Source: Candidatus Latescibacterota bacterium
Lineage (GTDB): Bacteria; Latescibacterota; UBA2968; GCA-2709665
Assembly (NCBI GenBank): GCA_965248435.1
Contig: OZ252100.1
Span: 2,400,001 to 2,464,000, forward strand
Direction of reading: 5' to 3'
Length of the DNA: 64,000 nt
Below the pieces are notes generated by a model, which did no database searches, was not told the origin of the DNA, and saw only the letters and a list, made by a program, of their open reading frames with translations. Shown piece after piece: positions 1 through 64,000 of the stretch. The translations under genes were made by a program, and so were the position numbers. Numbering within the stretch: position 1 is the stretch's first letter; every line of letters begins with the position of its first letter.

Positions 1-706
1 CAAGGGTTCTACCGTCCGCTCCCCACGCGGCAGAGGCGATCCCTCTGGAATGACCTCCGAGCTTCTGGGCTTCCTGGAACACACCTGAGGAAAATGACCA
101 TATCTTGACTGTCTTGTCATCACTCGCGGTTGCGAGGCGCATGCCGTCCGGACTTGCCCTCACATCCCTGATGGATTTTCCGTGACCTGTCTGATGGCCA
201 CCCCATTCCCAGAATCTTCCCTCGAACAGCTCGTGCACATACAACCCACTTTCGCCATATACCGAAATGAGATAAGCATTATCCTTGGAGAAGCACGCAG
301 CCGTCCGACCTCTCAATGTCTGAATCTGCGCATATTGACCCTCTGAGCGATCAAACAGTTCGACGACGTCTCTTTGCCCTACGGCCAAATACGTACCATC
401 CCGACTAAACGTGAAACTCACCATCCCGGAATTGGTGAGTTTTTTCCTTTCCACGAGACTATCAGCCTCGAGAGCATAAATACCAAATTCTTTATCTGAT
501 CCAACCACCAGATTCTTTCCGTCGGGGCTGAACGCAATCGTCCCGATTTTTACACTCGGTCGCACGCCGAAGCTGGCACCCATACCACCGCCTGAATCGA
601 ACTCTGAAACGAATAGTTCGTCAACGACCTCAATATCGAGCTCCTGGGCAAGGGCAGGTAAGGCGCAAGTAAGTAGAACGAGGGCGGCGGTCATCGTGCG
701 TTTCAT
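1..706 (-). CDS. Secreted WD40-repeat protein, 3' end beyond the window edge (absent from ORF track)
   Basis: Manual translation from ATG 706 (SD GAGGAGG upstream): MKRTMTAALVLLTCALPALAQ signal peptide, then repeats TIAFSPDGKNLVVG, GHGKSIRDVRASPDGMRLATASDDKTVKIW, GHSRGIASAAWGADG; frame open to base 1. Confidence 0.9.
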   Translation of the reverse strand, partial: MKRTMTAALVLLTCALPALAQELDIEVVDELFVSEFDSGGGMGASFGVRPSVKIGTIAFSPDGKNLVVGSDKEFGIYALEADSLVERKKLTNSGMVSFTFSRDGTYLAVGQRDVVELFDRSEGQYAQIQTLRGRTAACFSKDNAYLISVYGESGLYVHELFEGRFWEWGGHQTGHGKSIRDVRASPDGMRLATASDDKTVKIWSFSSGVFQEAQKLGGHSRGIASAAWGADGRTL

Positions 707-777
707 ATCGTAACCTCCTCCTGATGTGCTGTGATCGCACCGGCAAACGTCTCACGTACGCTCAAGGACAATTAACA

Positions 778-1884
778 TCACCTCACCCTGAGTCGCCAGA
801 TCCTGACGGTAGCATCGTCGCTTCCAGATACGATGTATTTCCCGTCCGACCTGAACGCAAGGCTTTTCACGTTCATGCTGTGTCCCATGAGCGTGACAAC
901 GTTGGGAGATTCTGATCTGGACAGATCCCAAATCCTCACCCGATTGTCCTTTCCGCCGCTCGCAAGAAGCTTATTGTCCGGGCTGATGGCAACGGCGTAA
1001 ACCCCTTTCTTAGAGCCTTCTAAAACCCGGGTAGGCGAGAACCCGTTGTCGCCGAGCTCATATATCCTGATCTTCTTGTCGTCGCTTCCCACAGCAAAGA
1101 ACGACCCGTCTGCACTGAAGGCAACACTCTTGACACCCTTCTTGAAGTCCTTGAGCTGTTGGACCTCTTTGAATTTTCCACCAAGGTTCTCGTAAACCTT
1201 GACCGTCTTATCATCGTCGCCCGCGACCACGAATTTTCCGTCGGGGCTTATCGCAACACATTTAATCTTCTTTTTGTGCCCGAGGGATTGTAAATAGGCG
1301 TACTCCCCCTCGGCCTTTTCACACACTCTGACAGTCTTGTCGTCACTTGCAGTAGCGAGAACCTTGCCGTCCGAGCTCAAGGCCAGCGCTTTAACCCCCT
1401 TCTTGTGTCCCTCTAACACCTGGATCTCGGACAGGCCATCATCGGCGACTTCCAAGACCTTAACTTTCTTGTCGTCGGTTCCCAGGATGATGCGCGACCC
1501 ATCGGGGCTGAAGGCCGCGCAATTGACCTGCCACTCGACCGAAAACGTCTCTTTAAAGCCCCCAAGAGCAGCGCCGAAACCGGCCTTGACGGCCTCGACT
1601 TTACCCATACCTTCGAATGAAAGCTCCTCTTCCTCCAGACGATCTACATCCTGATTAGACTTCTTGTATCGGACACCCACGAGCTTCCGGACTCTCGGGC
1701 CCTCCGCAGAGTTGATGTAGAGGAGGCGCGTCCCATCGTTACTAAACGCCACAGGAGTTGCAGTGCCCGCGGCCCAGTGGACATCGTCGTAAATCGACTG
1801 CCATTCGGCACCCAGCAGTTCCTCCGACTTTACGTGCGAAGGGCAGACCAAAATCGCAATTAGTAGAACTCCTATCTTTCTCAT
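778..1884 (-). CDS. Secreted WD40-repeat beta-propeller protein
   Basis: Signal peptide; several GH..V..(L/V)A.S.DG..(L/I).(T/S).S.D.TV(R/K)(I/V)-type repeats ending IWD/IWR. Confidence 0.93.
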   Translation of the reverse strand: MRKIGVLLIAILVCPSHVKSEELLGAEWQSIYDDVHWAAGTATPVAFSNDGTRLLYINSAEGPRVRKLVGVRYKKSNQDVDRLEEEELSFEGMGKVEAVKAGFGAALGGFKETFSVEWQVNCAAFSPDGSRIILGTDDKKVKVLEVADDGLSEIQVLEGHKKGVKALALSSDGKVLATASDDKTVRVCEKAEGEYAYLQSLGHKKKIKCVAISPDGKFVVAGDDDKTVKVYENLGGKFKEVQQLKDFKKGVKSVAFSADGSFFAVGSDDKKIRIYELGDNGFSPTRVLEGSKKGVYAVAISPDNKLLASGGKDNRVRIWDLSRSESPNVVTLMGHSMNVKSLAFRSDGKYIVSGSDDATVRIWRLRVR

Positions 1885-3839
1885 GGGTCCGTCTCCTTTC
1901 TAGAGGCCTTTTCCCCCGTTGGTGTCTGTTGCACCGCGTCACCCGTCACAACATCGGGGCGCTGCGGTCGGTAATGCTCTACCACCTTCAGAATCTCGCT
2001 TGCCAGTTGGCCTGCTGTTTTTAGAGATGCAGCCTCCATGAGGTCAGAGCTGGATCTCACGTTGCTCCGAACGTTGAACTTTTGCACCTCACCTGAGGAC
2101 AGTCGCGAAAACCCGGCCATGGTCTTCGTGTAAAGATGACTCGGATCCACCCCACCCACACCCCAAGCTACGCTTTCCAACCGATTGTCGTCCACGATAT
2201 CTGCAAGGGTGCTCTGTTTGATGCTCTCCCCGGTGGTTGAATCAAGGATCTGATAATACACTCGAAACAGACTGTCGATCTCTTCGAGGTCCACGTAGTA
2301 ATAATAGCGCCGATCGCCCACCGTCTCCCTTTTCTGATTCCCCTCGCTGTCGGTGTAGGTCCGCTCCTTCAGCGTCCACGCCTCTTTCTCGGTTTGTGAA
2401 CTGAGGGTCATGGTGTAGGCTTCCGCGAGCTCGGCGAGCACAACAAGATGGATACCCGACTCACGTGAGGTCTTAAGGACCTCCTGCAGGCCGGCGTGCT
2501 TTGGGTTCATCCCAGAGGCTTCCCAGCGCCGGTCAAACAGATCCAGTTCTTCAAGCCGAACGTAGACCAGTTTTTGTCCTTCAATGCGCGAAAGCAGCCT
2601 CTGCTGGAACTGGGCTTCCAATTGCCTGCGGAACGGCTCCTGGGAGACCTTGAGCACGTCCCACTTCCTGCGCCCCTGAATCACCTCCAGGGGCCGCTTG
2701 TACCACCGCCGTTTCTCTGGGCCCAGCACAGATGCCAGATGACGCCTCATTTCGTCGGATGTGAAGAGGCAAAAGCCGACACTGAAACTCCCCTTCTCCA
2801 GGGCCTCTTCCATAAGAACAGCCGCATCCCGGAAGTTTGGAACCCTGTCGAGCGCTGCCCTGAACTCTTCGTAGGCCGAAAGGTAGTTCCCCTGCTCCGA
2901 GTGTTGCTTCGCCGAGCTGTAGTGATCGAGCGCCACAGCCTCCTCCGCCAGTCGCCGAGACTTAACTGCTTGATCCAGTGCGTCTTTGTAGTTCGGAACG
3001 AATCTCACCGACTTTCGAAACGAATGTTCCGCGTCCTCGTAGTCCTTTTCCTCGAGTGCCTCCAGGGCCCGTGTATAGGCCTTTTCAGCCTCCTTTTCCA
3101 GCTCGCCCGGAATCAGGAAGCGAGAAATCGCAGGAACAGTTACGATTCGTGCCTCACCGATGATCGAGAGCGGAATGCCTGAACGGCTCAGATCCGGCAC
3201 AGCGTCTCCATCAACCTGATCAAATCTCCAGTGCCCGACGAGGCCTCTTTCATTCCCTTTGAGCGCGCGGTCCATATGCGTCTTGATCTTCTTCCGCGAT
3301 CTGCGCCGGTCCCACACCCGGATCTCGCCGATGTACCCCTGGAGCAACTTATCTTTGGGCCAGTTGGATTTGCCGAAGTACTTTGATCCCTCGGTAATCT
3401 GCTCAAGCCCCCCCTCGTAATTGTCGTCGTCCCTCCGTTTCCCGTTCACGTAGAACTCCATCCCACCGATCCCGCAGACCGCGGCGAGGTGGACCCATTC
3501 GCCCAGCTTCACCGCCTTCTTGGCTCGCGTCCGATGGCGCTTGCCCTGGCGATCGAAAATGGCAAAGTTCACCGTGCTGGAGCTCTTTTCGGTCTGAATT
3601 ACGAGGGCATTGCCTTCCCGGCCCCAATCCAGCACACGTGCCCACTTGTTGAACCGCTTCCACTTCACCCAGACTTCCACGGTGGCCTCCGTCAGGTCAT
3701 CGAAGGCGTGGGCAGGAAGCTCCAGGTAGCTGTCCACCCCGTTCAAGTACACGACGTTCATCCTGTAGCCGCCTAGGTCTTCGGCGAAGGCCGATGCACA
3801 ACTCAGCAGCACGCAGGCACTTGTCATCGCAACAAGCAC
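1881..3839 (-). CDS. Secreted LamG/ConA-like jellyroll + TPR-like + alpha/beta C-terminal domain protein (start uncertain, may extend to 3881)
   Basis: TVEVWVK, WVHLAAV, FYVNG, GYIGEIRVWD, GLVGHWRFD LamG signatures; helical TPR-like segments (Y..A...F..ALDRVPNFRDA); 4-bp overlap with WD40 gene. Confidence 0.8.
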   Translation of the reverse strand: MLVAMTSACVLLSCASAFAEDLGGYRMNVVYLNGVDSYLELPAHAFDDLTEATVEVWVKWKRFNKWARVLDWGREGNALVIQTEKSSSTVNFAIFDRQGKRHRTRAKKAVKLGEWVHLAAVCGIGGMEFYVNGKRRDDDNYEGGLEQITEGSKYFGKSNWPKDKLLQGYIGEIRVWDRRRSRKKIKTHMDRALKGNERGLVGHWRFDQVDGDAVPDLSRSGIPLSIIGEARIVTVPAISRFLIPGELEKEAEKAYTRALEALEEKDYEDAEHSFRKSVRFVPNYKDALDQAVKSRRLAEEAVALDHYSSAKQHSEQGNYLSAYEEFRAALDRVPNFRDAAVLMEEALEKGSFSVGFCLFTSDEMRRHLASVLGPEKRRWYKRPLEVIQGRRKWDVLKVSQEPFRRQLEAQFQQRLLSRIEGQKLVYVRLEELDLFDRRWEASGMNPKHAGLQEVLKTSRESGIHLVVLAELAEAYTMTLSSQTEKEAWTLKERTYTDSEGNQKRETVGDRRYYYYVDLEEIDSLFRVYYQILDSTTGESIKQSTLADIVDDNRLESVAWGVGGVDPSHLYTKTMAGFSRLSSGEVQKFNVRSNVRSSSDLMEAASLKTAGQLASEILKVVEHYRPQRPDVVTGDAVQQTPTGEKASRKETDP

Positions 3840-3979
3840 TGCGATTGAGCACGTTGATAGAATGGTCTTTGATATCTTAATGGGGCCCCCTTATGAAGAC
3901 GCAACGGGTCACTTGGACGAGTGGAAACCACGTGGCATCATCTGCGCTTTAAGATAAAGCCCAATCTTCCAGCACGCGC

Positions 3980-4007
3980 AAAAAGCCGCACCTTAACAGA
4001 TGCGGCT
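3980..4007 (-). terminator. Intrinsic terminator upstream of the LamG/WD40 operon
   Basis: Minus strand AGCCGCATCT-GTTA-AGGTGCGGCT-TTTT. Confidence 0.65.
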
Positions 4008-4077
4008 CCAGCGAGCTTCTTCCCGACCAGAAAACCCACCCGGCATCCGTCGTTTTTTTTCTACCTAATGTTCAGGC

Positions 4078-4107
4078 AAGTTAATTTCTGACATTAGCCA
4101 ATGTCAA
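4078..4107 (-). promoter_or_regulatory. sigma70-like promoter overlapped by a palindromic operator
   Basis: Minus strand TTGACA-18 nt-TAACTT; palindrome TGACATT-AGCC-AATGTCA at 4089-4106. Confidence 0.5.
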
Positions 4108-4247
4108 GCCGAATCTGGGTCCTGCACTGCTCAATGGAGCGTTTGCGTAAGCCCCTTTTTTTTGCGTCTTTGAGGGGTAAATTCGATGCGCCCTCGGCGC
4201 CAATTCAGTACCTCCCGCGCCTCAGGTATCCACGAGAATCAACCCGC

Positions 4248-4903
4248 GTGCACAGCTCAAAACTCAGAGGGACGGACTTCCAGATCCGATATCGCGGAGA
4301 GGAGATCAGCCACGCCGATTTCTTCTCGGATCTCGCGAAAACCGACCGGCTCGGCGTGCTCGCGCCGGCGCGATACGAGGGCGCAGGGGCCGTTACCCTC
4401 ATCCTGGCCTACGTCACCGCCTTCTATGATCGCTACCGCGCGGAGGGAGACGATTTCTTCGCCTATCCGGACTTCTTTACCTTTCAAAGACGCGAGCCAA
4501 TCGCCAGCTACGGATGGCTGGACATCTCGCCGGGTCACAAGAACGTCCGCGTTCCTGACGGCGCCAACGAAACCGCTCAGGCGATCACCGATCGGGCGTG
4601 AACGTCCTGCTCGTTCCGGAAAGTGAGAATTCCCACGATCCATCATACGAGAAGGTGCAGCTAGAAAGCCTTCGCAGAAACATCAGGCGTTGTTTTGTCT
4701 ATTCACCGAGCGGCCGTGTCGACGCGGCAGACCTCGAGATCAGCAGCGGCTATTCTGAGATCCGCGATTGGATCGCCAAGATGTTCGACTCGGTCGCGGA
4801 ACTAAAATCGCAAAAAGATCAGTGGTTCGCATCTGTTGAACTGCCGCCGCTTCGCCAGTCTTTTCGCGAAGTCGAACTGAACGAAGCGCTGCGTCTCTTA
4901 TAG
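4248..4903 (+). pseudogene. Hypothetical protein split by a frameshift near 4594-4597 (or sequencing error)
   Basis: GTG 4248 VHSSKLRGTDF...AITDR; adding one G to the GGG run joins it to VNVLLVP of ORF 4598..4903. Confidence 0.65.
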
Positions 4904-4933
4904 CGAACCCGTAACCGAATCACGAGGTAACGA

Positions 4934-6402
4934 ATGAGAGTCGCCATCGGCGTTTTCTGTCACGAGACCAGCACCTTCACTCCGGTGCAGACCACTTGGG
5001 ACAATTTCCGCAACGAGCGGTTTGGCTACCTCGTCGGCGACGAGCTGATTACCACATTCAGGGGCACAGGCACATCGATCGGCGGATTCATCCAGGCCGC
5101 GGATGATCACGGTTTCGAACTCGTCCCGACCATCCTCGCCAACGCCTCCCCGAGCGCGCCGACGCCCCGCGACGTCTTCGACGCCATCCTGAACGACCTG
5201 CTGGACCGAATCGATGCGGGCGGACCGGTCGACGGTGTCCTGTTGGAGCTGCACGGCGCCATGGTCGTCGAGGGGATCGACGACGGCGACGGGCACATCT
5301 TCTCGGCCCTCCGGGAGCGCGTCGGAAAGGACGTGCCGATTCTCGCCCAGCTCGACATCCACTCCAACATGTCGCCCGAGATGGTCGAGAAGGCGGACGT
5401 ACTCATCGGCAGGGAGACCTATCCGGAAATCGATCAGGTCGAGCGCGCCCGCGAGTGCGGAGACGTATTGATGCGGATCAAAAACGACCGTGTGCGTCCG
5501 ACGATGGCCCTCTGCAGGATCCCGCTCGTCTGGGGCATGAACCAGATTACTGCGCACTCCCCCATGCGCGAGGCCATCGCAGAGCTGCACCGAATCGAGG
5601 CCCTGCCAGGCGTCGTCTGCGGCTCGATCTCCACCTGTTATCCCCTGGCCGATATCCCCACATGGGTGCCTCGACCTACATCGTCACGGACAACGATCAG
5701 GACCTCGCCCAGAAATGTGCGGATGAACTCGGTGACTGGATCTTCGAGCGCAGGGCGGACTGGCAGACCACGCGGCCCACGACGCGCGAGGCCCTGGAGC
5801 AGGCCGAGGCCGCGGGAAAATTTCCCGCGATCTTTTCAGACCGAAACGACAACACCGGCGGCGGTTCTGCCGGCGACAGCACCGGCGTCCTGCGCACCTT
5901 CATCGACGCCGGGCTCTCGGACGCCTGCATCCTCTACATCGTGGACCCCGAAGCGGTGAAGCAGTGCGAGCAGGCGGGCGAGGGCACGCGCCTGGAACTG
6001 GACGTGGGCGCGAAGTCCAGCCCCCTCCAGGGCGAGCCGGTGCGCATGGACGTGAAGGTGGTGAAGCTCTCGGACGGCTACTTCACCTACGACGGACCGA
6101 GGAACGCGGGGCTGGAGGGGTGCATGGGGCCTTCGGCCTACATCAGACAGGACGGGATCCACGTCTTGCTCGTCAGCATGAGAGAACAGCCCTTCGGCCC
6201 GGCGTTCTCGCGCACGATGGGTCTGGACCCCCAGAAGATGCGCTACATCGGGATCAAATCCACCGCTCACTTCCGCGCCGGGTTCGAATCCTGGGCCGGC
6301 TCGATCTACTCGGTCAATGAGCCCGGGATAAACAATCCGCCCGGCGGCGCTAGCGCGTTTCATAACCTCGGTCGCAAGCTGTATCCCTTTCACGATATCT
6401 AA
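4934..6402 (+). pseudogene. M81/MlrC family metallopeptidase, frameshifted at ~5656-5660
   Basis: HETSTF, LELHGAMV, LDIHSN motifs in one frame; DNTGGGSAGD, KSTAHFRAGF C-terminal MlrC motifs in another; one extra C in the CCCC run restores ADIPHMG. Confidence 0.85.
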
Positions 6403-6429
6403 ACGGGTACCGGGAAAAGAAAAAATGAT

Positions 6430-6552
6430 TCGCGAAATTCAAATCCCCCCTGCCCCCCTTTTTCAAAGGGGGGACATTGCTCTCAGTGAATTGGTTCCCA
6501 ATCAGAGAGTTGATTCTTCCCCCTTTCTCAAAGGGGGACTGAGGGGGATTTC
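6430..6552. repeat. Double-palindrome intergenic repeat, family A (CCCCCTTT-n-AAAGGGGG)
   Basis: Two hairpins with terminal IR AAATCCCCC...GGGGGATTT; homologous to 19542-19742 (inverted) and 53423-53508. Confidence 0.85.
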
Positions 6553-6607
6553 AAAGTGATAGACGCTTATCCTCTCGACCTTCGATCGATTTGAAGGAGG
6601 CCATTCG

Positions 6608-8491
6608 ATGGGCAGCATCCAAATCCGAGACAATCTCGCCACTGCCTACAGCGACGTCTATACCCCGGAAGTGATGGAGGCCCTGTCGGCACTCGCTCGA
6701 TTCAACGATGACCAGAAAGCGGTCATGGCCAAAAGAATCGAAAGAAGGGCGGAGCGCCAGAGAAACAAACAGCGCATCACCTTCCTCGATCCCGAAGAGA
6801 ACATCGAGGGGACCGACATCAACGTGGGCGACGCCAGGGCGGGCAAGTTCGTCGGCTCGGAGATTCCGCACGATCTTCAGCGACAGTGGATCCAGGGCAC
6901 AGGCCCGGCCGCGAAGCCGAACGCACCGATCGACCGAAGCATCAGAAACGTCGCTTACGCACTGCTGTCCGGCGCCGACGGCTGGATGTTCGACGGCGAA
7001 GATGCGCTCGGTCAGATCACGACGATGTCGCTCGACAACCTGAGAAACCTGAAGCTGGCTATCCAGAAGGATCCGGTCTTCCTGAAGGCTGCCGAGCAGG
7101 TCGCGAGCGAGATGAACGAATGGGCTTCAGGGTTCTTCGGTCGAGCGCTCATCGAGGACTGGGAGAAACAGCTCGATTTCACCACGAAGATCTTCCGCGC
7201 GAGGGGCCTGCATCTGGACGACCGGCACATCCGCGATTCAGACGGCGTGGCATTCTCCGCGTCGATCGCCGACATCACCCTCTACATCGTGAACAATCAC
7301 CGGCAGCTGCGCGACGCCGGGTCATCCATCGTCCTCTATCTGCCGAAGATCCAGACCGCGGAAGAGGCCGCGCTCTGGAACGACATGCTCTCGGCCCTCG
7401 AGGCCCATCTCAAGCTCCCAGAAGGCACGGTCAAAGTCTACGTCCTCGTCGAACAGCTCGAGGCGACCTTCCAGCTCATGGAAATCCGCGCGGCGCTGAG
7501 CAGGCACTTCGCCGGCTACAACACCGGGCGATGGGACTATATCAACAGCGTGGCCGACGCGATGGCGTGGGAGCAGACGTTCATCAATCCCGCGATCGAG
7601 TCCATCACGATGACCTATGGCTACATGAGGAACTACGAAGACCGGGTCCGCCGCGCCGTCAACACTGCAGACGTGAATGGTAACTTCGCGCTCTGGCAGG
7701 GCGGCATGGAGCCCAACATCCCCGTCGGGTCCAAAGAGGGCGTCGCATCCAGCATGGGAAAAGCGGTCGCGGGCGCCACACGAGAGGAGAAGGAAGGGGC
7801 CAGCGGCAAGTGGGTCGCCCACTGGAAGATGGTCCACATCGTGCGCCCCGTGTGGGAGGAAGTGGGCGAAGCCAATCAGCTCGGAAGAGAATTTCCCCCG
7901 CTCACCTACACGCAGGAAGACGCCGACGGCCTCGTGCTCCTCGAACCTGAACCCCGGACGATCCGCGGCGCGCGGAACCTCCTGAGTGTCGCACTGCAAT
8001 ACGGCAACGCATTCGGCCAGGGGCTTCAGGCGGCGGCGCTCAAGCCGGCCGACTTCTTCGGTGACGACAACGTGATGTATCTCATGGAAGACATGGCGAC
8101 CGGAGAGATTCGCCTCAGCATCCTGTGGGAGTGGCTTCACAAGGGTGGGACGCTCACGGATGACGATCCGGAGACCGGGGCGAAGTCGGGAGACGCGTTC
8201 ACGGTAGATCTGTTCCGACGCTTGCTGGCGGAGGAGTATGAGAAGCTCCTCCAGGCAAATGACAAGGATGTTCACGACGACTCAAAGGGTACCACCGTGC
8301 CCATCGCCCGGGAGATCGTGGAAACCTACGTGATGGATGAGGTGAAGGCCCCCTGGTACATCGATCTCCTGAACATCAACCTCAACAACCACGATCTGTC
8401 AATGGCCAAACAGCGTATTCGCCTCTACATGGAAGCCTTCAAGAAAGACGGCACCCGAATCACAGAGAATCTAGACTTTGTAGAAGCTTGA
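6608..8491 (+). CDS. Malate synthase
   Basis: WMFDGED, IFRARGLHL, YLPKIQ..EEAALWND, NTGRWDYI, W.AH, LMEDMATGEI motifs; SD GAAGGAGG. Confidence 0.93.
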   Translation: MGSIQIRDNLATAYSDVYTPEVMEALSALARFNDDQKAVMAKRIERRAERQRNKQRITFLDPEENIEGTDINVGDARAGKFVGSEIPHDLQRQWIQGTGPAAKPNAPIDRSIRNVAYALLSGADGWMFDGEDALGQITTMSLDNLRNLKLAIQKDPVFLKAAEQVASEMNEWASGFFGRALIEDWEKQLDFTTKIFRARGLHLDDRHIRDSDGVAFSASIADITLYIVNNHRQLRDAGSSIVLYLPKIQTAEEAALWNDMLSALEAHLKLPEGTVKVYVLVEQLEATFQLMEIRAALSRHFAGYNTGRWDYINSVADAMAWEQTFINPAIESITMTYGYMRNYEDRVRRAVNTADVNGNFALWQGGMEPNIPVGSKEGVASSMGKAVAGATREEKEGASGKWVAHWKMVHIVRPVWEEVGEANQLGREFPPLTYTQEDADGLVLLEPEPRTIRGARNLLSVALQYGNAFGQGLQAAALKPADFFGDDNVMYLMEDMATGEIRLSILWEWLHKGGTLTDDDPETGAKSGDAFTVDLFRRLLAEEYEKLLQANDKDVHDDSKGTTVPIAREIVETYVMDEVKAPWYIDLLNINLNNHDLSMAKQRIRLYMEAFKKDGTRITENLDFVEA

Positions 8492-8507
8492 GTCTGGAGA
8501 TCGAGGC

Positions 8508-10097
8508 ATGAGTATGAGCATCAAGTGCACTTCGAAAGTCCCCCGCCAGACCTTCGCGACCACACTGGAAACGCAGCAGGAGCAGTTGAAGACGGATGAG
8601 CTGATGCTGCGCTACGCGGTGTCGCGCGAACAGCACGCCGCCGATCCGTACCTGCCCGCTTACCACTTCGTCAATCCAGAAGGCCCCATGAACGACCCGA
8701 ACGGGCTCTGCCACTGGCAGGAGCGCTATCATCTCTTTTACCAGACCAAACCTCCAGAAGACCCGCGCGAGCACTGGGGCCACACGATCAGCGACGACCT
8801 GGTCCACTGGAAAGACCTCCCTCTGGCCATCCACCCCGGCATCGAAGCCGCCTGTTTCAGCGGCAGCTCGCTGGTCGAGGAAGACCGGGTCATCGCCATC
8901 TACCACGGCCTCAAGACGGGCAACATGGTCGCCGTGTCCAGCGACCCGCTCCTCCTCAACTGGGAGAAGATCCCCGGCAACCCCGTCATCCCGATCGTCG
9001 AGGTGGACGAGACGCAGCGCCCCTACCGTGTCTTCGACCCCTGCATCTGGAAAGAAGATGACGGCTACTACGCGCTGTCAGGTACCTACCTGGATGGGGC
9101 GATCCGCCACGACTGTCGGATGGCCCAGCACCTGTTCTTTTCGCAGGATCTGAAGTCCTGGACCTATACGGGAGAGTTCGTCGAAGGTGATGTCTTCACC
9201 GGGCGGGGTGAGGACGGAGCGGTTCCCTATTTCTGGCCAATCGGCGACAAGCACATCCTGTTGTTCGCCAGCCACACACGCGGGGCGCAGTATCTGCTCG
9301 GCGACTACGAAAAGGCGCGTCAGAAATTCAAACCGTTCGCGCACGGCCGGTTCAACTTTGGATGCATCCATTCCGGCGCCGTCCACGCCCCCTGCGGCAC
9401 CCCCGATGGCGAGGGCGGCGTCTACCTTATCTGCAACATCAACGACGCCAGACCGACCGAGGGCTGGAACCACCTGATGTCTCTCGTGCGTCTGCTGACC
9501 CTGCGCGAGGACAACACACTGGGCATCGAACCTGTCCGAACTGTCGAAGCACTCCGATCCGAGCACGAACGGCTCGGTGAGACCTCCCTGCCCGCAAACC
9601 GGGAGGTCGTGCTCGAGGGTGTCCAGGGGAACACGATGGAGCTCGCCGTTGAGGTCGATCCCCGTAGCGCGCGAGAGATCTGCCTCCACGTTCTGCGTTC
9701 ACCCGGCGGAGAGGAGACGACCGAGGTCAAATTCTTCCGGCGCGGCTACATGAGGACGCATAAAGAGGATGGGAAACACCATCAGGACGCGCTCGTGATC
9801 GACACGTCCCGATCGTCGCTGCTGCCCGATGTGAAAGCACGTCCTCCCGAAATCGCGCCGTTCGAGCTCCCGTCGAATGAAACACTCAAGCTTCGAATCT
9901 TCCTGGACCGAAGCGTCGTCGAGGTCTTCGCCAACGGCACGCAATGTCTCGCCCTGCGGGTCTATCCCGAGCGCAGGGACAGCGTGGGTGTGGCCATCCG
10001 CGCTCAGGGTGGAGACGCGGTCCTGCACTCGCTCGATGCGTGGCAGATGAATAGCATTTACAAGCAGACGGCGGACGACGGACGGCAGACCGCCTAA
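8508..10097 (+). CDS. Glycoside hydrolase family 32-like protein
   Basis: MNDPNG, YHLFYQ, WGH..S.DLVHW, FSGS, FDP motifs; C-terminal beta-sandwich LRIFLDRSVVEVF. Confidence 0.9.
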   Translation: MSMSIKCTSKVPRQTFATTLETQQEQLKTDELMLRYAVSREQHAADPYLPAYHFVNPEGPMNDPNGLCHWQERYHLFYQTKPPEDPREHWGHTISDDLVHWKDLPLAIHPGIEAACFSGSSLVEEDRVIAIYHGLKTGNMVAVSSDPLLLNWEKIPGNPVIPIVEVDETQRPYRVFDPCIWKEDDGYYALSGTYLDGAIRHDCRMAQHLFFSQDLKSWTYTGEFVEGDVFTGRGEDGAVPYFWPIGDKHILLFASHTRGAQYLLGDYEKARQKFKPFAHGRFNFGCIHSGAVHAPCGTPDGEGGVYLICNINDARPTEGWNHLMSLVRLLTLREDNTLGIEPVRTVEALRSEHERLGETSLPANREVVLEGVQGNTMELAVEVDPRSAREICLHVLRSPGGEETTEVKFFRRGYMRTHKEDGKHHQDALVIDTSRSSLLPDVKARPPEIAPFELPSNETLKLRIFLDRSVVEVFANGTQCLALRVYPERRDSVGVAIRAQGGDAVLHSLDAWQMNSIYKQTADDGRQTA

Positions 10098-10187
10098 AGG
10101 CGGACGACCGACGACGGACCGCAGACCGCAGGATGAATAGTGTGATATTTCACGTTTCTAGCCGTCTGTGGTCCGTGGTCTGCGGTC
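10064..10187. repeat. Inverted heptamer array (GACCGCA/GACGACG units)
   Basis: Forward 7-mer run, AT-rich spacer, then complementary CCGTCTG/TGGTCCG/CGGTC run; similar arrays at 12287-12370 and 35413-35497. Confidence 0.8.
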
Positions 10188-10206
10188 GTGAAAGGCTTCT
10201 TTCATA

Positions 10207-10932
10207 GTGACAGACTACCGAGATGCCTACGGCCAGCAGCTCTACGAAGCCTACCTCCTCGAGAACGAGTTCGAGGTGATCGAGCGGCGCGACGGATACC
10301 TAGATATCTGCGACGCCACACACTATCTCTCGATGTACAAAGATTGGCCGTCTCACGAACGCAAGGCGATGCGCTACATGAAGGGAAAGGTCCTGGACAT
10401 CGGATGTGGGGCCGGGAGACACGCCCTTTACGCTCAGCACAGAGGTCACGACGTGCTGGGCGTCGACATCTCTCCTCTCGCCATCAAGGTCTGCAAGCGC
10501 CGAGGTCTCAAAAAAGCGAAGACCATGTCCATCACCCAGGTCAGTCGAAAGCTGGGCACGTTCGACACGCTTCTGATGCTCGGCAACAACTTCGGCCTCG
10601 TCGGAAACCCGAAGCGGGCCAGATGGCTGCTCCGAAGGTTCTATGGGATGACGAGCGACCAGGGAAAGATCATCGCGGGAACGCTCGATCCCTACGATAC
10701 GACCGATCGCGCTCATCTGGACTACCACAAAGAGAACCGAGACCGGGGGAGGATGGGCGGCCAGGTCCGGATGCGGATAAGGCAGGGAAGGCACGTCGGC
10801 GACTGGTTCGACTATCTCTTCGTCTCCAGGAAGGAGATGGACCGTCTCCTCAGAGACAGCGGATGGGCGGTCAGCCGATTCCTCGAGCCGTCAGGCCCGG
10901 CCTACGCCGCTATTCTGGAAAAGCGAAAGTGA
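10207..10932 (+). CDS. Class I SAM-dependent methyltransferase
   Basis: VLDIGCGAGRH, GVDISP, FDTLLMLGNNFG. Confidence 0.88.
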   Translation: MTDYRDAYGQQLYEAYLLENEFEVIERRDGYLDICDATHYLSMYKDWPSHERKAMRYMKGKVLDIGCGAGRHALYAQHRGHDVLGVDISPLAIKVCKRRGLKKAKTMSITQVSRKLGTFDTLLMLGNNFGLVGNPKRARWLLRRFYGMTSDQGKIIAGTLDPYDTTDRAHLDYHKENRDRGRMGGQVRMRIRQGRHVGDWFDYLFVSRKEMDRLLRDSGWAVSRFLEPSGPAYAAILEKRK

Positions 10933-11462
10933 CAGCGCGGGTTTCCGTCGTTCTGGCCGGGCTCACTCTGTTGGGCCTTTTCCCCGCCGAAACACAAGCC
11001 GATGAACAAACCGGACGTTCAGACGAGGATCGTTCGACGAATATACTGGCACTTGGATTCGGCCTAGATGCCGGGATGGTGGGGTTCAAGTACATGAAGC
11101 AGTCCACGGCGTCACCCGTACTCCTGGGTGTTGGCGTGGGCATAGAAGGCATTGCGCCACAGGTAGGCGTATCCCTGCTGCAATTCGAGCGCTGGGACCT
11201 GTATGGAAAGGCCTCGGTTCTAGTATCTACCTGGCATAGCGTCATCTTTTCGAAAGGCAGCGTCGTACCCGGCGTCGGCCTGGGTGTGCACCGCTGGCCC
11301 ACAGAATCTGGTCGTATTGGACTCTATCTGAATTTGGGTCTTGGACTCTTCTCACGGATTAGTGGCGAAAGCGAAGGAGGCGGTGAGTTGAGGGGAATCA
11401 TGCCTGATATACAGGTCGGATTGAGTGTGGATGGCATCCCCTGGCTGCGAAGTCGAAGGTGA
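10929..11462 (+). CDS. Hypothetical exported protein, possibly small beta-barrel
   Basis: GTG overlapping the upstream TGA; signal-like N-terminus; Gly/aromatic alternating strands. Confidence 0.55.
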   Translation: MTARVSVVLAGLTLLGLFPAETQADEQTGRSDEDRSTNILALGFGLDAGMVGFKYMKQSTASPVLLGVGVGIEGIAPQVGVSLLQFERWDLYGKASVLVSTWHSVIFSKGSVVPGVGLGVHRWPTESGRIGLYLNLGLGLFSRISGESEGGGELRGIMPDIQVGLSVDGIPWLRSRR

Positions 11463-11481
11463 ACCCTCCAGGACGAAATGC

Positions 11482-12270
11482 ATGGACCTCGGATTGAAAG
11501 GAAAGCGGGCCATCGTCACGGGGGGTAACCGTGGCATCGGCCGGCGCTGTGCGCTGGCGCTCGCGCGCGAAGGGGCCCGCGTCTGCATCACGGCGCGCGA
11601 TCAGGCGCTCCTGGACAAGACCGCAGGCGAGATCGAAACCGCCGGCGGTGAGGGCCACACCGTCTCCGTCGACCTGACCGCCAGGGAGAGTTGCCAAACC
11701 GTCGTAACCGAGACCGTAGAGAGGTTCGGCGGCGTGGACATCCTTATCAACTGCGCCGGCGCGGCGCGAGGCGGTGACATCCTGGACCTTCCGACCGAGC
11801 AGATCGACGAGGCGCTCGGCCTGAAGAGCTACAGCTATCTCCGCATGGCCCAACTCGTCATCCCCTACATGAAGCAGAACGGATGGGGGCGCATCGTCAA
11901 CATCGCCGGCGGCGCCGGCACGAGTCCCGATCAATCCAACATCCCGGTGAGCCTCGCCAACATCACCATCCTGAACACGACGCGTGCCCTATCGGATGCC
12001 GTCTCCGGAGACGGCATCCTGGTCAACACGATCTGTCCGGGAATCACGAACACACAGCGGGCGAGAACGATGCAGCAGGCGAAAGCCGAGGAGGAAGGCG
12101 TGAGCGTCGAGACGATCCTCAACCGGATGGGAGCCAGGCTTCCCGCGGGTCGCATCGCAGAGCCGGAGGAAATCGCCAGTGTCGTCGCCTTTCTCGCTTC
12201 GGAGCCTTGCTCTTATATGTTCGGCAGTTCGATATACATGGACGGCGGCGGAAGAAGGGGGACGCCATAG
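11482..12270 (+). CDS. SDR family oxidoreductase
   Basis: MDLGLKGKRAIVTGGNRGIG, DILINCAG, VNTICPG, DGG; canonical YxxxK replaced by VSLAN. Confidence 0.9.
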   Translation: MDLGLKGKRAIVTGGNRGIGRRCALALAREGARVCITARDQALLDKTAGEIETAGGEGHTVSVDLTARESCQTVVTETVERFGGVDILINCAGAARGGDILDLPTEQIDEALGLKSYSYLRMAQLVIPYMKQNGWGRIVNIAGGAGTSPDQSNIPVSLANITILNTTRALSDAVSGDGILVNTICPGITNTQRARTMQQAKAEEEGVSVETILNRMGARLPAGRIAEPEEIASVVAFLASEPCSYMFGSSIYMDGGGRRGTP

Positions 12271-12286
12271 GTGAGGGCGCTCGGCA

Positions 12287-12370
12287 CGACGACGGACGAC
12301 AGACCGCAGACCGCGAGATCAAAGGCGTAATTATTCTGGTTTGGCGGTCCCCGGTCCGCCGTCTGTGGTC
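12287..12370. repeat. Inverted heptamer array
   Basis: GACGACGGACGACAGACCGCAGACCGC...GCGGTCCCCGGTCCGCCGTCTGTGGTC. Confidence 0.75.
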
Positions 12371-12403
12371 ATAGATCGCTTACTTTGATGGAGATTTGCT
12401 CCT

Positions 12404-13597
12404 ATGAAAATAACTGACCTAAGATGCACCATCATCGGTCGAAACCCCGTCGTCCGCATCACGACCGATGAGGGCATCAGCGGGATCGGACAGGCCGAAT
12501 ACACCAAGCCCTACATCCAGCCCCAGGTCCTCTTCTACAAGCAGTTCATTTTGGGGGAGGATCCCACGGATGTCGAACGGGTCATGCTCAAAATCCGAAG
12601 GCTCGGAAGCTTCAAACCCTGGGGCAGCGCCGTCAGCGCGATCGAGATGGCGCTCTGGGACCTCGCGGGCAAGGCGGCGGGCCTGCCCGTTTACAAGCTG
12701 TTGGGGGGGAAGATTCGCGACAGGGTTCGGGTCTACAACGGCGCGGTGCGCTTCCCCATGGCCGGCTCAACGCCCGAGGATTATGCCGACAACATGGCCA
12801 AAATGAAGGCGGCCAAAGAAGGATTCTGCATCATCAAGCAGGGCGTCGGATTCCACAGCCAGATGCCTTATCAGGTCCCGGACCTCTTCTACGGCGAAGT
12901 CAGGCACGAGGGCCAGATGTCCACCGAGCGGGGGCTTTTGACCGAACGCGGGCTGAAACGCGTCATCGCCTGCGCCGAGGCGATGAAGGAGGTCCTCGGC
13001 GACGAGATTGGTCTCGCGCTCGACTGCGGCCCGGGGTGGACGGTCCCCGACGCGATCAAACTTGCGAAGGCCCTCGAACCGCTGAACCTGATGTGGCTCG
13101 AGGACCTGATCACCGGAGACTACGTGCCCTATGTCCAAGCCGATCTGTATCGTGAGGTCACACGAAGCACATCCGTCCCGATACACACCGGCGAACAGAT
13201 CTACCTCCGGCAGAACTTCAAAGACCTGATCGAGAAACGTGCGGTGAGTATCATCGGGCCGGACCCGTGTGACATCGGCGGCATCGCGGAGCTCAAGTGG
13301 GTCGCGGAGTATGCGGATCTTCACGGCGTCCTGATGGCGCCGCACGGCGTCGCGGACGGCCTCATCGGGCTCGCCGCCCTCGTCCAGGTCTCGGCGACGC
13401 TTCCTGAAAACTACATCGCCTTCGAGTATCCGATCGGTGATCCAGAATGGTGGTACGACATCGTAGAAGGCCTCCCCGACCCGATCGTTGAAGACAGCTT
13501 CATCCAAGTCTGGGACCGGCCGGGGCTGGGTGTAGAAATCAATCCGGAAGCGGCGAAAAAATACCTGCCTGAGGGCGACGAAGGCTTCTTCGACTGA
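12404..13597 (+). CDS. Mandelate racemase/muconate lactonizing enzyme family protein (acid-sugar dehydratase-like)
   Basis: SAIEMALWDLAGK...PVYKLLGG; metal ligands ALDC, WLED, TGEQ; APH. Confidence 0.9.
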   Translation: MKITDLRCTIIGRNPVVRITTDEGISGIGQAEYTKPYIQPQVLFYKQFILGEDPTDVERVMLKIRRLGSFKPWGSAVSAIEMALWDLAGKAAGLPVYKLLGGKIRDRVRVYNGAVRFPMAGSTPEDYADNMAKMKAAKEGFCIIKQGVGFHSQMPYQVPDLFYGEVRHEGQMSTERGLLTERGLKRVIACAEAMKEVLGDEIGLALDCGPGWTVPDAIKLAKALEPLNLMWLEDLITGDYVPYVQADLYREVTRSTSVPIHTGEQIYLRQNFKDLIEKRAVSIIGPDPCDIGGIAELKWVAEYADLHGVLMAPHGVADGLIGLAALVQVSATLPENYIAFEYPIGDPEWWYDIVEGLPDPIVEDSFIQVWDRPGLGVEINPEAAKKYLPEGDEGFFD

Positions 13598-14856
13598 TGC
13601 TGTGGATGAACGAAAGGAATCTCCTGAAGATCATCGGGCCCGGCATCCTCGTGGCGGCCACCGGCGTGGGGGCGGGCGATCTCGCCACCGGGGCATTTAC
13701 CGGATCGAAACTGGGCGTCGCGATCCTCTGGGCCGTGGTCCTGGGGGCCCTCTTCAAGTTCGTGTTGAACGAGGGGCTCACCCGCTGGCAGCTGGCCACA
13801 GGCGACACCTTGCTCGAGGGGGCGGTCACCCATCTCGGTCCGATTGCCCGGTATGGGTTTCTCGTCTACCTGCTGGCCTGGAGCTTCATGGTCGCGGCGG
13901 CCCTCATGAGTGCCTGCGGGGTCGCATTCCAGGCCATCTTTCCCCTGTTCGACGATCCGTCGACCGGTAAGATCGTCTACGGAATCAGCCTGAGCATCGT
14001 CGGCGTGATCCTGGTTCGTCTGGGCGGCTACTCGCTGTTCGAAAAGGTGATGGGCGTCTGCATCGCATTCATGTTCGTCACCGTCATCGTGACGGCCGTC
14101 CTCCTCGTCCCGAGCTGGAGGCAACTGATCGCCGGGCTCGTCGTGCCCGCCATCCCCGACCTGAACGGCGAAGGATTGTCCTGGACGATCGCCTTGATGG
14201 GCGGGGTCGGGGGCACCGTCACGGTCCTCTGCTACGGCTACTGGATCCGCGAGGAGGGGCGATTCAGCGGCGAAGACCTGTCCGTTTGCCGGATAGACCT
14301 TGCAGTCGGCTATGTGATGACCGCCCTGTTCGGCCTGGCGATGGTCGTGATCGGCAGCAGCATTCAGGTCGAAGGCGGCGGGGCCAGCCTGGTGATCAAG
14401 CTGGCGGATCGTCTCGTTGAAGAGCTGGGTCAGGTTGGAAGATGGGCGTTTCTTCTCGGGGCCTTCGGCGCCGTCTTCAGCAGCCTGCTGGGGGTCTGGC
14501 AGAGCGTCCCCTATCTCTTCGCGGACGTGATGGGCATGCGCTCCGGAGACTCGTCCACAAGAGATCGTGTTATTGATACGCGATCAAAAACATATCTTTG
14601 TTATCTGTACGGCATGGCGACGGTGCCCATGATCGGACTCTGGGTCGGGTTCGCCAGCATGCAGAAGGCATACGCCATCGTAGGCGCCCTCTTCATGCCC
14701 ATCCTGGCACTGGCGCTCCTCCTGTTGAACGGGCGCGCCAAATGGGTCGGAGAAGAATATCGAAACCACCCCACTACGTCCCTTGTGCTCATCGCCATCC
14801 TCATCTTCTTCTCGATGGCCGGATGGCTTACCGTTCGCCGAGTATTCGGGGTATGA
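13597..14856 (+). CDS. Nramp-family (APC-fold) membrane transporter
   Basis: IGPGILVAATGVGAGDL motif; about 11 hydrophobic helices. Confidence 0.82.
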   Translation: MLWMNERNLLKIIGPGILVAATGVGAGDLATGAFTGSKLGVAILWAVVLGALFKFVLNEGLTRWQLATGDTLLEGAVTHLGPIARYGFLVYLLAWSFMVAAALMSACGVAFQAIFPLFDDPSTGKIVYGISLSIVGVILVRLGGYSLFEKVMGVCIAFMFVTVIVTAVLLVPSWRQLIAGLVVPAIPDLNGEGLSWTIALMGGVGGTVTVLCYGYWIREEGRFSGEDLSVCRIDLAVGYVMTALFGLAMVVIGSSIQVEGGGASLVIKLADRLVEELGQVGRWAFLLGAFGAVFSSLLGVWQSVPYLFADVMGMRSGDSSTRDRVIDTRSKTYLCYLYGMATVPMIGLWVGFASMQKAYAIVGALFMPILALALLLLNGRAKWVGEEYRNHPTTSLVLIAILIFFSMAGWLTVRRVFGV

Positions 14857-14914
14857 TCTGTCTAACAACCGCATCGAGCCTAGACCACGAGATACGCTTA
14901 AAAGGAGGTGCGTG

Positions 14915-15589
14915 ATGCTCTACGGAAAACTGACGAACGAAAGCGAGGGATATAGCAAAGCCCGGGCCGAGCTCCTCGAAGCGGAGATCGCCCTCAGAGA
15001 CCAGCGTGAGCGCGTCGCGGAACTCAGACGGCAGCTCCCGCTCGACTCCCAGGTGGAAGACTACCTCTTCCGCGAAGGACCCGAAGACCTCGCTGCCGAA
15101 GGGCCCATCTCCGAAGTCCGTCTTTCCGGGCTCTTCGAGAAACCGGACAAGCCCGTTATCTTCTATCAGTTCATGTATGGCGCCGCCCAGGAAGACCCCT
15201 GCCCGATGTGTTCGATGTGGATCGACGGCCTCAACGGGATCGCGACCCATCTGCAACCGCACGCCAACTTCGCCATCGTCGCCGAGGCAGAGATCGGCGA
15301 TTTGCGACAGTGGGGTCGGAAACGTGGCTGGAACAACCTCAGATTGATCTCCTGCGCCGGCTCCTCCTTCAAGACCGACCTGCAGTTCCAGGATGAGGAC
15401 GGTGACCAGTATCCAGGGGTCAGCGTCTTCGTGAAAGGCTCAGATGGATCGTTGAAACACTTCTACTCTGGGTCGGCGATCATGAAAGAGGACGAATATC
15501 GCGGCATGGATCTTATCACTCCGGTCTGGAACCTGCTGGACCTCACACCTGACGGCCGGGGTGATTGGTGGCCGAGCGTGGAAGAATAA
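14915..15589 (+). CDS. DUF899 family thioredoxin-like protein
   Basis: RERVAELRRQLP, CPMCSMWID, WNLLDLTPDGR; SD AGGAGG. Confidence 0.88.
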   Translation: MLYGKLTNESEGYSKARAELLEAEIALRDQRERVAELRRQLPLDSQVEDYLFREGPEDLAAEGPISEVRLSGLFEKPDKPVIFYQFMYGAAQEDPCPMCSMWIDGLNGIATHLQPHANFAIVAEAEIGDLRQWGRKRGWNNLRLISCAGSSFKTDLQFQDEDGDQYPGVSVFVKGSDGSLKHFYSGSAIMKEDEYRGMDLITPVWNLLDLTPDGRGDWWPSVEE

Positions 15590-15600
15590 GGAGTGGCGCC

Positions 15601-15681
15601 ATGAGTTTCACATCTGATAAATCACTTGACCAAGGCGAGCTTCTCGATATCTACCGGAGGATGCTCACCATCCGGCGGTAA
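15601..15681 (+). pseudogene. 5' remnant of a TPP-dependent dehydrogenase E1-alpha-like gene
   Basis: SD AAGGAG; MSFTSDKSLDQGELLDIYRRMLTIRR* resembles the E1-alpha N-terminal L..Y..M..IR.FE helix. Confidence 0.55.
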
Positions 15682-15696
15682 AGCGGGAGGGATGTA

Positions 15697-16059
15697 ATGA
15701 TGTCACAAGAGACGCACTTCGACAGATCCGCGCCGGTCCTGCACGTCAGCGACATGTCGCGCTCGCTCGATTACTATCGGGATATCTTTGGCTTCAAGCC
15801 TGGCCATCTCCAACACGATCCTCCTGTGTATGCAACGCTGCGTCGAGACGAGGTCAGCCTCCATCTGGCGCTGGATCGAACCGGAAAGATAGCGGGGACC
15901 AGTTCCTGCTGTGTCTTCGTCAAAAACGTCGATGCCCTCTACAAGAGCTGTGTTGAAAACGGAGTCAAGATCGCTCGCGAAATCGAAGACTCGCCATACG
16001 GGTTGCGCGATTTCAACATCGAGGACCCTGACGGAAACATCATCCTGTTCGGTGAATGA
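15697..16059 (+). CDS. VOC/glyoxalase/bleomycin-resistance family protein
   Basis: PVLHVSD..RSLDYY, PYGLRDFNIEDPDGN. Confidence 0.9.
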   Translation: MMSQETHFDRSAPVLHVSDMSRSLDYYRDIFGFKPGHLQHDPPVYATLRRDEVSLHLALDRTGKIAGTSSCCVFVKNVDALYKSCVENGVKIAREIEDSPYGLRDFNIEDPDGNIILFGE

Positions 16060-17210
16060 TGACGATCAAATCCCTGGAAGCCATCCCCGTCGTGCTTCCA
16101 CTCGAGACCCCCTTCAAGGGGGGAACCTATACGATCCGTAACCGAAACACGATCGTCGTGGTCGTGGAAACCGATGGCGCACGCGGGGAGATTTACGGAG
16201 GGGACGAGGACGGTGAACAGGGGGCCGTTGTCGACCTGATAAACGGACCCCTCAGTGAGCATTTGGTGGGGCAGAGGGTAGCGACCCGCGACGACATCGA
16301 GCGAATCTACGTCGACCTGATGAACCTGCCCATCGACCTGGGCTATCGGGCCCTGGTCGATCTGGACATGGGGCGCCACGGCATTCATCAGCAGGCCCTG
16401 TCTCTGATCGACATCGCGCTCTGGGACGCACTGGGAAAGCACCTGCAGAAACCGGTTCACGAGCTGCTTGGAGGTGTCAGGCGGACGGAGATCCCGGTCT
16501 TTTCCATCGGCGGATATTATGAAGATGGAGACCCCGGCGCGAAGAAGGAGGAAGTTGACCGGCTTCGAGAACAGGGGCTGAGCGGGCTTAAGATGAAGGT
16601 GGGACGGGCCTCGCTTTCTGAGGATCTCGTAAGAATCCAGACGGCGCTGGATGCGGCTACTCCAGACTTTCGGATCGCGGTGGACGCGAACACGGCCTGG
16701 ACCGTGGATCAGGCACTGGAATTTTGCGAGTCGGTCAGCGATTGGCCGATCGCCTGGGTGGAAGAGCCGGTGAAATGGTACGACGGGTTGACCGGTCTGG
16801 CTCAGGTCAGAAAGACCTCGTCTATCCCCATCGTGAGTGGTCAGGGCGACATTTCCGAGTTTCGAAGCGCCGATCTCTGCCTCTACGGCGCTGTCGATCA
16901 GCTGAACACCGACGTCACGCTCGTCGGCGGGATCACCGCCTGGATGCGCGTGGCCGAGGTCGCCCGAGAGCACGACGTCAAGATGGGCCATCACGAGGAA
17001 CCCCAGGTCGCCCTCACCCTGTTGTCCGTCATCGACGAAATCGGGCCGGTGGAGATTCTGGCCGACGAGAAGCGGGACCCGCTGTGGCCGAAGATCCTCA
17101 AAGACTCGCCCAGGCCGGCGGACGGAAAGCTATCCGTTCCGACCGGTCCCGGACTGGGCCTCGACCTGAACTGGGATTTGATCGAACAATATTCTGCGAG
17201 GTCAATCTGA
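16056..17210 (+). CDS. Mandelate racemase/muconate lactonizing enzyme family protein
   Basis: IDIALWDALGK, KMK, VDAN, WVEEP, PTGPGLG. Confidence 0.9.
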   Translation: MMTIKSLEAIPVVLPLETPFKGGTYTIRNRNTIVVVVETDGARGEIYGGDEDGEQGAVVDLINGPLSEHLVGQRVATRDDIERIYVDLMNLPIDLGYRALVDLDMGRHGIHQQALSLIDIALWDALGKHLQKPVHELLGGVRRTEIPVFSIGGYYEDGDPGAKKEEVDRLREQGLSGLKMKVGRASLSEDLVRIQTALDAATPDFRIAVDANTAWTVDQALEFCESVSDWPIAWVEEPVKWYDGLTGLAQVRKTSSIPIVSGQGDISEFRSADLCLYGAVDQLNTDVTLVGGITAWMRVAEVAREHDVKMGHHEEPQVALTLLSVIDEIGPVEILADEKRDPLWPKILKDSPRPADGKLSVPTGPGLGLDLNWDLIEQYSARSI

Positions 17211-17239
17211 GTACCGTCGTTCGTCGATCGTCGCTTACA

Positions 17240-17358
17240 GACCCCTCCCTCGTTCCCTCCCCTAAAGGGGAGGGAAGACAGAAGCGGTGCTCTTGGATCT
17301 ACCAGAGGAAATCATCTCCCCCCTCCCTTTAGGGAAGGGGGGCCGGGGGGGTTAGGTC
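17240..17358. repeat. Double-palindrome repeat, family B (CCCTCCCC-n-GGGGAGGG)
   Basis: Terminal IR GACC...GGTC; related copy at 38350-38516. Confidence 0.8.
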
Positions 17359-17402
17359 CCAAATCCGCAACACGCAATTGAATCACGCCATAAAGGTTAG
17401 CC

Positions 17403-17742
17403 ATGCGCTTTATATCCACGAATGATGGCAGCTGCATCGTGTTCATGGACCCGCTAACCGTCGAACATTTGCAGAATCAGGTGGACGTGCTTTTAGACAC
17501 GCAGGTGGACACCCTGTGTTACACCGTGGGTCTGCCTGGCGCCTACGGAATGGCGAACCCTGCCGGATATTTCCGGCATGATGTATCTCGAGACGCGTCC
17601 CCTCCCCTTCTTAGCGTGCGAGTTGACGCCCGAGTTGACACAGGTGGGTCCAGCCGAGTTGTCGATCAGAGTGGTGGAACGAAACCCGGGGATCGCCACG
17701 CGGCTTACCGTGCGCGGTGTGAACATCCGAGTCAAGGCATGA
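17403..17742 (+). pseudogene. Internally deleted paralog of 17957..19495
   Basis: First 48 codons match the neighbour's N-terminus; out-of-frame 17548-17742 reads EWRTLPDISG...CELTPEL...VVERNPGIATRLTVRGVNIRVKA*, matching its C-terminus. Confidence 0.9.
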
Positions 17743-17786
17743 CCTTACTCGTCGCTTTGTTTATTGCCGCCTGTTTCTTCTTGATT

Positions 17787-17870
17787 CTGGAGTATTGCAG
17801 TACTGGAGTAGTGGAGTATTGTAAAATCTGCTTTTCCATTACTCCAACACTCCATTACTCCATTCCCCAT
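17787..17870. repeat. Inverted octamer array (GGAGTATT / ACTCCA)
   Basis: Nearly identical arrangement at 57121-57200. Confidence 0.8.
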
Positions 17871-17956
17871 CCATCGCGATCGTGTTGTGCGTTCCTCTGC
17901 GTCCTCCGGTCTATGCGGTGATGCCTTTTCAATCTCAAATCCGCTGAGAGGTAACC

Positions 17957-19495
17957 ATGCGTTTCATCTTGACCTGTGACGGCAGCTGCGTTGCGTTCAG
18001 GGATCCGCTGACCGTCGAACACCTGCAGAAGCAGGTGGACGTGCTTGTAGACACACAGGTGGACACTCTGTGCTACAACATCGGGTTACCCGGGGCGTAT
18101 GAATATGCCACGAAAGTGGGCACGCGGTATGGCCACGGGATGGAAAAGATGCCCGACGTCTCCTCCTACCGTGAAAGGCAGAATCTCGAAGCATTCTTTC
18201 AGCAGGGCATCGATCCGCTCCGGGTCCTGCTCGACCGCGGAATGGAAAAGGGTCTCAAGGTCTTTCCTGACATACGGATCTACGACTGTCAGTGCGGAAT
18301 CGATTTCGATCCCATGAATCGCGATCATCCGGACTGGCGGATCGGAGAACACGCCCGCTACGGTCCCGCATCGCTCATCTACGGGACCCGAGTCCCCGAC
18401 GCATACAAGAACCCCAACTACACCTGGCAGCTGGACTTCGCACATCCCGAAGTTCGACAGCGAACAATCGACATCGCCGAGGAACTGCTCACCTATCAGA
18501 TCGAAGGCCTGCAGCTGGACTTCCAGCGTCGACCCAACTACTTCAAGCCGGACGAGGCGGTCGATAACCGACACCTGATGACAGACATGGTGCGCGCGAT
18601 TCGTGCCAGCGTTCGAAAAGCCGAACAGGAGCAGGGCAGACCGGTGGAACTGCTGTGTCGGGTATGGGCGAACCTGGAGGACTGCTGGCATCTGGGTATG
18701 GATGTCAGGACGTGGGTCGAAGAGGGACTGATCGATCTCTTGATCCCGACCCATCACCTCTGCTTCGCGATCGACGCGCCCCTCGAGGAGTTTGTTGAGC
18801 TGACCAGGGACACACCGGTCAAGGTCTTGATGAACTACCTCCCGATCTTCGATTGGCCCAGGACGACCAGCGTCAGCCATCGCCCCGACCAGAAGCCTTC
18901 GTTCGCGGGCGTGCAGCTTCGGTCCCTGGATCTGGAATACGTACTGACCGGAGAGATGTGGCACGCCGGCGCCCAGATGGCCTTCGCCAAAGGCGCCGAC
19001 GGGCTGTCTATCTTCAACCTGAACCCGGCAGATTACGATGAGGGCTGGGACCTGAGCTTCCTGAGCGAGATCGCAGACCGGGACGTCGTGGCCCGGCACG
19101 ACAAGCTCTATCCCTTCATCACGGGCGAGTCGGCGAATCGATCCCGGAGCCTCAGTCGCAATGAGCCGGTAACCTATAACCTCTTCGTGGCTGAGGATCC
19201 GGCCGCTGTCGCGAAAATGACCCTCGAGGTACATATCGAAGAGCTTACGCGAGAGGATCGGCTCGAGTTTACCCTGGACGGCAAACCACTCCCGATGGAA
19301 ATTCGAACCCTTCCGGATGCATCAGGCGGCATGCACCTCCCCGGGCATCGTCCTCACCACTTCTTCGAGTGCGAGCTGACGCCCGAGTTGGTAGAGCTGG
19401 GCCCGTGCGAATTGGCGATCGGAGTGGTAGAACGAAACCCGGAGATACTTTCGCGGCTTACAGTGCTGGGTGTGAACATCAGGGTCAATCCCTGA
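17957..19495 (+). CDS. Putative glycoside hydrolase (GHL10/DUF187-like TIM barrel) with C-terminal beta domain
   Basis: HPDWRI, LDFAHPEVR, EGLQLDFQR, GMDVRTWVEEGLID, GADGLSIFN. Confidence 0.7.
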   Translation: MRFILTCDGSCVAFRDPLTVEHLQKQVDVLVDTQVDTLCYNIGLPGAYEYATKVGTRYGHGMEKMPDVSSYRERQNLEAFFQQGIDPLRVLLDRGMEKGLKVFPDIRIYDCQCGIDFDPMNRDHPDWRIGEHARYGPASLIYGTRVPDAYKNPNYTWQLDFAHPEVRQRTIDIAEELLTYQIEGLQLDFQRRPNYFKPDEAVDNRHLMTDMVRAIRASVRKAEQEQGRPVELLCRVWANLEDCWHLGMDVRTWVEEGLIDLLIPTHHLCFAIDAPLEEFVELTRDTPVKVLMNYLPIFDWPRTTSVSHRPDQKPSFAGVQLRSLDLEYVLTGEMWHAGAQMAFAKGADGLSIFNLNPADYDEGWDLSFLSEIADRDVVARHDKLYPFITGESANRSRSLSRNEPVTYNLFVAEDPAAVAKMTLEVHIEELTREDRLEFTLDGKPLPMEIRTLPDASGGMHLPGHRPHHFFECELTPELVELGPCELAIGVVERNPEILSRLTVLGVNIRVNP

Positions 19496-19559
19496 TGCCC
19501 GGTTCGCGATTTATGAGCGAATGATGTCCGTTCACATTGTGAAAATCCCCCTCAATCCC

Positions 19560-19627
19560 TCCCTCGACTCGCATGCTCGCTCACCTCGATACGGCCCTCC
19601 GGGCCTACTCGGTGCAGGCGGGACAGG
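19560..19627. mobile_element. 31-bp mini-element interrupted by a nested 37-bp mini-element (19582-19618)
   Basis: TCCCTCGACTCGCATGCTCGCT[CACCTCGATACGGCCCTCCGGGCCTACTCGGTGCAGG]CGGGACAGG. Confidence 0.72.
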
Positions 19628-19680
19628 CCTTTTCCAAAGGGGGAAGATTGCTCTTCTTTAGAGATTATAGATTCCTCCCC

Positions 19681-19703
19681 TCCCTCGGCAAGCTCGGGAC
19701 ATG
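19681..19703. mobile_element. 23-bp mini-element
   Basis: TCCCTCGGCAAGCTCGGGACATG interrupts CCCCCTTT-CGT-AAAGGGGG; similar ends to the 31-bp element. Confidence 0.7.
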
Positions 19704-19775
19704 CTTTCGTAAAGGGGGCAGGGGGGATTTGAATTTCGCGATGGCAAAACGACGGATTCAGGAGACTGACGGATT

Positions 19776-20681
19776 ATGACAACTGAGAAAGACGCAAAGC
19801 CCGTCGTCTACATCGACGGCGAGTTTTACGGGGAAAGCGACGCGAAGATCTCCGTCTTCGACCACGCCCTCCTCTACGGAGATGCCATCTACGAAACCTG
19901 CTGCGCCTGGAACGGCGCAATCTTCAAGCTGGACAGGCATATCGACAGGCTGTTCGAATCGGCCCACGCGGTGAAACTCCAGGTCCCCCTTTCCAAGGCC
20001 GAGTTGAAAGAGGTCGCCGTGGAAACCGTCCGACGCAGTAATCTCAAGAATGCCTACGTCAAGATCATCGCCACGCGAGGCGTAGGCGAACAGCCGACCA
20101 TAAGCCCCTACAACACGACACCCAGCATCATCGTCTTCGCCTGGCCCTACCTCAGCCTCGTAGCCGGCGATGTGGATCTGAAGGGGATGCGCGTCAAAGT
20201 CGCCTCCTGGCGACGCATTCCGGACATCTGCCTGCCATCGAAGGTGAAGAGCATCAACTACCTGAATCACGTTCTCATGCGCATGGAGGCGAACGAGTCC
20301 GGCTACGACGACGCGCTGGAACTCGGGACGGACGGTGATGTCACCGAAGCCCCGGGCTACAACGTCTTCGCCGTGAAACGCAGCGCCATCCAAACTCCGT
20401 CGAACAACATCCTCGTCGGCATTACCCGCGAGACCGTCCTCGAACTCGCGGCAGAAGCGGGAATCTCCGTGATCGAGGGCCAGCTCACCGTCTTCGATTT
20501 CTACAACGCCGATGAGGTGTTCTTCTCAAGCTCCGCTGGCGGCATCTTCCCGGTCAGCGAAATCGACGGGCGCGTGATCGGGAATGACGGGAAGCCGGGG
20601 CCTGTTACCGTCCGAATTCGCGACGGATATCAGGCGCTGCTCGAAAGCCGCGCCAAGAGCACACCTGTCTACCCGGCCTGA
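19776..20681 (+). CDS. ilvE: Branched-chain/class IV PLP aminotransferase
   Basis: LLYGDAIYE, HIDRLFESA, KSINYL, EAPGYNVF, LVGITR, ADEVF. Confidence 0.9.
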   Translation: MTTEKDAKPVVYIDGEFYGESDAKISVFDHALLYGDAIYETCCAWNGAIFKLDRHIDRLFESAHAVKLQVPLSKAELKEVAVETVRRSNLKNAYVKIIATRGVGEQPTISPYNTTPSIIVFAWPYLSLVAGDVDLKGMRVKVASWRRIPDICLPSKVKSINYLNHVLMRMEANESGYDDALELGTDGDVTEAPGYNVFAVKRSAIQTPSNNILVGITRETVLELAAEAGISVIEGQLTVFDFYNADEVFFSSSAGGIFPVSEIDGRVIGNDGKPGPVTVRIRDGYQALLESRAKSTPVYPA

Positions 20682-20735
20682 GCAATTGATGCGCAGCTTG
20701 CATAGGACCCGTAGACATCGAAAGGAAAGCGTGAG

Positions 20736-22421
20736 ATGCCCATCGTCCTGAAACAGTCCGTCAAGGATCCGAAACTCCGATGGTTCCGCGAATCCCGGTT
20801 CGGCATGTTCATTCACTTCGGCCTGTATGCTTTGCTGGAGCGGGGAGAATGGGTGCAGTACGTAGAGGACATACCGAAAGGGAAGTATGAACCCCTCATG
20901 CATCGGTTCAATCCATCGCGGTTCGACGCCGACGAATGGGTCGACCTCGCAGAAAAGGCCGGCTGTCGCTACATCACCCTTACGGCCAAGCATCACGACG
21001 GGTTCTGTCTCTTCGACAGTGACCTCACCGACTACAAGATCACGAACACCCCGTTTGGGCGGGACCTTACCGGAGAGCTCATCAATGCCTGTCATCGGCG
21101 CAGGATGCGCATCTGCCTCTACTACTCCCAGCCTGATTGGCACCACCCCAACTTTGTCCATTTTCCGGGCGCGTTCAAAGACCTCGATAGGCCGCCTTCG
21201 GACCAGCGACCTGACTGGCCGGCCTATCTGCGCTACTGCCACGGACAGATCGAGGAGCTCTGCACACGCTACGGTCGGATCGACGGCATCTGGTTCGACG
21301 GCTCGCACAAGAGCGAGAAGATGTGGCAGGGTCGTAAGCTTTATCGTCTCGTGAAGAAACATCAGCCCGGCGCGGTCGTGAACGACCGGGCACGCCACGG
21401 CGATTTCTTCACGCCGGAAAGGCAGCTGCCGGAAGACCTCACCGGCCACATGTTCGAGGCCTGCCAATCCATCAGCAAGGTAGGTTGGGGTTGGCACAAA
21501 GACTCCCCCCAGTACGGCCTTCCAAACCTGCTGGAGAACCTAGCCAGGGTCGTTTCGGAAGGGGGAAACTTTCTCCTGAATGTGGGCCCGCTGCCCGATG
21601 GAACGATTCCCGTCCATCAAGCCGATCGAATGAAGGCGGTTGGCAAATGGCTGAGCGCGAACGGCGAAGCCATCTACGCGACTGAAGCGGGAGGTGTTGA
21701 AACCGATTCTCCCGACGTGTTGACCACGCGCAGACGGAACTCGATCTACGTCTATTTGTGCCGATGGCCGGACACAGACCGTCTTTCCATTCCAGGCATA
21801 CGCACCGACCCGAAATCCGCAGCGCTTCTGAGCGGAAAGACATCGCTGAAGACCGTCTGGACCCCGTCCGGATTGGAAATCCACGGGCTGCCGATGTCAC
21901 CCCCCGATCCAGACCTCAACGTCATCAGACTGCGGTTCCGCAGGGCCCCGAAAATCGTTGGTGGGAGAACTCGCGCTGAAAAGGCGGAGACGATTCACGT
22001 GAATGAAAAAAGCCGAACGCGACTTAGCGTCCAGGACGCGAAACCCGAGGGGCGCGGGGTAAAGGGCAGTCGACTCAAGGTCACGAAAGAAGGGCCGGAA
22101 ACGGCGGTCACGAACTGGTTCGCCCCTGAGCATCGGCTGACCTGGAGCGTGGTCGCACCCAGAGCGGGGAATTTCCGTCTGCGGATTCGGCTGGCCTGTC
22201 CGAAGCCGTATGACGGCGCGACCTTCGTCGTCAAAGGCAGAATCGGCTCAGTGGAAGGCACCGTCAAAGCGACGCGATCTTACGAGGACTATCGCTGGTT
22301 GGACGTCGGCCCCATCCGACTGCCGAAGGGCAAGAGCAGCCTGAGTCTCTCTCCTAAGGAGATGGCGTATGGCTATCTCTTCGCGCACGTCACGGAGCTC
22401 GACCTCAAACCAGAAAAATAG
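20736..22421 (+). CDS. Alpha-L-fucosidase (GH29) with C-terminal CBM-like domain
   Basis: RFGMFIHFG, TAKHHDGFCL, IWFDG, GGNFLLNVGP..DG. Confidence 0.92.
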   Translation: MPIVLKQSVKDPKLRWFRESRFGMFIHFGLYALLERGEWVQYVEDIPKGKYEPLMHRFNPSRFDADEWVDLAEKAGCRYITLTAKHHDGFCLFDSDLTDYKITNTPFGRDLTGELINACHRRRMRICLYYSQPDWHHPNFVHFPGAFKDLDRPPSDQRPDWPAYLRYCHGQIEELCTRYGRIDGIWFDGSHKSEKMWQGRKLYRLVKKHQPGAVVNDRARHGDFFTPERQLPEDLTGHMFEACQSISKVGWGWHKDSPQYGLPNLLENLARVVSEGGNFLLNVGPLPDGTIPVHQADRMKAVGKWLSANGEAIYATEAGGVETDSPDVLTTRRRNSIYVYLCRWPDTDRLSIPGIRTDPKSAALLSGKTSLKTVWTPSGLEIHGLPMSPPDPDLNVIRLRFRRAPKIVGGRTRAEKAETIHVNEKSRTRLSVQDAKPEGRGVKGSRLKVTKEGPETAVTNWFAPEHRLTWSVVAPRAGNFRLRIRLACPKPYDGATFVVKGRIGSVEGTVKATRSYEDYRWLDVGPIRLPKGKSSLSLSPKEMAYGYLFAHVTELDLKPEK

Positions 22422-22436
22422 CGGCCACAATATCGT

Positions 22437-22465
22437 GTAGAGACGCCCCGGTGGGGCGTCTCTAC
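22437..22465. repeat. GTAG-type REP-like palindrome
   Basis: GTAGAGACGCCCC-GGT-GGGGCGTCTCTAC; degenerate copy at 26254-26280. Confidence 0.8.
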
Positions 22466-22508
22466 ACGAGCCACGAAAAACCGTGACCAAATCGTGAGGA
22501 ATAGACCT

Positions 22509-23207
22509 ATGGAAGTCCTGATGGTGAGAATTCGCGTAAAACCCGAACATCTTGAAGATTTCATCCACGAAATGATCGGCGACGCAGAAGGCTCGGTGTT
22601 GAACGAGCCGGGGTGCCGCCGCTTCGACATCATTCAGGATGAGACAGAGCCGACGAAGCTTGGGCTGTGTGAGGTCTACGATGATGAGGCCGCCGTCCAG
22701 GATCACTTGAGTCGCCCGCACTTCCTGAAGTGGAAGGAGGCCACCACGGATTGGACCTCGCAGGCGATCGAGGTCTCGACCTGCGTCCCCGTCTCCGTGG
22801 CAGGCGAGGGCCACTGGGATTCGGCGCGCACTTCTGCCTTGGAAGGCGATGCATTTCGAAAGGGCCTTTTCATCATCCACGCGCGACTGCTCGTCGCCGC
22901 CGACCGTGTAGAGGATTTCATCGCGGCCTCCCGCCTGGATGCAACCGGCGCCGTCAATGAAGAGCCGGGTTGTCTGAGGTTCGATCTGTTTCAGAACAAG
23001 GAAGATCCGACCGAACTCCACCTGTATGAGGCCTACGTCAACAAGGATGCCTTCGACTACCACAAAAGGACACCCCATCTTCAAGCCTGGGTGGAAACGG
23101 TTGGCGACTGGTACGCGCCTGGCTTTTCCCTACCGGAAAGCCCCGACCTGATCAAGGGCGCGAACATCTGGCCTCCCGACAACTGGAACTGGTGTCCCGG
23201 ACACTGA
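22509..23207 (+). CDS. Double-domain ABM/putative quinol monooxygenase
   Basis: Two NEPGC.RFD / EEPGC.RFD units, each followed by E.Y....A...H...PH. Confidence 0.88.
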   Translation: MEVLMVRIRVKPEHLEDFIHEMIGDAEGSVLNEPGCRRFDIIQDETEPTKLGLCEVYDDEAAVQDHLSRPHFLKWKEATTDWTSQAIEVSTCVPVSVAGEGHWDSARTSALEGDAFRKGLFIIHARLLVAADRVEDFIAASRLDATGAVNEEPGCLRFDLFQNKEDPTELHLYEAYVNKDAFDYHKRTPHLQAWVETVGDWYAPGFSLPESPDLIKGANIWPPDNWNWCPGH

Positions 23208-23231
23208 AAACATAACGAGGAGGTTAGGACC

Positions 23232-24722
23232 GTGGCCGTGCGAACAGATACCCCGACCGAATTCTCTATCGATCTGGATCAATCCGCCGTTCTGGAGCCC
23301 GTCAGGCGTCTCCCCGTCGCCAAGAATGTCGATGTCATCGTCGCGGGCGGCAGTCCCACGGGGGTCTGCGCCGCCATAGCGGCCGCCAGAAACGGCGCGG
23401 AGACGCTCCTCGTGGAACGCTACGGATTTCTGGGCGGCCAGATGGTGGCCGCGATGGTCCCTTCTCCCCACCGACCCTGCAAGACGAGCGAGGCCGGGCC
23501 GGGCGAAGAGTCTATCATGGTGGAGATGCTCAGGCGGCTGGTCGACTTCTCAGGGTTGAAATTCTCGTGGGAAGACGTCCTGAACGACCCCAGGCTGGAT
23601 GTCTTCATCAACCCCGAGGTCTCCAAGCAGGTACTCCTGCAGATGGTGGAAGAAGCGGGCGTCAAGATCTTGTATCACACCTTCGTGGCCGACACGATCG
23701 TGGAAGACGGCGCGGTGAAAGGCATCATCGTTGAAAACAAGGCGGGGCGCCAGGCGCTGCTCGGAAAGGTGGTCGTGGATGCGACCGGCGATGCAGATCT
23801 CGTGGCCGATGCGGGCGCCCCCTACAAACTCCGGCCCGCGAAAGAGAGGTTCGGTCCGGGCATGCACAGTCTCGTGTGTAACGTAGACATCTCTAAGACC
23901 CTCGAGTATCTGAAGGCACATCCCGACCAGCTCATGCGCAGTCCTCGCGAAGCAGATCCGATTTCCGTTGAGGAACTCGAAGAACGGACGCTTCTAGATC
24001 ACTGCGTGGTACGAACGCATTTCCAGGGCTTTTCAGACCTCCTGAAAGAGGCGGCGGCGAACGGCGATATCGAAAAGATCAACTTCCTGCAGTTCATGTG
24101 GATGGGAAGAGGCATCGCGATGTTTTCCGATTATCCCAAGGTCAAGATCGGTCCGATCGACTGCCTGAATCCGGATGATGTCGCGCGAGCGGAGGGCGCC
24201 CTCAGGAAACTGCAGTGGCGGAAGGCCGCCTTCTTCAGGAAGTACGTCCCCGGTTTTGAAAACGCCTCTCTGATCGAGACCGGCGTGCACATCGGGGTCA
24301 GGGAAACGAGAACGCTCATCGGTGAACACCTTTTGACAAAGGAAGATGCCGTAGCGCGTAAGCAGTTCGACGACACGGTCATTCATTTCCGCGACGTCAC
24401 TGGATCCCTCGTCTTCCATTTCGTCACGGATCATCCCAGACACTTCAGATCGGCCAAGATGATGGAGAAAGTCTGTGGAGACATCAACATCCCCTACCGG
24501 ACGATTCTTCCGAAGAAGGTGGACAACCTCCTGGTCGCCGGACGCTGCGTCTGCTACAGCATCACCCCCGGCGCGCTCGCAGGGCAGGTGGCTGGAACGG
24601 CCGCCGCGCTGTCTGCAAAGGCCGGCGTGGTGCCTCGAAAGCTGGACGTTCCGACCCTCCAGAGGGCGTTGATCGAGCAGGGCTTCACCTACGCCCGCCT
24701 CCCCTCCGTCTCGAAAGGTTGA
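23232..24722 (+). CDS. FAD-dependent oxidoreductase (FAD_oxidored family)
   Basis: DVIVAGGSPTG..AAIAAARNG, VVDATGDADL, GVRETR, IPYR..LP...NLLVAGRC. Confidence 0.88.
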   Translation: MAVRTDTPTEFSIDLDQSAVLEPVRRLPVAKNVDVIVAGGSPTGVCAAIAAARNGAETLLVERYGFLGGQMVAAMVPSPHRPCKTSEAGPGEESIMVEMLRRLVDFSGLKFSWEDVLNDPRLDVFINPEVSKQVLLQMVEEAGVKILYHTFVADTIVEDGAVKGIIVENKAGRQALLGKVVVDATGDADLVADAGAPYKLRPAKERFGPGMHSLVCNVDISKTLEYLKAHPDQLMRSPREADPISVEELEERTLLDHCVVRTHFQGFSDLLKEAAANGDIEKINFLQFMWMGRGIAMFSDYPKVKIGPIDCLNPDDVARAEGALRKLQWRKAAFFRKYVPGFENASLIETGVHIGVRETRTLIGEHLLTKEDAVARKQFDDTVIHFRDVTGSLVFHFVTDHPRHFRSAKMMEKVCGDINIPYRTILPKKVDNLLVAGRCVCYSITPGALAGQVAGTAAALSAKAGVVPRKLDVPTLQRALIEQGFTYARLPSVSKG

Positions 24723-24725
24723 GTC

Positions 24726-26246
24726 GTGAATCAGTTCGGTTATCGACCGAACGGAATGTCCCTGTGGGACACGTGGTACGTCGAACACGACGGCGCCGCG
24801 CACATGTTTTATCTCCAGCGCCATCTTCCCAGCTCCGGCCGACCGGAATCGGACGCCCACAACATCGGCCACGCCGTATCCAGAGACCTGATCCATTGGG
24901 AGGAACGCCCCCCTGCCCTGTGGCCCGGACCTGCCGGCGGACTGGACGACCTGCAGCATTTTACGGGATGTGCGACAAAACACGACGGCAGGTTCTACCT
25001 CTACTACACGATGCGGTCGTCCACCAACCAGGCCAAAGCGCAGCACATCGGCCTGGCCACGAGTGAAAACCTCGAAACCTGGGATCGATATTCCGGTAAC
25101 CCCGTGATCTCCCCCGACCCGCGCTGGTACGTAAGCCACGACAATCCACTCCCGTGCGGGGTCGTCGACTGTCGGGACCTGGTCGTCGTCCGCCACCCCG
25201 ACGGGGACGGATGGCTTGGTTTTTATGCCGCCATGAAACACGCGGAGGAATTGGCCGAGGGTGCGGCGATCGCGGCGGTGCGGTCTGCGGACCTGCTCCA
25301 CTGGGAGCACCTGCCGCCGGCGTTCGCGCCGAAGAAGTACAACATTCTGGAGGTTCCCGACATCTTCTGCATAGACGGGCGCTGGTATCTGACCTGCCTT
25401 GTCGGCCACGGACTCGGGAACCGTGGCATCTTCTCTGACCCGCACGTCGCGATAGGCACGATCTATGCCGTTGCCGATCGCCCGGAAGGACCCTACCACG
25501 AGTTGGAGGATGACCAGATCCTGATCGGCGGCGTCAACGATTCCGGTTACTCCTGCCGCAGCCTCGAGTTCGAGGGAGAACGGATGATGTTCTACACCCA
25601 GCGCATCGCCGACGGCAGCGTCCTCTCGCCGCCGATGCGGGTGATCACGACCGATGAAGGGCACCTGCGCCTGGCGTGGTCGCCCCGCACGTCTGCCTAC
25701 AGACAAAAGGAACTCATCTCACTGGGCGAGGCCCCCTTGATCGTCTCACTCCCATCCAGTCGGAACAACTGGGAGCAACCGACGGGCCGGTGGCGAATCG
25801 AGGAGAATCGCTACATCGGGGAATCCCGTACGGGGTGGCAGGTCGCCGATCTCGGTCTGGGCAGTGCCGACGTCGAGGTTGAAGCGCGAATAACGCTTCA
25901 CGATGCCGCCGCCGCGGGTCTCGTCTGGCGGGCAGATGCGTCCAAACCCTTCAGCTCAGAATCAGATATGGTCTTCCTGCTCGAGGGAAGGGATCAGTGC
26001 GTAAGGGCCGCGCACCTCAACCTGTTCGAAGACCCGACGGTCCGATGTTGGCCCGTCGAAATGGGTCGCCCCTATCATCTTCGGGTTTGTATCCGCCGGC
26101 CGTGGATCGAGATTTACGTCGGCGATCTTCTGGTGCTTCAATGCAGCACCGAGATGGCGGAACCGACGCGACCCAGCGTCGGACTCTTTGTGGATCGCGG
26201 CCGCGCAGAATTGACCGATATCGCGGTTTATGCGCTCGGCGTATGA
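24726..26246 (+). CDS. Five-bladed beta-propeller glycoside hydrolase (GH32/GH43/GH68-like)
   Basis: LWDTW, IGHAVS.DL.HW, CRD, LEVPD motifs; C-terminal beta-sandwich. Confidence 0.8.
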   Translation: MNQFGYRPNGMSLWDTWYVEHDGAAHMFYLQRHLPSSGRPESDAHNIGHAVSRDLIHWEERPPALWPGPAGGLDDLQHFTGCATKHDGRFYLYYTMRSSTNQAKAQHIGLATSENLETWDRYSGNPVISPDPRWYVSHDNPLPCGVVDCRDLVVVRHPDGDGWLGFYAAMKHAEELAEGAAIAAVRSADLLHWEHLPPAFAPKKYNILEVPDIFCIDGRWYLTCLVGHGLGNRGIFSDPHVAIGTIYAVADRPEGPYHELEDDQILIGGVNDSGYSCRSLEFEGERMMFYTQRIADGSVLSPPMRVITTDEGHLRLAWSPRTSAYRQKELISLGEAPLIVSLPSSRNNWEQPTGRWRIEENRYIGESRTGWQVADLGLGSADVEVEARITLHDAAAAGLVWRADASKPFSSESDMVFLLEGRDQCVRAAHLNLFEDPTVRCWPVEMGRPYHLRVCIRRPWIEIYVGDLLVLQCSTEMAEPTRPSVGLFVDRGRAELTDIAVYALGV

Positions 26247-26253
26247 TATTACC

Positions 26254-26280
26254 GTAGAGACACCCCGGTGGGGCGTCTAT
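26254..26280. repeat. Degenerate GTAG REP copy
   Basis: GTAGAGACACCCCGGTGGGGCGTCTAT. Confidence 0.7.
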
Positions 26281-26313
26281 CGCCGTTTACATCCCTCGCA
26301 AAGGTGACCATCC

Positions 26314-27213
26314 ATGATCTGGGCCAATCTTTTGCATCTCAGCTTCAACATGTGGGAAGATCGGATCGAACCGAGCCGGGAAGTTCGTGGCTACCGACCC
26401 CATCTTCAGTTCGACGAGTCGCTCTGGAACGACATCCTGGAGAGGATGGCGCATGCCGGCATGAACATGGTCGTTATCGATCTGGGAGACGGCGTCCAGT
26501 ATCACAGTCATCCCGAGATCGCGGTCGAAGACGCCTGGACCGTCGATAAACTGAAGGAGGAAATCTCCACGATCCGCGACCTCGGAATGGAGCCGATCCC
26601 GAAACTGAACTTCGCCACCACGCACGACGCCTGGCTGGGTGAATACGCACGCCAGGTTTCGACCGATGCCTATTATACCGTCTGTGCGGATTTGATTTCA
26701 GAGGTCATCGAAATCTTCGAGAATCCTCGATTCTTCCACCTGGGCATGGATGAGGAGACGGCTGATCATCAACGCCATTCCGAATACGTCGTCGTCCGCC
26801 AGTACGACCTCTACTGGCACGACTTCCACTTCTACCTCGATCAGGTCACGAAGGCCGATGTCCGTCCATGGATATGGTCCGACTACGTGTGGCGTCATCC
26901 CGAAATCTTTTTCAAAGAAATGCCTGGGGAGGTCCTCCAGAGCAACTGGTATTACAGACTCGAAGTCGATGAAGGCAACCCCCGCGTCAAGACGTTCACC
27001 GATCTCGATGAACGTGGATATGATCAAATCCCCACGGGCAGCAATGTCGTAGAATCCGAGAATTTCGGAATGATCGTCGACTATTGCAAACGCCACATCG
27101 CTTCCGAGCATCTCCTGGGATTCCTGCAAACACCGTGGATCTTGACCACGGAGCCCTACCGGCAGCGTCACATGGAGGCGATTCAACAGGTCGCAGAGGC
27201 CATCACGGCATAG
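26314..27213 (+). CDS. GH20-like TIM-barrel protein
   Basis: Y.SHPE, PIPKLNF, FFHLGMDEE (DE pair), WIWSD. Confidence 0.7.
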   Translation: MIWANLLHLSFNMWEDRIEPSREVRGYRPHLQFDESLWNDILERMAHAGMNMVVIDLGDGVQYHSHPEIAVEDAWTVDKLKEEISTIRDLGMEPIPKLNFATTHDAWLGEYARQVSTDAYYTVCADLISEVIEIFENPRFFHLGMDEETADHQRHSEYVVVRQYDLYWHDFHFYLDQVTKADVRPWIWSDYVWRHPEIFFKEMPGEVLQSNWYYRLEVDEGNPRVKTFTDLDERGYDQIPTGSNVVESENFGMIVDYCKRHIASEHLLGFLQTPWILTTEPYRQRHMEAIQQVAEAITA

Positions 27214-27220
27214 GATGGAA

Positions 27221-27985
27221 ATGGCGGGACAACTGGAAGGAAAAGTCGCCCTCGTTACCGGAGGCAGCACCGGAATCGGACGGGCGGCTGCCCTGGCCTT
27301 CGCCATGGAGGGCGCAAAGGTGGTCGTCGGTGACGTCGACCCCGAGGGTGGCGAGGAAACTATAAACCAGGTTCGAGGCGCGAACGGAGAGGGGATGTTT
27401 GTCCGCACGGACGTCTCCAGGTCTGAAGACGTATTGGCGTTGGTCGCCGAGATCGTCAAGACTTACGGTTCACTGGATTGCGCACACAATAACGCCGGCG
27501 TCCTGGGTCCCCTGGCGCCGATACCAGAATATCCCGAAGAGGATTGGAACCGGGTCATCAACACCAACGTCAAGGGCGTGTGGCTCTGCATGAAGTTCGA
27601 GATCGCTCAGATGCTGAAGCAGGGAGGCGGATCCATCGTCAACACGGCCTCTGTCGCCGGTCTCGTCGGGTCAAGGACCGGGCAGTCGGCCTACAACGCG
27701 AGCAAACACGCGGTCGTCGGGCTGACCCGGACAGCCGCTCTGGAAAACGCACAAAAAGGGATCCGGGTCAATGTCGTCTGTCCCGGGACAACGCGTACTC
27801 AAATGATGGATCAATTCTTCGATGGGCGCCCGGATCTGGAGGAGAGTGTCACCGCGCAATATCCGATCGGACGCCTCGGAAAGCCTGACGAAATCGCGGA
27901 GGCCGTAGTCTGGCTCTGCTCCGACGCCGCCTCGTTCGTTACGGGACACGCCTTCCCGGTCGACGGCGGCTTTGTCGCGCAATAA
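27221..27985 (+). CDS. Classical SDR oxidoreductase (glucose 1-dehydrogenase-like)
   Basis: TGGSTGIG, NNAG, YNASKH, VDGG. Confidence 0.93.
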   Translation: MAGQLEGKVALVTGGSTGIGRAAALAFAMEGAKVVVGDVDPEGGEETINQVRGANGEGMFVRTDVSRSEDVLALVAEIVKTYGSLDCAHNNAGVLGPLAPIPEYPEEDWNRVINTNVKGVWLCMKFEIAQMLKQGGGSIVNTASVAGLVGSRTGQSAYNASKHAVVGLTRTAALENAQKGIRVNVVCPGTTRTQMMDQFFDGRPDLEESVTAQYPIGRLGKPDEIAEAVVWLCSDAASFVTGHAFPVDGGFVAQ

Positions 27986-28002
27986 CTACCTAGGAGGCCG
28001 TA

Positions 28003-29091
28003 ATGCAGGATAACAGCAATGAGATGATCGTCTACATAGGGACCTGGACCCACCTGGACGCGAACAGTGAGGGCATCTACATCTACCGCCTGGACCTCTC
28101 CTCCGGCGCGCTCGAATTCGCCGGCCTTGTTCCGGAGAGCGATGACCCCTCCTATCTGGCCGTAGATCCCAAACATCGATTCATCTACGTGGTTCACGAA
28201 GTCCGCAAACCTCACGGGACCGTCTCCGCCTTTTCCATCCATCCCGAAACCGGCGCGCTCACCCATCTGAGCGAGCGCTCCACGCAAAGTGGGGGCCCGT
28301 GCTACCTGAGTATGGATAAGACCGGAAAGCTGGTGCTCGTGTCGAACTACCACGGCGGGAGCGTCACGGTCCTGCCGGTAGAGCAGGATGGACAGCTGGG
28401 GGAGGCGACGGATCACGTCCAGCATCACGGATCGAGCGTTAACCCCGGGCGACAGGGCGAGCCTCACCCGCACTCGATTCTGGTGGATCCATCAAATCGA
28501 TTCGCCTTCGTGCCCGATCTGGGGATCGACAAGGTCATGATCTATCAGCTCGACCTCCCTTCCGGAACGTTGCAGCCGAACGATCCTCCCTGGGTAGAGG
28601 TGAAGCCCGGCGCCGGCCCGCGTCATCTCATCTTTCATCCCGAAGGTAGGTATGCCTTCCTGGCGAACGAACTCGATTCTACGGTTAGTTCCTTCAATTA
28701 CAGCGAGTCGACCGGATCGCTGCAGGAAGTTTCGACGCTGCCTACGCTTCCGGACGGATTCGAAGGAGCGAATTACCCTTCGGACATCCACGTCGTTCCG
28801 TCAGGCGCATTTGTCTACGCCTCGAACCGGGGCCACGACAGCATCGCGATCTTTGCGGTCGATCAGAAGACCGGCGAGCTCACGCCCGTCGGCCACGAGT
28901 CAACCCAGGGACGGACCCCTCGCGGCTTCGCCATCGACCCGACAGGGACCTTCCTGCTGGCCGCGAATCAGGACACGAACACCGTGATTACCCTCAAGAT
29001 CGATCCAGAAACGGGCGAACTCGAGCCGACCGGCCATGTCGCCGAAGTGCCCGGCCCGGTATGCATGAAGATGATTCGGCCCAAGACCTAG
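28003..29091 (+). CDS. pgl: 6-phosphogluconolactonase-family lactonase
   Basis: GPCY, RQGEPHPH, DLGID, GAGPRH, SNRGHDSI, TPRGF. Confidence 0.92.
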   Translation: MQDNSNEMIVYIGTWTHLDANSEGIYIYRLDLSSGALEFAGLVPESDDPSYLAVDPKHRFIYVVHEVRKPHGTVSAFSIHPETGALTHLSERSTQSGGPCYLSMDKTGKLVLVSNYHGGSVTVLPVEQDGQLGEATDHVQHHGSSVNPGRQGEPHPHSILVDPSNRFAFVPDLGIDKVMIYQLDLPSGTLQPNDPPWVEVKPGAGPRHLIFHPEGRYAFLANELDSTVSSFNYSESTGSLQEVSTLPTLPDGFEGANYPSDIHVVPSGAFVYASNRGHDSIAIFAVDQKTGELTPVGHESTQGRTPRGFAIDPTGTFLLAANQDTNTVITLKIDPETGELEPTGHVAEVPGPVCMKMIRPKT

Positions 29092-29092
29092 A

Positions 29093-29311
29093 CTACAGGT
29101 CTGCTAAAAGCCCGCGCGCCTCGTCGGCCCGCTCCTGAGCGACCTGAATCTTGACCTGGCCGACGCCATACAAGTTCTGAAGCGCCTCGTCTCCAGCCAC
29201 GACGTAGAGAATCCCGGCGTCGTCCAGAATCGACTTCGCAAGAGCGATCACGGCCATGTTGTCCGGTTCCAGCACGGTGACCAGCTCGTTCGCATCTCCT
29301 TCCATACCCAC
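29093..29311 (-). CDS. DUF2007 family small protein
   Basis: AKSILDDAGI...VKIQV....DEARGLL pattern. Confidence 0.75.
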   Translation of the reverse strand: MGMEGDANELVTVLEPDNMAVIALAKSILDDAGILYVVAGDEALQNLYGVGQVKIQVAQERADEARGLLADL

Positions 29312-29406
29312 CTCGCAGTTTAACGTTTAGTCAGAGTTCGCCTTCCCTATACATAATATAATAGGTAAGCGCTCGTCCGGGACAAGCTCTACTCCGCCGA
29401 TGCATC

Positions 29407-29569
29407 TGTCATTCCGAGCGCAGGCGAGGAATCTCAGCGTGCGATGCAGCACCCGCTACCTCGAGATATGGTTCAGAGAGTACTTCAGTTCTGAGATCCC
29501 TCGTCGCCCGCGTTTGTACTTTTCACCAAAAGAACAGCTTGACGTTCCGAGGGGCTCCTCGGGATGACA
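29407..29569. repeat. 163-bp MITE/REPIN-like nested-palindrome element
   Basis: TGTCATTCCGAG...CTCGGGATGACA terminal IR; inner CGAGGAATCTCAG...CTGAGATCCCTCG IR. Confidence 0.75.
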
Positions 29570-29611
29570 AACTTGGTGATTGAACGTGTGATGTGATGAA
29601 TTGTGCTTCAG

Positions 29612-29641
29612 TCCGCAATCCAAAATTCGCAATCCGCAATT
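29612..29641. repeat. AATCCGC heptamer run
   Basis: TCCGCAATCCAAAATTCGCAATCCGCAAT; also at 17361, 30503-30533 and inverted at 52799-52830. Confidence 0.75.
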
Positions 29642-29744
29642 TCCTCGCGATTCGCTTGACTTAAACTTCCCAATCCCCCATCTTGGAAGCCCAAATCAGC
29701 ACCTGAATCGACTCTATCTCTCACCGGCAGGGCAGGAGGAAGCG

Positions 29745-30470
29745 ATGACCGAGCAAGAAATGCTGGAAGAATTGAAGAACTTCGACACGCCGTCCATCAC
29801 GAACGTGGTCGCCACATATCCGGATCATCCACTCTGCCTGGGACTCTACAATCCCTGGTCGGAAAACTGGTACACGGACCAGTCGATTCGGTGCATGTAT
29901 CCCGAAATGGGCCCGATCGTCGGGTATGCCGTGACCACTGTCTATGGCCTCCCCGACCCGGGCTACTCGCGGCTCACATTCATGGACGCCATCGACGCTC
30001 TGGACGCCTCGAAGAAGCCCGCGATCTACGCCTTCCAGCAGAAATTTCCACGAAGACTGGCGGGCAAGATCGGGCTCGCCGGGGGCAACATGACGTCGGC
30101 CATGAAGGCGGTCGGCTGCGTGGGGGCGATATCGAACGGTCCCTCGAGAGACATCGATGAAATCCGCCCGATGAAATTTCAGTACCTGCTCAGCGGCATC
30201 ACGCCGGGTCACGGGGGCATGGCCATTCACGCCGTGAACGTCCCCGTCAGAATCGCCGGCATGGACGTTTCTCCTGGCGAGATCATCCACATGGACGAAA
30301 ACGGGGCCTGCAAGTTCCCGGCCGACCAGCTCGAGGCCGTGCTCACGAACGTGAGGGCCTTGATCGAAGAGGAGGAGGAGCGGATCGGCCGTCTCCAGAA
30401 GGCGAAAACCGCGGCCGAAGTCAGGGACATCTTCGCCGGAAAGTCCTACGCCGCCAAGAAGGACTCCTGA
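29745..30470 (+). CDS. RraA/HMG-aldolase family protein
   Basis: DTPSITN, VGYAVT, GGNM, NGPSRDIDE, PGEIIHMDENG. Confidence 0.88.
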   Translation: MTEQEMLEELKNFDTPSITNVVATYPDHPLCLGLYNPWSENWYTDQSIRCMYPEMGPIVGYAVTTVYGLPDPGYSRLTFMDAIDALDASKKPAIYAFQQKFPRRLAGKIGLAGGNMTSAMKAVGCVGAISNGPSRDIDEIRPMKFQYLLSGITPGHGGMAIHAVNVPVRIAGMDVSPGEIIHMDENGACKFPADQLEAVLTNVRALIEEEEERIGRLQKAKTAAEVRDIFAGKSYAAKKDS

Positions 30471-30562
30471 CCGAAAGATGAAGGCCTGCGGTGAATGCCT
30501 TCCAATCCGCAATCCCAATTCCGCAATCCGCAATTGGATGACGATTCACGAACGACGGCTCC

Positions 30563-31952
30563 ATGATCCTCGAACAGTATTACCTTGGCTGTCTCGCGCA
30601 CGCCTCCTACCTCATCGGTGACGAAGAGACCCGTCAGGCTGTGGTCCTCGATCCGCAGCGCGACATCGACCAGTACCTGGACGATGCCCGAAAACACGAC
30701 CTTCAGATCAGCCATGTCTTCCTCAGCCACTTCCACGCCGACTTTCTTGCCGGACATCTCGAGCTCAGAGATCGCGTCGGCGCGCAGATCTGTCTGGGCG
30801 CGCGCGCGAAGGCCGAATACGGATTCAGGGCCATGAAAGACGGGGACGGACTCGAGCTCGGCAAAGTGCGGATCGAAGTCCTGGAGACACCGGGTCACTC
30901 CCCCGAGTCGATATCCCTCCTCGTCTACGATCTGGAGCAGGACGGCGACCAACCCCACGCGGTGCTCACGGGCGACACGCTCTTCATCGGGGACGTCGGG
31001 CGCCCCGACCTCAGGGCATCGCTCGGCTGGTCTGCCGAAGAGCTGGGTGCGATGCTCTACGATTCACTCAAAGAAAAACTCCTGGTGCTTCCCGACGAGA
31101 CGCTCGTCTACCCGGCCCACGGGGCCGGTTCCATGTGCGGAAAAAATCTGAGCCAGGATACCGTCTCCACGATCGGGACACAGCGTCGCTTCAACTATGC
31201 CCTCCAGCCCATGAGTCGCGAGGAATTCATCCGAATCGTCACGGCCGATCAGGCCGAGGCCCCGGCGTATTTCACCTACGATGCAGTCCTGAACACCAAG
31301 GAGCACCCCACGCTCGACCAGACGCTCGAACGCGAGCTCAAGCCGCTCGAGCTGGAAGAGATCCTCAAGCTCGAAGACGCACAGCTGCTGGACGTCAGGG
31401 AACCGACCGACTACGAAGGGGCGCACCTCGTCGGCAGCATCAACATCGGACTTGGAGGCAAATACGCCACGTGGGCGGGGACCCTCCTTTCTCCGGATCG
31501 GCCCATCGTCATCATCTCAGACCCGGGCAGTGAAGAGGAAGCCGCGACTCGGCCGGATCGGCTTCGACCGCGTGGCCGGCTACCTGGAAGGCGGCATGCA
31601 GGCCCTGGGTGATCGACAGGATCTCGTCGCGAGGACAGAACGAATCACCGCAGCGAATCTCTCCGAGCAGCTCGCCGACGCGAAACCGCCCGTCATCCTG
31701 GACGTCCGGACCCCGATAGAATGGGAGGCCGAACAGATCGTCGGCAGCCTCAACATTCCCCTGAATCGTTTACAAGAGCAGATCGGCGAGCTTCCCGAAG
31801 GCCCTCCGGTCGTCGTTCACTGCGAATCGGGCTATCGCTCGGCCATCGCCGCCAGCATTCTAGAGATGCACCGTCAGGAGGACGTCGCCGATCTGGTCGG
31901 CGGGCTCGAAGCCTGGCGACTCGCGAAACTTGAAACCACATCTTTGGGTTGA
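30563..31952 (+). pseudogene. MBL-fold persulfide dioxygenase-rhodanese fusion, frameshifted at ~31548
   Basis: SHFHADF, TPGHSPES, GDTLFIGDVGRPD, PAHGAGS; C-terminal rhodanese HCESGYRS in another frame. Confidence 0.85.
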
Positions 31953-31987
31953 ATCTTCTTGGGAAACCGTTCAAAGGGGAGACCGAA

Positions 31988-33079
31988 ATGAAGGCCGCCG
32001 TCTGCTACGAGTTTGGAAAGCCTCTGGTCATCGAGGAGGTAAAGATCGATCCGCCCAAGCAGGGAGAGGTGAAGGTGCGTCTGGGCGCGACCGCGATCTG
32101 CCACAGCGACGTCTATATCGTCAGCGGGGCCTGGGGCGGTGAAACACCGATCATCGCCGGTCACGAAGCAGCCGGCGTCGTCGAGGAGGTCGGGCCTGCC
32201 GTCACGCTTTACAAACCGGGCGATCGCGTCCTGGCCACGCTGCTCCGATCCTGCGGCCGGTGCCGAAACTGCGCGAGCGGCGTGACCTATGTCTGCGAAG
32301 GGGACTTCGCCCTGGGCAGGGAAAGGCGGCTCCACACCCGGAACGGCGACCCGATCATCCAGGGCGCGAACACGGCCGCCTTCGCCGAATACGTCGTCAT
32401 CCACGAGTCTCAGGTCGCGCCTATCCCGGATGACCTCCCAATGGACCGTGCCGCTCTCATCTCCTGCGGCGTCATCACCGGAACAGGCGCCGTCATGAAC
32501 ACGGCCGAGGTGGAGCCCGACAGCTCCGTCGTCGTCATCGGCACGGGGGGCGTCGGGCTCAACTGCGTTCAGGCCGCCGATATCGTCGGGGCCTATCCGG
32601 TCATCGCGGTTGACCTGATCGACAAGAAACTGGAAGCCGCCAAAACATTCGGCGCCACGCACACCGTCAATGCCAAGGAGGAAGACCCCGTGGAAGCGGT
32701 GAAGGAATTGACCCACGGGGGAGCCAAATACGTCTTTGTCTCCGTAGGGAGCACCGCCGCGATGGAACAGGGCCTCGAGATGGTCCGTTCAGGCGGCACC
32801 GAGGTTCTCGTCGGCGTCCCGGGAGACCAGGAGACGATCACGATTCGCCCCAGGACGATGAACGCCAGAGGGGGCGGGGGGCCGAAGAACATTCTGGGCA
32901 GCTACATGGGATCCACGAGGCTGCCTGTGGACATCCCCAAGCTGATCACCCTGCACAGCCAGGGGCGCCTCAAGCTGGAGGAGCTGATCACCGAGCGTTA
33001 TCCGATCGAGCAGATCGACGAAGCGATTGCGGTCATGGCAAGGGGAGACGCCTTGCGGAACGTGATCATTTTCGACTGA
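31988..33079 (+). CDS. Zn-dependent alcohol dehydrogenase
   Basis: ICHSD, GHEAAG, CGRC..C......C, GTGGVG. Confidence 0.93.
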   Translation: MKAAVCYEFGKPLVIEEVKIDPPKQGEVKVRLGATAICHSDVYIVSGAWGGETPIIAGHEAAGVVEEVGPAVTLYKPGDRVLATLLRSCGRCRNCASGVTYVCEGDFALGRERRLHTRNGDPIIQGANTAAFAEYVVIHESQVAPIPDDLPMDRAALISCGVITGTGAVMNTAEVEPDSSVVVIGTGGVGLNCVQAADIVGAYPVIAVDLIDKKLEAAKTFGATHTVNAKEEDPVEAVKELTHGGAKYVFVSVGSTAAMEQGLEMVRSGGTEVLVGVPGDQETITIRPRTMNARGGGGPKNILGSYMGSTRLPVDIPKLITLHSQGRLKLEELITERYPIEQIDEAIAVMARGDALRNVIIFD

Positions 33080-33266
33080 AATGCCGCTGCCGATCCGCTG
33101 CTCACGTGATCGTCTGGATGGCGGCCCCGGATACCCATCTGAGAACAGGCAATATTCGATTCTGAACGTGGCTGCTTGTTGATGCTTCCAGCCTCGACGC
33201 GAACAGACAGTCCCCAGAGCCATCTTTGGGGCCTTTCTGTGGTCGTGGCGAAAAGAGGAGAACGGA

Positions 33267-34325
33267 ATGCGCGAGATTAGAGGGTTGACTTTCTGTCTAC
33301 TGGCCGCCGTCATCGGCGTCACGCTCGTTCGCGCAGCGGCAGAAGCTCAGGAGCGGATGCCGAGCGGGGATCCGAGCATCCTCGCACCCGGGGCCCGACC
33401 GGATACTTTGTTCACCGGGGGGACGACCCTCACGGAAGGCGTCGTCGCCGGACACGACGGGATGATCTACTTCAACGACATCACGTTCACCTTTCTGGGC
33501 CGGCAGGCCGGCAGCGTGGAAGCGGGCCACATCTGGAGATATAATCCCGAGACCGGGAAAACAACGATCTTTCGGTCGCCCAGCGGGATGTCCAACGGGA
33601 TCAAGTTCGACGCCCGGGGACGAATGATCGTGGCCCGGGGCGCGGACTACGGAGGACGGTCCGTCATCCGCACGGACATGAGTTCCGGGAAGAGCGAGAT
33701 CATCGCAGGCCTCTACAAAGAACGCCCGTTCAACTCACCGAATGACATCACGATCGACGAGAAGGGGCGCATCTATTTCAGCGATCCGCGCTACCTGGGC
33801 CACGAACCGGTCGACCAGCCCGTGATGGCCGTCTACCGGATCGACCTCGACGGCTCGATCCACCGGATCATCACGGATGCGGGGAAGCCCAACGGTGTGT
33901 GTGTCTCACCCAATCAGAAGACCCTCTATGTCGTCAGCAACGACAACGGGGCCGTCGGCTTCGACAGGCTGGCTCCGGGCGAATCGTCCCACAAGGGTCG
34001 AATGGCCCTCCTCGCCTACGATCTGGCAGAAGATGGCACGGCGAAATTCAGAAAGGTCTTGGTCGATTACTCTCCAGAGGATGGTCCGGATGGCCTGGTC
34101 GTGGATGTGAAGGGGAATCTCTACGTGGCCGAGCGCAGCGGGAAGCGGCCGGGCATCGCGGTGCGGTCACCGGACGGCAAAGAACTGGCCTTTATTCCCA
34201 CCGAGGTCCCGACCAACGTCGGATTCGGCCGGGGCAAGGACAGCAGGGTCCTCTACATCACCGCAGGCACGAGCCTCTACAAGATCGATGTGATGAATGA
34301 GGGATATCACCTGCCGTCCAGATAA
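33267..34325 (+). CDS. Exported SMP-30/gluconolactonase
   Basis: Signal peptide; TEG, SNG, NSPND, PNG, GPDG motifs. Confidence 0.9.
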   Translation: MREIRGLTFCLLAAVIGVTLVRAAAEAQERMPSGDPSILAPGARPDTLFTGGTTLTEGVVAGHDGMIYFNDITFTFLGRQAGSVEAGHIWRYNPETGKTTIFRSPSGMSNGIKFDARGRMIVARGADYGGRSVIRTDMSSGKSEIIAGLYKERPFNSPNDITIDEKGRIYFSDPRYLGHEPVDQPVMAVYRIDLDGSIHRIITDAGKPNGVCVSPNQKTLYVVSNDNGAVGFDRLAPGESSHKGRMALLAYDLAEDGTAKFRKVLVDYSPEDGPDGLVVDVKGNLYVAERSGKRPGIAVRSPDGKELAFIPTEVPTNVGFGRGKDSRVLYITAGTSLYKIDVMNEGYHLPSR

Positions 34326-34340
34326 GGAATCTAAGATACC

Positions 34341-35399
34341 GTGGAAACCTACGACATCGAAAGGAAGCTGGCGACTTACCGCCAAACGTGCCGAAAGGGC
34401 ACGGACTGGCTGTTGGGCTTCATGAAGCCGGACGGTTCCATGGGCCCGATCGACGAGCCCGAGCGGATCTACTATTACCGCGTGCCCTGGGCCTTCGCCC
34501 TCGTGGGTGAGATCACCGCCGCTGACCGTGTGCTGGACTGGATGAGCCGCAACATGTTCTCTGCCGAGGGCGAAGTAGAGGGTCATTCGCCTCGAGGCCT
34601 GTTCGACACCCTCTACGGATCCTACCCTCTCGCCTGCCTGCTCATCGCGGCCGTGATGCGGCAGCGGTTTAGTCTCGTCATTCCGGGCGCTCGATGCCTC
34701 GCCACCTGGCAGGACCCGGAATCCGGAGGGTTCTACAACAACCGCGAAGACATGACCGAGACCGGCGAACAGGTCCTATTCCCGACCGCTCAGGGTGGGA
34801 TGACACTCCTTCAGCTCGGTCAGATCGAGGCCGCACGGAAGGCCGGCGCCTGGTTCCGGCGGCTCTGGGAGCTCCAGCCCGATATCGAACACAGGCTCTA
34901 CGCCGTCTTCAGCCGGGCAAAAGGTCTCGTGACGGGAGCTGATGCTTCTGAAAGCGCAGGGTCCTGGTCCAGCGATCTGCCGGAGCACGAATTCGTATAT
35001 GTCACGAAGAAGGACGAACCCTGGCAGGCCCACTTCAACGGAGGCATTGCTGCGGCCTTTCTGACCCAGCTCCACACGGCCACCGGCGAGGCGGAATGGC
35101 TGGACCTCGCGCGGGGCTACCAGGAATTCTCCATGATGACGAATGAATGCCAGTTCCAGTCCATGCAGGTCTGCAAGTCGGGCTGGGGATCCGGCATGCT
35201 CTACGTCGCGACGCGTGAAGCGCGCTATCAGGACTGGACCGTGCGAATGGGCGATTGGTTCGTCGAGCATCAGCTCCAAGACGGCCACTGGGAAAACACC
35301 AAGCACTGGACCCCGAATCCCACCGTGTGCAACAACATCGAGATCACGGCGGAGTTCGTCATGCACCTGGCCAACATCATCTCTTACCTCTCTGTCTAG
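34341..35399 (+). CDS. Hypothetical protein, possibly an alpha/alpha-toroid fold
   Basis: Recurrent WL...(Q/M)..DG(S/H/G) motifs typical of alpha/alpha barrels. Confidence 0.6.
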   Translation: METYDIERKLATYRQTCRKGTDWLLGFMKPDGSMGPIDEPERIYYYRVPWAFALVGEITAADRVLDWMSRNMFSAEGEVEGHSPRGLFDTLYGSYPLACLLIAAVMRQRFSLVIPGARCLATWQDPESGGFYNNREDMTETGEQVLFPTAQGGMTLLQLGQIEAARKAGAWFRRLWELQPDIEHRLYAVFSRAKGLVTGADASESAGSWSSDLPEHEFVYVTKKDEPWQAHFNGGIAAAFLTQLHTATGEAEWLDLARGYQEFSMMTNECQFQSMQVCKSGWGSGMLYVATREARYQDWTVRMGDWFVEHQLQDGHWENTKHWTPNPTVCNNIEITAEFVMHLANIISYLSV

Positions 35400-35412
35400 A
35401 CCCCCTATCCTT

Positions 35413-35497
35413 GACCGCAGACCACGGACCGCGGACCGCTCAAAACCAAAGAGATGGCTTTATTCATCTTGCCGTCCGCTGTCTGCCGTCTGCGGTC
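35413..35497. repeat. Inverted heptamer array
   Basis: GACCGCAGACCACGGACCGCGGACCGC...GCCGTCCGCTGTCTGCCGTCTGCGGTC. Confidence 0.75.
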
Positions 35498-35554
35498 TGT
35501 TTTGGCGGAGTCTGAGACGCTCTCGCGCAGGATATCGTTGATGGAAAACGATCT

Positions 35555-37261
35555 ATGACGCTGATCGACTGGCTGATAGTCCTCGTGATCAACGGCGGCA
35601 TCGTCCTCTACGGGCTCACCGTCTTCAAGAAGGAGCAGGAGAGCTTCGATTGGTACCTGGCCGCCAAGTCCATGCCCTGGTGGGCCGTGGGGCTTTCCGC
35701 CTTCGGGACGGCCGTGGACAGCGGGGACTACGTCGGCATCGTCGGGGGATCCTACAACCTCGGCCTGTCGCAGCTCACACAGTGGTGGCTGGGGATCGCG
35801 GTGGGATGGTTCGTACTGAGCTTCTATGTGATCGTCCCGATGTACCGTTCCGGCGTCTTCACGAACGCCGAGTGGCTCGAATTTAGATTTGGGCCGGTGG
35901 CCCGTTTCCTCGCCGTATTGATCAACATTCAATCCCGCACGAACGTCCTCGGCAACATCTTCTTCTCCCTGTTCCTCGTCCTGAACCTGGTCGCGGAAAT
36001 CGATGCGGTCTGGAGCTGGCCGATCGTCGTTGGGGTGGCCTTCACCGCGATCCTCTACATCGTCAAGGGCGGGCTGAGGGCGGGCGTCTTTACCGACGCC
36101 ATGCAGAGCGTGGCCATGCTCGTGGCCTCCTTCGTGCTCTGGGGTGTGGTCTGGGTGAACGCCGGGGGCTGGGACGGCCTGCATCAAAGCCTGGCTGCGA
36201 TAGATTCAGACCTGCCCGGTACGTTGCTGCACGTGGGCGGGTATGCGCCCGAGGGGGTGCCTCCTGCCCTGGTCGCCCTGGGGTTCATCGTCGTGTTGAC
36301 AACCTATGCCGTCATCAATCAATACGAGACAATCCGTTTTCTGGGCGCCCGATCCGAGTGGGACTTCAAAATGGCCGCGCTCGTCGCGAGCCTGGCGACG
36401 GCGGTCTGTCTCTGGTTCAACGTCAGCCTGGGGCCGCTGGCCAGGGCTGAATTTCCCTATCTGGAGATGAGCGACCAGGCCTACCCCCTGATGGTCCGAA
36501 AGTACCTCCCGCCCGGCCTGATCGGACTGGTACTCGCGGGACTGGTGGCCGGCGGGTATTCCACCTTCGATTCGATCGGCATAGGCATCTCGAGCCTGTT
36601 CGTCCGGGACATCTACGCCCGGTTTATCGTCAAACAGGCCTCGGACGACCACTACACCCGGGTTGGCCGAATCTCGGTTCCGTTCATCATCGCGCTCGGG
36701 TTTCTCTACGTCCCCTTCCTAAAGCAGGGGATGCTCCTGTTCTACATCCGTCTCGCCGGTGCGATTGCAGTCCCCCTGATGACGGTCATCCTCATGGGGG
36801 TTTTCACGCGCGTCCACCGTGAAACCGGGGCCATCGGGCTGGTGGTCGGTCTCGCCTACGGCACCTCCGCCATTCTGGCCGAGTCCCAGGGCTGGCCTCT
36901 ACCGGTGTGGTACACTCACACCTGGTGGGCCTATCTATGGAACCTGGTCCTGCCCGCGGGAAGCATGCTGATCGCATCGAAGATGATCGACCTGTGGCGG
37001 GGTCCCGTAGACGACGAGGAAATAAGAGGTCTGATCTACATGAAACACGAGCGGGCTGAAGATCTTCGCGGACTGATGGGGAAACGGTTGGCGGTGTTAG
37101 AGGGAACCTGGCTTCAGAAAACGCTGCTGGAAGCACCCGTCAGACCGGAATATCCGTTCGAGGTGCCAAAGACCGGTCTGCCCCGATTTCGGCGTCCCGG
37201 CTTCTGGGCCTGTCTCTACATCGCAGGGGCCTGCTATCTTCTGTTTGTCCACCTCTGGTAG
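35555..37261 (+). CDS. Sodium:solute symporter family transporter
   Basis: LAAKSMPWW, EWLEFRFG, Y...GGLRA...TD.MQ, LPPGLIGL. Confidence 0.9.
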   Translation: MTLIDWLIVLVINGGIVLYGLTVFKKEQESFDWYLAAKSMPWWAVGLSAFGTAVDSGDYVGIVGGSYNLGLSQLTQWWLGIAVGWFVLSFYVIVPMYRSGVFTNAEWLEFRFGPVARFLAVLINIQSRTNVLGNIFFSLFLVLNLVAEIDAVWSWPIVVGVAFTAILYIVKGGLRAGVFTDAMQSVAMLVASFVLWGVVWVNAGGWDGLHQSLAAIDSDLPGTLLHVGGYAPEGVPPALVALGFIVVLTTYAVINQYETIRFLGARSEWDFKMAALVASLATAVCLWFNVSLGPLARAEFPYLEMSDQAYPLMVRKYLPPGLIGLVLAGLVAGGYSTFDSIGIGISSLFVRDIYARFIVKQASDDHYTRVGRISVPFIIALGFLYVPFLKQGMLLFYIRLAGAIAVPLMTVILMGVFTRVHRETGAIGLVVGLAYGTSAILAESQGWPLPVWYTHTWWAYLWNLVLPAGSMLIASKMIDLWRGPVDDEEIRGLIYMKHERAEDLRGLMGKRLAVLEGTWLQKTLLEAPVRPEYPFEVPKTGLPRFRRPGFWACLYIAGACYLLFVHLW

Positions 37262-37263
37262 CC

Positions 37264-37461
37264 ATGGAACCTTCTGAAGAACAGAAAAAGAAAAAGCAGT
37301 TCGAGAGCGCCTACACGGCCGTTCTCCTGCTGCTGGTTGCGGTCTTGCTCCTGGCTTCGATCTCCTACACCGCGCAACTCTGGCCGGTGAAGGTCGCGAT
37401 TGCCACGGTGCTGGTCGTGGTCTCCGGGTGGTTTGGTCGGCGTTACTGGCAGGGAAGGTGA
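37264..37461 (+). CDS. Small two-TM membrane protein, possible symporter accessory subunit
   Basis: 2 bp after the SSS stop; two hydrophobic helices. Confidence 0.6.
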   Translation: MEPSEEQKKKKQFESAYTAVLLLLVAVLLLASISYTAQLWPVKVAIATVLVVVSGWFGRRYWQGR

Positions 37462-37569
37462 TTCGCCAGAAGATCCCCGCGCGCCTGAGTCCGCCAGGGC
37501 TCCCGCCTTCAAATCGTGATCCAGCCCCCGCTGTCCGTTCGATTTCCCCTTCTGCGACCCATCTTTTTC

Positions 37570-37621
37570 TTGACATTTGTCCGAAAATCAGATAATCTGT
37601 TATTCAGTAAATCTGGATAAC
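37570..37621 (+). promoter_or_regulatory. TA promoter and operator
   Basis: TTGACA-17 nt-TAATCT; IR GTTATTCAG-n5-CTGGATAAC. Confidence 0.6.
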
Positions 37622-37637
37622 CCGAAAGGAGCCATAC

Positions 37638-37901
37638 ATGCCTGATCCGATTACACTAAGAATCGCCCAGCGGGGCGTCCTCACGCTTCCGAAATCGTTG
37701 AGAGAGGCCCACAACCTGAAGCCTGGGGATACGCTCACCCTCCTCGACCTTGGTGATCTGCTTGTCCTCAGTCCGCGCCCCTCGGAGGTGGATCGACTCG
37801 CAGACCGTGTCCAGGAATCTCTGACCGAAAAGGGTGAGTCGTTGGAGACCGTGCTCAAGTCGCTCAGGCAGGTGCGCGAAGGCGATGCCCCCGAAGCCTA
37901 G
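37638..37901 (+). CDS. AbrB/MazE-type antitoxin
   Basis: RGVLTLPKSLRE...LKPGD. Confidence 0.87.
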   Translation: MPDPITLRIAQRGVLTLPKSLREAHNLKPGDTLTLLDLGDLLVLSPRPSEVDRLADRVQESLTEKGESLETVLKSLRQVREGDAPEA

Positions 37902-38379
37902 AGTCTTCCTCGACACGAGCGCCCTCTTCGCGGGAATCTGGTCATCGGAAGGCGGAGGCAGGCAGCTCCTTCACCTGGGTGAATGGGACGCCGTTCAGAT
38001 TGTCGTGAGCTCTGACGTGACGCGGGAATTGGAGGATGTGATCCGACGTAAAGCCGCCGATCTGCTCCCCACGCTTGCTCTCCTGCTCCACCAGGTGAAC
38101 GTCGAGATCTGCGCGCCTCCTTCCCCTGATGATATCCAGGAATTCAACACCCTCGTTGGCCACCTGGGCGACGCGAAGATCGCGGCCGCCGCACGCGCTT
38201 CCCGCGCTGGATTCCTCGTGACTCTGGATCGAGCCCACCTCCTGAATCGGTCGGAGGTAGCAGAAGCCGCGGGATGTCTCATCGGAACACCCGGCGACTG
38301 CCTGTCCTGGCTGACCCGGCTTCTTCGAAGCGGGGGAAGTGGCCTTGAAGACCTACCCCCCCTGACCCCCCCTCCCTGA
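37885..38379 (+). CDS. PIN-domain toxin
   Basis: VFLDTSALF, E, GDAKI, LVTLD; stop codon lies inside the downstream repeat. Confidence 0.85.
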   Translation: MPPKPRVFLDTSALFAGIWSSEGGGRQLLHLGEWDAVQIVVSSDVTRELEDVIRRKAADLLPTLALLLHQVNVEICAPPSPDDIQEFNTLVGHLGDAKIAAAARASRAGFLVTLDRAHLLNRSEVAEAAGCLIGTPGDCLSWLTRLLRSGGSGLEDLPPLTPPP

Positions 38380-38516
38380 AGGGCAGGGGGGAACGGAAAA
38401 CAACTGATTGCGATGCATAGTATGTGTCTGCCCGAGGCAAATCACGATTTTTGTTTTGTGGAAAGGCATTACTGTTACCTCCCCTTTCCTTTAGGAGAGG
38501 GGCCGGGGGTGAGGTC
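38350..38516. repeat. Family B double-palindrome repeat
   Basis: GACCTACCCCC...GGGGGTGAGGTC with two C/G hairpins. Confidence 0.8.
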
Positions 38517-38536
38517 CACGACCCACGGGTTCAATA

Positions 38537-39517
38537 TTGAATAGACACGTCCCGACAGGACGCAGAGGCCTCGGCCTGGCATTGGCCGCGTCCACCGCCT
38601 TCATCTGGGGCACGAACCCCGTCATCCTCAAGGGCCTGGTAGAAAATCTGGACGCCTACACGATTGCCTGCTTTCGCTTCTTCGTATCCGCCGGGGTGTC
38701 GATGCTCGTCGTGGCCCGGAGACACAGCATAAGATCCACGTTCGACGCCGCTCGATCCGGTCCGATCCTCCTGATCTTTTCGATTGTTACCATGACCGCA
38801 CAGTTTACGCTCTTCCTGTCGTCACTCTATTACGTCTCGCCCAGCATATCTCAGGTCGTGGTCCAGCTCTCCCCCATCCTGATGCTGCTCGGCGGTCTGG
38901 TCCTATTCGGGGAGAAGTTTGGGCCCCGCCAGTGGATCGGGTTTGGAGCCTTCCTTGCTGGTTTAGCCCTCTTTTTTAACCAGAGCTATGCAGAACTCCT
39001 GTCTGGATCCAGTGCGATCTCGTCCGGAGTGCTTCTTGTTGTCGCCTCATCCTCACTGTTGGCCTGCTACGCCCTCGCTCAAAAACAGTTACTGACGATT
39101 GCCCCAACAGAATCCACGCTGTTTCTCATATTTTTGTCCGGCGCCCTGCTCCTCTTACCCCTCTCGAACCCGCAACGGCTACTCCAGCTGAATCAGTATG
39201 AAGCCACGCTGCTTGCCCTCGTCGCCTTCCTGACACCCATCTCTTATTTAGCCTTTGGCGAGGCCCTGGACAATCTGGAGACGTCGCGGGTTGGCGTCAT
39301 CCTCAGCACGAACCCACTCATTACCGTATCTGAGATGGCATTCATCGCTTATGCGTTTCCAGGCCTCCTCGAACCCGAGCACCTGAATTCGGTCAGCATC
39401 CTGGGTGCTGTCCTGGTCGTGGTGAGTTCCATGTTGGTTTCGCTTGGTCCTGCGGGAGATGGGCGGTACCTGGATGATCACGGGCACGAAAGGATCCGGG
39501 GAGGTCGTCAAGCTTGA
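38537..39517 (+). CDS. EamA/DMT family transporter (copy 1)
   Basis: About 10 TM; IWG, FRF, QLSP, LFGEK; TTG start. Confidence 0.9.
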   Translation: MNRHVPTGRRGLGLALAASTAFIWGTNPVILKGLVENLDAYTIACFRFFVSAGVSMLVVARRHSIRSTFDAARSGPILLIFSIVTMTAQFTLFLSSLYYVSPSISQVVVQLSPILMLLGGLVLFGEKFGPRQWIGFGAFLAGLALFFNQSYAELLSGSSAISSGVLLVVASSSLLACYALAQKQLLTIAPTESTLFLIFLSGALLLLPLSNPQRLLQLNQYEATLLALVAFLTPISYLAFGEALDNLETSRVGVILSTNPLITVSEMAFIAYAFPGLLEPEHLNSVSILGAVLVVVSSMLVSLGPAGDGRYLDDHGHERIRGGRQA

Positions 39518-39541
39518 TTGCCACGACCCACGGATTTACTA

Positions 39542-40504
39542 TTGAATAAACACATCCCTACCGGACGCAGAGGCGTCGGCCTGGTGTTTGCGGCATCCAC
39601 CGCGCTCATGTGGGCCACGATTCCTGTCTTGCTCAAGAGCCTGGTTGAAGGCCTGGATCCCTACACGATTACCTGCTTCCGCTTCTTCGTATCGACCGGG
39701 ATGTTGATGGTCGTTGTGCTCCGAAAGCGGGGAATCCGGTCCACAATCCGCGCGGCCAGATCCAGTCCAATCCTTTTGATTCTTTCCACCCTGGGCGTCA
39801 CCGGCTCGTTTGTTTTCTATCTGTTATCCCTGAACCATCTCTCACCCGGCACCTCTCAGGTCCTCATTCAGCTCTCCCCCATCTTCATGGTGCTGGGTGG
39901 CCTGCTCTTATTCAAGGAACCGTTTGCCGTTCGTCAATGGATCGGGCTTGGAATCCTTCTCTCTGGACTCGTCCTCTTCTTCAACCAACGCTACGCCGAG
40001 CTGCTTGGCGGGTCCGACTCGCTTGTCACTGGTGTGCTGCTCGTTCTCGTCTCCGCCGTCGCGTTAGCCACGTACGCCCTTGCCCAAAAGCAGCTTCTGA
40101 CGGTTCTACCGACCGAATCCACCCTGGTGCTCGTTTTCTTGTTCGGCACCCTGCTGCTCCTCCCCCTCTCTGAGCCGTCCCAACTGCTGTGGATGAGTCC
40201 ATATCAAGGCCTCCTGCTTTGCATCTGCGCCTTCTCTACTCCGCTTTCGTACTTCACGTTCGCGCGGGCCCTCGACCATCTGGAGGCGTCACGGGTGAGC
40301 GTGGTCCTCCACGTAAATCCGCTTCTCACGATCAGTGAGATGACGCTCCTCACTGCTCTGTTCCCAGGTCTGCTTGAACCCGAGCACCTGAACGTCGTAA
40401 GCATTCTTGGGGCGGTCGGGGTCGTGGGAGGCGCTATACTCGTCTCCCTGAGTCCCGCAAAAGACACAGGGGTCGCGAGTGTTCCAAAAACGGCTGGTAC
40501 GTGA
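39542..40504 (+). CDS. EamA/DMT family transporter (copy 2)
   Basis: Colinear paralog of copy 1 (YALAQKQLL, FPGLLEPEHLN); TTG start. Confidence 0.9.
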   Translation: MNKHIPTGRRGVGLVFAASTALMWATIPVLLKSLVEGLDPYTITCFRFFVSTGMLMVVVLRKRGIRSTIRAARSSPILLILSTLGVTGSFVFYLLSLNHLSPGTSQVLIQLSPIFMVLGGLLLFKEPFAVRQWIGLGILLSGLVLFFNQRYAELLGGSDSLVTGVLLVLVSAVALATYALAQKQLLTVLPTESTLVLVFLFGTLLLLPLSEPSQLLWMSPYQGLLLCICAFSTPLSYFTFARALDHLEASRVSVVLHVNPLLTISEMTLLTALFPGLLEPEHLNVVSILGAVGVVGGAILVSLSPAKDTGVASVPKTAGT

Positions 40505-40634
40505 TCTCTGAACAGCAGATGCCAGCGACCCTACCTTTTTGACAAAGCAACACCACAAACGTATATTAATCCCCACGAAATTCACGACTTACGACAAGGC
40601 CGGGGCGAGGAAGCCGGGGTTCCAAGGAGGCTTT

Positions 40635-42896
40635 ATGATGAAGCAACCAAACGCTTTGCACAAATATGTGATTGCCTTATCGGGATTTCTCTTGGCTGTC
40701 GGCATTACTGCCCCCCATGCCCAGGATCTATCTGACCTGGATGCATTGCTCGAGACGCCGCTTTCAGAGCTGGTGGAAATAGACGTCTCGCTGGCGTCCG
40801 GAATAGAGGAGTCCATCTTCGACGCCCCGGCCGCAATGGTCGTGGTCACCGCCGAAGAAATCGAGCAGCGGGGCTACACGAACCTGGCGGAAATCATCGT
40901 GGATCTTCCCGGCTTCGATACCGTGCTCGCGAACGGAATACCGTATCTCTACGCCTACCAGCGCGGGTATCGCCATCCGTCTACCCAGCGGACGCTGCTC
41001 ATGATCAACGGCCACGTCGACAACCACCTGTGGACACACCAGGCTGTGTTCAGCCGTCGGTTTCCGCTTTCCAGCATCAAGAAGGTCGAGGTGCTCTACG
41101 GTCCCGCTTCCGCGATATATGGACCGAACGCGTTTCTGGGCATCGTCAACATCGTGACGTACGACGGAGAAGAAGTCAGGAACAAAGAGAACGCCAGCAA
41201 GATTACGATCCACGGGGGCAGCTACAGCTCGAGAGGCGTGGATGTCGCCGTGAGAGGAAAGATCGATGACGTCGCGTATTCCCTGTCGGGAAGGGTATTC
41301 AGAAGCGACGAGCCCGATCTGTCGGGCCGATTCGGGTTCATCGATCAGCGTCTCTACGCCGATCAGGATACCTGGGGGCCGCTGCTCGACGTCGAGCACC
41401 GAAATCGTCAATTCGGAACGTACTTCGACCCGACGGACGACAACGGCGTCCTGGCCAGCCTGCGGTACCGAGACCTGAAACTGGGATATGTCAGATGGGT
41501 CCGAAAGGAGGGCTACGGGCCGCATTACGTCGCAGATCGCGTCCAGAACAACGTGTTCTGGAACTCCTCCGGGACACAGATCTACCTGGAATCGGAGAGG
41601 CAGGTGATCGATCAGCTGAAGAGCAGATCGCTGCTTTCGTTCCGGAAGAGCCGCACGTGGGGCGGGTGGCCCGAAGCACTGCCGGATTTTAACCCGGGAA
41701 TGGATCACCTCTCATTCATCAGCTTCACGCAGTGGAATTCGATCAGCAACAGCTGGTTGTTCAAACAGCAGTTCGAGGTTTCGCTGCAGGATGTTCTGTT
41801 TACGGGTGGGTTCAAATTCGAGCGGAAGGAACTCACCAAGGCGTATGACATTCCCGGGTACTGGGGCGCTTTCAGCTCAAGCGTGCCGTCAACTGACCCC
41901 GGTCCACACGGTTTCGGTGCGGGCATCTTTCACAGCACGGACGACGTTTACACGACTCCCCCGCTCCACAACCCGGAGATGCCGCCGAACAACCTGGCCA
42001 TCACCGAGGATGTCGGCGGGTTCGTACAGGGGATCTTCGATGCGAACCCGTTCCGTTTCAATGCGGGTATCCGCTACGACCACAATTCCCTTTACGGTCG
42101 CTCCGTAAATCCCAGGGTGTCCGCTGTATATAAGTTTTCGTCCCGAAGCGCGCTGAAGCTGCTCTACGGAGAGGCGTTCCAGGAGCCGGCGCCGATACAG
42201 GTATGGGGGGGCTGGAACGGACGACTGTCCAATCCGGACCTCAGACCGGAAAAGGCACGGAATGCCGAAGTCATCGCCATGGTCCACACGGGGCGGTTCT
42301 TCCACGATGTCTCACTTTACTTTTCTCACTACGACAACGTGATCAAGGAGGAAGCGGAGAATGCGGGAAGCCGGGACATCTGGGGCATCGAATACAGAGG
42401 CAGGTTCACGTTTCCGAATTTCATCTCTAGTGCGCCGGACATGTCCGGGTTCTTCTACTACACGTTTACAGACGTCACGAGCAGTATCCACTTCAATCAC
42501 GATTCCGGACAGTGGGAAGACGGGGACACAGAGTTGGGGGATATCGCACCTCACAAGGTCAACATCGGTGTTAATCTTCCAGCCCGGAGAAACTGGAACC
42601 TGAACTTGAGGGGAAATTTTGTGAGCCGCCGCAAACTGTATTCACAGAATCCTCTAAGGGCTCAGGACAAGACGATAGACCCATACTTCGTCCTCAACAG
42701 CGCATTGAGCTATAAGTACGCCCCCTTTACAGCTACGGCCAAAGTCCTGAATCTGTTCGACAACGATTACTTTCACCCCGGTGTGGAGCAGGCTGACAGC
42801 GGGGACGATTTTACGAAAAGAAGCCTGGGGTTTCGGAATTCCCTCATCCCCCAGCCCAAACGGTCGTTCGTGTTCCGCGTGAGCATAGAATACTAG
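40635..42896 (+). CDS. TonB-dependent receptor
   Basis: SD AAGGAGG; signal peptide; plug motifs LLMING, IKKVEVLYGPASAIYG.NA..GIVNI; NPDLRPE; NLFD; terminal Y. Confidence 0.93.
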   Translation: MMKQPNALHKYVIALSGFLLAVGITAPHAQDLSDLDALLETPLSELVEIDVSLASGIEESIFDAPAAMVVVTAEEIEQRGYTNLAEIIVDLPGFDTVLANGIPYLYAYQRGYRHPSTQRTLLMINGHVDNHLWTHQAVFSRRFPLSSIKKVEVLYGPASAIYGPNAFLGIVNIVTYDGEEVRNKENASKITIHGGSYSSRGVDVAVRGKIDDVAYSLSGRVFRSDEPDLSGRFGFIDQRLYADQDTWGPLLDVEHRNRQFGTYFDPTDDNGVLASLRYRDLKLGYVRWVRKEGYGPHYVADRVQNNVFWNSSGTQIYLESERQVIDQLKSRSLLSFRKSRTWGGWPEALPDFNPGMDHLSFISFTQWNSISNSWLFKQQFEVSLQDVLFTGGFKFERKELTKAYDIPGYWGAFSSSVPSTDPGPHGFGAGIFHSTDDVYTTPPLHNPEMPPNNLAITEDVGGFVQGIFDANPFRFNAGIRYDHNSLYGRSVNPRVSAVYKFSSRSALKLLYGEAFQEPAPIQVWGGWNGRLSNPDLRPEKARNAEVIAMVHTGRFFHDVSLYFSHYDNVIKEEAENAGSRDIWGIEYRGRFTFPNFISSAPDMSGFFYYTFTDVTSSIHFNHDSGQWEDGDTELGDIAPHKVNIGVNLPARRNWNLNLRGNFVSRRKLYSQNPLRAQDKTIDPYFVLNSALSYKYAPFTATAKVLNLFDNDYFHPGVEQADSGDDFTKRSLGFRNSLIPQPKRSFVFRVSIEY

Positions 42897-42922
42897 GGCG
42901 ATGTCCAAACAGGAACTGCTGA

Positions 42923-45900
42923 ATGGATAAGCCACTCATCGACATTTTGTGGGTAACGGTTTGTACGAGCCTTGTATTCCTCATGCAGGGTGGATTCCTG
43001 TGCCTGGAAACCGGACTCACGCGCAGCAAGAACAACATCAACGTGGCCATAAAAAACCTGACCGACCTGGGCATCTCCATCGTCCTGTTCTGGGCACTCG
43101 GTTATGGACTCATGTTCGGTGATTCAAAGGGTGGGTGGATCGGGTCAACCGCATTCATACCGGACCTCGGCCGTGGAGACACCTGGTCTTCCGTCTTCCT
43201 CCTCTTCGCGGCCATGTTCTGTGGCACAGCGGTAACCATCGTTTCCGGGGCCGTCGCGGAGCGCCTCCGGTTTGCCGGTTACCTGATGATCGCAGCCCTG
43301 GCGTCAAGCCTGGTCTATCCGGTCTTCGGCCATTGGGTCTGGAACGGCGTCGACTCAGGAACGGCAACGGGATGGCTTGGCGCGAGAGGGTTCGTCGATT
43401 TCGCCGGCACCTCGGTCGTTCACAGCGTGGGAGGTTGGATCTCTCTCGCCATCCTGGTCATAATCGGTCCCCGCAGCGGCCGTTTCCCCAAAGACGGGCC
43501 GCCCCAGAAGATTCACGGAGCCAACCTGCCGATCGCGACGTTGGGGGTGCTCCTGTTATGGCTCGGCTGGTTCGGTTTCAACGGCGGCAGCACGCTCGCG
43601 ATGAACGATCAGGTCCCGGGAATCATTGCCAATACGGTGTTTTCCGGCGCCGCTGGACTGGTCGCCGGAGTCGCGATAGGCTGGGTCGTGAGGGGGCGGC
43701 CGGACGTCGACCTCGTGATCAACGGTTCTCTGGCGGGCCTGGTCGCGATTACTGCGAGCGCTCACGCAGTGACCACGCTATCTGCCGTGGTCATCGGTGC
43801 CCTTGGGGGGGTCGTGATGGTCGGCGTCGACCACTTGCTGGTTCGCTTCCGGATCGATGACGCCGTCGGCGCAATCCCCGTCCACCTGGGGGCCGGAATC
43901 TGGGGCACCCTGGCTGTGGCCATATTTGGCCAGCCCGATCTTCTTGCTACAGGCCTTCCTTTCTGGGAACAGCTCCAGATACAGATCCTGGGCATCGTGG
44001 TCTGTGCCGCCTGGACCTTCGGCCTGGTCTACATCGTGTTCTATCTGATCAATCGCCTGTTCCAACTCCGCGTGAGCTCTGAGGATGAACATATCGGACT
44101 CAACGTCTCCGAACACGGCGCAACGACCGACCTCCTCGACCTGTTCACGGTGATGGACAGTCAGTCGAAGACGGGAGACTTGAACCTGCGTGCCCCGGTC
44201 GAACCGTTCACGGAAGTCGGCCAGATTGCCGAACGCTACAATCAGGTCATGGAAGCGTTGGAGAGGGTCACTGCCAGGACAGAGGCCATCGTGAGAAGTG
44301 CCATGGATGGCGTGGTGACATTCGCGAAAGATTCGCTTTCCGTCTTCACGCTCAATCCTGCGGCTGAGGCCATCTTCGGATACCGGGAGGCCCAGATCTC
44401 TCATCAGCCATTGACGAAGCTCTTCGAGTCAACCGATCAAAGTTCAGATGTCGCTGGATCTGAGCAGATCGCGTCAACGATCTCCGAGATGGATACAGGC
44501 GAGACCCATCACGAATACACGGGCAGGCGTTCAGATGGCTCGACGTTTCCGATGGAGGTCACCGTGACAGAGGCGGAAACGGCCCGGGACCAGTTTTACG
44601 TAGGGACATTTCGGGATATTACAGATCGAAAACGGGCTGAAGTCGAGTTACAACGGGCAAAAGAGTTGGCCGAAGCCGCGAACACCGCCAAGAGTCTCTT
44701 TCTTGCGAACATGAGTCACGAAATCCGGACGCCCATGAACGCAATCCTGGGCTATGCCCAGATCCTTAGAGACGATCCGGAGCTGCCTAAACAGCAGCGG
44801 CAGGCAGTTGAAACCATCAAGACGAGCGAGGAGCATCTCCTGGGACTGATCAACGATGTTCTGGACATTTCCAAGATCGAGGCTGGACGCCAGGTACTCA
44901 ACGCGGCCGATTTTGATCTACGGGACTTTCTGCAGGGCCTCGGAGCGATGTTCGAGGTACGCTGCTGGGAAAAAGACCTCCGCTGGGTTCTGGCAGCAGA
45001 CGTCCCAGATGGTCTTGTGAACGGCGACGGGAACAAGCTTGGGCAGGTACTGATCAATCTGCTCGGAAATGCGGTAAAGTTCACCCAACAGGGGGAAGTT
45101 TTACTGCGGGTGGAAGCACGCGACGACGACCACTACTACTTCCAGGTCTCTGACACAGGGCCGGGAATTGCTGCAGAGCAGCAAGCCGCCGTTTTCGAAC
45201 CCTTTCAACAAGATGGAACTTCGCACGAAGGCACGGGACTGGGGTTGGCCATCTCCCGCCAGCTCGTCGAGCTGATGGATGGGCAGCTGACGTTGAAGTC
45301 CGCACTCGGAGAAGGTTCCCGATTCTCCTTCGTCCTGCGACTTCCGCGTGGACAGTCCCCGCACAATGAAGAGGCGAGTCTGAATTTGTCCAGGGTTACA
45401 CACCTGGCCGACGGCTTTTCCGCTCGCGCGCTTGTTGTGGATGACGTCGAAAGCAGCCGAGATATTCTTTCAAAGGTGCTGACCAGAATCGGTGTCGAAG
45501 TGGAAACGGTCGAAACCGGGATCCACGCGATCGAGCGATTTCGACAACGTCCACCCGACATCGTCTTTATGGACATCCGCATGCCGGAAATGGATGGCAC
45601 CGAAACGATGCGGCGTCTGGTCGCGGAACACGGTCCCGACGCGATGGCCATCGTGGCAGTAACCGCTTCGGTCTTCGAACACGAGCGCCAACACTATTTG
45701 GAGGCAGGGTTTGACGACTTCATCGGCAAGCCGATCCGTGTCGAACAGATCTATGCCTGCCTGTCGGAGCTGCTCGGCGTCGAGTTCACCTACGGTCCCG
45801 GTCCGGAAAAGCCGGATGAGTCGCCCCTCGACCTGAGCCAGGTCGTCCTGCCCGAAGCGCTTTACGACGCTATCAAACAAGGAGCAGAAAGTCACAGCGT

Positions 45901-46042
45901 GACCGAACTCAGAAAATGTATTGACCAACTCGAAACCCTGGATGCACCAGGACCGAAACTGGCCGCCCGTCTGCGCCAGTTGATCCAGAAATTCGACATA
46001 GCCAGCATCGCCACCCTGATGAATGAGGTTGGGTATGAATAG
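42923..46042 (+). CDS. Ammonium transporter-PAS-histidine kinase-receiver fusion
   Basis: Amt: MQGGFLCLE.G, SGAVAER, DFAG.SVVH, GWFGFNGGS, DDAVGAIPVH; PAS/PAC; H-box SHEIRTP, N/G boxes; REC FMD, KP. Confidence 0.93.
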   Translation: MDKPLIDILWVTVCTSLVFLMQGGFLCLETGLTRSKNNINVAIKNLTDLGISIVLFWALGYGLMFGDSKGGWIGSTAFIPDLGRGDTWSSVFLLFAAMFCGTAVTIVSGAVAERLRFAGYLMIAALASSLVYPVFGHWVWNGVDSGTATGWLGARGFVDFAGTSVVHSVGGWISLAILVIIGPRSGRFPKDGPPQKIHGANLPIATLGVLLLWLGWFGFNGGSTLAMNDQVPGIIANTVFSGAAGLVAGVAIGWVVRGRPDVDLVINGSLAGLVAITASAHAVTTLSAVVIGALGGVVMVGVDHLLVRFRIDDAVGAIPVHLGAGIWGTLAVAIFGQPDLLATGLPFWEQLQIQILGIVVCAAWTFGLVYIVFYLINRLFQLRVSSEDEHIGLNVSEHGATTDLLDLFTVMDSQSKTGDLNLRAPVEPFTEVGQIAERYNQVMEALERVTARTEAIVRSAMDGVVTFAKDSLSVFTLNPAAEAIFGYREAQISHQPLTKLFESTDQSSDVAGSEQIASTISEMDTGETHHEYTGRRSDGSTFPMEVTVTEAETARDQFYVGTFRDITDRKRAEVELQRAKELAEAANTAKSLFLANMSHEIRTPMNAILGYAQILRDDPELPKQQRQAVETIKTSEEHLLGLINDVLDISKIEAGRQVLNAADFDLRDFLQGLGAMFEVRCWEKDLRWVLAADVPDGLVNGDGNKLGQVLINLLGNAVKFTQQGEVLLRVEARDDDHYYFQVSDTGPGIAAEQQAAVFEPFQQDGTSHEGTGLGLAISRQLVELMDGQLTLKSALGEGSRFSFVLRLPRGQSPHNEEASLNLSRVTHLADGFSARALVVDDVESSRDILSKVLTRIGVEVETVETGIHAIERFRQRPPDIVFMDIRMPEMDGTETMRRLVAEHGPDAMAIVAVTASVFEHERQHYLEAGFDDFIGKPIRVEQIYACLSELLGVEFTYGPGPEKPDESPLDLSQVVLPEALYDAIKQGAESHSVTELRKCIDQLETLDAPGPKLAARLRQLIQKFDIASIATLMNEVGYE

Positions 46043-47183
46043 GTCCCAGATCGACCTGGCCGGCGGCAAAGTGCTTGTCGTCGACGACGTACCCGCAAAC
46101 ATCGATGTGCTTCGGGACGCTCTCGAAGAATGCGGCGCCAACGTGTTCGCGGCCACGAGCGGTGAGGTCGCCCTGAAGGTCGTAGAACGGTCTCTTCCGG
46201 ATCTGATCCTGCTGGACGTGATGATGCCCGGCCTGGATGGATTCGAAACGTGTGATCGTCTCAAGGCGAGGGCCGGGACGCAAGACATTCCGGTGATCTT
46301 TCTCACCGCCAGAGGGGAAATGGAAGACATCGTCGAGGGATTCGAGCGGGGCGCGGTAGACTATGTGACAAAGCCCTTCAACACTACCGAATTGCTTGCC
46401 AGAGTCAACACCCATCTGACAATCTACCGCCTTCAGATGGCGCTGGAAGAGCACGCGGACAATATCGCCCGGATGTACCGAGAACAGGAGTCCTTTTTGC
46501 GGCACGAACTCAGAAATCGGCTCGGATGCGTGATGGGCTACACAGATATGGTCTTGATGGAGGAGAGTCTGAACGAGCGTTTGCGAGGCTGGATGACGTC
46601 GGTTCAGGAAGCCACAGTGAATACATCTGAACTGATCGACTCGATGCAGAGCCTTCAGGAGTTCGAGACCGGCGAGTTCGAGCTGAGGACAAACCCGCTC
46701 GAGCTGGACCCGCTCGTAAAGCAGGTGGTTTTGGACCTGGAGACGATGCTCGGAGACCGCGTGAAGATCGAGTACGAGAATGGCGTGGCGGATTCAGCTA
46801 TACAGGGAAACGCCAATCTCCTGAAGGGCGTTTTCCAAAACCTGATAAAGAATGCGGTCGAACACGTCGCCGAGCTAGGTGACGCCCAGCAGCGTATCGT
46901 CAGGGTCAATCTGGCGACAGAAAACAGAAAAGCGGTCATCAAAGTCAACAACCAGGGAGAGCCGGTCCCGCCTGAGAAATTGGCATTGTTCTTCGAGAAA
47001 TTCAACTCCACCCGACGCAGAAAAGGCGGTACCGGGCTGGGAACGACGTACGCCTACCTCGTGACCAAGGCGCACGGAGGCCAAATTTCGGTCGCGTCTG
47101 ACAGGAGCCAAGGCACGACGGTCACGGTTGAACTCCCGATGAACGCCACCTCTAGCGCAAGTCCAGATGTCATAGATCCATGA
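46035..47183 (+). CDS. Receiver-histidine kinase (REC-HisKA-HATPase)
   Basis: VDD, LLDVMMP, KPF; RHELRN; NLIKNA; GGTGLG. Confidence 0.9.
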   Translation: MNRSQIDLAGGKVLVVDDVPANIDVLRDALEECGANVFAATSGEVALKVVERSLPDLILLDVMMPGLDGFETCDRLKARAGTQDIPVIFLTARGEMEDIVEGFERGAVDYVTKPFNTTELLARVNTHLTIYRLQMALEEHADNIARMYREQESFLRHELRNRLGCVMGYTDMVLMEESLNERLRGWMTSVQEATVNTSELIDSMQSLQEFETGEFELRTNPLELDPLVKQVVLDLETMLGDRVKIEYENGVADSAIQGNANLLKGVFQNLIKNAVEHVAELGDAQQRIVRVNLATENRKAVIKVNNQGEPVPPEKLALFFEKFNSTRRRKGGTGLGTTYAYLVTKAHGGQISVASDRSQGTTVTVELPMNATSSASPDVIDP

Positions 47184-47728
47184 AATCCCAGGTGCACAAG
47201 AAAATACTCATCGGTCTCCTCTGCCTGAGCTCGCTCGCGGTTCCTGCGGGCGCAGAAGACGTCGATCTGCTGACCAACTTCAAGGCGGTCTTCGTTTACA
47301 ACTTCCTTGACTATGTACACTGGCCCGAGGGAGATGGGACTGAGGTGATCAAGATTGGCATTCTAGGCGACAGCCCTCTGGAAGAGCCGCTTCGAAAAAT
47401 CGCTGAGAGAAAGAGCACCGAGAAGAGAAAAATCCGAGTCGCGGTGAGGAAGGACGTTGAAGACTTGGGAGACTGCCACGTCCTGTTCATCCCCTCAGGC
47501 CAGGTCGGACGGCTAAAGGAGATCAAGGCATATCTGATCGACCAGAGCGTCCTCACGGTCACCGACACTCCCGGACTCGCAAACCGAGGCGTAGCTATCA
47601 ACTTTATCCTGGTCAAAGGCAAGCTCAAATTCGAGATCAATCAGCAGGCGCTCCAGCGTGCCGGCCTGCGCGCGAGTGCCCAGCTTCTCAAACTTGCCAT
47701 TCTCGTCGAAGAAGAGGAGACGGGATAG
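47180..47728 (+). CDS. yfiR: YfiR/HmsC family periplasmic protein
   Basis: KAVFVYNFLDYVHWP, CHVLFI, INF, FEIN..A..RAGL..SAQLLKLA. Confidence 0.9.
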   Translation: MKSQVHKKILIGLLCLSSLAVPAGAEDVDLLTNFKAVFVYNFLDYVHWPEGDGTEVIKIGILGDSPLEEPLRKIAERKSTEKRKIRVAVRKDVEDLGDCHVLFIPSGQVGRLKEIKAYLIDQSVLTVTDTPGLANRGVAINFILVKGKLKFEINQQALQRAGLRASAQLLKLAILVEEEETG

Positions 47729-47751
47729 ATTCGAGCCCGGTCGGATAAAAA

Positions 47752-49899
<2,148 letters not shown>

Positions 49900-49904
49900 G
49901 GGCC

Positions 49905-51890
<1,986 letters not shown>

Positions 51891-51927
51891 GGGACTGCAG
51901 GGCTGGATCACATCCGCAAATTCAAGA

Positions 51928-51960
51928 GGCCGTGGGAAGAAAATCCCACGGCCGTTTTTT
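51928..51960 (+). terminator. Intrinsic terminator of the signalling operon
   Basis: GGCCGTGGGA-AGAAAA-TCCCACGGCC-GTTTTTT. Confidence 0.8.
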
Positions 51961-51987
51961 GGTTGACGATTCGCCTGGGTTAAATGC

Positions 51988-52066
51988 GGGCAGGCACGGA
52001 GGCCTGTCCCTACAGTCGTAGATCGAGTGAATGTGTGACCGCAAGGGCAACCCCCCGTGGTTGCCT
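51988..52066. repeat. Pair of GTAG-type REP-like hairpins
   Basis: Minus strand GTAGGGACAGGCCTCCGTGCCTGCCC; plus strand degenerate GCAAGGGCAACCCCCCGTGGTTGCC. Confidence 0.6.
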
Positions 52067-52103
52067 GACATCACGATGGCCACAAGCGGTTCCTGGAGCC
52101 AGG

Positions 52104-52391
52104 CTAAGCGGCGTAGAGTCTTTTGACTTTCAGGTTGCCAGCATTCTGCTCCGCGACCCAGAGGTCATACTGGACCTGTTGGTTCAGCCAGCTTTCTGCG
52201 GAGGTACCGAACGCTTTTGCCAATCGAATAGCCATTTCCGGGCTGATTCCTGCTCGCCCATTGAGAATCGCCGAAAGTGTCTTGCGGCTCACTCCAAGGC
52301 CCTCCGCAGCCTCGGTTACAGTAATCTCCAGGGGCTCTATGCAGAGCTCTCGCAACACTTCCCCTGGATGAGGCGGATTGTGCATCTTCAT
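52104..52391 (-). CDS. higA: HigA family antitoxin
   Basis: [32 protein letters not shown]. Confidence 0.95.
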
Positions 52392-52669
52392 CAGTGATAG
52401 TCCTCCAGGTCTACGTCCTGCGCATCTGGACCTCGGAATCTGAAAGTGATTCTCCAGTTTCCTGAAACACGCACAGACCACGCTCCTCTTCTTTTTCCCC
52501 CCAGTTGGTGGAGGAAGAGGCCGGGCAGATCCATATCTTGTGGAGCCGTCGATGCATTCAGGCGACCGAGAACAATGCGGATACGGCCGGCTTGTTGTGC
52601 TTGAATTCCACGTGTGGTTCCTGTCCTGAAGAAACGCTCCAGGCCCCTGTGCTTAAAACTCTGAATCAC
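52391..52669 (-). CDS. higB: HigB (RelE-like) toxin
   Basis: [29 protein letters not shown]; toxin-first order. Confidence 0.95.
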
Positions 52670-52675
52670 AAGGGA

Positions 52676-52704
52676 AATGTAACCTATAACGACACAGGTG
52701 TCAA
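52676..52704 (-). promoter_or_regulatory. higBA promoter, probably leaderless
   Basis: TTGACA-17 nt-TACATT; GTG start is 7 nt after the -10. Confidence 0.65.
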
Positions 52705-52873
52705 GTCAGTGTTGGAGCTGGCTCTAAGCATCCAGTCGGACGCTGCCGGCTAAAGGTCAGATTCACCGCGTCGCGCTCACGAATTCAAGAGGCCGCACAA
52801 TTGCGGATTGAGGATTTGGGATTGCGGAATGAAAGGCAAAAGGGCGTGTTTTCGGAATCGGAAGATAAATGTG

Positions 52874-52898
52874 GTAGGAGCCAGCTCCTGCTGGCGAA
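52874..52898 (+). repeat. GTAG-type REP-like hairpin
   Basis: GTAGGA-GCCAGC-TCCT-GCTGGC-GAA. Confidence 0.6.
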
Positions 52899-52964
52899 CC
52901 CCTGAATGGGGCTTTCGCATTCGAGGGCTTGCGGACGACGGCCTTTAGCCTCCGGCGGAGAGGC

Positions 52965-53010
52965 CAGTCCCCTCCTTGGAGGGGTGCCCCGAAGGGGCGG
53001 GGTGGGTGCA
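52965..53010. repeat. C/G palindrome variant (family C)
   Basis: CCCCTCC-TT-GGAGGGG followed by GCCCC-GAA-GGGGC-GGGGTGG. Confidence 0.6.
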
Positions 53011-53041
53011 ATCAGGATCTCTGAACAACATGCCTCCGGCG

Positions 53042-53077
53042 GCCTACTTTTCTTGTCACGCCACAAGAAAAGTAGGC
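53042..53077. other. Perfect 15-bp stem-loop
   Basis: GCCTACTTTTCTTGT-CACGCC-ACAAGAAAAGTAGGC. Confidence 0.75.
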
Positions 53078-53422
53078 AAAAGAAGGGCGCCGCTCAGGCG
53101 CCGCGGGGGCTTGGGCCGCGGCACCTTACCCTCAGTGCGAAGAACGGTGCGGCAAAAGGACTGAACTCCTCCCCTCACCTGATGCCCACCGCGGGACCCG
53201 CCCCCACTCCGCGAATTTCCATTCGCCCGCACCCCAACCCCCGCACCTCACCCGGTCCCACAGAGGGCCCCAACCCCCTAGGAGGAGAGAGCCACTGGTT
53301 GCAAGGAAGTCGCACACCGCGGCCCTGACATCTTCAATCGGTGCATTTCGTGAGTTCTACGGCACCTGCCTGCGAATTCTGCACATAGACCTTGTTACCT
53401 TAGCCCCAACATTTGACGAAGA

Positions 53423-53508
53423 TCCTTTACAAAGGGGGGAGATTAGAGAGTACCCATCAGGGAATAGATTCTTCCCCCTTTGGAAAAGGGGGATTGAGGG
53501 GGATTTTT
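53423..53508. repeat. Family A palindrome abutting the DUF559 gene
   Basis: CTTCCCCCTTTGGAAAAGGGGGATTGAGGGGGATTTT ends 3 nt before the TTG start. Confidence 0.85.
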
Positions 53509-53510
53509 CC

Positions 53511-53888
53511 TTGTTGCGATACAACTACAATTTGAAGAAGAACGCAAGACAGTTGCGATCTAACATGACCGAAGCCGAGAAATTGCTCTGGTATCGACTA
53601 CGTAGAAGGCAAGTATTAGGTGTTCAATTCTACAGACAGAAACCGATCGGCAACTATATCGTTGACTTCTATGCCCCGAAACCGAAGCTCGTTATAGAGG
53701 TCGACGGATCCGATCATTTTGAAAAAGACCACGCGGAGAAAGATGCAAGGCGGGAGGGGTACTTGAGGGCACAAAACCTAGCTGTATTACGGTTCACGAA
53801 TCTGGAGGTTCTGCAGCAGACCGATGCAGTGATGAAAACAATTTTTCACAAAGTTCTTCAAACAATGGAAACAATCGTCCCTCTCTAG
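53511..53888 (+). CDS. DUF559 (Vsr-like PD-(D/E)xK) endonuclease domain protein
   Basis: ARQLRSNMTEAEKLLW, FYRQKPIGNYIVDF, IEVDGSDH, VLRFTN. Confidence 0.92.
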   Translation: MLRYNYNLKKNARQLRSNMTEAEKLLWYRLRRRQVLGVQFYRQKPIGNYIVDFYAPKPKLVIEVDGSDHFEKDHAEKDARREGYLRAQNLAVLRFTNLEVLQQTDAVMKTIFHKVLQTMETIVPL

Positions 53889-53896
53889 ATTCTACA

Positions 53897-54943
53897 TCAT
53901 GCCCCTTTTCGCACCAAGCTGAACGTCGCGCTCTCGGTGTTGGAATCATCTGTTTCCACCTCGAAACTGCCGCCGTGCGCTTTGGCAACCAAAAACGTAT
54001 ACCCGCCCTTGGGTTCTGGAAGTTCCGACGCCGTTTTCTTGTAACTCACCTTAACGAGAATGCGACCACCCGCTTCCAGGAGACGGACCCGCACGGCACG
54101 GTCGGCGGTTTCCGTATGGGTGGAGGCCTCCTCCACGGCACGCTTCACGATCCCGTGGAAGACCCCCGTCAGCAGATCAGAATCCGCAGGCACCATCGGG
54201 TCGGCGAGTTCGTTCTGATAGAGGATGTTCGCCAGCGTCCCGAAGGCGAGCTCGAGATCGGCGATCACGCGGCGGACGAGCTGGTCCAGATGGACCGATT
54301 CCTTGCTGACGTGGTAATCTCCCTTGCCGAAGCTCATGAGACCCTTGAGGGTCCGCACGAGGTCTGCGAGCCCCTGTACGCCTTCGGCCACGCGCTCGAG
54401 ACTGGGGCTTGTCGCATCTCCCAGTTCTGTTCGCAGCTGTTCCATGGATCGGACGAGGGGTTCGATCCGATTCGTCAGCTCTCGATTCACGAAGAAGTCC
54501 TGCTCCTGTTTCAGCCGCTCGATCTCCCTGAGTCTCTGCTCCACCTCCATCTGCAGTCTGCGACGTGACACGTGTGCTTCAACGCGGACAAACAGCTCCG
54601 CCGCGTTGAACGGCTTCGTCACGTAGTCCACCACGCCCATCTCGAATCCTTTCACCACGTCCTCCGCCTCGGACTTGGCGGTCAGGAAAATCACCGGGAT
54701 GTCTGCCGTGTCGGGATTCGCCTTTATGCGTTTGCAGGTTTCGAATCCATCCATTTCCGGCATCATGATGTCTAACAGGATGAGGTCGGGTCGGACGCGC
54801 TCGAGGACTTCGAGCGCCTGTTTTCCGCTCTGGGCGATGTGGAGCATGTAGTCCGCCTGTTCCAGGATCGACCCGAGAACCTGGATGTTCTCGATCGTAT
54901 CGTCGACTACCAGAATCCGCGTGGCTCCATCCTTCTCTTCCAT
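53897..54943 (-). CDS. Receiver + degenerate histidine kinase (pseudokinase)
   Basis: Intact REC (VDD, LLDIMMP, KPF); kinase-like tail lacks H-box His, N-box Asn and G boxes. Confidence 0.8.
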   Translation of the reverse strand: MEEKDGATRILVVDDTIENIQVLGSILEQADYMLHIAQSGKQALEVLERVRPDLILLDIMMPEMDGFETCKRIKANPDTADIPVIFLTAKSEAEDVVKGFEMGVVDYVTKPFNAAELFVRVEAHVSRRRLQMEVEQRLREIERLKQEQDFFVNRELTNRIEPLVRSMEQLRTELGDATSPSLERVAEGVQGLADLVRTLKGLMSFGKGDYHVSKESVHLDQLVRRVIADLELAFGTLANILYQNELADPMVPADSDLLTGVFHGIVKRAVEEASTHTETADRAVRVRLLEAGGRILVKVSYKKTASELPEPKGGYTFLVAKAHGGSFEVETDDSNTESATFSLVRKGA

Positions 54944-54976
54944 ACCTGGAGTTCCCCTGCGAACGATCAGGTTTGC

Positions 54977-57076
54977 TTACGCCTCTTCCGGAACTTCCTG
55001 CTCTGCCGCATCAGCCTCCGGATCTCCGTCTTCGGGCGGGGATTTCTGCTCCCATTTGACAACGCCAGACGAGAGGCTGAAGGTAGGACGTTCCATGTCT
55101 TTGGTTACCGTATAGCCGGCATCGCCGACCTTCACACTGACTGCCGTATAGGCTTCCTGATTGATCTGGACTTCGGCGTCCTGGAGTCCCTGCCTGATAC
55201 GAGCGTGAAGTTCCTTCTCCGTTTTCTGGGACTCCCCCTTCGCCTCCAGCAGCTGCTTCAGTTTCATGATGAGCGCCACGACCGATTTGCGTCGAAACTC
55301 CGGAACCTGCTTCAAATAGGCCTGCACGACCCCTGCGTCCAGGCTCTCGATGCCCAGCGTGCGTAAGATACGCACGCTGTTCGAGTCGAAGAATTCGATC
55401 TGTTTCGACAGCTTTCTCAGCTTCGCCTTGGCTTCCACCTCCGGAAGGACCCCGACGATAGTCTCAATCCCCGAGGATGCACCCACGACTTCCGCCTCCA
55501 ATCGCGTCGTGGCGTAGACCTCTCCGCCGACGATACTCCCGCTCCGCGGTCCGTCACCCGGCCTTACGACGAGTTCTCCGCCAGCACGAATATTGGCCTT
55601 GAACAGATGATCCAGGACGATCGTATTTCTCCGGGTCATGACCGAACTTTCCTGAATGAATTTCGTCTCCACGCTGCCCAGGGAAAGCACCTTCGTATCC
55701 GCGCCCATAATTCCCTGTTCTACAATGACGTCACCCTTGGCGTTCACGGAGGCGCCCTGCTCCACAACCCCACTGATCACCACGCTTCCTTCGGCACTCA
55801 CCTTGAGGCCCTTGCGCACCGAGCCGGTAATGACGATATCCTGGCCCGATTCGATGTTCCCGGTCTTCTCGTCCACGTCCCCTTCGATTCGTAACACTGG
55901 ATTGACTTCGATGCGGGTCCCGTCCACGTGGACGTTTCCGTTGATCGTCGCGTGAAAGAACCTGGGTCGACCCCCCTCCAGGACCACGCGAACGTTTTCG
56001 CCCGCCTTGAACTCCCTCGGCGTACCGTCCGATGCAGGGACCTCCTCACCACGGATATTCATTCCCGGCTCACCCACGGTGGGCTCTACGACCGCTGCCA
56101 GGAGCTGACCTTCTCTCACCGCGACGACCCTGCTGATATCCGGACCAAACCGGCAGTCCAGGTGGGCATCCTGTCCCGGAACCGGAGGCTTTCCCTGCAG
56201 GAGGCGATGGCGCCCCTTCTTCGCGGTGTCGTCGACCAGGAATCGTGTCAGCCCCTGGATCGCACGGCCCGGAATCTCCTCGAAAATCTCCATCAACGCC
56301 AGGATGTCCACCAGCCATTCCGGCTCTGGGAACACCTGAGGTCCGACGTGCGGAAAATGGATGAAGAACGCATCCGAACAATCCGGGGACACCCAGACGG
56401 GCGGTCTGACCGAGATTTCACTGCCCTGTATGCAGACATACCCGTAAATCTCTGAGATATAGCGATCATCATCCTTCAGAACGTTCTCTCCCACGCTCAG
56501 AAACGCGGCAGTGCCGGCATCTGCCCGGCGAGCCATGGATGTAGGATTTCCGAACATATCCCGACCCGGACTCCCCGCAGTGGGAGGCGTCAACACGGCG
56601 ATCGTCGCGCCAGGTGCGGTCGCGCGGACCCGCAGGTCTCTTTCGAGCACTTCCTCCAGCAAGGGTTTCTGGAAGGCCTCCAGCAATTCCGCATACGGGA
56701 GGTCGACCTTCTTTCCGACAAGGTCCAGGAATTTGTAATCTACACTGCCCTCAGTCGGGGGCAGTGGAGGCCTTCCTTCCGCGATGACCACGTCACCCCC
56801 GGACCGATACGTGCCCTCCGGCTCTCCAAGCCCGCGCTCCATCACGCGATCAAGAAGCTCCGCTTTGATCCCGGCCCGGATGCCATATTCATCCTCCAGA
56901 GCCTTTATGAGGTCTTCCCTCTGCACGGACGTATCGCCTCCGAAGCAGAACTCCCTCAGAAAGGCCTGCGTGTCGTCTTCTGAGATTTCCACGACCCACC
57001 AGGCCTTGCCGGCCTCGCCGAAGAACCGTCTCTTAGATTTGCTGTCCTGTTTCTTAAGCATCCCAGTTACACCCAT
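54977..57076 (-). CDS. fapA: FapA/DUF342 family protein with duplicated N-terminal module
   Basis: Two P..G.PG....G...GENV units; GDVD..TGNI beta-helix; IVGG; coiled coil. Confidence 0.82.
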   Translation of the reverse strand: MGVTGMLKKQDSKSKRRFFGEAGKAWWVVEISEDDTQAFLREFCFGGDTSVQREDLIKALEDEYGIRAGIKAELLDRVMERGLGEPEGTYRSGGDVVIAEGRPPLPPTEGSVDYKFLDLVGKKVDLPYAELLEAFQKPLLEEVLERDLRVRATAPGATIAVLTPPTAGSPGRDMFGNPTSMARRADAGTAAFLSVGENVLKDDDRYISEIYGYVCIQGSEISVRPPVWVSPDCSDAFFIHFPHVGPQVFPEPEWLVDILALMEIFEEIPGRAIQGLTRFLVDDTAKKGRHRLLQGKPPVPGQDAHLDCRFGPDISRVVAVREGQLLAAVVEPTVGEPGMNIRGEEVPASDGTPREFKAGENVRVVLEGGRPRFFHATINGNVHVDGTRIEVNPVLRIEGDVDEKTGNIESGQDIVITGSVRKGLKVSAEGSVVISGVVEQGASVNAKGDVIVEQGIMGADTKVLSLGSVETKFIQESSVMTRRNTIVLDHLFKANIRAGGELVVRPGDGPRSGSIVGGEVYATTRLEAEVVGASSGIETIVGVLPEVEAKAKLRKLSKQIEFFDSNSVRILRTLGIESLDAGVVQAYLKQVPEFRRKSVVALIMKLKQLLEAKGESQKTEKELHARIRQGLQDAEVQINQEAYTAVSVKVGDAGYTVTKDMERPTFSLSSGVVKWEQKSPPEDGDPEADAAEQEVPEEA

Positions 57077-57120
57077 GCATCACGGTCGCCTGCTACTCCT
57101 AGCTTTTTACCTTCCCGATT

Positions 57121-57350
57121 CTGGAGTATTGGAGTACTGGAGTGGTGGAGTATTGCAAAACCTCCCTTTCCATTACTCCATTCCCCCATTACTCCAACAC
57201 TCACGCATTCTCCTCGTTCCCCAATACTCCAACACTCCATTTCCCCAACACTAGCGTTCTTAGTCTTCATTCCCCCATTACTCCAACACTCACGCATTTT
57301 CCTCGTTCCCCATTACTCCAACACTCCATTCCCCCAGCACTCGCGTTTCT
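57121..57350. repeat. Octamer inverted array plus 89-bp-period tandem duplication
   Basis: GGAGTATT/ACTCCA units; copies start at 57179 and 57268. Confidence 0.8.
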
Positions 57351-57358
57351 TTCTTCCT

Positions 57359-58396
57359 TTATTCTTTCGCCAGATCATCCAGCTGTTCCACGTTTTTGAT
57401 CACATCATCCAGCCTCATCACTTCATCCAGCTGCTCTTTCCACTGGCCCGCATCCTGCTGAATCTGGGCGTCGCGTACCGCCACCGCGGCCTGAATCGCG
57501 AAACTCCCCAGCGTCTGAACCGCTTCGTCCGACAGCGGACCATCCTGGCGCGTTTCTACTTTGATCAGGCCGAGCAGCTCCCGCTCTCGCAGGATGGGCA
57601 CGACCGCGAAGGCCGAGCCCGTCTCGGGCGCTGCAACGTTCAGCGGTTCGGCACGCTCCCGAACGGTCGTGAACGCCTCTTTATGGACTGAGGAGATGTC
57701 GTCGAGTGACCTCAGTCTGTCCTTCGGCACGGTCTGTCCGGGCGCGTCGACCCCGATCGCGGCGGCAGCCTTGAAGGCTTCGCCCTCCGCGAGGTAGACC
57801 ACGGCTTCGTCGAACTCGAGGACCCCGGAGACCACTTCAAGCACGAGCTCCAGCGTTTCTTCCAGGGAGTGGAGCGTCAAAAGATGCTGTGCGATACGGT
57901 CCTTCCCCTCCAGCTCCGTGACCTTCTGCGCCAGCTCCGCAGTGCGCTCCTTGACCTTTTCCTCGAGATGTTCATTCAGGTCGGCCAGTGCCCTGGCCAA
58001 ACGGGAGCGCTCCAGGTGAGTGCGGATCCGAACGAGGACTTCGTCCCTCTGGAACGGCTTCGTGATGTAGTCCACGCCTCCGGCCTGAAACCCCTCCATG
58101 ACGCCCTCCAGCTCGCCCCGGGCCGTGAGAAAGACGACCGGAATATCCTCCGTGTCCGGGTTCGCCTTGAAGCGGCGGCAGGTCTCATAGCCGTCGATCC
58201 CCGGCATCATCACGTCCAGGAGGATGAGGTCCGGGGCCGTCTGCGCCGCCACTTTGAGCGCCGTTTCGCCGTCCGTGGCGACCAGCACGTTGTAGCCGTC
58301 TCCCTCGAGCGCCTGGCTCAGGACGTCCAGATTCGCCGGGACATCATCCACTGTGAGGACTTTCGCTCCGGTGAGGTCGATTATCGGCTTGTTCAT
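57359..58396 (-). CDS. Response regulator with coiled coil and GAF domain, no enzymatic output
   Basis: REC VDD/LLDVMMP/KPF; LEEKVKERT helix; GAF VVPIL....LLGLI...FAIQAAVA. Confidence 0.85.
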   Translation of the reverse strand: MNKPIIDLTGAKVLTVDDVPANLDVLSQALEGDGYNVLVATDGETALKVAAQTAPDLILLDVMMPGIDGYETCRRFKANPDTEDIPVVFLTARGELEGVMEGFQAGGVDYITKPFQRDEVLVRIRTHLERSRLARALADLNEHLEEKVKERTAELAQKVTELEGKDRIAQHLLTLHSLEETLELVLEVVSGVLEFDEAVVYLAEGEAFKAAAAIGVDAPGQTVPKDRLRSLDDISSVHKEAFTTVRERAEPLNVAAPETGSAFAVVPILRERELLGLIKVETRQDGPLSDEAVQTLGSFAIQAAVAVRDAQIQQDAGQWKEQLDEVMRLDDVIKNVEQLDDLAKE

Positions 58397-58529
58397 AGCA
58401 GGTCTCCGAATGGGATGCGATTTCAGCTCATGGCTCTATTTCAGGCTTTAGCGGATCAGGATGCAAGCGCTCCAAGTTAATGAGGATACGGAGAATCATC
58501 AAGTCCGATTGAAGCGCGCTTACCCGAAT

Positions 58530-58571
58530 GAGAAGGCCCGGTTTCTCCAGGTAGGGAGACCGGGCCTTTTC
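58530..58571. terminator. Hairpin, possible terminator, between divergent operons
   Basis: GAGAAGGCCCGGTTTC...GAGACCGGGCCTTTTC. Confidence 0.5.
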
Positions 58572-58653
58572 CTGGGTTGCCGCCTGGTTCAACTATGTGT
58601 ATATTTAATGGTCATAACTATATATATAATTATGTACACTAAGGGGGCATTCC

Positions 58654-58962
58654 ATGAAGTTTATGACGATGCGTGAGCTGCGCCTGAAAACGGCTGAGCT
58701 GCGTAAAGACCTGTCTGCTGACGAAGAGGTAGTCCTGACGGCGAACGGAAAACCAGTGGGGCTGCTTACGGCCATCGATGCAGGCAACCTCGAGGCCGAG
58801 CTGATCGCGGTCCGCCGCGCCCGGGCGCGTTCTGCGCTCGATCGCATTCGGGCAAGCGCCCGTGGCGAAGGAAAGGACCTGATGGCGGCGGACCATGTGG
58901 ATGAGCTCGTCGCTCGCAGCCGCAAGGAGCGGTCTTCGGGGAAGAAGCGAAGGCGTAAGTGA
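58654..58962 (+). CDS. Phd/YefM-type antitoxin
   Basis: MKFMTMRELR, VVLTANGKPVG. Confidence 0.85.
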   Translation: MKFMTMRELRLKTAELRKDLSADEEVVLTANGKPVGLLTAIDAGNLEAELIAVRRARARSALDRIRASARGEGKDLMAADHVDELVARSRKERSSGKKRRRK

Positions 58963-59366
58963 AAGTCGTTCTCGACACGAACGTGGTCGTATCGGGCCTG
59001 CTCAGTGCAGCCGGTCCGTGCGGCCGGATTCTGGACCTCGCGCTGGAAGGTCAAATTACACTCTGCGCGGACCCGCGTCTGGCCGACGAGTATCGGGCCG
59101 TCATCCACCGCCCCGAGTTGGGGCTGCCGTCCGACGATGTTGATCGTGTGCTCGAGCTTCTTTTGAATCTTTCGGACCCCATCACCGCGGCGCCCCTGGA
59201 CGTCGCGCTGCCCGATCCGGAAGACCTGCCCTTCCTCGAGGTTGCAGCGTCGGCTGGCGTGCCCCTCGTGACCGGCAACCGCAGGCATTTCCCAAGTCGT
59301 TTGTGTGGTGACATCCAGATCCTCGCGCCGCGGGAGTTGATCGATCTGATTAGGAAAGAGTTATAG
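58959..59366 (+). CDS. PIN-family toxin
   Basis: VVLDTNVVVS, EY, DPEDLPFLE, LVTGN.RHF. Confidence 0.9.
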   Translation: MKVVLDTNVVVSGLLSAAGPCGRILDLALEGQITLCADPRLADEYRAVIHRPELGLPSDDVDRVLELLLNLSDPITAAPLDVALPDPEDLPFLEVAASAGVPLVTGNRRHFPSRLCGDIQILAPRELIDLIRKEL

Positions 59367-59456
59367 AGCGGGCCGATGACAGTTGACTCTTACCTGGACC
59401 TGTCCTAAGGTTCCTGTGCGACTTTTCAACTTCCACTGATCCAGCGGAGACAGCTG

Positions 59457-60410
59457 ATGAGGAAATGGATCGTGCCGCTGCTGCTTGTGCACTTGGGTGC
59501 TTCCCAAACCGGTGCGTACGAAGTGAACGAGATGGTAAATATCTACGCGAGCCTTCGGCCCGAGGTGATCTTCCGCTCCGCCGAAGGCGGCGACGCCGTG
59601 CGGCGGATGGACGACGGCTACTCACGCGTAGGTTTGAAGGGACGTGTCGACCTGTCGGAGACCCTGTGGGGCTACTACAAGTATGAACGACGGATGTCGT
59701 CAAACGACGGCCAGAGCGACGGCGCGGTCCGCAGCGATAACAACGAGCTGCGGCAGGTGCACGTCGGCATCGGGGGACGGCTCGGGACGTTGGCCATCGG
59801 GCGGCACTACGGCCAGTACTACGATGTGATCGACGACGAGCTGGACCGTCACCGGAGCCACTACAGCGACGCGGTCGTGTTCGGCGATCTGTTCGTGTCG
59901 AACGCGCTGCTCTATCTTACGCCGGCTAAGGGTCCGCTCCATGGCGGCCTGCTCATCGAGCTGAACGATGCGGACACGCAGGGCGAATCGATCGACGAGC
60001 GCGTGGAGATCACGGCATCGATCAGGGATCGGGGCGCGGCCCTGCACTTCGGCTACGTGAACTCGCCGTTTCACGACGGCCTCTTCGGCGTCTCGGCGTC
60101 CTACGGCGCGGGATCGGTGAAGGTGGCGGGTGTGTTCCAGCGCTTCGAAAGATCATCCGCCAGAACCGACAAGCTCTACAGCGGCGCCGTGGATTACGAT
60201 CTGTCGCCCAAAGATCGCCTCCGACTCGCGGTAACGAAAAAGGACGACGGCCTGGACCCCGACATGGATGAAATCTACGTGATCAGCGGGGGCGAACACC
60301 GCTTCGATGAGCACTTCATTGTCTGGGTCGAGTTTTTCAGAAAATCGACGAAGGTGAAGCAGGCGGGCGATGAATCGGCGGTGGTACTGGGGATGCGGTT
60401 CGATTTCTGA
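59457..60410 (+). CDS. Gram-negative porin
   Basis: Signal peptide; SRVGLKG, RQVHVG..G..GT..IGR; terminal MRFDF. Confidence 0.85.
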   Translation: MRKWIVPLLLVHLGASQTGAYEVNEMVNIYASLRPEVIFRSAEGGDAVRRMDDGYSRVGLKGRVDLSETLWGYYKYERRMSSNDGQSDGAVRSDNNELRQVHVGIGGRLGTLAIGRHYGQYYDVIDDELDRHRSHYSDAVVFGDLFVSNALLYLTPAKGPLHGGLLIELNDADTQGESIDERVEITASIRDRGAALHFGYVNSPFHDGLFGVSASYGAGSVKVAGVFQRFERSSARTDKLYSGAVDYDLSPKDRLRLAVTKKDDGLDPDMDEIYVISGGEHRFDEHFIVWVEFFRKSTKVKQAGDESAVVLGMRFDF

Positions 60411-60435
60411 AGAGGACCGCAGACCGCGAAAGTCT

Positions 60436-60476
60436 AAAACCCGGTTTCCTCTATTGAGGAGATCGGGATTTTTTTT
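60436..60476 (+). terminator. Intrinsic terminator after porin
   Basis: CCCGGTTTCCTC-TATT-GAGGAGATCGGG-ATTTTTTTT. Confidence 0.7.
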
Positions 60477-60555
60477 GTCTCGTGCGGGAAATCATCCTAT
60501 CTTGCGTCGATCGAGCCGCACGAGGACCCGTCCACAAACCATTTCGCGGGGGGGT

Positions 60556-61371
60556 ATAAAGAACTATTTTCTGGCAACAATACTGTTTGCAGCGATCGGG
60601 TTGCTCTCGACTCAGGCATCCGGCGAAGATCAAGGCCCGGAAAACCTCGGCGTCTGCGGCGACTCGGGCGAATGGCCCCCCTACATCTACTTCGAGCGTG
60701 AGGACGGCCGGAAGACGGATCGCGCCGTGGGATTCTCGATCGATGTCATCAGCGAGGTCCTGGACGCGGCGGGCGTGCGATACGAGATCAGCATGCGGCC
60801 CTGGAAGCGCTGTCTGCGGGAGGTCGAAGACGGAATGAAGGTCCAGGTCGCACTGGATGCGACCTACAGCGAGGAGCGGGCGGGGAAGTATCACTACTCA
60901 CGGCCCTACTATGCGGTCGCCCCCTACTACTTCTACTCGAAGAAATATCATCCCGATGGCCTCGACATCTGGGGTCCGGGAGATCTGAAACGTCACCGGA
61001 TCAGCGGCGTCAGCGGTTACAACTACTCCGATTTCCACCTGTCCAAGGACGACATCGACTACTTCGTGAAGCACCAGGAGGTCCTCGTTCGCCACGTGCA
61101 CAACGACCGAAGCGATCTGTTCCCGGATTGGCTGGAGGTGTTTGCGGGATTTTCAGTGGTCGGGATGGACTTTCTCGCCGACAAGAATCTAGGCTACGCG
61201 CAAGTTCCCGGTCTCGGACCCACGCGATTCCATATGCTGTTTTCCAGAAACGAGGAGGGGGAGCGCCTGCGAAGGATCGTGGATAAGGGAATCGGAAAGC
61301 TCGAAGCGTCTGGGCGCCTGCAGAAGCTGCTCGACAAGCACAAAGTCCGACGGAGAGACGTGGAGGAGTAG
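60556..61371 (+). CDS. Family 3 substrate-binding protein (start codon unclear)
   Basis: EWPPY, GFSIDV, PWKRC, YSEER, GYNY; the signal peptide begins at ATA 60556. Confidence 0.8.
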   Translation: MKNYFLATILFAAIGLLSTQASGEDQGPENLGVCGDSGEWPPYIYFEREDGRKTDRAVGFSIDVISEVLDAAGVRYEISMRPWKRCLREVEDGMKVQVALDATYSEERAGKYHYSRPYYAVAPYYFYSKKYHPDGLDIWGPGDLKRHRISGVSGYNYSDFHLSKDDIDYFVKHQEVLVRHVHNDRSDLFPDWLEVFAGFSVVGMDFLADKNLGYAQVPGLGPTRFHMLFSRNEEGERLRRIVDKGIGKLEASGRLQKLLDKHKVRRRDVEE

Positions 61372-61379
61372 AAGCGGCC

Positions 61380-62201
61380 CTACGGTTTGGTGGGTTCCGG
61401 CGTTTCGGAAGCCTCCCGATCCTTGTAGGTGGAGTAGATGCGGTCGACGGTTCCGTCCTCTCGGAGCTCGTCGAGCACCTTCTGGAGGGGCTCGAGAATG
61501 CGTGGGTCGGTCTCTTTGTGGAAGGCGTATCCCATGTGTGATTTCTGCAGGACGTGGACCGACTCGAAATCCTCCGGATCCATTCCCGCCTCCATCATCT
61601 GAAACCTCGCGATATCTTCCGCGTAAGCGATCGCATCCAGCCGGCCAACCGCGAGCATCCGCACGAGATTGAGCGCTGACTTGTTTCGCGCGAGGGCCTT
61701 CTCGGGCACCCCGAGGGCGAGGACGAGCTGCTCGCCGATGTCGTCTCGAACCGTGCCGATACGGAGCCCGTTCAGGTCTGTCGGCTCAGAGATCTCGATC
61801 GCCTTCGATTTTGGACAGATCACGGAGACCCGCGTGGGGATGATCGGACCCACGAAACGGAACTGCTCGAGCCGCTCCGCCGTGTAGGTCATCGAAAACA
61901 GCGCGGTGCCGGGCCGCCCGAGGAGATACTGGTAAGCGCGCGGCCAGGGAAGAAGCTTCAAGTCCTCCCGCCCGAGGTTCACGCCCACCTTCACGAACAT
62001 CCTCATCAGGACGTCGACGGTAATCCCCTTCAATTTCCCGTCCGCCTCATCCTTGTAGTTGAACGGAGGATAGTGCTCCACCATCCAGCTTATCCCCTCG
62101 ATCTCACCCACCACGTCCGTGGGTGGCCCCGCTGAGACCTCGGAGTAGACGAGTATCAGAACGGTGATTGTGATCGATCTTCGCAACAAACGCCTTTCCA
62201 C
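61380..62201 (-). CDS. Family 3 substrate-binding protein
   Basis: YPPFNY, GITVD, PWPRA, ER..F.FVGP, GRLDAI. Confidence 0.87.
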   Translation of the reverse strand: MERRLLRRSITITVLILVYSEVSAGPPTDVVGEIEGISWMVEHYPPFNYKDEADGKLKGITVDVLMRMFVKVGVNLGREDLKLLPWPRAYQYLLGRPGTALFSMTYTAERLEQFRFVGPIIPTRVSVICPKSKAIEISEPTDLNGLRIGTVRDDIGEQLVLALGVPEKALARNKSALNLVRMLAVGRLDAIAYAEDIARFQMMEAGMDPEDFESVHVLQKSHMGYAFHKETDPRILEPLQKVLDELREDGTVDRIYSTYKDREASETPEPTKP

Positions 62202-62492
62202 CGATCGGATGTGAGAATTTCAGCGTCTATTCGAAAACAGGCACAGATTGGATCCTTCTTCTCGGATTATGATAGACCATCCTCTGTCCGTTGTCAACCG
62301 ATCCCGGCCGTCACGCTCGCGCTTTGGCCCGATGTGGCCCTCTTCCAGCGCCAACGGCGCGTCCTCCCTTTACCCAGGGCAGCGCCCTCGGGCAGCGAAG
62401 TACATAACGCAGTACGGCCTGAAGGGCCGCGATAGGCGGATCCCCCGCTTCAAGCGTGCGGGGGGGGCAGGCACGGGCCATTCGGGCAATAT

Positions 62493-62906
62493 CTAGCTTT
62501 GCTCTGCGGGATCAATCACCGTGAGATCTTTGAAATAGTCGCGCAGGAACCCGCGATCCCGCGCGACGAGTCTATCGGCGTGAGTCTGAGCGTGAGCCCC
62601 TATGAGGAAATCCGTTACAACTCTGCCTTGCCTGCCTCCTCGATGGAGGTGTGCGGAGAAGAGCTCCCCCGCGAGGATTGCGCTTTCTGGTGAAGATGGC
62701 CTGAACTCGAGCTGCCAGTCCCTGAGAAACTCTTCAAAGACGGCTCTGGCACCAAAGGCTGGATAAATTTCCGCCAGAACGCACTCACATACCAGGAGCA
62801 GCCCCTCCGATAATGCGACGCGCAGAGCTTTTTCCGAGGCAATGGCGAAATCAGGATCGTCTGCAACGACGTCGAGGATCACCGAACTGTCTAGAGCTGA
62901 AATCAT
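62493..62906 (-). CDS. vapC: VapC/PIN toxin
   Basis: ALDSSVILD, AE, DFLIGAHA, RDRG; ATGA overlap with antitoxin. Confidence 0.9.
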   Translation of the reverse strand: MISALDSSVILDVVADDPDFAIASEKALRVALSEGLLLVCECVLAEIYPAFGARAVFEEFLRDWQLEFRPSSPESAILAGELFSAHLHRGGRQGRVVTDFLIGAHAQTHADRLVARDRGFLRDYFKDLTVIDPAEQS

Positions 62907-63124
62907 TCCCGTACAGCCCGTAGATAATCGTCTACCGCAAGTCCCTTCGGCAGTTTGCCTTGTCCACGCCACTTGTGAAAGACATCTTCGGATTGAACCT
63001 TCCGCGCCACCAGAACCCCTTCCACTGCTTCGAAATCCAGCACTGTGCCGGTTTTCAACCCAAGCTTTTCGCGGCAGGACTTGGGCACGGTTACCTGACC
63101 TTTGGACGAGAGTTTTGCCTTCAT
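62903..63124 (-). CDS. AbrB/MazE-type antitoxin
   Basis: SKGQVTVPKSCREKLGLK.G. Confidence 0.9.
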   Translation of the reverse strand: MKAKLSSKGQVTVPKSCREKLGLKTGTVLDFEAVEGVLVARKVQSEDVFHKWRGQGKLPKGLAVDDYLRAVRE

Positions 63125-63157
63125 ACCGGCTCCTTACTTTTTGTTTCCCACAGCGAT

Positions 63158-63196
63158 TCCTACTTTAAAGGTAGGATTTCTTACTAATTTTGTCAA
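63158..63196 (-). promoter_or_regulatory. TA promoter and operator
   Basis: Minus strand TTGACA-17 nt-TACCTT; IR TCCTAC-n7-GTAGGA over the -10. Confidence 0.65.
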
Positions 63197-63355
63197 GGTC
63201 ATGCCCGGAACTAACAACACGTTGCCAGAACGAGAACTGGTCTGAACACAAGACAAGGGATGTGTAAGGGAGGGCCGTCTTATTCTCCAAAGCCCACTAG
63301 ATTGAGTAGATCAATCCCAGCCGAATCGGTCGATAGTAAAACCCCGGTAAAGCTC

Positions 63356-63393
63356 TTGCCAAACGGCTCGAATGTTATTACTATAGTAATAAC
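63356..63393 (+). promoter_or_regulatory. TA promoter with perfect 20-bp operator
   Basis: TTGCCA-17 nt-TACTAT; palindrome GTTATTACTATAGTAATAAC at 63374-63393. Confidence 0.75.
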
Positions 63394-63413
63394 TCCACGG
63401 GAGGGTGCTCTTC

Positions 63414-63641
63414 ATGATTGAACTCAAGGTCCGCAAATTCGGCAACTCGCTCGGGGTCGTCCTGCCGAAGGAAGTCATCAACCGGCTGCGTACGAAAGAC
63501 GGGGAACCCTTGTACCTGATCGAAGGGCCGGACGGTGGCTACCAGCTTTCGCCCTACGATCCCGCTTTTGAAAAGAAGATGGCGAAGGCCGAAGACATTA
63601 TTGGCCGCTACCGCAACGCGCTGCATGCTTTGGCCAAGTGA
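63414..63641 (+). CDS. AbrB/MazE-type antitoxin
   Basis: KVRKFGNSLGVVLPKE, YRNAL..LAK. Confidence 0.92.
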   Translation: MIELKVRKFGNSLGVVLPKEVINRLRTKDGEPLYLIEGPDGGYQLSPYDPAFEKKMAKAEDIIGRYRNALHALAK

Positions 63642-64000
63642 ACGAACCGGTCTGGATCGAGAAGCAAGACGCGCTGCTGCTGCACGACCGCCTGATGGCT
63701 CTGCACGGCGGCGCGGCGGGCTTACGTGAGGAAGGCTTGCTGCAATCCGCCCTGGCGCGGCCGCGGCAGTCTTACGCTTATACGGAAAAACCGGACACCA
63801 TCGACATGGCGACTGCCTACACGGCGGGTATCCTCGACAACCATCCTTTTTTTGTTGACGGCAACAAGCGCACTGGCTTTTTGGTCGGCGTCCTGTTTCT
63901 GGAGTTGAACGGGTGTCGCTTCACCGCCACAGAAGAGGACGCGGCTCAGGCCGTTCTGGAACTGGCAGCCGGTGCACTCGATGAAGCGGGCTACACGGCT
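63638..64000 (+). CDS. doc: Doc/Fic family toxin, runs off the window edge (absent from ORF track)
   Basis: Manual translation: HGG..GLR.EGLLQSALARP...NHPFFVDGNKRTG. Confidence 0.9.
   Translation, partial: MNEPVWIEKQDALLLHDRLMALHGGAAGLREEGLLQSALARPRQSYAYTEKPDTIDMATAYTAGILDNHPFFVDGNKRTGFLVGVLFLELNGCRFTATEEDAAQAVLELAAGALDEAGYTA

Follow-up and report, generated by a model that had tools for sequence, protein, structure and literature searches.

What are the short inserts that interrupt two inverted hairpin repeats at 19542-19742 of the window (the whole 64,000-nucleotide stretch of contig C1 of the source genome analyzed here), and how did they get there? If the 68 bases at 19560-19627 are deleted, 19542-19559 joined to 19628-19646 yields a 37-mer which, in a script comparison, is identical to the reverse complement of 53471-53507, confirming the preliminary description of this DNA. 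The insert itself is composite: an outer element of 31 bases (19560-19581 plus 19619-19627) is split by an inner element of 37 bases, and excision of 19582-19618 alone restores a 31-base element identical to the unbroken genome copy at C1:4978041-4978071. The inner element (type C) entered the outer one (type B) at CT^CGG; the same relative position serves in other hosts too, among them one of type A at C1:3695800. A third relative, 23 bases long (19681-19703), interrupts the host hairpin's other copy, which is inverted; an unbroken relative of that copy (on the 19670-19680 side) is found at C1:1471961-1471989. All three elements were found where they had been placed before, and their common ends (NNCCTCG...CTCGGNNCAKG), single orientation (+ strand) and directly following C hold as well. 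The strict form of the motif has two matches in the window against 0.08 expected, a number reached in none of 100 shuffles, and the window copies occupy the same local target on one or the other strand of the host palindrome. The stretch at 53471-53507, formerly called the empty site, is indeed unbroken, but it represents a paralogous copy of the repeat and not an allele: 27 junction-spanning matches were obtained for the insert 19560-19627, corresponding to about 27-29 uninterrupted copies of the hairpin. The features are collected in Table 1.

Table 1. Elements, host repeats and related hairpins located in the window.
Feature	Position in the window	Strand	Basis
Host hairpin H1, left part (aaaatccccctcaatccc), split by the insert	19542..19559	+	sequence comparison
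Outer 31-base element (type B), 5' part: TCCCTCG + loop, to CT	19560..19581	+	joined to 19619-19627 = C1:4978041-4978071
Inner element, 37 bases (type C; outer stem CACC/GGTG with a long hairpin inside)	19582..19618	+	
Outer 31-base element (type B), 3' part (CGGGACAGG)	19619..19627	+	
Host hairpin H1, right part (ccttttccaaagggggaag)	19628..19646	+	
Second, inverted host hairpin, left part (gattcctcccc)	19670..19680	+	
23-base element (type A: TCCCTCG-GCAAG-CTCGGGACATG)	19681..19703	+	covariance model match, 34.7 bits
Second host hairpin, right part (ctttcgtaaaggggg caggggggattt)	19704..19735	+	
Unbroken H1 paralogue, directly upstream of a DUF559 gene	53471..53507	-	
Unbroken host repeat, H1' type	6429..6481 (C1:2406429-2406481)	+	paralogous empty-site comparison
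Unbroken host repeat, H2 type (cctaaccccc..gccccccttccctaaaggg..)	17317..17358 (C1:2417317-2417358)	-	empty-site comparison, three sites
Unbroken tandem-heptamer array (CGTCYGY)n	10062..10112 (C1:2410062-2410112)	-	empty-site comparison, three sites
Sister-family hairpin, GTCA head (GTCATTCC-GA-GCGCAGGC-GA-GGAA)	29412..29431	+	

The 5.67-Mb source genome harbors about 40 copies with the fixed ends NNCCTCG...CTCGGNN-CAKG, falling into a short (21-26 nt) and a longer-loop (31-39 nt) size class. The + strand reads NNCCTCG, loop, CTCGGN'N' and CAKG; on the complementary strand, a CMTG head is followed by a stem of 4 bp, the tandem mismatch G.A/A.G, one G-C pair and, innermost, either a small loop of GNA/GNRA-like type or another hairpin. 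Folding is possible on both strands. The pattern with the TCCC/GGGA stem has 20 matches genome-wide, whereas its reversed version has none. The outer stem pairs of the source genome (TC/GA, CA/TG and CC/GG, with few wobble or mismatched exceptions) bear out the covariation noted previously; pair 1-20 of a 41-sequence alignment, which is biased by the way the sequences were collected, is UA in 27, CG in 6, UG in 2 and other in 5 cases. The loop rule is conserved between phyla: in the short class, a triplet of variable sequence is framed by C..G, and ACTNCG is met with all four N. Copies occur singly, nested or in direct tandem arrays; no inverted same-stem pairs of the family were found 250-3000 bp apart in the source genome, and the 14 inverted pairs of tandem-G.A hairpins with this spacing (REPtron-like) include none of the NNCCTCG family. 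No Rfam family was found in the window at the gathering score, with chance-level matches only at 19300-19900. Literature queries with the motif words retrieved primers only, and those on REPs nested without duplication and on REPIN/RAYT did not reveal the NNCCTCG family.

Mobility of these hairpins is well supported by their junctions. At 26 of 33 sites, virtual removal of the element restores a junction found unbroken elsewhere in the genome, often with 100% identity over 37-54 nt, and there are no duplicated target bases at these 26 sites or at the window site. The hosts in the source genome comprise H1, H1', H2, two other hairpin repeats, GTAG REPs, heptamers (24-base type D copies are hosted elsewhere in the genome by arrays of the (CGTCYGY)n kind), copies of the element itself and unique DNA, at least eight unrelated contexts in all. 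The number of independent insertions is lower than the number of copies, since part of the latter represent amplified, already-filled host repeats, e.g., the composite of types B and C, present three times in the source genome and once, in a degenerate form, in a same-genus genome.

Filled and empty orthologues were encountered as well, among the contigs of seawater runs. One contig of 1565 nt, from a relative about 96% identical, shows 49 differences over 1037 aligned bases; it spans the window locus and passes from 19559 to 19704 with 53 letters in between, which equals 144-68-23, so both inserts are missing. In a second run, "...ggattcctccct" of a related strain runs directly into 19704, i.e., the 23-base element is missing; parts of the compared stretch were uncovered in run X5. 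In the same-genus genome G001, the entire 200-base repeat block is missing from the orthologous intergenic region, with no exact junction. Joints in X1 and X6 skipping exactly 19582-19618 were not counted as alleles; their shorter side is only 23-25 letters long, and they most likely derive from paralogous type B copies. At 19670-19680, the sequence of a related strain continues without a break (X6, loose end before 19704).

The earlier statement that the element precedes a C holds at 39 of 40 junctions of the source genome; at 91 independent sites from many phyla, where the next base is C in 58, T in 24, G in 8 and A in 1, it is reduced to a mere preference. Likewise, the targeting of hairpins is apparent in the source genome, but the enrichment is weak across the 91 sites: the excised flanks fold across the junction in 67% of them vs. 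53-55% in controls. A C/T-rich 3' flank context similar to parts of the element recurs, and the 5' flank is variable, with no conserved target tetranucleotide at the source-genome junctions or the multi-phylum sites. In the source genome, the orientation of the copies is biased neither by replication nor by the upstream gene (13 agree with its direction, 19 run against it), which argues for a strand-symmetric process at the level of DNA.

The distribution of the element among relatives is patchy. Of 168 genomes of the phylum, five carry 43, 22, 11, 10 and 3 short-class copies and all others 0-3; the reversed-pattern controls give 0-1. The same 23/24-mers turn up in metagenome-assembled genomes (MAGs) labelled Acidobacteriota, Chloroflexota, Pirellulales, Omnitrophota, Patescibacteria, Bacteroidota, Nitrospinota and Proteobacteria, and some viral contigs carry copies. 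In one MAG, pheT contains three tandem in-frame 24-nt copies (24 codons) inside the B5 domain. Taken with the empty sites and the empty strains, this patchy spread gives good support to the original notion of a minimal mobile family, nested and inserted without target duplication.

The enzyme was previously supposed to act in trans, with GIY-YIG and HUH nucleases as candidates to be recognized by the motif flanking their ORFs. Mobilization in trans is plausible; the GIY-YIG option has gained real support, while the HUH enzyme was tested and found unsupported (see below). The source genome possesses two small GIY-YIG genes, #1 at C1:343986-344336 and #2 at C1:350738-351058, the latter belonging to PF01541 (no family was found for it in NCBIfam). 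Gene #2 is bracketed by inverted CCCCTCG-ATAC...CTCGGGG relatives of the element, one of them holding a nested TCCC/GGGA copy; these relatives have no CAKG tail and much longer loops. GTCA-headed hairpins of the kind seen at 29412-29431 precede gene #1. Homologues of gene #2 (E < 1e-18) are present in 14 of the 168 genomes, including all five element-rich ones, with a hypergeometric probability of 1.9e-6 (2.3e-5 without the source genome) that is not corrected for kinship and is inflated by it, three of the five rich genomes belonging to one family. The 8.8 kb of GIY-YIG gene flanks contain 30 compact tandem-G.A hairpins (3.4/kb), as compared with 0.23/kb at control loci and 0.116/kb genome-wide, and at 12 of 13 loci a compact or long-loop hairpin of this kind lies within 350 nt of the gene. 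In the gammaproteobacterial MAG G172, the GIY-YIG gene is situated exactly between two identical element copies, and five further homologue-bearing genomes harbor 36-100 copies of the sister hairpin type (0-3 in controls).

The association is not obligatory. The element-rich MAG G169 (about 20 copies) has no homologue at E <= 1e-6, and gene #2 has no homologue in 10 of 32 genomes with at least 20 sister-type hairpins; several of these ten, including a genome with 363 copies, have PF01541 matches only at the counts expected from UvrC or none. Two of the four homologue loci outside the phylum are without such hairpins. Overall, the most likely partner of the element is a small GIY-YIG nuclease for single-stranded DNA, and not a transposase of the classical type.

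Of the systems known, the Ssn nucleases with their Ssn-related motifs (Ssn/SRM; NTS/dRS3 of Neisseria), described by Chenal et al. 2025 (PMC11893778), come closest. The single-domain GIY-YIG protein SsnA binds its own hairpin repeat only as single-stranded DNA (ssDNA), in a strand-specific manner, and cuts a few nt upstream, and 71% of homologue loci carry such motifs (PMC11893778). SRMs and the element have much in common: both are 20-50-nt hairpin repeats oriented by non-palindromic ends, with many intergenic copies; both show the arrangement of repeat, small single-domain GIY-YIG gene and repeat; and the GIY-YIG association of both is wide across phyla and not obligatory. The GTCA-headed hairpins of the source genome resemble the head and stem ends of NTS (GTCATTCC...GGAATC). 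At the same time, the SRM pattern given in the main text, HGTCWYN(0-2)YYVSBRHN(0-5)WNVSBRGN(0-2)RNCYNB (PMC11893778), matched none of 38 element copies, was not enriched in the source genome (45 matches vs. 65 in the reversed genome) and had no match among its GTCA-headed hairpins taken by the string GTCATTCCGAG. The head is CMTG in the element vs. GTCW in SRMs, and the element differs from them in its stem, broken by tandem G.A mismatches, and in lengths down to 21-24 nt. The Ssn paper likens the architecture to that of an IS and shows no insertion events (PMC11893778), whereas the element presents exact units, nesting and filled/empty orthologues.

The units behave as discrete insertions: they have exact ends, nest in one another and vary in presence between strains; they are also linked to GIY-YIG genes both physically and phyletically. 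A reading is somewhat favored in which the inserts are very small DNA hairpin elements of the REP/SRM kind, probably nicked by a GIY-YIG nuclease and pasted in by the host. The ssDNA-specific binding and cleavage that this reading borrows are reported in the Ssn paper for relatives of the source-genome nuclease (PMC11893778), and, by analogy, the product of gene #2 might act on the element in the same way. In such a scheme, the hairpin would fold once the DNA becomes single-stranded, and the GIY-YIG nuclease would recognize the folded hairpin and nick beside it. Host replication, repair or ligation could then copy or paste the hairpin into other exposed single-stranded sites. The elements land 5' of C (or T), mostly in hairpin-forming repeats, their own family included, and insertion into other family copies produces the nesting at 19560-19627. 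GIY-YIG enzymes act as hydrolytic nucleases, and strand transfer is not known among their activities; integration would therefore need other factors.

Factors other than a dedicated enzyme might even suffice if the pattern stemmed from gene conversion between host repeats, template switching at hairpins and amplification of filled repeats. The many copies at the same position of the same host family, the repeated B+C composite, the C/T-rich 3' context resembling element parts and the several hairpin-rich genomes with no detectable small GIY-YIG gene are in line with such an origin. Still, it is rather unlikely, considering the identical exact ends in at least eight unrelated contexts of one genome and also across phyla, as well as the conservation of the ends and the loop rule between phyla; moreover, conversion cannot account for the first entry into a new host sequence. 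Mobilization as ssDNA by a Y1 HuH enzyme (RAYT, IS200-type TnpA or a class 3 relative) of REP-like or IS200/IS605-derived hairpins is improbable, even though the tetranucleotide head with an imperfect hairpin is a REP-like layout, PMC6006769 describes the same architecture for class 3 Y1-associated hairpins (foot, 4-bp stem, GA/GA, 2 bp, GNRA loop), HuH enzymes typically insert without target duplication, and the source genome has PF01797 matches at five places plus one additional Y1-like ORF found by regular expression. Each of these five places has its own, different flanking hairpins, and the RAYT-like genes of the element-bearing genomes G169, G170 and G086 are flanked by their own REPs; no Y1 gene is flanked by the element. 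A search of the source genome by regular expression gave no ORF with the class 3 Y1 motif, and no Y1 match was found in five viral records with element copies. A 138-aa class-1.2-like Y1 protein was rejected: its homologues (at least 50%) are confined to six of the 168 genomes, the source genome (G000), G038 and G079 along with the element-free G080, G081 and G042, and its own conserved hairpins differ from the element. The lack of replication-strand bias and of a conserved 5' target tetranucleotide also speaks against a Y1 enzyme, as do junctions lying off the C|T sites that PMC8266576 reports for TnpA-REP.

Another possibility is that the hairpins are immobile functional modules (terminators, stabilizers or protein-binding sites), the "empty" copies being deletion derivatives. 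Most copies are intergenic (30 of 38, going by crude ORF calls), both strands fold, and hairpin repeats of the REP kind can affect transcripts. This possibility is nevertheless quite improbable in view of the absent orientation preference relative to the upstream gene, the in-frame triple copy in pheT, the occurrence of one unit in very different host repeats and in itself, the exact-ended presence/absence between close strains and the absence of a matching Rfam family; repeated independent exact deletion is also less parsimonious than insertion. Finally, conserved ends with a variable middle look like footprints or internal-deletion remnants of a larger transposon with the termini NNCCTCG and CTCGGNNCAKG. 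This origin is extremely improbable and, for the source genome, largely refuted: none of 108 terminus pairs 50-6000 bp apart gives a restorable junction, and the middle obeys a structural rule conserved across phyla, unlike random filler. In the 4.9-kb stretch that separates two inverted copies of type C (C1:4998874 and 5003785), inspection by eye revealed no sign of a mobile element in the ORFs. DUF559 was dismissed as well: two of its genes stand right behind host hairpins, but the family occurs in 70 of the 168 genomes, unrelated to the element load, and the element-bearing G086 has no DUF559 gene.

The element also has to be placed among the known small repeats. With REP/REPIN-RAYT systems (PMC3116915, PMC3733652, PMC6006769 and PMC8266576), it shares the head tetranucleotide, the imperfect hairpin and the size of 20-40 nt, together with intergenic location and occasional in-frame copies in genes such as those of tRNA synthetases; insertion of REPs into small palindromes has been documented as well (PMC3733652). 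Unlike REPs, it has no GT[AG]G or CGTC head (CCTG or CATG is found on the G.A strand) and flanks no Y1 HuH (RAYT) gene; unlike REPINs/BIMEs, it forms mostly single or direct tandem copies rather than inverted doublets, and it inserts into the GTAG REPs of the source genome. It is distinguished from IS200/IS605 derivatives by one hairpin instead of two different subterminal ones, a variable 5' flank instead of a fixed tetra- or pentanucleotide, and no replication-strand bias, and from MITEs by the lack of target-site duplication. The small dispersed repeats (SDRs) of Nostocaceae treated by Elhai et al. in 2008 reportedly include nested copies and copies embedded in tandem heptamers. They are like the element in these two respects and in their units of about 21-27 nt and precise fixed-position insertion in repeats. 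No enzyme is known to have been proposed for SDRs. The element spans many phyla, whereas SDRs were reported in Nostocaceae only (PMC5861425); they are also cited in PMC4390886.

Nearly the same fold is known from the class 3 Y1 HuH hairpins of Legionella, Planctomyces and Solibacter, which combine a 4-5-nt foot and a 4-bp G+C stem with GA opposite GA, then 2 bp closed by a GNRA loop, and reach hundreds of copies in some genomes (PMC6006769). They differ in the CnGA foot, the CCGC/GCGG stem and the associated Y1 HuH gene, which the source genome lacks. In-frame insertion tolerated in essential genes, seen here in pheT, is shared with Rickettsia palindromic elements (RPEs) and other in-frame palindromic inserts; RPE-6 and RPE-4 are equated with the REP-sized CGTC-1 and CGTC-4, respectively, in PMC3733652. 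Unlike RPEs, the element has an in-frame unit of 24 nt, and most of its copies are intergenic. The classic RPE-1 type, about 100-150 nt long, is several times longer than the element.

The spread of REP-like hairpin repeats is a long-standing open question, and what is established for the recently described Ssn/SRM pairs is nuclease activity and a role in transformation; mobility is not. The locus described here displays such hairpins as exact insertion units, with nesting, paralogous empty sites and, in a close relative, an orthologous one. With the gene at C1:350738-351058 and the elements of 23, 31 and 37 bases, there is also a concrete pair on which to test if a hydrolytic ssDNA nuclease can drive transposition-like spread. 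In practical terms, the elements create spurious ORFs, can sit in frame in essential genes and break assemblies at their ends (the contigs of relatives stop at 19559 and 19704). Since the published SRM pattern misses whole hairpin families, the reach of such systems is probably underestimated. More generally, single-domain GIY-YIG (Ssn-like) nucleases may, as a tentative and still doubtful proposition, mobilize the smallest known bacterial mobile DNAs, tandem-G.A hairpins of 21-39 nt, as ssDNA, their ends exact and the target not duplicated. If so, this would be a GIY-YIG counterpart of the RAYT-REP system spread over more than 10 phyla, whose hairpins would nest in themselves as well as in repeats of other families and could invade essential genes in frame.

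Flanked by a glycosidase-like gene that ends at ~19495 and by an aminotransferase gene whose start is at 19776, a repeat block of the window contains two mutually inverted copies of the H1-type hairpin repeat, each interrupted by a short insert (see the table). As the preliminary description held and sequence comparison confirmed, removal of the longer insert restores a 37-mer whose reverse complement is exactly 53471–53507; this insert represents a 31-base element, split after its ...GCTCGCT by a 37-base element, and the other host copy is interrupted by a 23-base relative. Devoid of the inner piece, the outer element is identical to an uninterrupted copy elsewhere on the contig. The suggested presence of the empty site in the same window holds as an exact match and not as an allele, since 53471–53507 belongs, as a paralogue, to a repeat of which ~27–29 copies are uninterrupted. 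Both inserts share a local target, CCCC^CTTT, which they occupy on opposite strands of the palindromic host; hence, copying of a filled host repeat hardly explains the copies in the window. At the same time, part of the copy number in the genome is amplification of filled hosts; the nested composite of the 31- and 37-base elements occurs in three copies here and in one degenerate copy in a same-genus genome.

Genuinely empty alleles were sought by aligning contigs from four public runs to window positions 18900–20300. A 1565-nt seawater-metagenome contig follows 18900–19559 with 26 differences and 19704–20080 with 23; the 53 other letters in between equal the 144 skipped bases less 68 and 23, so the relative possesses the host hairpin pair and lacks both inserts. 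In a second run, contigs end at 19559 and resume at 19704, and the letters before 19704 read ...gattatggattcctccct, the studied genome having ...gattatagattcctcccc followed by the 23-mer. Joints omitting just 19582–19618 were rejected as alleles: their short side spans 23–25 letters, and they were attributed to paralogous 31-base copies. In G001, a same-genus genome with flanking genes 82–85% identical, the intergenic region is 86 bases long and the entire repeat block is absent.

Similar exactness was found genome-wide. When elements were deleted in silico at 33 sites and the joined flanks searched against the genome, they occurred uninterrupted elsewhere for 26 sites and nowhere for seven; up to 29 matches per site were obtained, many 100% identical over 37–54 nt, and the junctions show neither duplicated nor lost bases. 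Hosts have no relation to one another: three C-tract/G-tract hairpin repeat families, two further hairpin repeats, GTAG-headed REPs (shared with the flanks of a RAYT gene), tandem heptamers (CGTCYGY)n and (CGTTCGT)n, and other family copies, the long class entering at CT^CGG in at least three different host elements. Two GTAG REPs carry 33-base family inserts, a case of one small repeat system parasitising another. A C directly follows the element in 39 of 40 junction sets, and the preceding base is most often C (25, against 12 T, two A and one G).

In the studied genome (5.67 Mb, 56.6% G+C, two contigs; the window corresponds to C1:2400001–2464000), the pattern ..CCTCG.{3,45}CTCGG..CA[GT]G yields 53 matches; about 40 are clearly related copies, and the rest, with long unrelated middles, look like chance matches. 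A relaxed scan (one mismatch allowed, outer stem paired) and a covariance model trained on 41 short copies regained this set plus a few extra copies; the model, which misses long-loop CACC-stem copies, gave 32 matches at E <= 1, with 150 of 6655 first-look candidates scored. The copies comprise 23-mers, TCCCTCG-(G/A)CAAG-CTCGGGACATG; 24-mers, CCCCTCG-N6-CTCGGGGCAGG; 31–33-mers with the middle ACTCGC..GCTCG; 34-mers, a recurrent length; and 36–39-mers whose inner hairpin, ATACGGCCC...GGGCCTA, is strong. Covariation is seen in the two outermost pairs (TC/GA, CA/TG, CC/GG), apart from some wobble or mismatch exceptions. A 19-base relative, TGCC-GA-GCGAAGC-GA-GGCA, has 14 copies hosted by 'ccctctccc...gggagaggg / gggtgagggcc' repeats; because it has no CAKG/CMTG end, the strict motif undercounts the superfamily in this genome.

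On the strand opposite to that initially described, the element reads as CCTG/CATG, a 4-bp stem, GA facing GA (tandem G.A/A.G) and a G-C pair. The innermost part on this strand is C-GNA-G(+T) in 24-mers, all four N being present in G038 (same phylum), and a longer hairpin in other copies; in 31–33-mers, a GCAA loop is enclosed by two stacked GA modules. DNA mini-hairpins with GNA-type loops and sheared G.A pairs are unusually stable. Both strands fold; DNA parameters make the G.A strand slightly more stable in all eight copies examined, and RNA parameters in six of them. No orientation bias was found among the copies relative to replication (origin ~3.0 Mb, terminus ~0.22 Mb, by cumulative skew) or to the upstream gene (same 13, opposite 19), which argues against a route at the RNA level and against a replicative one that is strand-specific.

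Coordinates of the features (bare positions, window; C1, contig of the studied genome; L and other G/C labels, other records)
Feature	Position	Strand	Remark
Repeat block	19538–19745		two H1-type repeats
Insert in first H1 copy	19560–19627		68 bases
Insert in second H1 copy	19681–19703		23 bases
Flanks forming the 37-mer	19542–19559 + 19628–19646
Uninterrupted 31-base element	C1:4978041–4978071
ORF in repeat block	19573–19779	+	68 aa, MLAHLDTALRAYSVQAGQAFSKGG...
Second site of peptide segment	C1:5003435–5003962		LDTALRAYSVQA
GTCA-headed hairpin	29412–29431	+	GTCATTCC-GA-...-GA-GGAATCTC
Its inverted relative	~29530–29560		~100 nt downstream
DUF559 gene	53529–53852	+
DUF559 gene	C1:386514–386831
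GIY-YIG #1	C1:343986–344336		116 aa
GIY-YIG #2	C1:350738–351058	-	106 aa
Y1 HuH gene, class 1.2 type	C1:2292474–2292890	-	138 aa
Y1 HuH gene, class 1.2 type	C1:3762366–3762782	+	138 aa
RAYT gene	C1:3752779–3753285
33-base inserts in GTAG REPs	C1:2558100; C1:3047724
29-base hairpin, TGCT stem	C1:5324305–5324333	-
29-base hairpin, TGCT stem	C1:5325570–5325598	+
19-base relative	C1:1412813; 2162411; 4067946; 4985692; 4992928; 4995704; 4999283; 5040365; others
24-mers in pheT, unrelated MAG	L150:4012–4083 (G170:C77:17111–17180)		72 nt, 24 codons
Five tandem copies 3' of ileS, another MAG	L149:3986–4105

Beyond this genome, the strict TCCC/GGGA-stem pattern was detected in 11 of 168 same-phylum genomes (reversed-pattern controls, 0). 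A stem-free short-class pattern gave 43 copies in G038, 22 in the studied genome, 11 in G086, 10 in G037 and three in G079, the remaining genomes having 0–3 and controls 0–1. When one genome per species was scanned, the strict pattern occurred in at least 119 stretches; the matches listed, from MAGs and isolates, bear the labels Acidobacteriota, Chloroflexota, Pirellulales, Omnitrophota, Patescibacteria, Bacteroidota, Nitrospinota/Nitrospirota, Gemmatimonadales, Poribacteria, sphingomonads and Gammaproteobacteria, and are mostly 23/24-mers in unrelated contexts, often within the loop of another hairpin. Among 91 independent short copies, the 3' base is C in 58, T in 24, G in eight and A in one, the second 3' base T in 45 and C in 25, and the 5' base T in 37 and A in 29. 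The proposed targeting of hairpins is borne out by the hosts in this genome; elsewhere the signal is weak, the flanks of these 91 copies folding across the junction after excision in 67% of cases vs. 53–55% in controls. Of 33 matching stretches in viral contigs (IMG/VR, L185–L213), about a dozen contain genuine-looking 23/24-base copies, judged from the loops by eye; one identical locus is common to three contigs, and no Y1 gene was found in the five viral records tested. The pheT gene of an unrelated MAG contains three in-frame tandem 24-mers inside the B5 domain, the match to which takes up 89 residues for its 67 profile positions; in another MAG, tandem copies lie just 3' of ileS.

As for the enzyme, HUH and GIY-YIG nucleases had been named as candidates, and the former found no support. 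PF01797 matched five places in the genome, and a sixth Y1-like ORF was recognized by motif; every Y1 gene is flanked by its own, different hairpins. Homologues (>=50%) of the class-1.2-like 138-aa protein occur in six of 168 genomes, three element-rich and three element-free, and its conserved flanking hairpins are unrelated to the family. Two 138-aa Y1 HuH genes of the little-studied class 1.2 type are present outside the window and are 71% identical, with the motif DHLH ... YV(H/Q)RQKQ(R/H)H; around each lie hairpins of three kinds, gtggaaataaatttccac, agtccgg..ccggact and gcgggaattcattcccgc, similar ones being kept by homologues in other genomes, which gives a REPtron-like layout in a class described as devoid of terminal structures. 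RAYT-like genes of three other element-bearing genomes possess their own REPs instead. The class 3 Y1 hairpins tabulated in PMC6006769 have strikingly the same fold as the family, and no class 3 motif ORF was found in this genome. The presence of DUF559 (70 of 168 genomes) is unrelated to element load across the phylum; both DUF559 genes of the genome start directly behind an H1-/H2-type hairpin. No larger parent element was found in this genome (0 of 108 candidate terminus pairs restorable). Two identical 29-base tandem-G.A hairpins, inverted and 1237 bp apart, may form the termini of a small mobile unit.

The GIY-YIG candidate gained support from flanking hairpins, homologue distribution and hairpin density. 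Besides uvrC, the genome encodes two small single-domain GIY-YIG proteins. Upstream of gene #1, two GTCA-headed tandem-G.A hairpins are arranged as an inverted doublet; they belong to a sister family present in 15 copies genome-wide, one of them in the window. A CCCCTCG-ATAC...CTCGGGG copy lies 43 nt upstream of gene #2, and an inverted one, holding a nested TCCC/GGGA long-class copy, overlaps its stop codon. Of 168 genomes, 14 possess homologues of #2 (E < 1e-18), including all five element-rich ones; the hypergeometric probability of this overlap is 1.9e-6, or 2.3e-5 without the studied genome, uncorrected for kinship, three of the five belonging to one family. At 13 GIY-YIG loci of 11 genomes, compact tandem-G.A hairpins reach 3.4 per kb vs. 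0.23 at control loci and 0.116 in the genome (15–30 times denser), and compact or long-loop forms are present at 12 of the 13. Five homologue-bearing genomes without the strict motif contain 36–100 copies of another sister type, CTGAGC-N3-4-TCGAAG. In a gammaproteobacterial MAG, the GIY-YIG gene lies exactly between two identical 23-mers, each of which interrupts the loop of a GTCA-headed hairpin. The link also meets counter-evidence: no homologue of #2 was found in one MAG with ~20 element copies or in 10 of 32 sister-type-rich genomes, some of these 10 having no small GIY-YIG by Pfam either; this absence is soft, since Pfam missed uvrC in two such genomes. As further counter-evidence, hairpins of this kind are absent at two of four GIY-YIG loci outside the phylum. 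The same-phylum genome G059, with 363 CTGAGC-N3-4-TCGAAG hairpins, mainly in close inverted pairs, yielded no #2 homologue, and its PF01541 matches are only weak (best E 1.8e-5); it could represent a hairpin-rich genome that lost the nuclease or has another partner.

According to Chenal et al. 2025 (PMC11893778), SsnA of Neisseria is a 94-aa single-domain GIY-YIG protein binding the hairpin repeat NTS (dRS3 in a longer form) as ssDNA only, acting on one strand and cutting a few nt upstream. SRM (Ssn-related motif) hairpins occur at 71% of homologue loci, at 42% on both sides, and the NTS-ssnA-NTS layout was likened to an IS or REPtron, its mobility not being demonstrated there. The degenerate SRM pattern from that paper matches none of 38 family copies and is unenriched in this genome. 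In contrast to Ssn/SRM, the family has another head, a mismatch-interrupted stem and a smaller size, and adds insertion units with exact ends, nested copies and filled/empty sites. The GTCA-headed hairpin of the window resembles the Neisseria NTS in its head and stem ends; no SRM match was found among the GTCA-headed hairpins retrieved with the string GTCATTCCGAG. In its phenomenology, the family comes closest to the SDRs of Nostoc, with their reportedly tiny size, nesting and heptamer hosts.

Overall, the initial interpretation, a minimal mobile family targeting hairpins and mobilised in trans, is largely right, and the family fits REP/SRM-like hairpins with a small GIY-YIG candidate partner. 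The nuclease would act on the family hairpins, and its hydrolytic nick may lead to exact insertion. The repeats also affect gene prediction: an ORF in the window is coded wholly by the repeat block, and a segment of its peptide is found again at a second, also repeat-derived site. Repeats of this kind are a source of spurious ORFs.

What the first reader, a model, noticed from the sequence alone, without database searches (positions are those of the whole stretch)
53423..53888. DUF559 nuclease fused to a palindrome family dispersed through the window: candidate REP/RAYT-like system with a PD-(D/E)xK enzyme
Seen: the stand-alone DUF559 gene starts 3 nt after a CCCCCTTT-n-AAAGGGGG..GAGGGGGATTT element, whose GAGGGGG sits at SD distance (8 nt) from the TTG. 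Gene-less double-hairpin copies occur at 6430 and 19542, and relatives at 17240, 38350 and 52965, mostly just downstream of genes, with conserved arms and variable spacers like REPINs. Known: REPINs are maintained by HUH RAYT enzymes; DUF559 is a Vsr-like nuclease of unknown role. Inference: DUF559 is the cognate mobilising or processing enzyme of these repeats.
Basis: partly seen in the sequence, partly recalled or inferred. Interest (0 to 1): 0.8.

Follow-up and report, generated by a model that had tools for sequence, protein, structure and literature searches.

The report
DUF559 nuclease gene bracketed by triplex-hairpin repeats
A small nuclease gene of unknown role sits beside a hairpin-plus-tail DNA repeat that also lies scattered, without the gene, through this and many other genomes, which suggests the nuclease is the long-missing partner enzyme of the BoxC-type repeats.

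Summary
ORF 53511-53888 is a DUF559 protein (Pfam E=1.6e-35). A repeat unit ends 4 nt before its TTG start: hairpin CCCCCTTT-GGA-AAAGGGGG plus tail GAGGGGGATTT. Two gene-less double units lie at 6441-6551 and 19543-19741.

The link is general. In 80 related loci from at least 11 phyla, including archaea, the unit lies within 120 nt upstream in 67. Its inverted copy lies at the gene's 3' end in 65, and both are present in 57. Background density is 0.06 units per kb.

More distant DUF559 genes carry units of the same build but different sequence. This held for 9 sampled loci, including E. coli ycjD and the solved gonococcal homologue, plus a second copy in L025.

These units are BoxC/PIT "intrastrand triplex motifs". 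Their 2015 survey reported no mobility gene nearby.

One metagenome bin holds three 98%-identical 0.54-kb copies. Each sits in the loop of a different hairpin, and the 5-nt loop is duplicated.

Best reading (0.6): a REPIN/RAYT-like pairing in which a Vsr-like nuclease acts on, and spreads or maintains, its own repeat family. Enzyme activity is untested. None of my 8 literature searches found this link.

The parts
53511..53888 (+). DUF559 gene (125 aa, TTG start), a Vsr-like PD-(D/E)xK nuclease
   Evidence: Pfam PF04480 E=1.6e-35. PDB 3hrl E=1.1e-28 and the I-Bth0305I catalytic domain 3r3p E=8.7e-4. AF2 model pLDDT 86.8; Foldseek top hits 3hrl and 3r3p. D52, E63, D65 and H69 are invariant in 44 sequences.
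53474..53506 (+). Unit U-> directly upstream of the gene: hairpin CCCCCTTT-GGA-AAAGGGGG, linker ATT, tail GAGGGGGATTT that mirrors the G-arm
   Evidence: The same unit lies in the same place in 67 of 80 related loci.
53431..53473 (+). Remnant of the left half of a doublet: AAAGGGGGG arm (53431-53439) and spacer. The left C-arm and AAATCCCCC end are decayed.
   Evidence: Alignment A1 with the two gene-less doublets; D14.
53868..53911 (.). [quoted passage not shown] GCCCCTTTTCG). It overlaps the stop of the convergent response-regulator gene. Weak, inferred.
   Evidence: tblastn aligns the window's ETIVPL* with E*IP (TAA ATC CCC) of relatives. 65 of 80 relatives have U<- here.
6441..6551 (+). 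Gene-less doublet: U<- (6441-6473), partly palindromic 44-nt spacer, U-> (6518-6551). The 11 nt TCGCGAAATTC (6430-6440) are shared with the other doublet.
   Evidence: Folds as ssDNA at -31 kcal/mol, z=-5.1. Intergenic between ORFs ending at 6402 and starting at 6608.
19543..19741 (-). Gene-less doublet in the opposite orientation, with a 68-nt and a 23-nt insertion inside the G-arms of its two hairpins
   Evidence: Intergenic between ORFs ending at 19495 and starting at 19776.
17241..17356 (+). Doublet of a second family with the same build: ACCCCTCCCTCG + TTCCCTCCCC-TAA-AGGGGAGGGAA ... CCCCCCTCCCTTTAGGGAAGGGGGG + GGGGGGGTTAGG
   Evidence: Intergenic.
38341..38385 (+). Solo unit of a further variant: C-rich block + imperfect hairpin CCCCCCCTCCC-TGAA-GGGCAGGGGGG
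   Evidence: Overlaps the end of ORF 37834-38379.
52969..53008 (+). Unit of a further variant: CCCCTCC-TT-GGAGGGG, GCCCC-GAA-GGGGC, tail GGGGTGGGTG

Best explanation
The window holds one gene-bearing copy and two gene-less copies of a nuclease-plus-repeat system.

The repeat unit (33-35 nt) has three blocks: a C-rich arm, a complementary G-rich arm, and a second G-rich block that mirrors the first. For U the blocks are CCCCC(C)TTT / AAAGGGGG(G) / GGGGG(G)ATTT. This is the build of BoxC/PIT/'intrastrand triplex' repeats.

SHOWN:
- In this DUF559 clade the gene is almost always bracketed by two inverted units, or by whole doublets.
- Gene-less singlets and doublets are dispersed in the same genomes.
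- Other DUF559 clades are bracketed by units of the same build but their own sequence.
- No other gene travels with them.
- In one metagenome bin (MAG), three 98%-identical 0.54-kb copies lie in the loops of three different hairpins. Each copy is bounded by a 20-nt terminal inverted repeat and holds only DUF559. In each case the 5-nt loop is duplicated.
- The active-site residues are conserved.
- The fold is that of Vsr and of the I-Bth0305I homing endonuclease.

INFERRED:
- DUF559 recognises its own unit, as an extruded hairpin, cruciform or triplex, or as duplex DNA, and cuts there.
- Repair of the break by copying from another unit-bearing locus, or joining of a cut-out element, then spreads and homogenises both the units and the gene. 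The roles would parallel RAYT and REPINs.
- In lineages where the gene stays at one site (Rhodocyclales, E. coli ycjD) it would act as a resident maintenance or processing enzyme.
- Here the upstream unit's G-run also lies at Shine-Dalgarno distance from the start.
For: Flanking units.
- U-> lies within 120 nt upstream in 67 of 80 loci, mostly 1-29 nt from the start.
- U<- lies at the 3' end in 65 of 80, and both are present in 57 of 80.
- Under loose criteria the counts are 74 of 80 upstream and 78 of 80 downstream.
- Background is 35 units in 590,209 bases.

Spread. The loci come from at least 11 named phyla, including 2 archaeal bins, at 53-65% protein identity.

Boundaries. Nucleotide similarity between unrelated loci stops at the units, for example L026/L032 at 98.3% over 483 bp.

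Mobility.
- L060, L067 and L070 come from one MAG and are 97.6-98.0% identical over about 545 bp. Their flanks differ, and each shows a perfect 5-nt duplication equal to the host hairpin's loop: TTGAC, GCAAC, CTTGC. L066 shows TGGAT.
- The 20-nt terminal repeat was found 20 times in 11 loci, always flanking DUF559. It was never found elsewhere in the loci or the window.
- Extra copies lie in L025, L055 and L078.
- L064 and L080 are pseudogenes.

No partner gene. Nothing recurs next to the gene beyond syntenic groups.

Other clades carry their own units: Pseudanabaena, PCC 7002, Synechocystis B12, Deinococcus, Azospirillum, Sphingomonas (doublet-gene-doublet), Sinorhizobium, E. coli ycjD, N. 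gonorrhoeae, and the second copy in L025.

E. coli.
- The unit next to ycjD has a median of 18 places per genome.
- In 60 evenly spaced genomes, the 37 with ycjD have 11-27 places (median 19). The 23 without have 1-14 (median 5).

Conservation. The unit is conserved in 7 syntenic Rhodocyclales loci while neighbouring intergenic bases vary.

Fold and active site.
Against: - No biochemical or genetic result links any DUF559 protein to these repeats.
- A hydrolytic PD-(D/E)xK nuclease cannot join DNA on its own.
- A clean 5-nt duplication is seen in only 4 of the 9 loci that have both terminal repeats. L004/L007 and L005 show none, L030 shows at best an offset 4-mer, and the upstream end of L064 differs.
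- Plain U-gene-U copies show no target duplication.
- The 80 loci are the 80 most similar of 494 confirmed matches and are not independent. They include about 7 syntenic Rhodocyclales loci, 6 Competibacteraceae loci and one near-identical pair.
- The E. coli difference is confounded by phylogroup, and ycjD-less genomes keep up to 14 copies.
- The window's own copy has lost its 3' unit, and its genome beyond 64 kb was not seen.
- The distant-clade sample (9 loci) had no matched control regions. Its rarity argument rests on published copy numbers.
Confidence: 0.6

Rival explanations
1. DUF559 is a passenger. The units, and in one sub-clade the 20-nt terminal repeats, are the ends of a MITE-like element that a transposase encoded elsewhere in the genome moves in trans. 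The nuclease would serve another purpose, such as an addiction or restriction-like function that helps the element persist.
For: TIR plus a 5-bp target duplication is the signature of DDE transposition, and no such enzyme is encoded inside the element. A hydrolytic nuclease cannot perform strand transfer. IS elements that insert in REP loops are known (recalled: IS1397).
Against: No transposase recurs near the 80 loci. The TIR was seen only around DUF559. The same gene-plus-unit pairing recurs in distant clades with different unit sequences, which would need repeated capture of the same passenger. Only about 10 kb per genome was examined, so a distant transposase is not excluded.
Confidence: 0.15
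2. DUF559 is a host repair or processing nuclease. It would remove or resolve hairpin or triplex structures that these repeats form at replication forks, and it would not spread them. The gene lies among the repeats because both are inherited together or because the repeats accumulate there.
For: Vsr is a repair nuclease of the same fold. The gene is kept at one syntenic site in Rhodocyclales and in E. coli. Holder et al. 2015 (PMC4666352; sections 15, 16 and 20 read) report that TM repeats block polymerases in vitro and mark unstable loci.
Against: This does not explain the inverted bracket at fixed distance in 57 of 80 loci. It also does not explain the stop codon embedded in the unit (TAAATCCCC, 11 loci), the multi-copy 98%-identical elements with loop duplications, or the spread across phyla.
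Confidence: 0.15
3. The units are cis-regulatory parts of the DUF559 gene, such as a promoter, operator, Shine-Dalgarno sequence, terminator or mRNA-end pairing. The dispersed copies would be unrelated by-products.
For: In the window the G-run lies 8 nt from the start. The hairpin loop often reads TTGAAA, and the 5' tail GGGGGGATTT can pair with AAATCCCCCC at the 3' end.
Against: The promoter scan found no site at the window copy. The tail-to-start distance ranges from 1 to 102 nt. PIT/BoxC elements had no promoter or terminator activity according to work cited in PMC4666352 (passage). Gene-less copies are numerous.
Confidence: 0.1

Closest known systems
REP/REPIN elements with their RAYT (TnpA-REP) gene
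   Same: A single small enzyme gene is flanked by inverted copies or doublets of a short structured repeat. The same repeat is dispersed extragenically as singlets and inverted doublets. Persistence at one site is partly vertical.
   Different: The enzyme is a Vsr-like PD-(D/E)xK hydrolase, not an HUH Y1 transposase. The unit has three blocks (hairpin plus mirror tail) and no GTAG/CGTC tag. The U-type unit is nearly invariant across phyla, and some genomes hold several gene copies.
BoxC / PIT / TMECO intrastrand triplex motif repeats (Holder et al. 2015, PMC4666352; sections 15, 16 and 20 and passages read)
   Same: The C-block, G-block, mirror G-block build is the same. Both are intergenic and dispersed, and both form palindromic pairs. 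The E. coli unit next to ycjD matches the published CCCTCNCCC...GGGNGAGGG...GGGNGAGGG pattern and has about 20 copies in MG1655.
   Different: The window's unit has another sequence (C5-6TTT type). That paper states that no transposase, integrase or mobile element was found near the motifs. It does not mention ycjD, fabI, sapF or 'endonuclease' in its main text. Its supplements were not opened.
I-Bth0305I (Vsr-like 'EDxHD' homing endonuclease, PDB 3r3p)
   Same: Same catalytic fold (Foldseek E=1.5e-4, TM 0.65-0.82; profile E=8.7e-4). A selfish nuclease gene.
   Different: I-Bth0305I is intron-encoded and targets a host gene. DUF559 here is free-standing between repeat units, with no intron or intein.
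MITEs and small IS elements with TIR and target duplication, including IS that insert in REP loops (IS1397; recalled)
   Same: In 9 loci a 20-nt TIR bounds the element. In 4 of these the 5-nt loop of the target hairpin is duplicated.
   Different: No DDE or other known transposase is encoded. The only ORF is DUF559. The window copy has no such TIR.
Vsr very-short-patch repair endonuclease
   Same: Same superfamily and fold (1vsr, 1cw0).
   Different: No cytosine methyltransferase partner lies next to the gene. Similarity is weak (Foldseek E about 0.2-0.5). The flanking repeats have no counterpart at vsr.

Membership tests
DUF559 (PF04480), Vsr-like PD-(D/E)xK nucleases | Profile match above the curated cut-off | tested here: met
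   121.7 bits against a cut-off of 20.6, E=1.6e-35.
DUF559 (PF04480), Vsr-like PD-(D/E)xK nucleases | Vsr-like fold with conserved acidic and histidine active-site residues | tested here: met
   AF2 pLDDT 86.8. Best structural matches 3hrl and 3r3p. D52, E63, D65 and H69 invariant in 44 sequences. Their assignment as catalytic residues is by analogy (recalled).
DUF559 (PF04480), Vsr-like PD-(D/E)xK nucleases | Nuclease activity | not testable with these tools
REPIN-RAYT system | Enzyme is an HUH Y1 (IS200/IS605-type) transposase | tested here: not met
   Pfam finds only DUF559 and related restriction-endonuclease families.
REPIN-RAYT system | Gene flanked by inverted repeat units or doublets | tested here: met
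   Both sides in 57 of 80 loci. Doublet-gene-doublet in L035 and Sphingomonas. In the window only the 5' side is intact.
REPIN-RAYT system | The same units dispersed extragenically as singlets and inverted doublets | tested here: met
   Window 6441-6551 and 19543-19741. 32 gene-less clusters in the loci and window.
REPIN-RAYT system | One gene copy per genome, vertically inherited | tested here: inconclusive
   Syntenic groups exist. However, one MAG holds 3 copies, a Binatia MAG holds 2, and L025, L055 and L078 hold second copies. The tree mixes phyla.
Intrastrand triplex motif repeats (BoxC/PIT/TM) | Three consecutive blocks: pyrimidine arm, purine arm, third block mirroring the purine arm, with short loops | tested here: met
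   CCCCCTTT / AAAGGGGG / GGGGGATTT with a 3-nt loop and a 3-nt linker before the tail. By the purine-motif rules (established knowledge) this gives G.G:C x5, A.A:T and T.A:T x2. C-run and tail G-run have equal length in 90 of 131 units.
Intrastrand triplex motif repeats (BoxC/PIT/TM) | TMECO consensus CCCTCNCCC N3-6 GGGNGAGGG N3 GGGNGAGGG | tested here: not met
   The window's U unit has a different sequence. The E. coli ycjD-adjacent unit does fit.
Intrastrand triplex motif repeats (BoxC/PIT/TM) | Triplex formation by the single strand | not testable with these tools
   The folding tool models only Watson-Crick pairs.
Free-standing or intron-borne homing endonuclease | Gene interrupts a conserved target whose intact form exists as an empty allele | tested here: inconclusive
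   Gene-less U->-spacer-U<- arrangements exist (L037 7284, L042 141, L052 5467, L008 9973). No allelic filled/empty pair was available.
IS/MITE-type transposable element | Terminal inverted repeats and target-site duplication | tested here: inconclusive
   TIR pairs in 9 of 80 loci. Perfect 5-nt duplication in 4 of those 9. Neither is present in the window copy.
IS/MITE-type transposable element | Encodes or matches a known transposase | tested here: not met
   The only ORF inside is DUF559. No recurrent neighbour was found.

The most novel reading that the evidence does not exclude
DUF559 proteins may be the founding enzymes of a previously unrecognised, nuclease-only class of mobile or self-maintaining elements. 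Each clade would recognise and cut its own hairpin-plus-mirror-tail (intrastrand triplex) unit. This activity would have generated and would maintain the BoxC/PIT/TM repeat families of bacteria and archaea, including the roughly 20 BoxC copies of E. coli K-12 through YcjD. It would also cause the genomic instability reported at those sites.
Probability: 0.35. Interest if true: 0.92.

Novelty: new variant of a known kind. Interest (0 to 1): 0.85.

Why it matters
BoxC/PIT/triplex-motif repeats have been known since the early 1990s. They number in the thousands across genomes and mark unstable loci, yet no enzyme or spreading mechanism has been assigned to them. DUF559 is a very large family of unknown function that includes E. 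coli YcjD and a solved gonococcal protein.

A specific pairing of the two would give both orphans a testable function in a model organism. It would add a second, mechanistically different example to the REPIN-RAYT type of long-lived genomic replicator. It would also point to a nuclease that reads a DNA structure, hairpin or triplex, rather than a plain sequence.

Tried and rejected
- Rfam, gathering threshold, whole window: 0 matches.
- Sigma-70 promoter scan of 53300-53950: no site. The one terminator-like hit lies inside the ORF on the other strand. A promoter role for the unit is therefore not supported here.
- Folding the upstream unit alone or with its remnant as ssDNA is not better than shuffles (z about -1.1). 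Only the full doublet is (z=-5.1).
- The first count of the 3' unit, taken from the stop codon, gave 25 of 80. This undercounts because many ORFs read through the unit. Counting from the end of the protein match gave 65 of 80.
- Target duplications around plain U-gene-U copies: none consistent. The flanks instead tend to be inverted, as expected for halves of doublet spacers (read by eye; not quantified).
- A U singlet (46 nt) searched against the plasmid collection gave no match. BLAST's low-complexity filter may have masked it, so this says nothing about co-occurrence.
- The plasmid tblastn found no member of the window's own clade; all 45 records were below 60% identity.
- Neighbour clustering found no partner gene.
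- The quick tree has few resolved branches, with 9 of 76 starred, so it cannot prove horizontal transfer.
- Weak PDB profile matches to enterotoxin B chains (E 0.08-1) are noise and were ignored.
- The window's organism was not identified.

Full report
WHAT IS THERE

ORF 53511-53888 (+, TTG start, 125 aa) is a DUF559 protein (PF04480, E=1.6e-35). Its profile matches the solved DUF559 protein 3hrl (E=1.1e-28) and the catalytic domain of the homing endonuclease I-Bth0305I (3r3p, E=8.7e-4). An AlphaFold model (pLDDT 86.8) is closest to 3hrl and 3r3p. The next matches are the PvuRts1I/AbaSI nuclease domains, the R2 retrotransposon endonuclease and Vsr. D52, E63, D65 and H69 are invariant in 44 relatives.

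A repeat unit ends 4 nt upstream of the start. It has three parts:
- the hairpin CCCCCTTT-GGA-AAAGGGGG at 53474-53492;
- a 3-nt linker;
- the tail GAGGGGGATTT at 53496-53506.

The hairpin pattern occurs 3 times in the window against 0 in 100 shuffles.

The two other occurrences belong to a gene-less double unit at 6441-6551. It reads AAATCCCCCC-ctg-hairpin, a partly palindromic 44-nt spacer, then hairpin-actg-AGGGGGATTT. A second double unit in the opposite orientation lies at 19543-19741, with two small insertions in its G-arms. The stretch upstream of the gene is the right two-thirds of such a doublet.

The elements at 17241-17356, 38341-38385 and 52969-53008 have the same build but other sequences. 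All are intergenic. The surrounding genes are ordinary chromosomal ones. A HigB/HigA pair lies upstream and a response regulator converges on the 3' end.

IS THE LINK TO THE GENE REAL?

Predicted homologues from other genomes carry N-terminal extensions such as PPF.KGG.GGI and C-terminal ones such as NPPNPPF.KGG. These are translations of the unit on both sides of the gene.

They come from Pseudomonadota, Thermodesulfobacteriota, Omnitrophota, Chloroflexota, Binatota, Nitrospirota, Nitrospinota, Planctomycetota, NC10 and two archaeal bins, among others.

Counts with a strict pattern:
- The unit lies within 120 nt upstream in 67 of 80 loci, mostly 1-29 nt from the start.
- Its reverse complement begins between -40 and +200 nt of the end of the protein match in 65 of 80.
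- Both are present in 57 of 80.
- Loose criteria give 74 of 80 upstream and 78 of 80 downstream.
- Away from the gene there are 35 units in 590,209 bases. That is about 0.004 expected per upstream window.

In 11 loci the stop codon is part of the unit (TAAATCCCC). In many others the ORF reads through it. The window's own C-terminus aligns to such a decayed unit.

These loci are not independent. They include about 7 syntenic Rhodocyclales loci, 6 Competibacteraceae loci and one near-identical pair.

BOUNDARIES AND MOBILITY

Between unrelated loci, nucleotide similarity starts and stops at the units. Gene-less forms in the loci include solo units, singlets, U<-spacer-U-> doublets and U->-short spacer-U<- pairs. 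The last form is what the gene-bearing arrangement would look like without the gene.

In a sub-clade, a 20-nt terminal inverted repeat (GGGCATAAGCGCTAACTTAA) encloses unit-gene-unit. It was found 20 times in 11 loci, always around DUF559 and nowhere else in the loci or the window.

Three such elements from one MAG (L060, L067, L070) are 97.6-98.0% identical over about 545 bp. Each lies in the loop of a different CCCTCTCCC/GGGAGAGGG(+GGGTGAGGG) hairpin, and the 5-nt loop is duplicated on either side: TTGAC, GCAAC, CTTGC. L066 from an NC10 bacterium shows the same with TGGAT. The other five loci with both terminal repeats show no clean duplication.

Further observations:
- Second gene copies occur in L025, L055 and L078.
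- L064 and L080 are pseudogenes.
- No other gene recurs next to DUF559 outside syntenic groups.
- In the syntenic Rhodocyclales loci the unit is conserved while adjacent intergenic bases vary.
- The quick protein tree clusters partly by taxon but mixes phyla. Its resolution is low.

OTHER CLADES

A tblastn of the plasmid collection, which also holds some mislabelled chromosomes, found 45 records, all below 60% identity. I read 9 of them. Each has units of the same three-block build, with its own sequence, within about 200 nt of the gene:
- Pseudanabaena and PCC 7002: CCCCC-agaatt-GGGGG + ctaGGGGGGC, as doublets on both sides.
- Synechocystis B12.
- Deinococcus.
- Azospirillum.
- Sphingomonas: doublet-gene-doublet.
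- Sinorhizobium.
- E. coli ycjD.
- The N. gonorrhoeae homologue of the solved protein.

The second DUF559 copy in L025 (48% identical) is bracketed by yet another variant. No matched control regions were taken for these loci. The argument that this is not chance rests on low copy numbers, such as about 20 per E. coli genome.

WHAT THE UNITS ARE

A literature search on boxC and envM led to Holder et al. 2015 (PMC4666352; sections 15, 16 and 20 and passages read). These hairpin-plus-tail repeats are BoxC, also called PIT elements or intrastrand triplex motifs. According to that paper:
- The E. coli form follows CCCTCNCCC N3-6 GGGNGAGGG N3 GGGNGAGGG.
- It has 23 copies in MG1655.
- It forms a triplex in vitro as a single strand.
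- It marks loci that vary between strains.
- Related G/C-rich motifs are abundant in cyanobacteria and Neisseria.

The window's unit obeys the same rule: GGGGGATTT mirrors AAAGGGGG. C-run and tail G-run have equal length in 90 of 131 units.

The authors write that they never found transposases, integrases or mobile elements near the motifs. Their main text mentions neither ycjD, fabI, sapF nor 'endonuclease'. They cite the 1992 envM (fabI) paper for the first description of BoxC. ycjD is the gene next to fabI, and the units lie between the two.

E. COLI CO-OCCURRENCE TEST

The 59-nt unit next to ycjD has 1-32 places per genome (median 18) in 5,426 complete genomes, and 20 in an MG1655 record.

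A query of ycjD plus the unit found ycjD (at least 80% coverage) in 3,377 of 5,426 genomes. In the 60 evenly spaced rows:
- the 37 genomes with ycjD have 11-27 places (median 19, including the ycjD locus itself);
- the 23 genomes without ycjD have 1-14 places (median 5).

Holder et al. report 29 motifs in strain 55989 and one in IHE3034. PMC12817139 (passages) reports that ycjD occupies the sapF-fabI site in phylogroups A, B1 and C, where B2 and others carry eefRABCD.

The difference goes the way the hypothesis predicts. However, it follows phylogroups, so it counts as few independent events. ycjD-less genomes still keep up to 14 copies.

INTERPRETATION

The association, its orientation, its clade-specific sequence and the discreteness of the element are shown. 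That the nuclease acts on the units is inferred.

The most economical model is a REPIN/RAYT-like pairing with a different enzyme. DUF559 would recognise its own structured unit and cut it. Break repair or joining would then copy units, and sometimes the gene, to new sites. The duplication of whole hairpin loops fits cuts at both stem-loop junctions of an extruded cruciform. In some lineages the gene has settled at one site.

Three rivals remain:
- a passenger gene in an element moved in trans;
- a repair nuclease that only resolves the structures;
- purely regulatory units.

PRIOR WORK

Eight searches of the held library found no paper that links DUF559 or YcjD to these repeats. The searches were:
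- DUF559;
- COG2852 / PF04480 / IPR007569;
- extragenic palindromic + very short patch;
- REPIN + RAYT + endonuclease;
- ycjD;
- boxC / BIME / ERIC;
- miniature inverted + Vsr;
- boxC + envM.

One table in PMC9881135 (passage only) lists 'DUF559 domain-containing protein' as 14-fold enriched among predicted programmed-inversion targets. That fits genes bracketed by inverted repeats. Subscription journals and supplements were not covered.

Noticed in passing
window 19557-19632 and 19681-19705: The two hairpins of the 19543-19741 doublet are each interrupted inside the G-arm. One insert is 68 nt and the other 23 nt. In the orientation of alignment A1 both begin C(A/C)TGTCCCG and end CGAGGGA. They look like a third kind of very small element that inserts into the repeat.
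   Followed up: partly
window 29607-29641, 30496-30536, 52798-52838: Another dispersed repeat made of ATTGCGGATT-like heptamer or decamer runs (I2, I3). One copy lies about 170 nt upstream of the 52969 unit.
   Followed up: no
window 17777-17862, 57111-57347: Repeat family rich in CTCCATTACTCCAACACTCC-type words. It is present after two different genes and tandemly duplicated at 57176-57347 (D9, D10). A similar word string also follows the element in L004/L007.
   Followed up: no
window 10074-10132, 12288-12317, 35420-35439: Short GACGACGGACCGCAGACCGC-type repeats in intergenic positions (D11, D12, D15).
   Followed up: no
window 52104-52669 (-): A HigB-like toxin (PF05015, E=7.5e-17) and an HTH antitoxin (PF01381) form a type II toxin-antitoxin pair about 840 nt upstream of the DUF559 gene.
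   Followed up: partly
window 42923-51890: Three tandem paralogous hybrid histidine kinase / response regulator genes (D2-D4, D6; ORFs).
   Followed up: no
window 53897-53911: The last codons of the convergent response-regulator gene (...RKGA*) are read from what looks like the decayed G-arm of the lost 3' unit. A repeat remnant may therefore have been taken into a coding end.
   Followed up: partly
L021 and L018, units on both sides of the gene: A 17-21-nt insert sits between the hairpin and the tail. In L021 the same insert is present in both the upstream and the downstream unit. This suggests copying or conversion between the two flanking units.
   Followed up: no
L078 4250-5560: Two DUF559 copies lie 230 nt apart within a tandem segmental duplication that includes the flanking gene end.
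   Followed up: partly
L089 (E. coli K-12) 1800-1925, minus strand: The last 60 or so nt of ycjD together with its hairpin unit are partly duplicated just downstream of the gene. According to PMC12817139 (passages), ycjD sits where other phylogroups carry the eefRABCD efflux operon.
   Followed up: partly
L090 (N. gonorrhoeae) 130-225 and 735-850: The gonococcal DUF559 gene, the homologue of the solved 3hrl protein, is flanked by a direct repeat of about 90 nt. Each copy ends in a CCTCTCTCCC-TGT-GGGAGAGAG-CT-AGAGAGAGGG unit.
   Followed up: no
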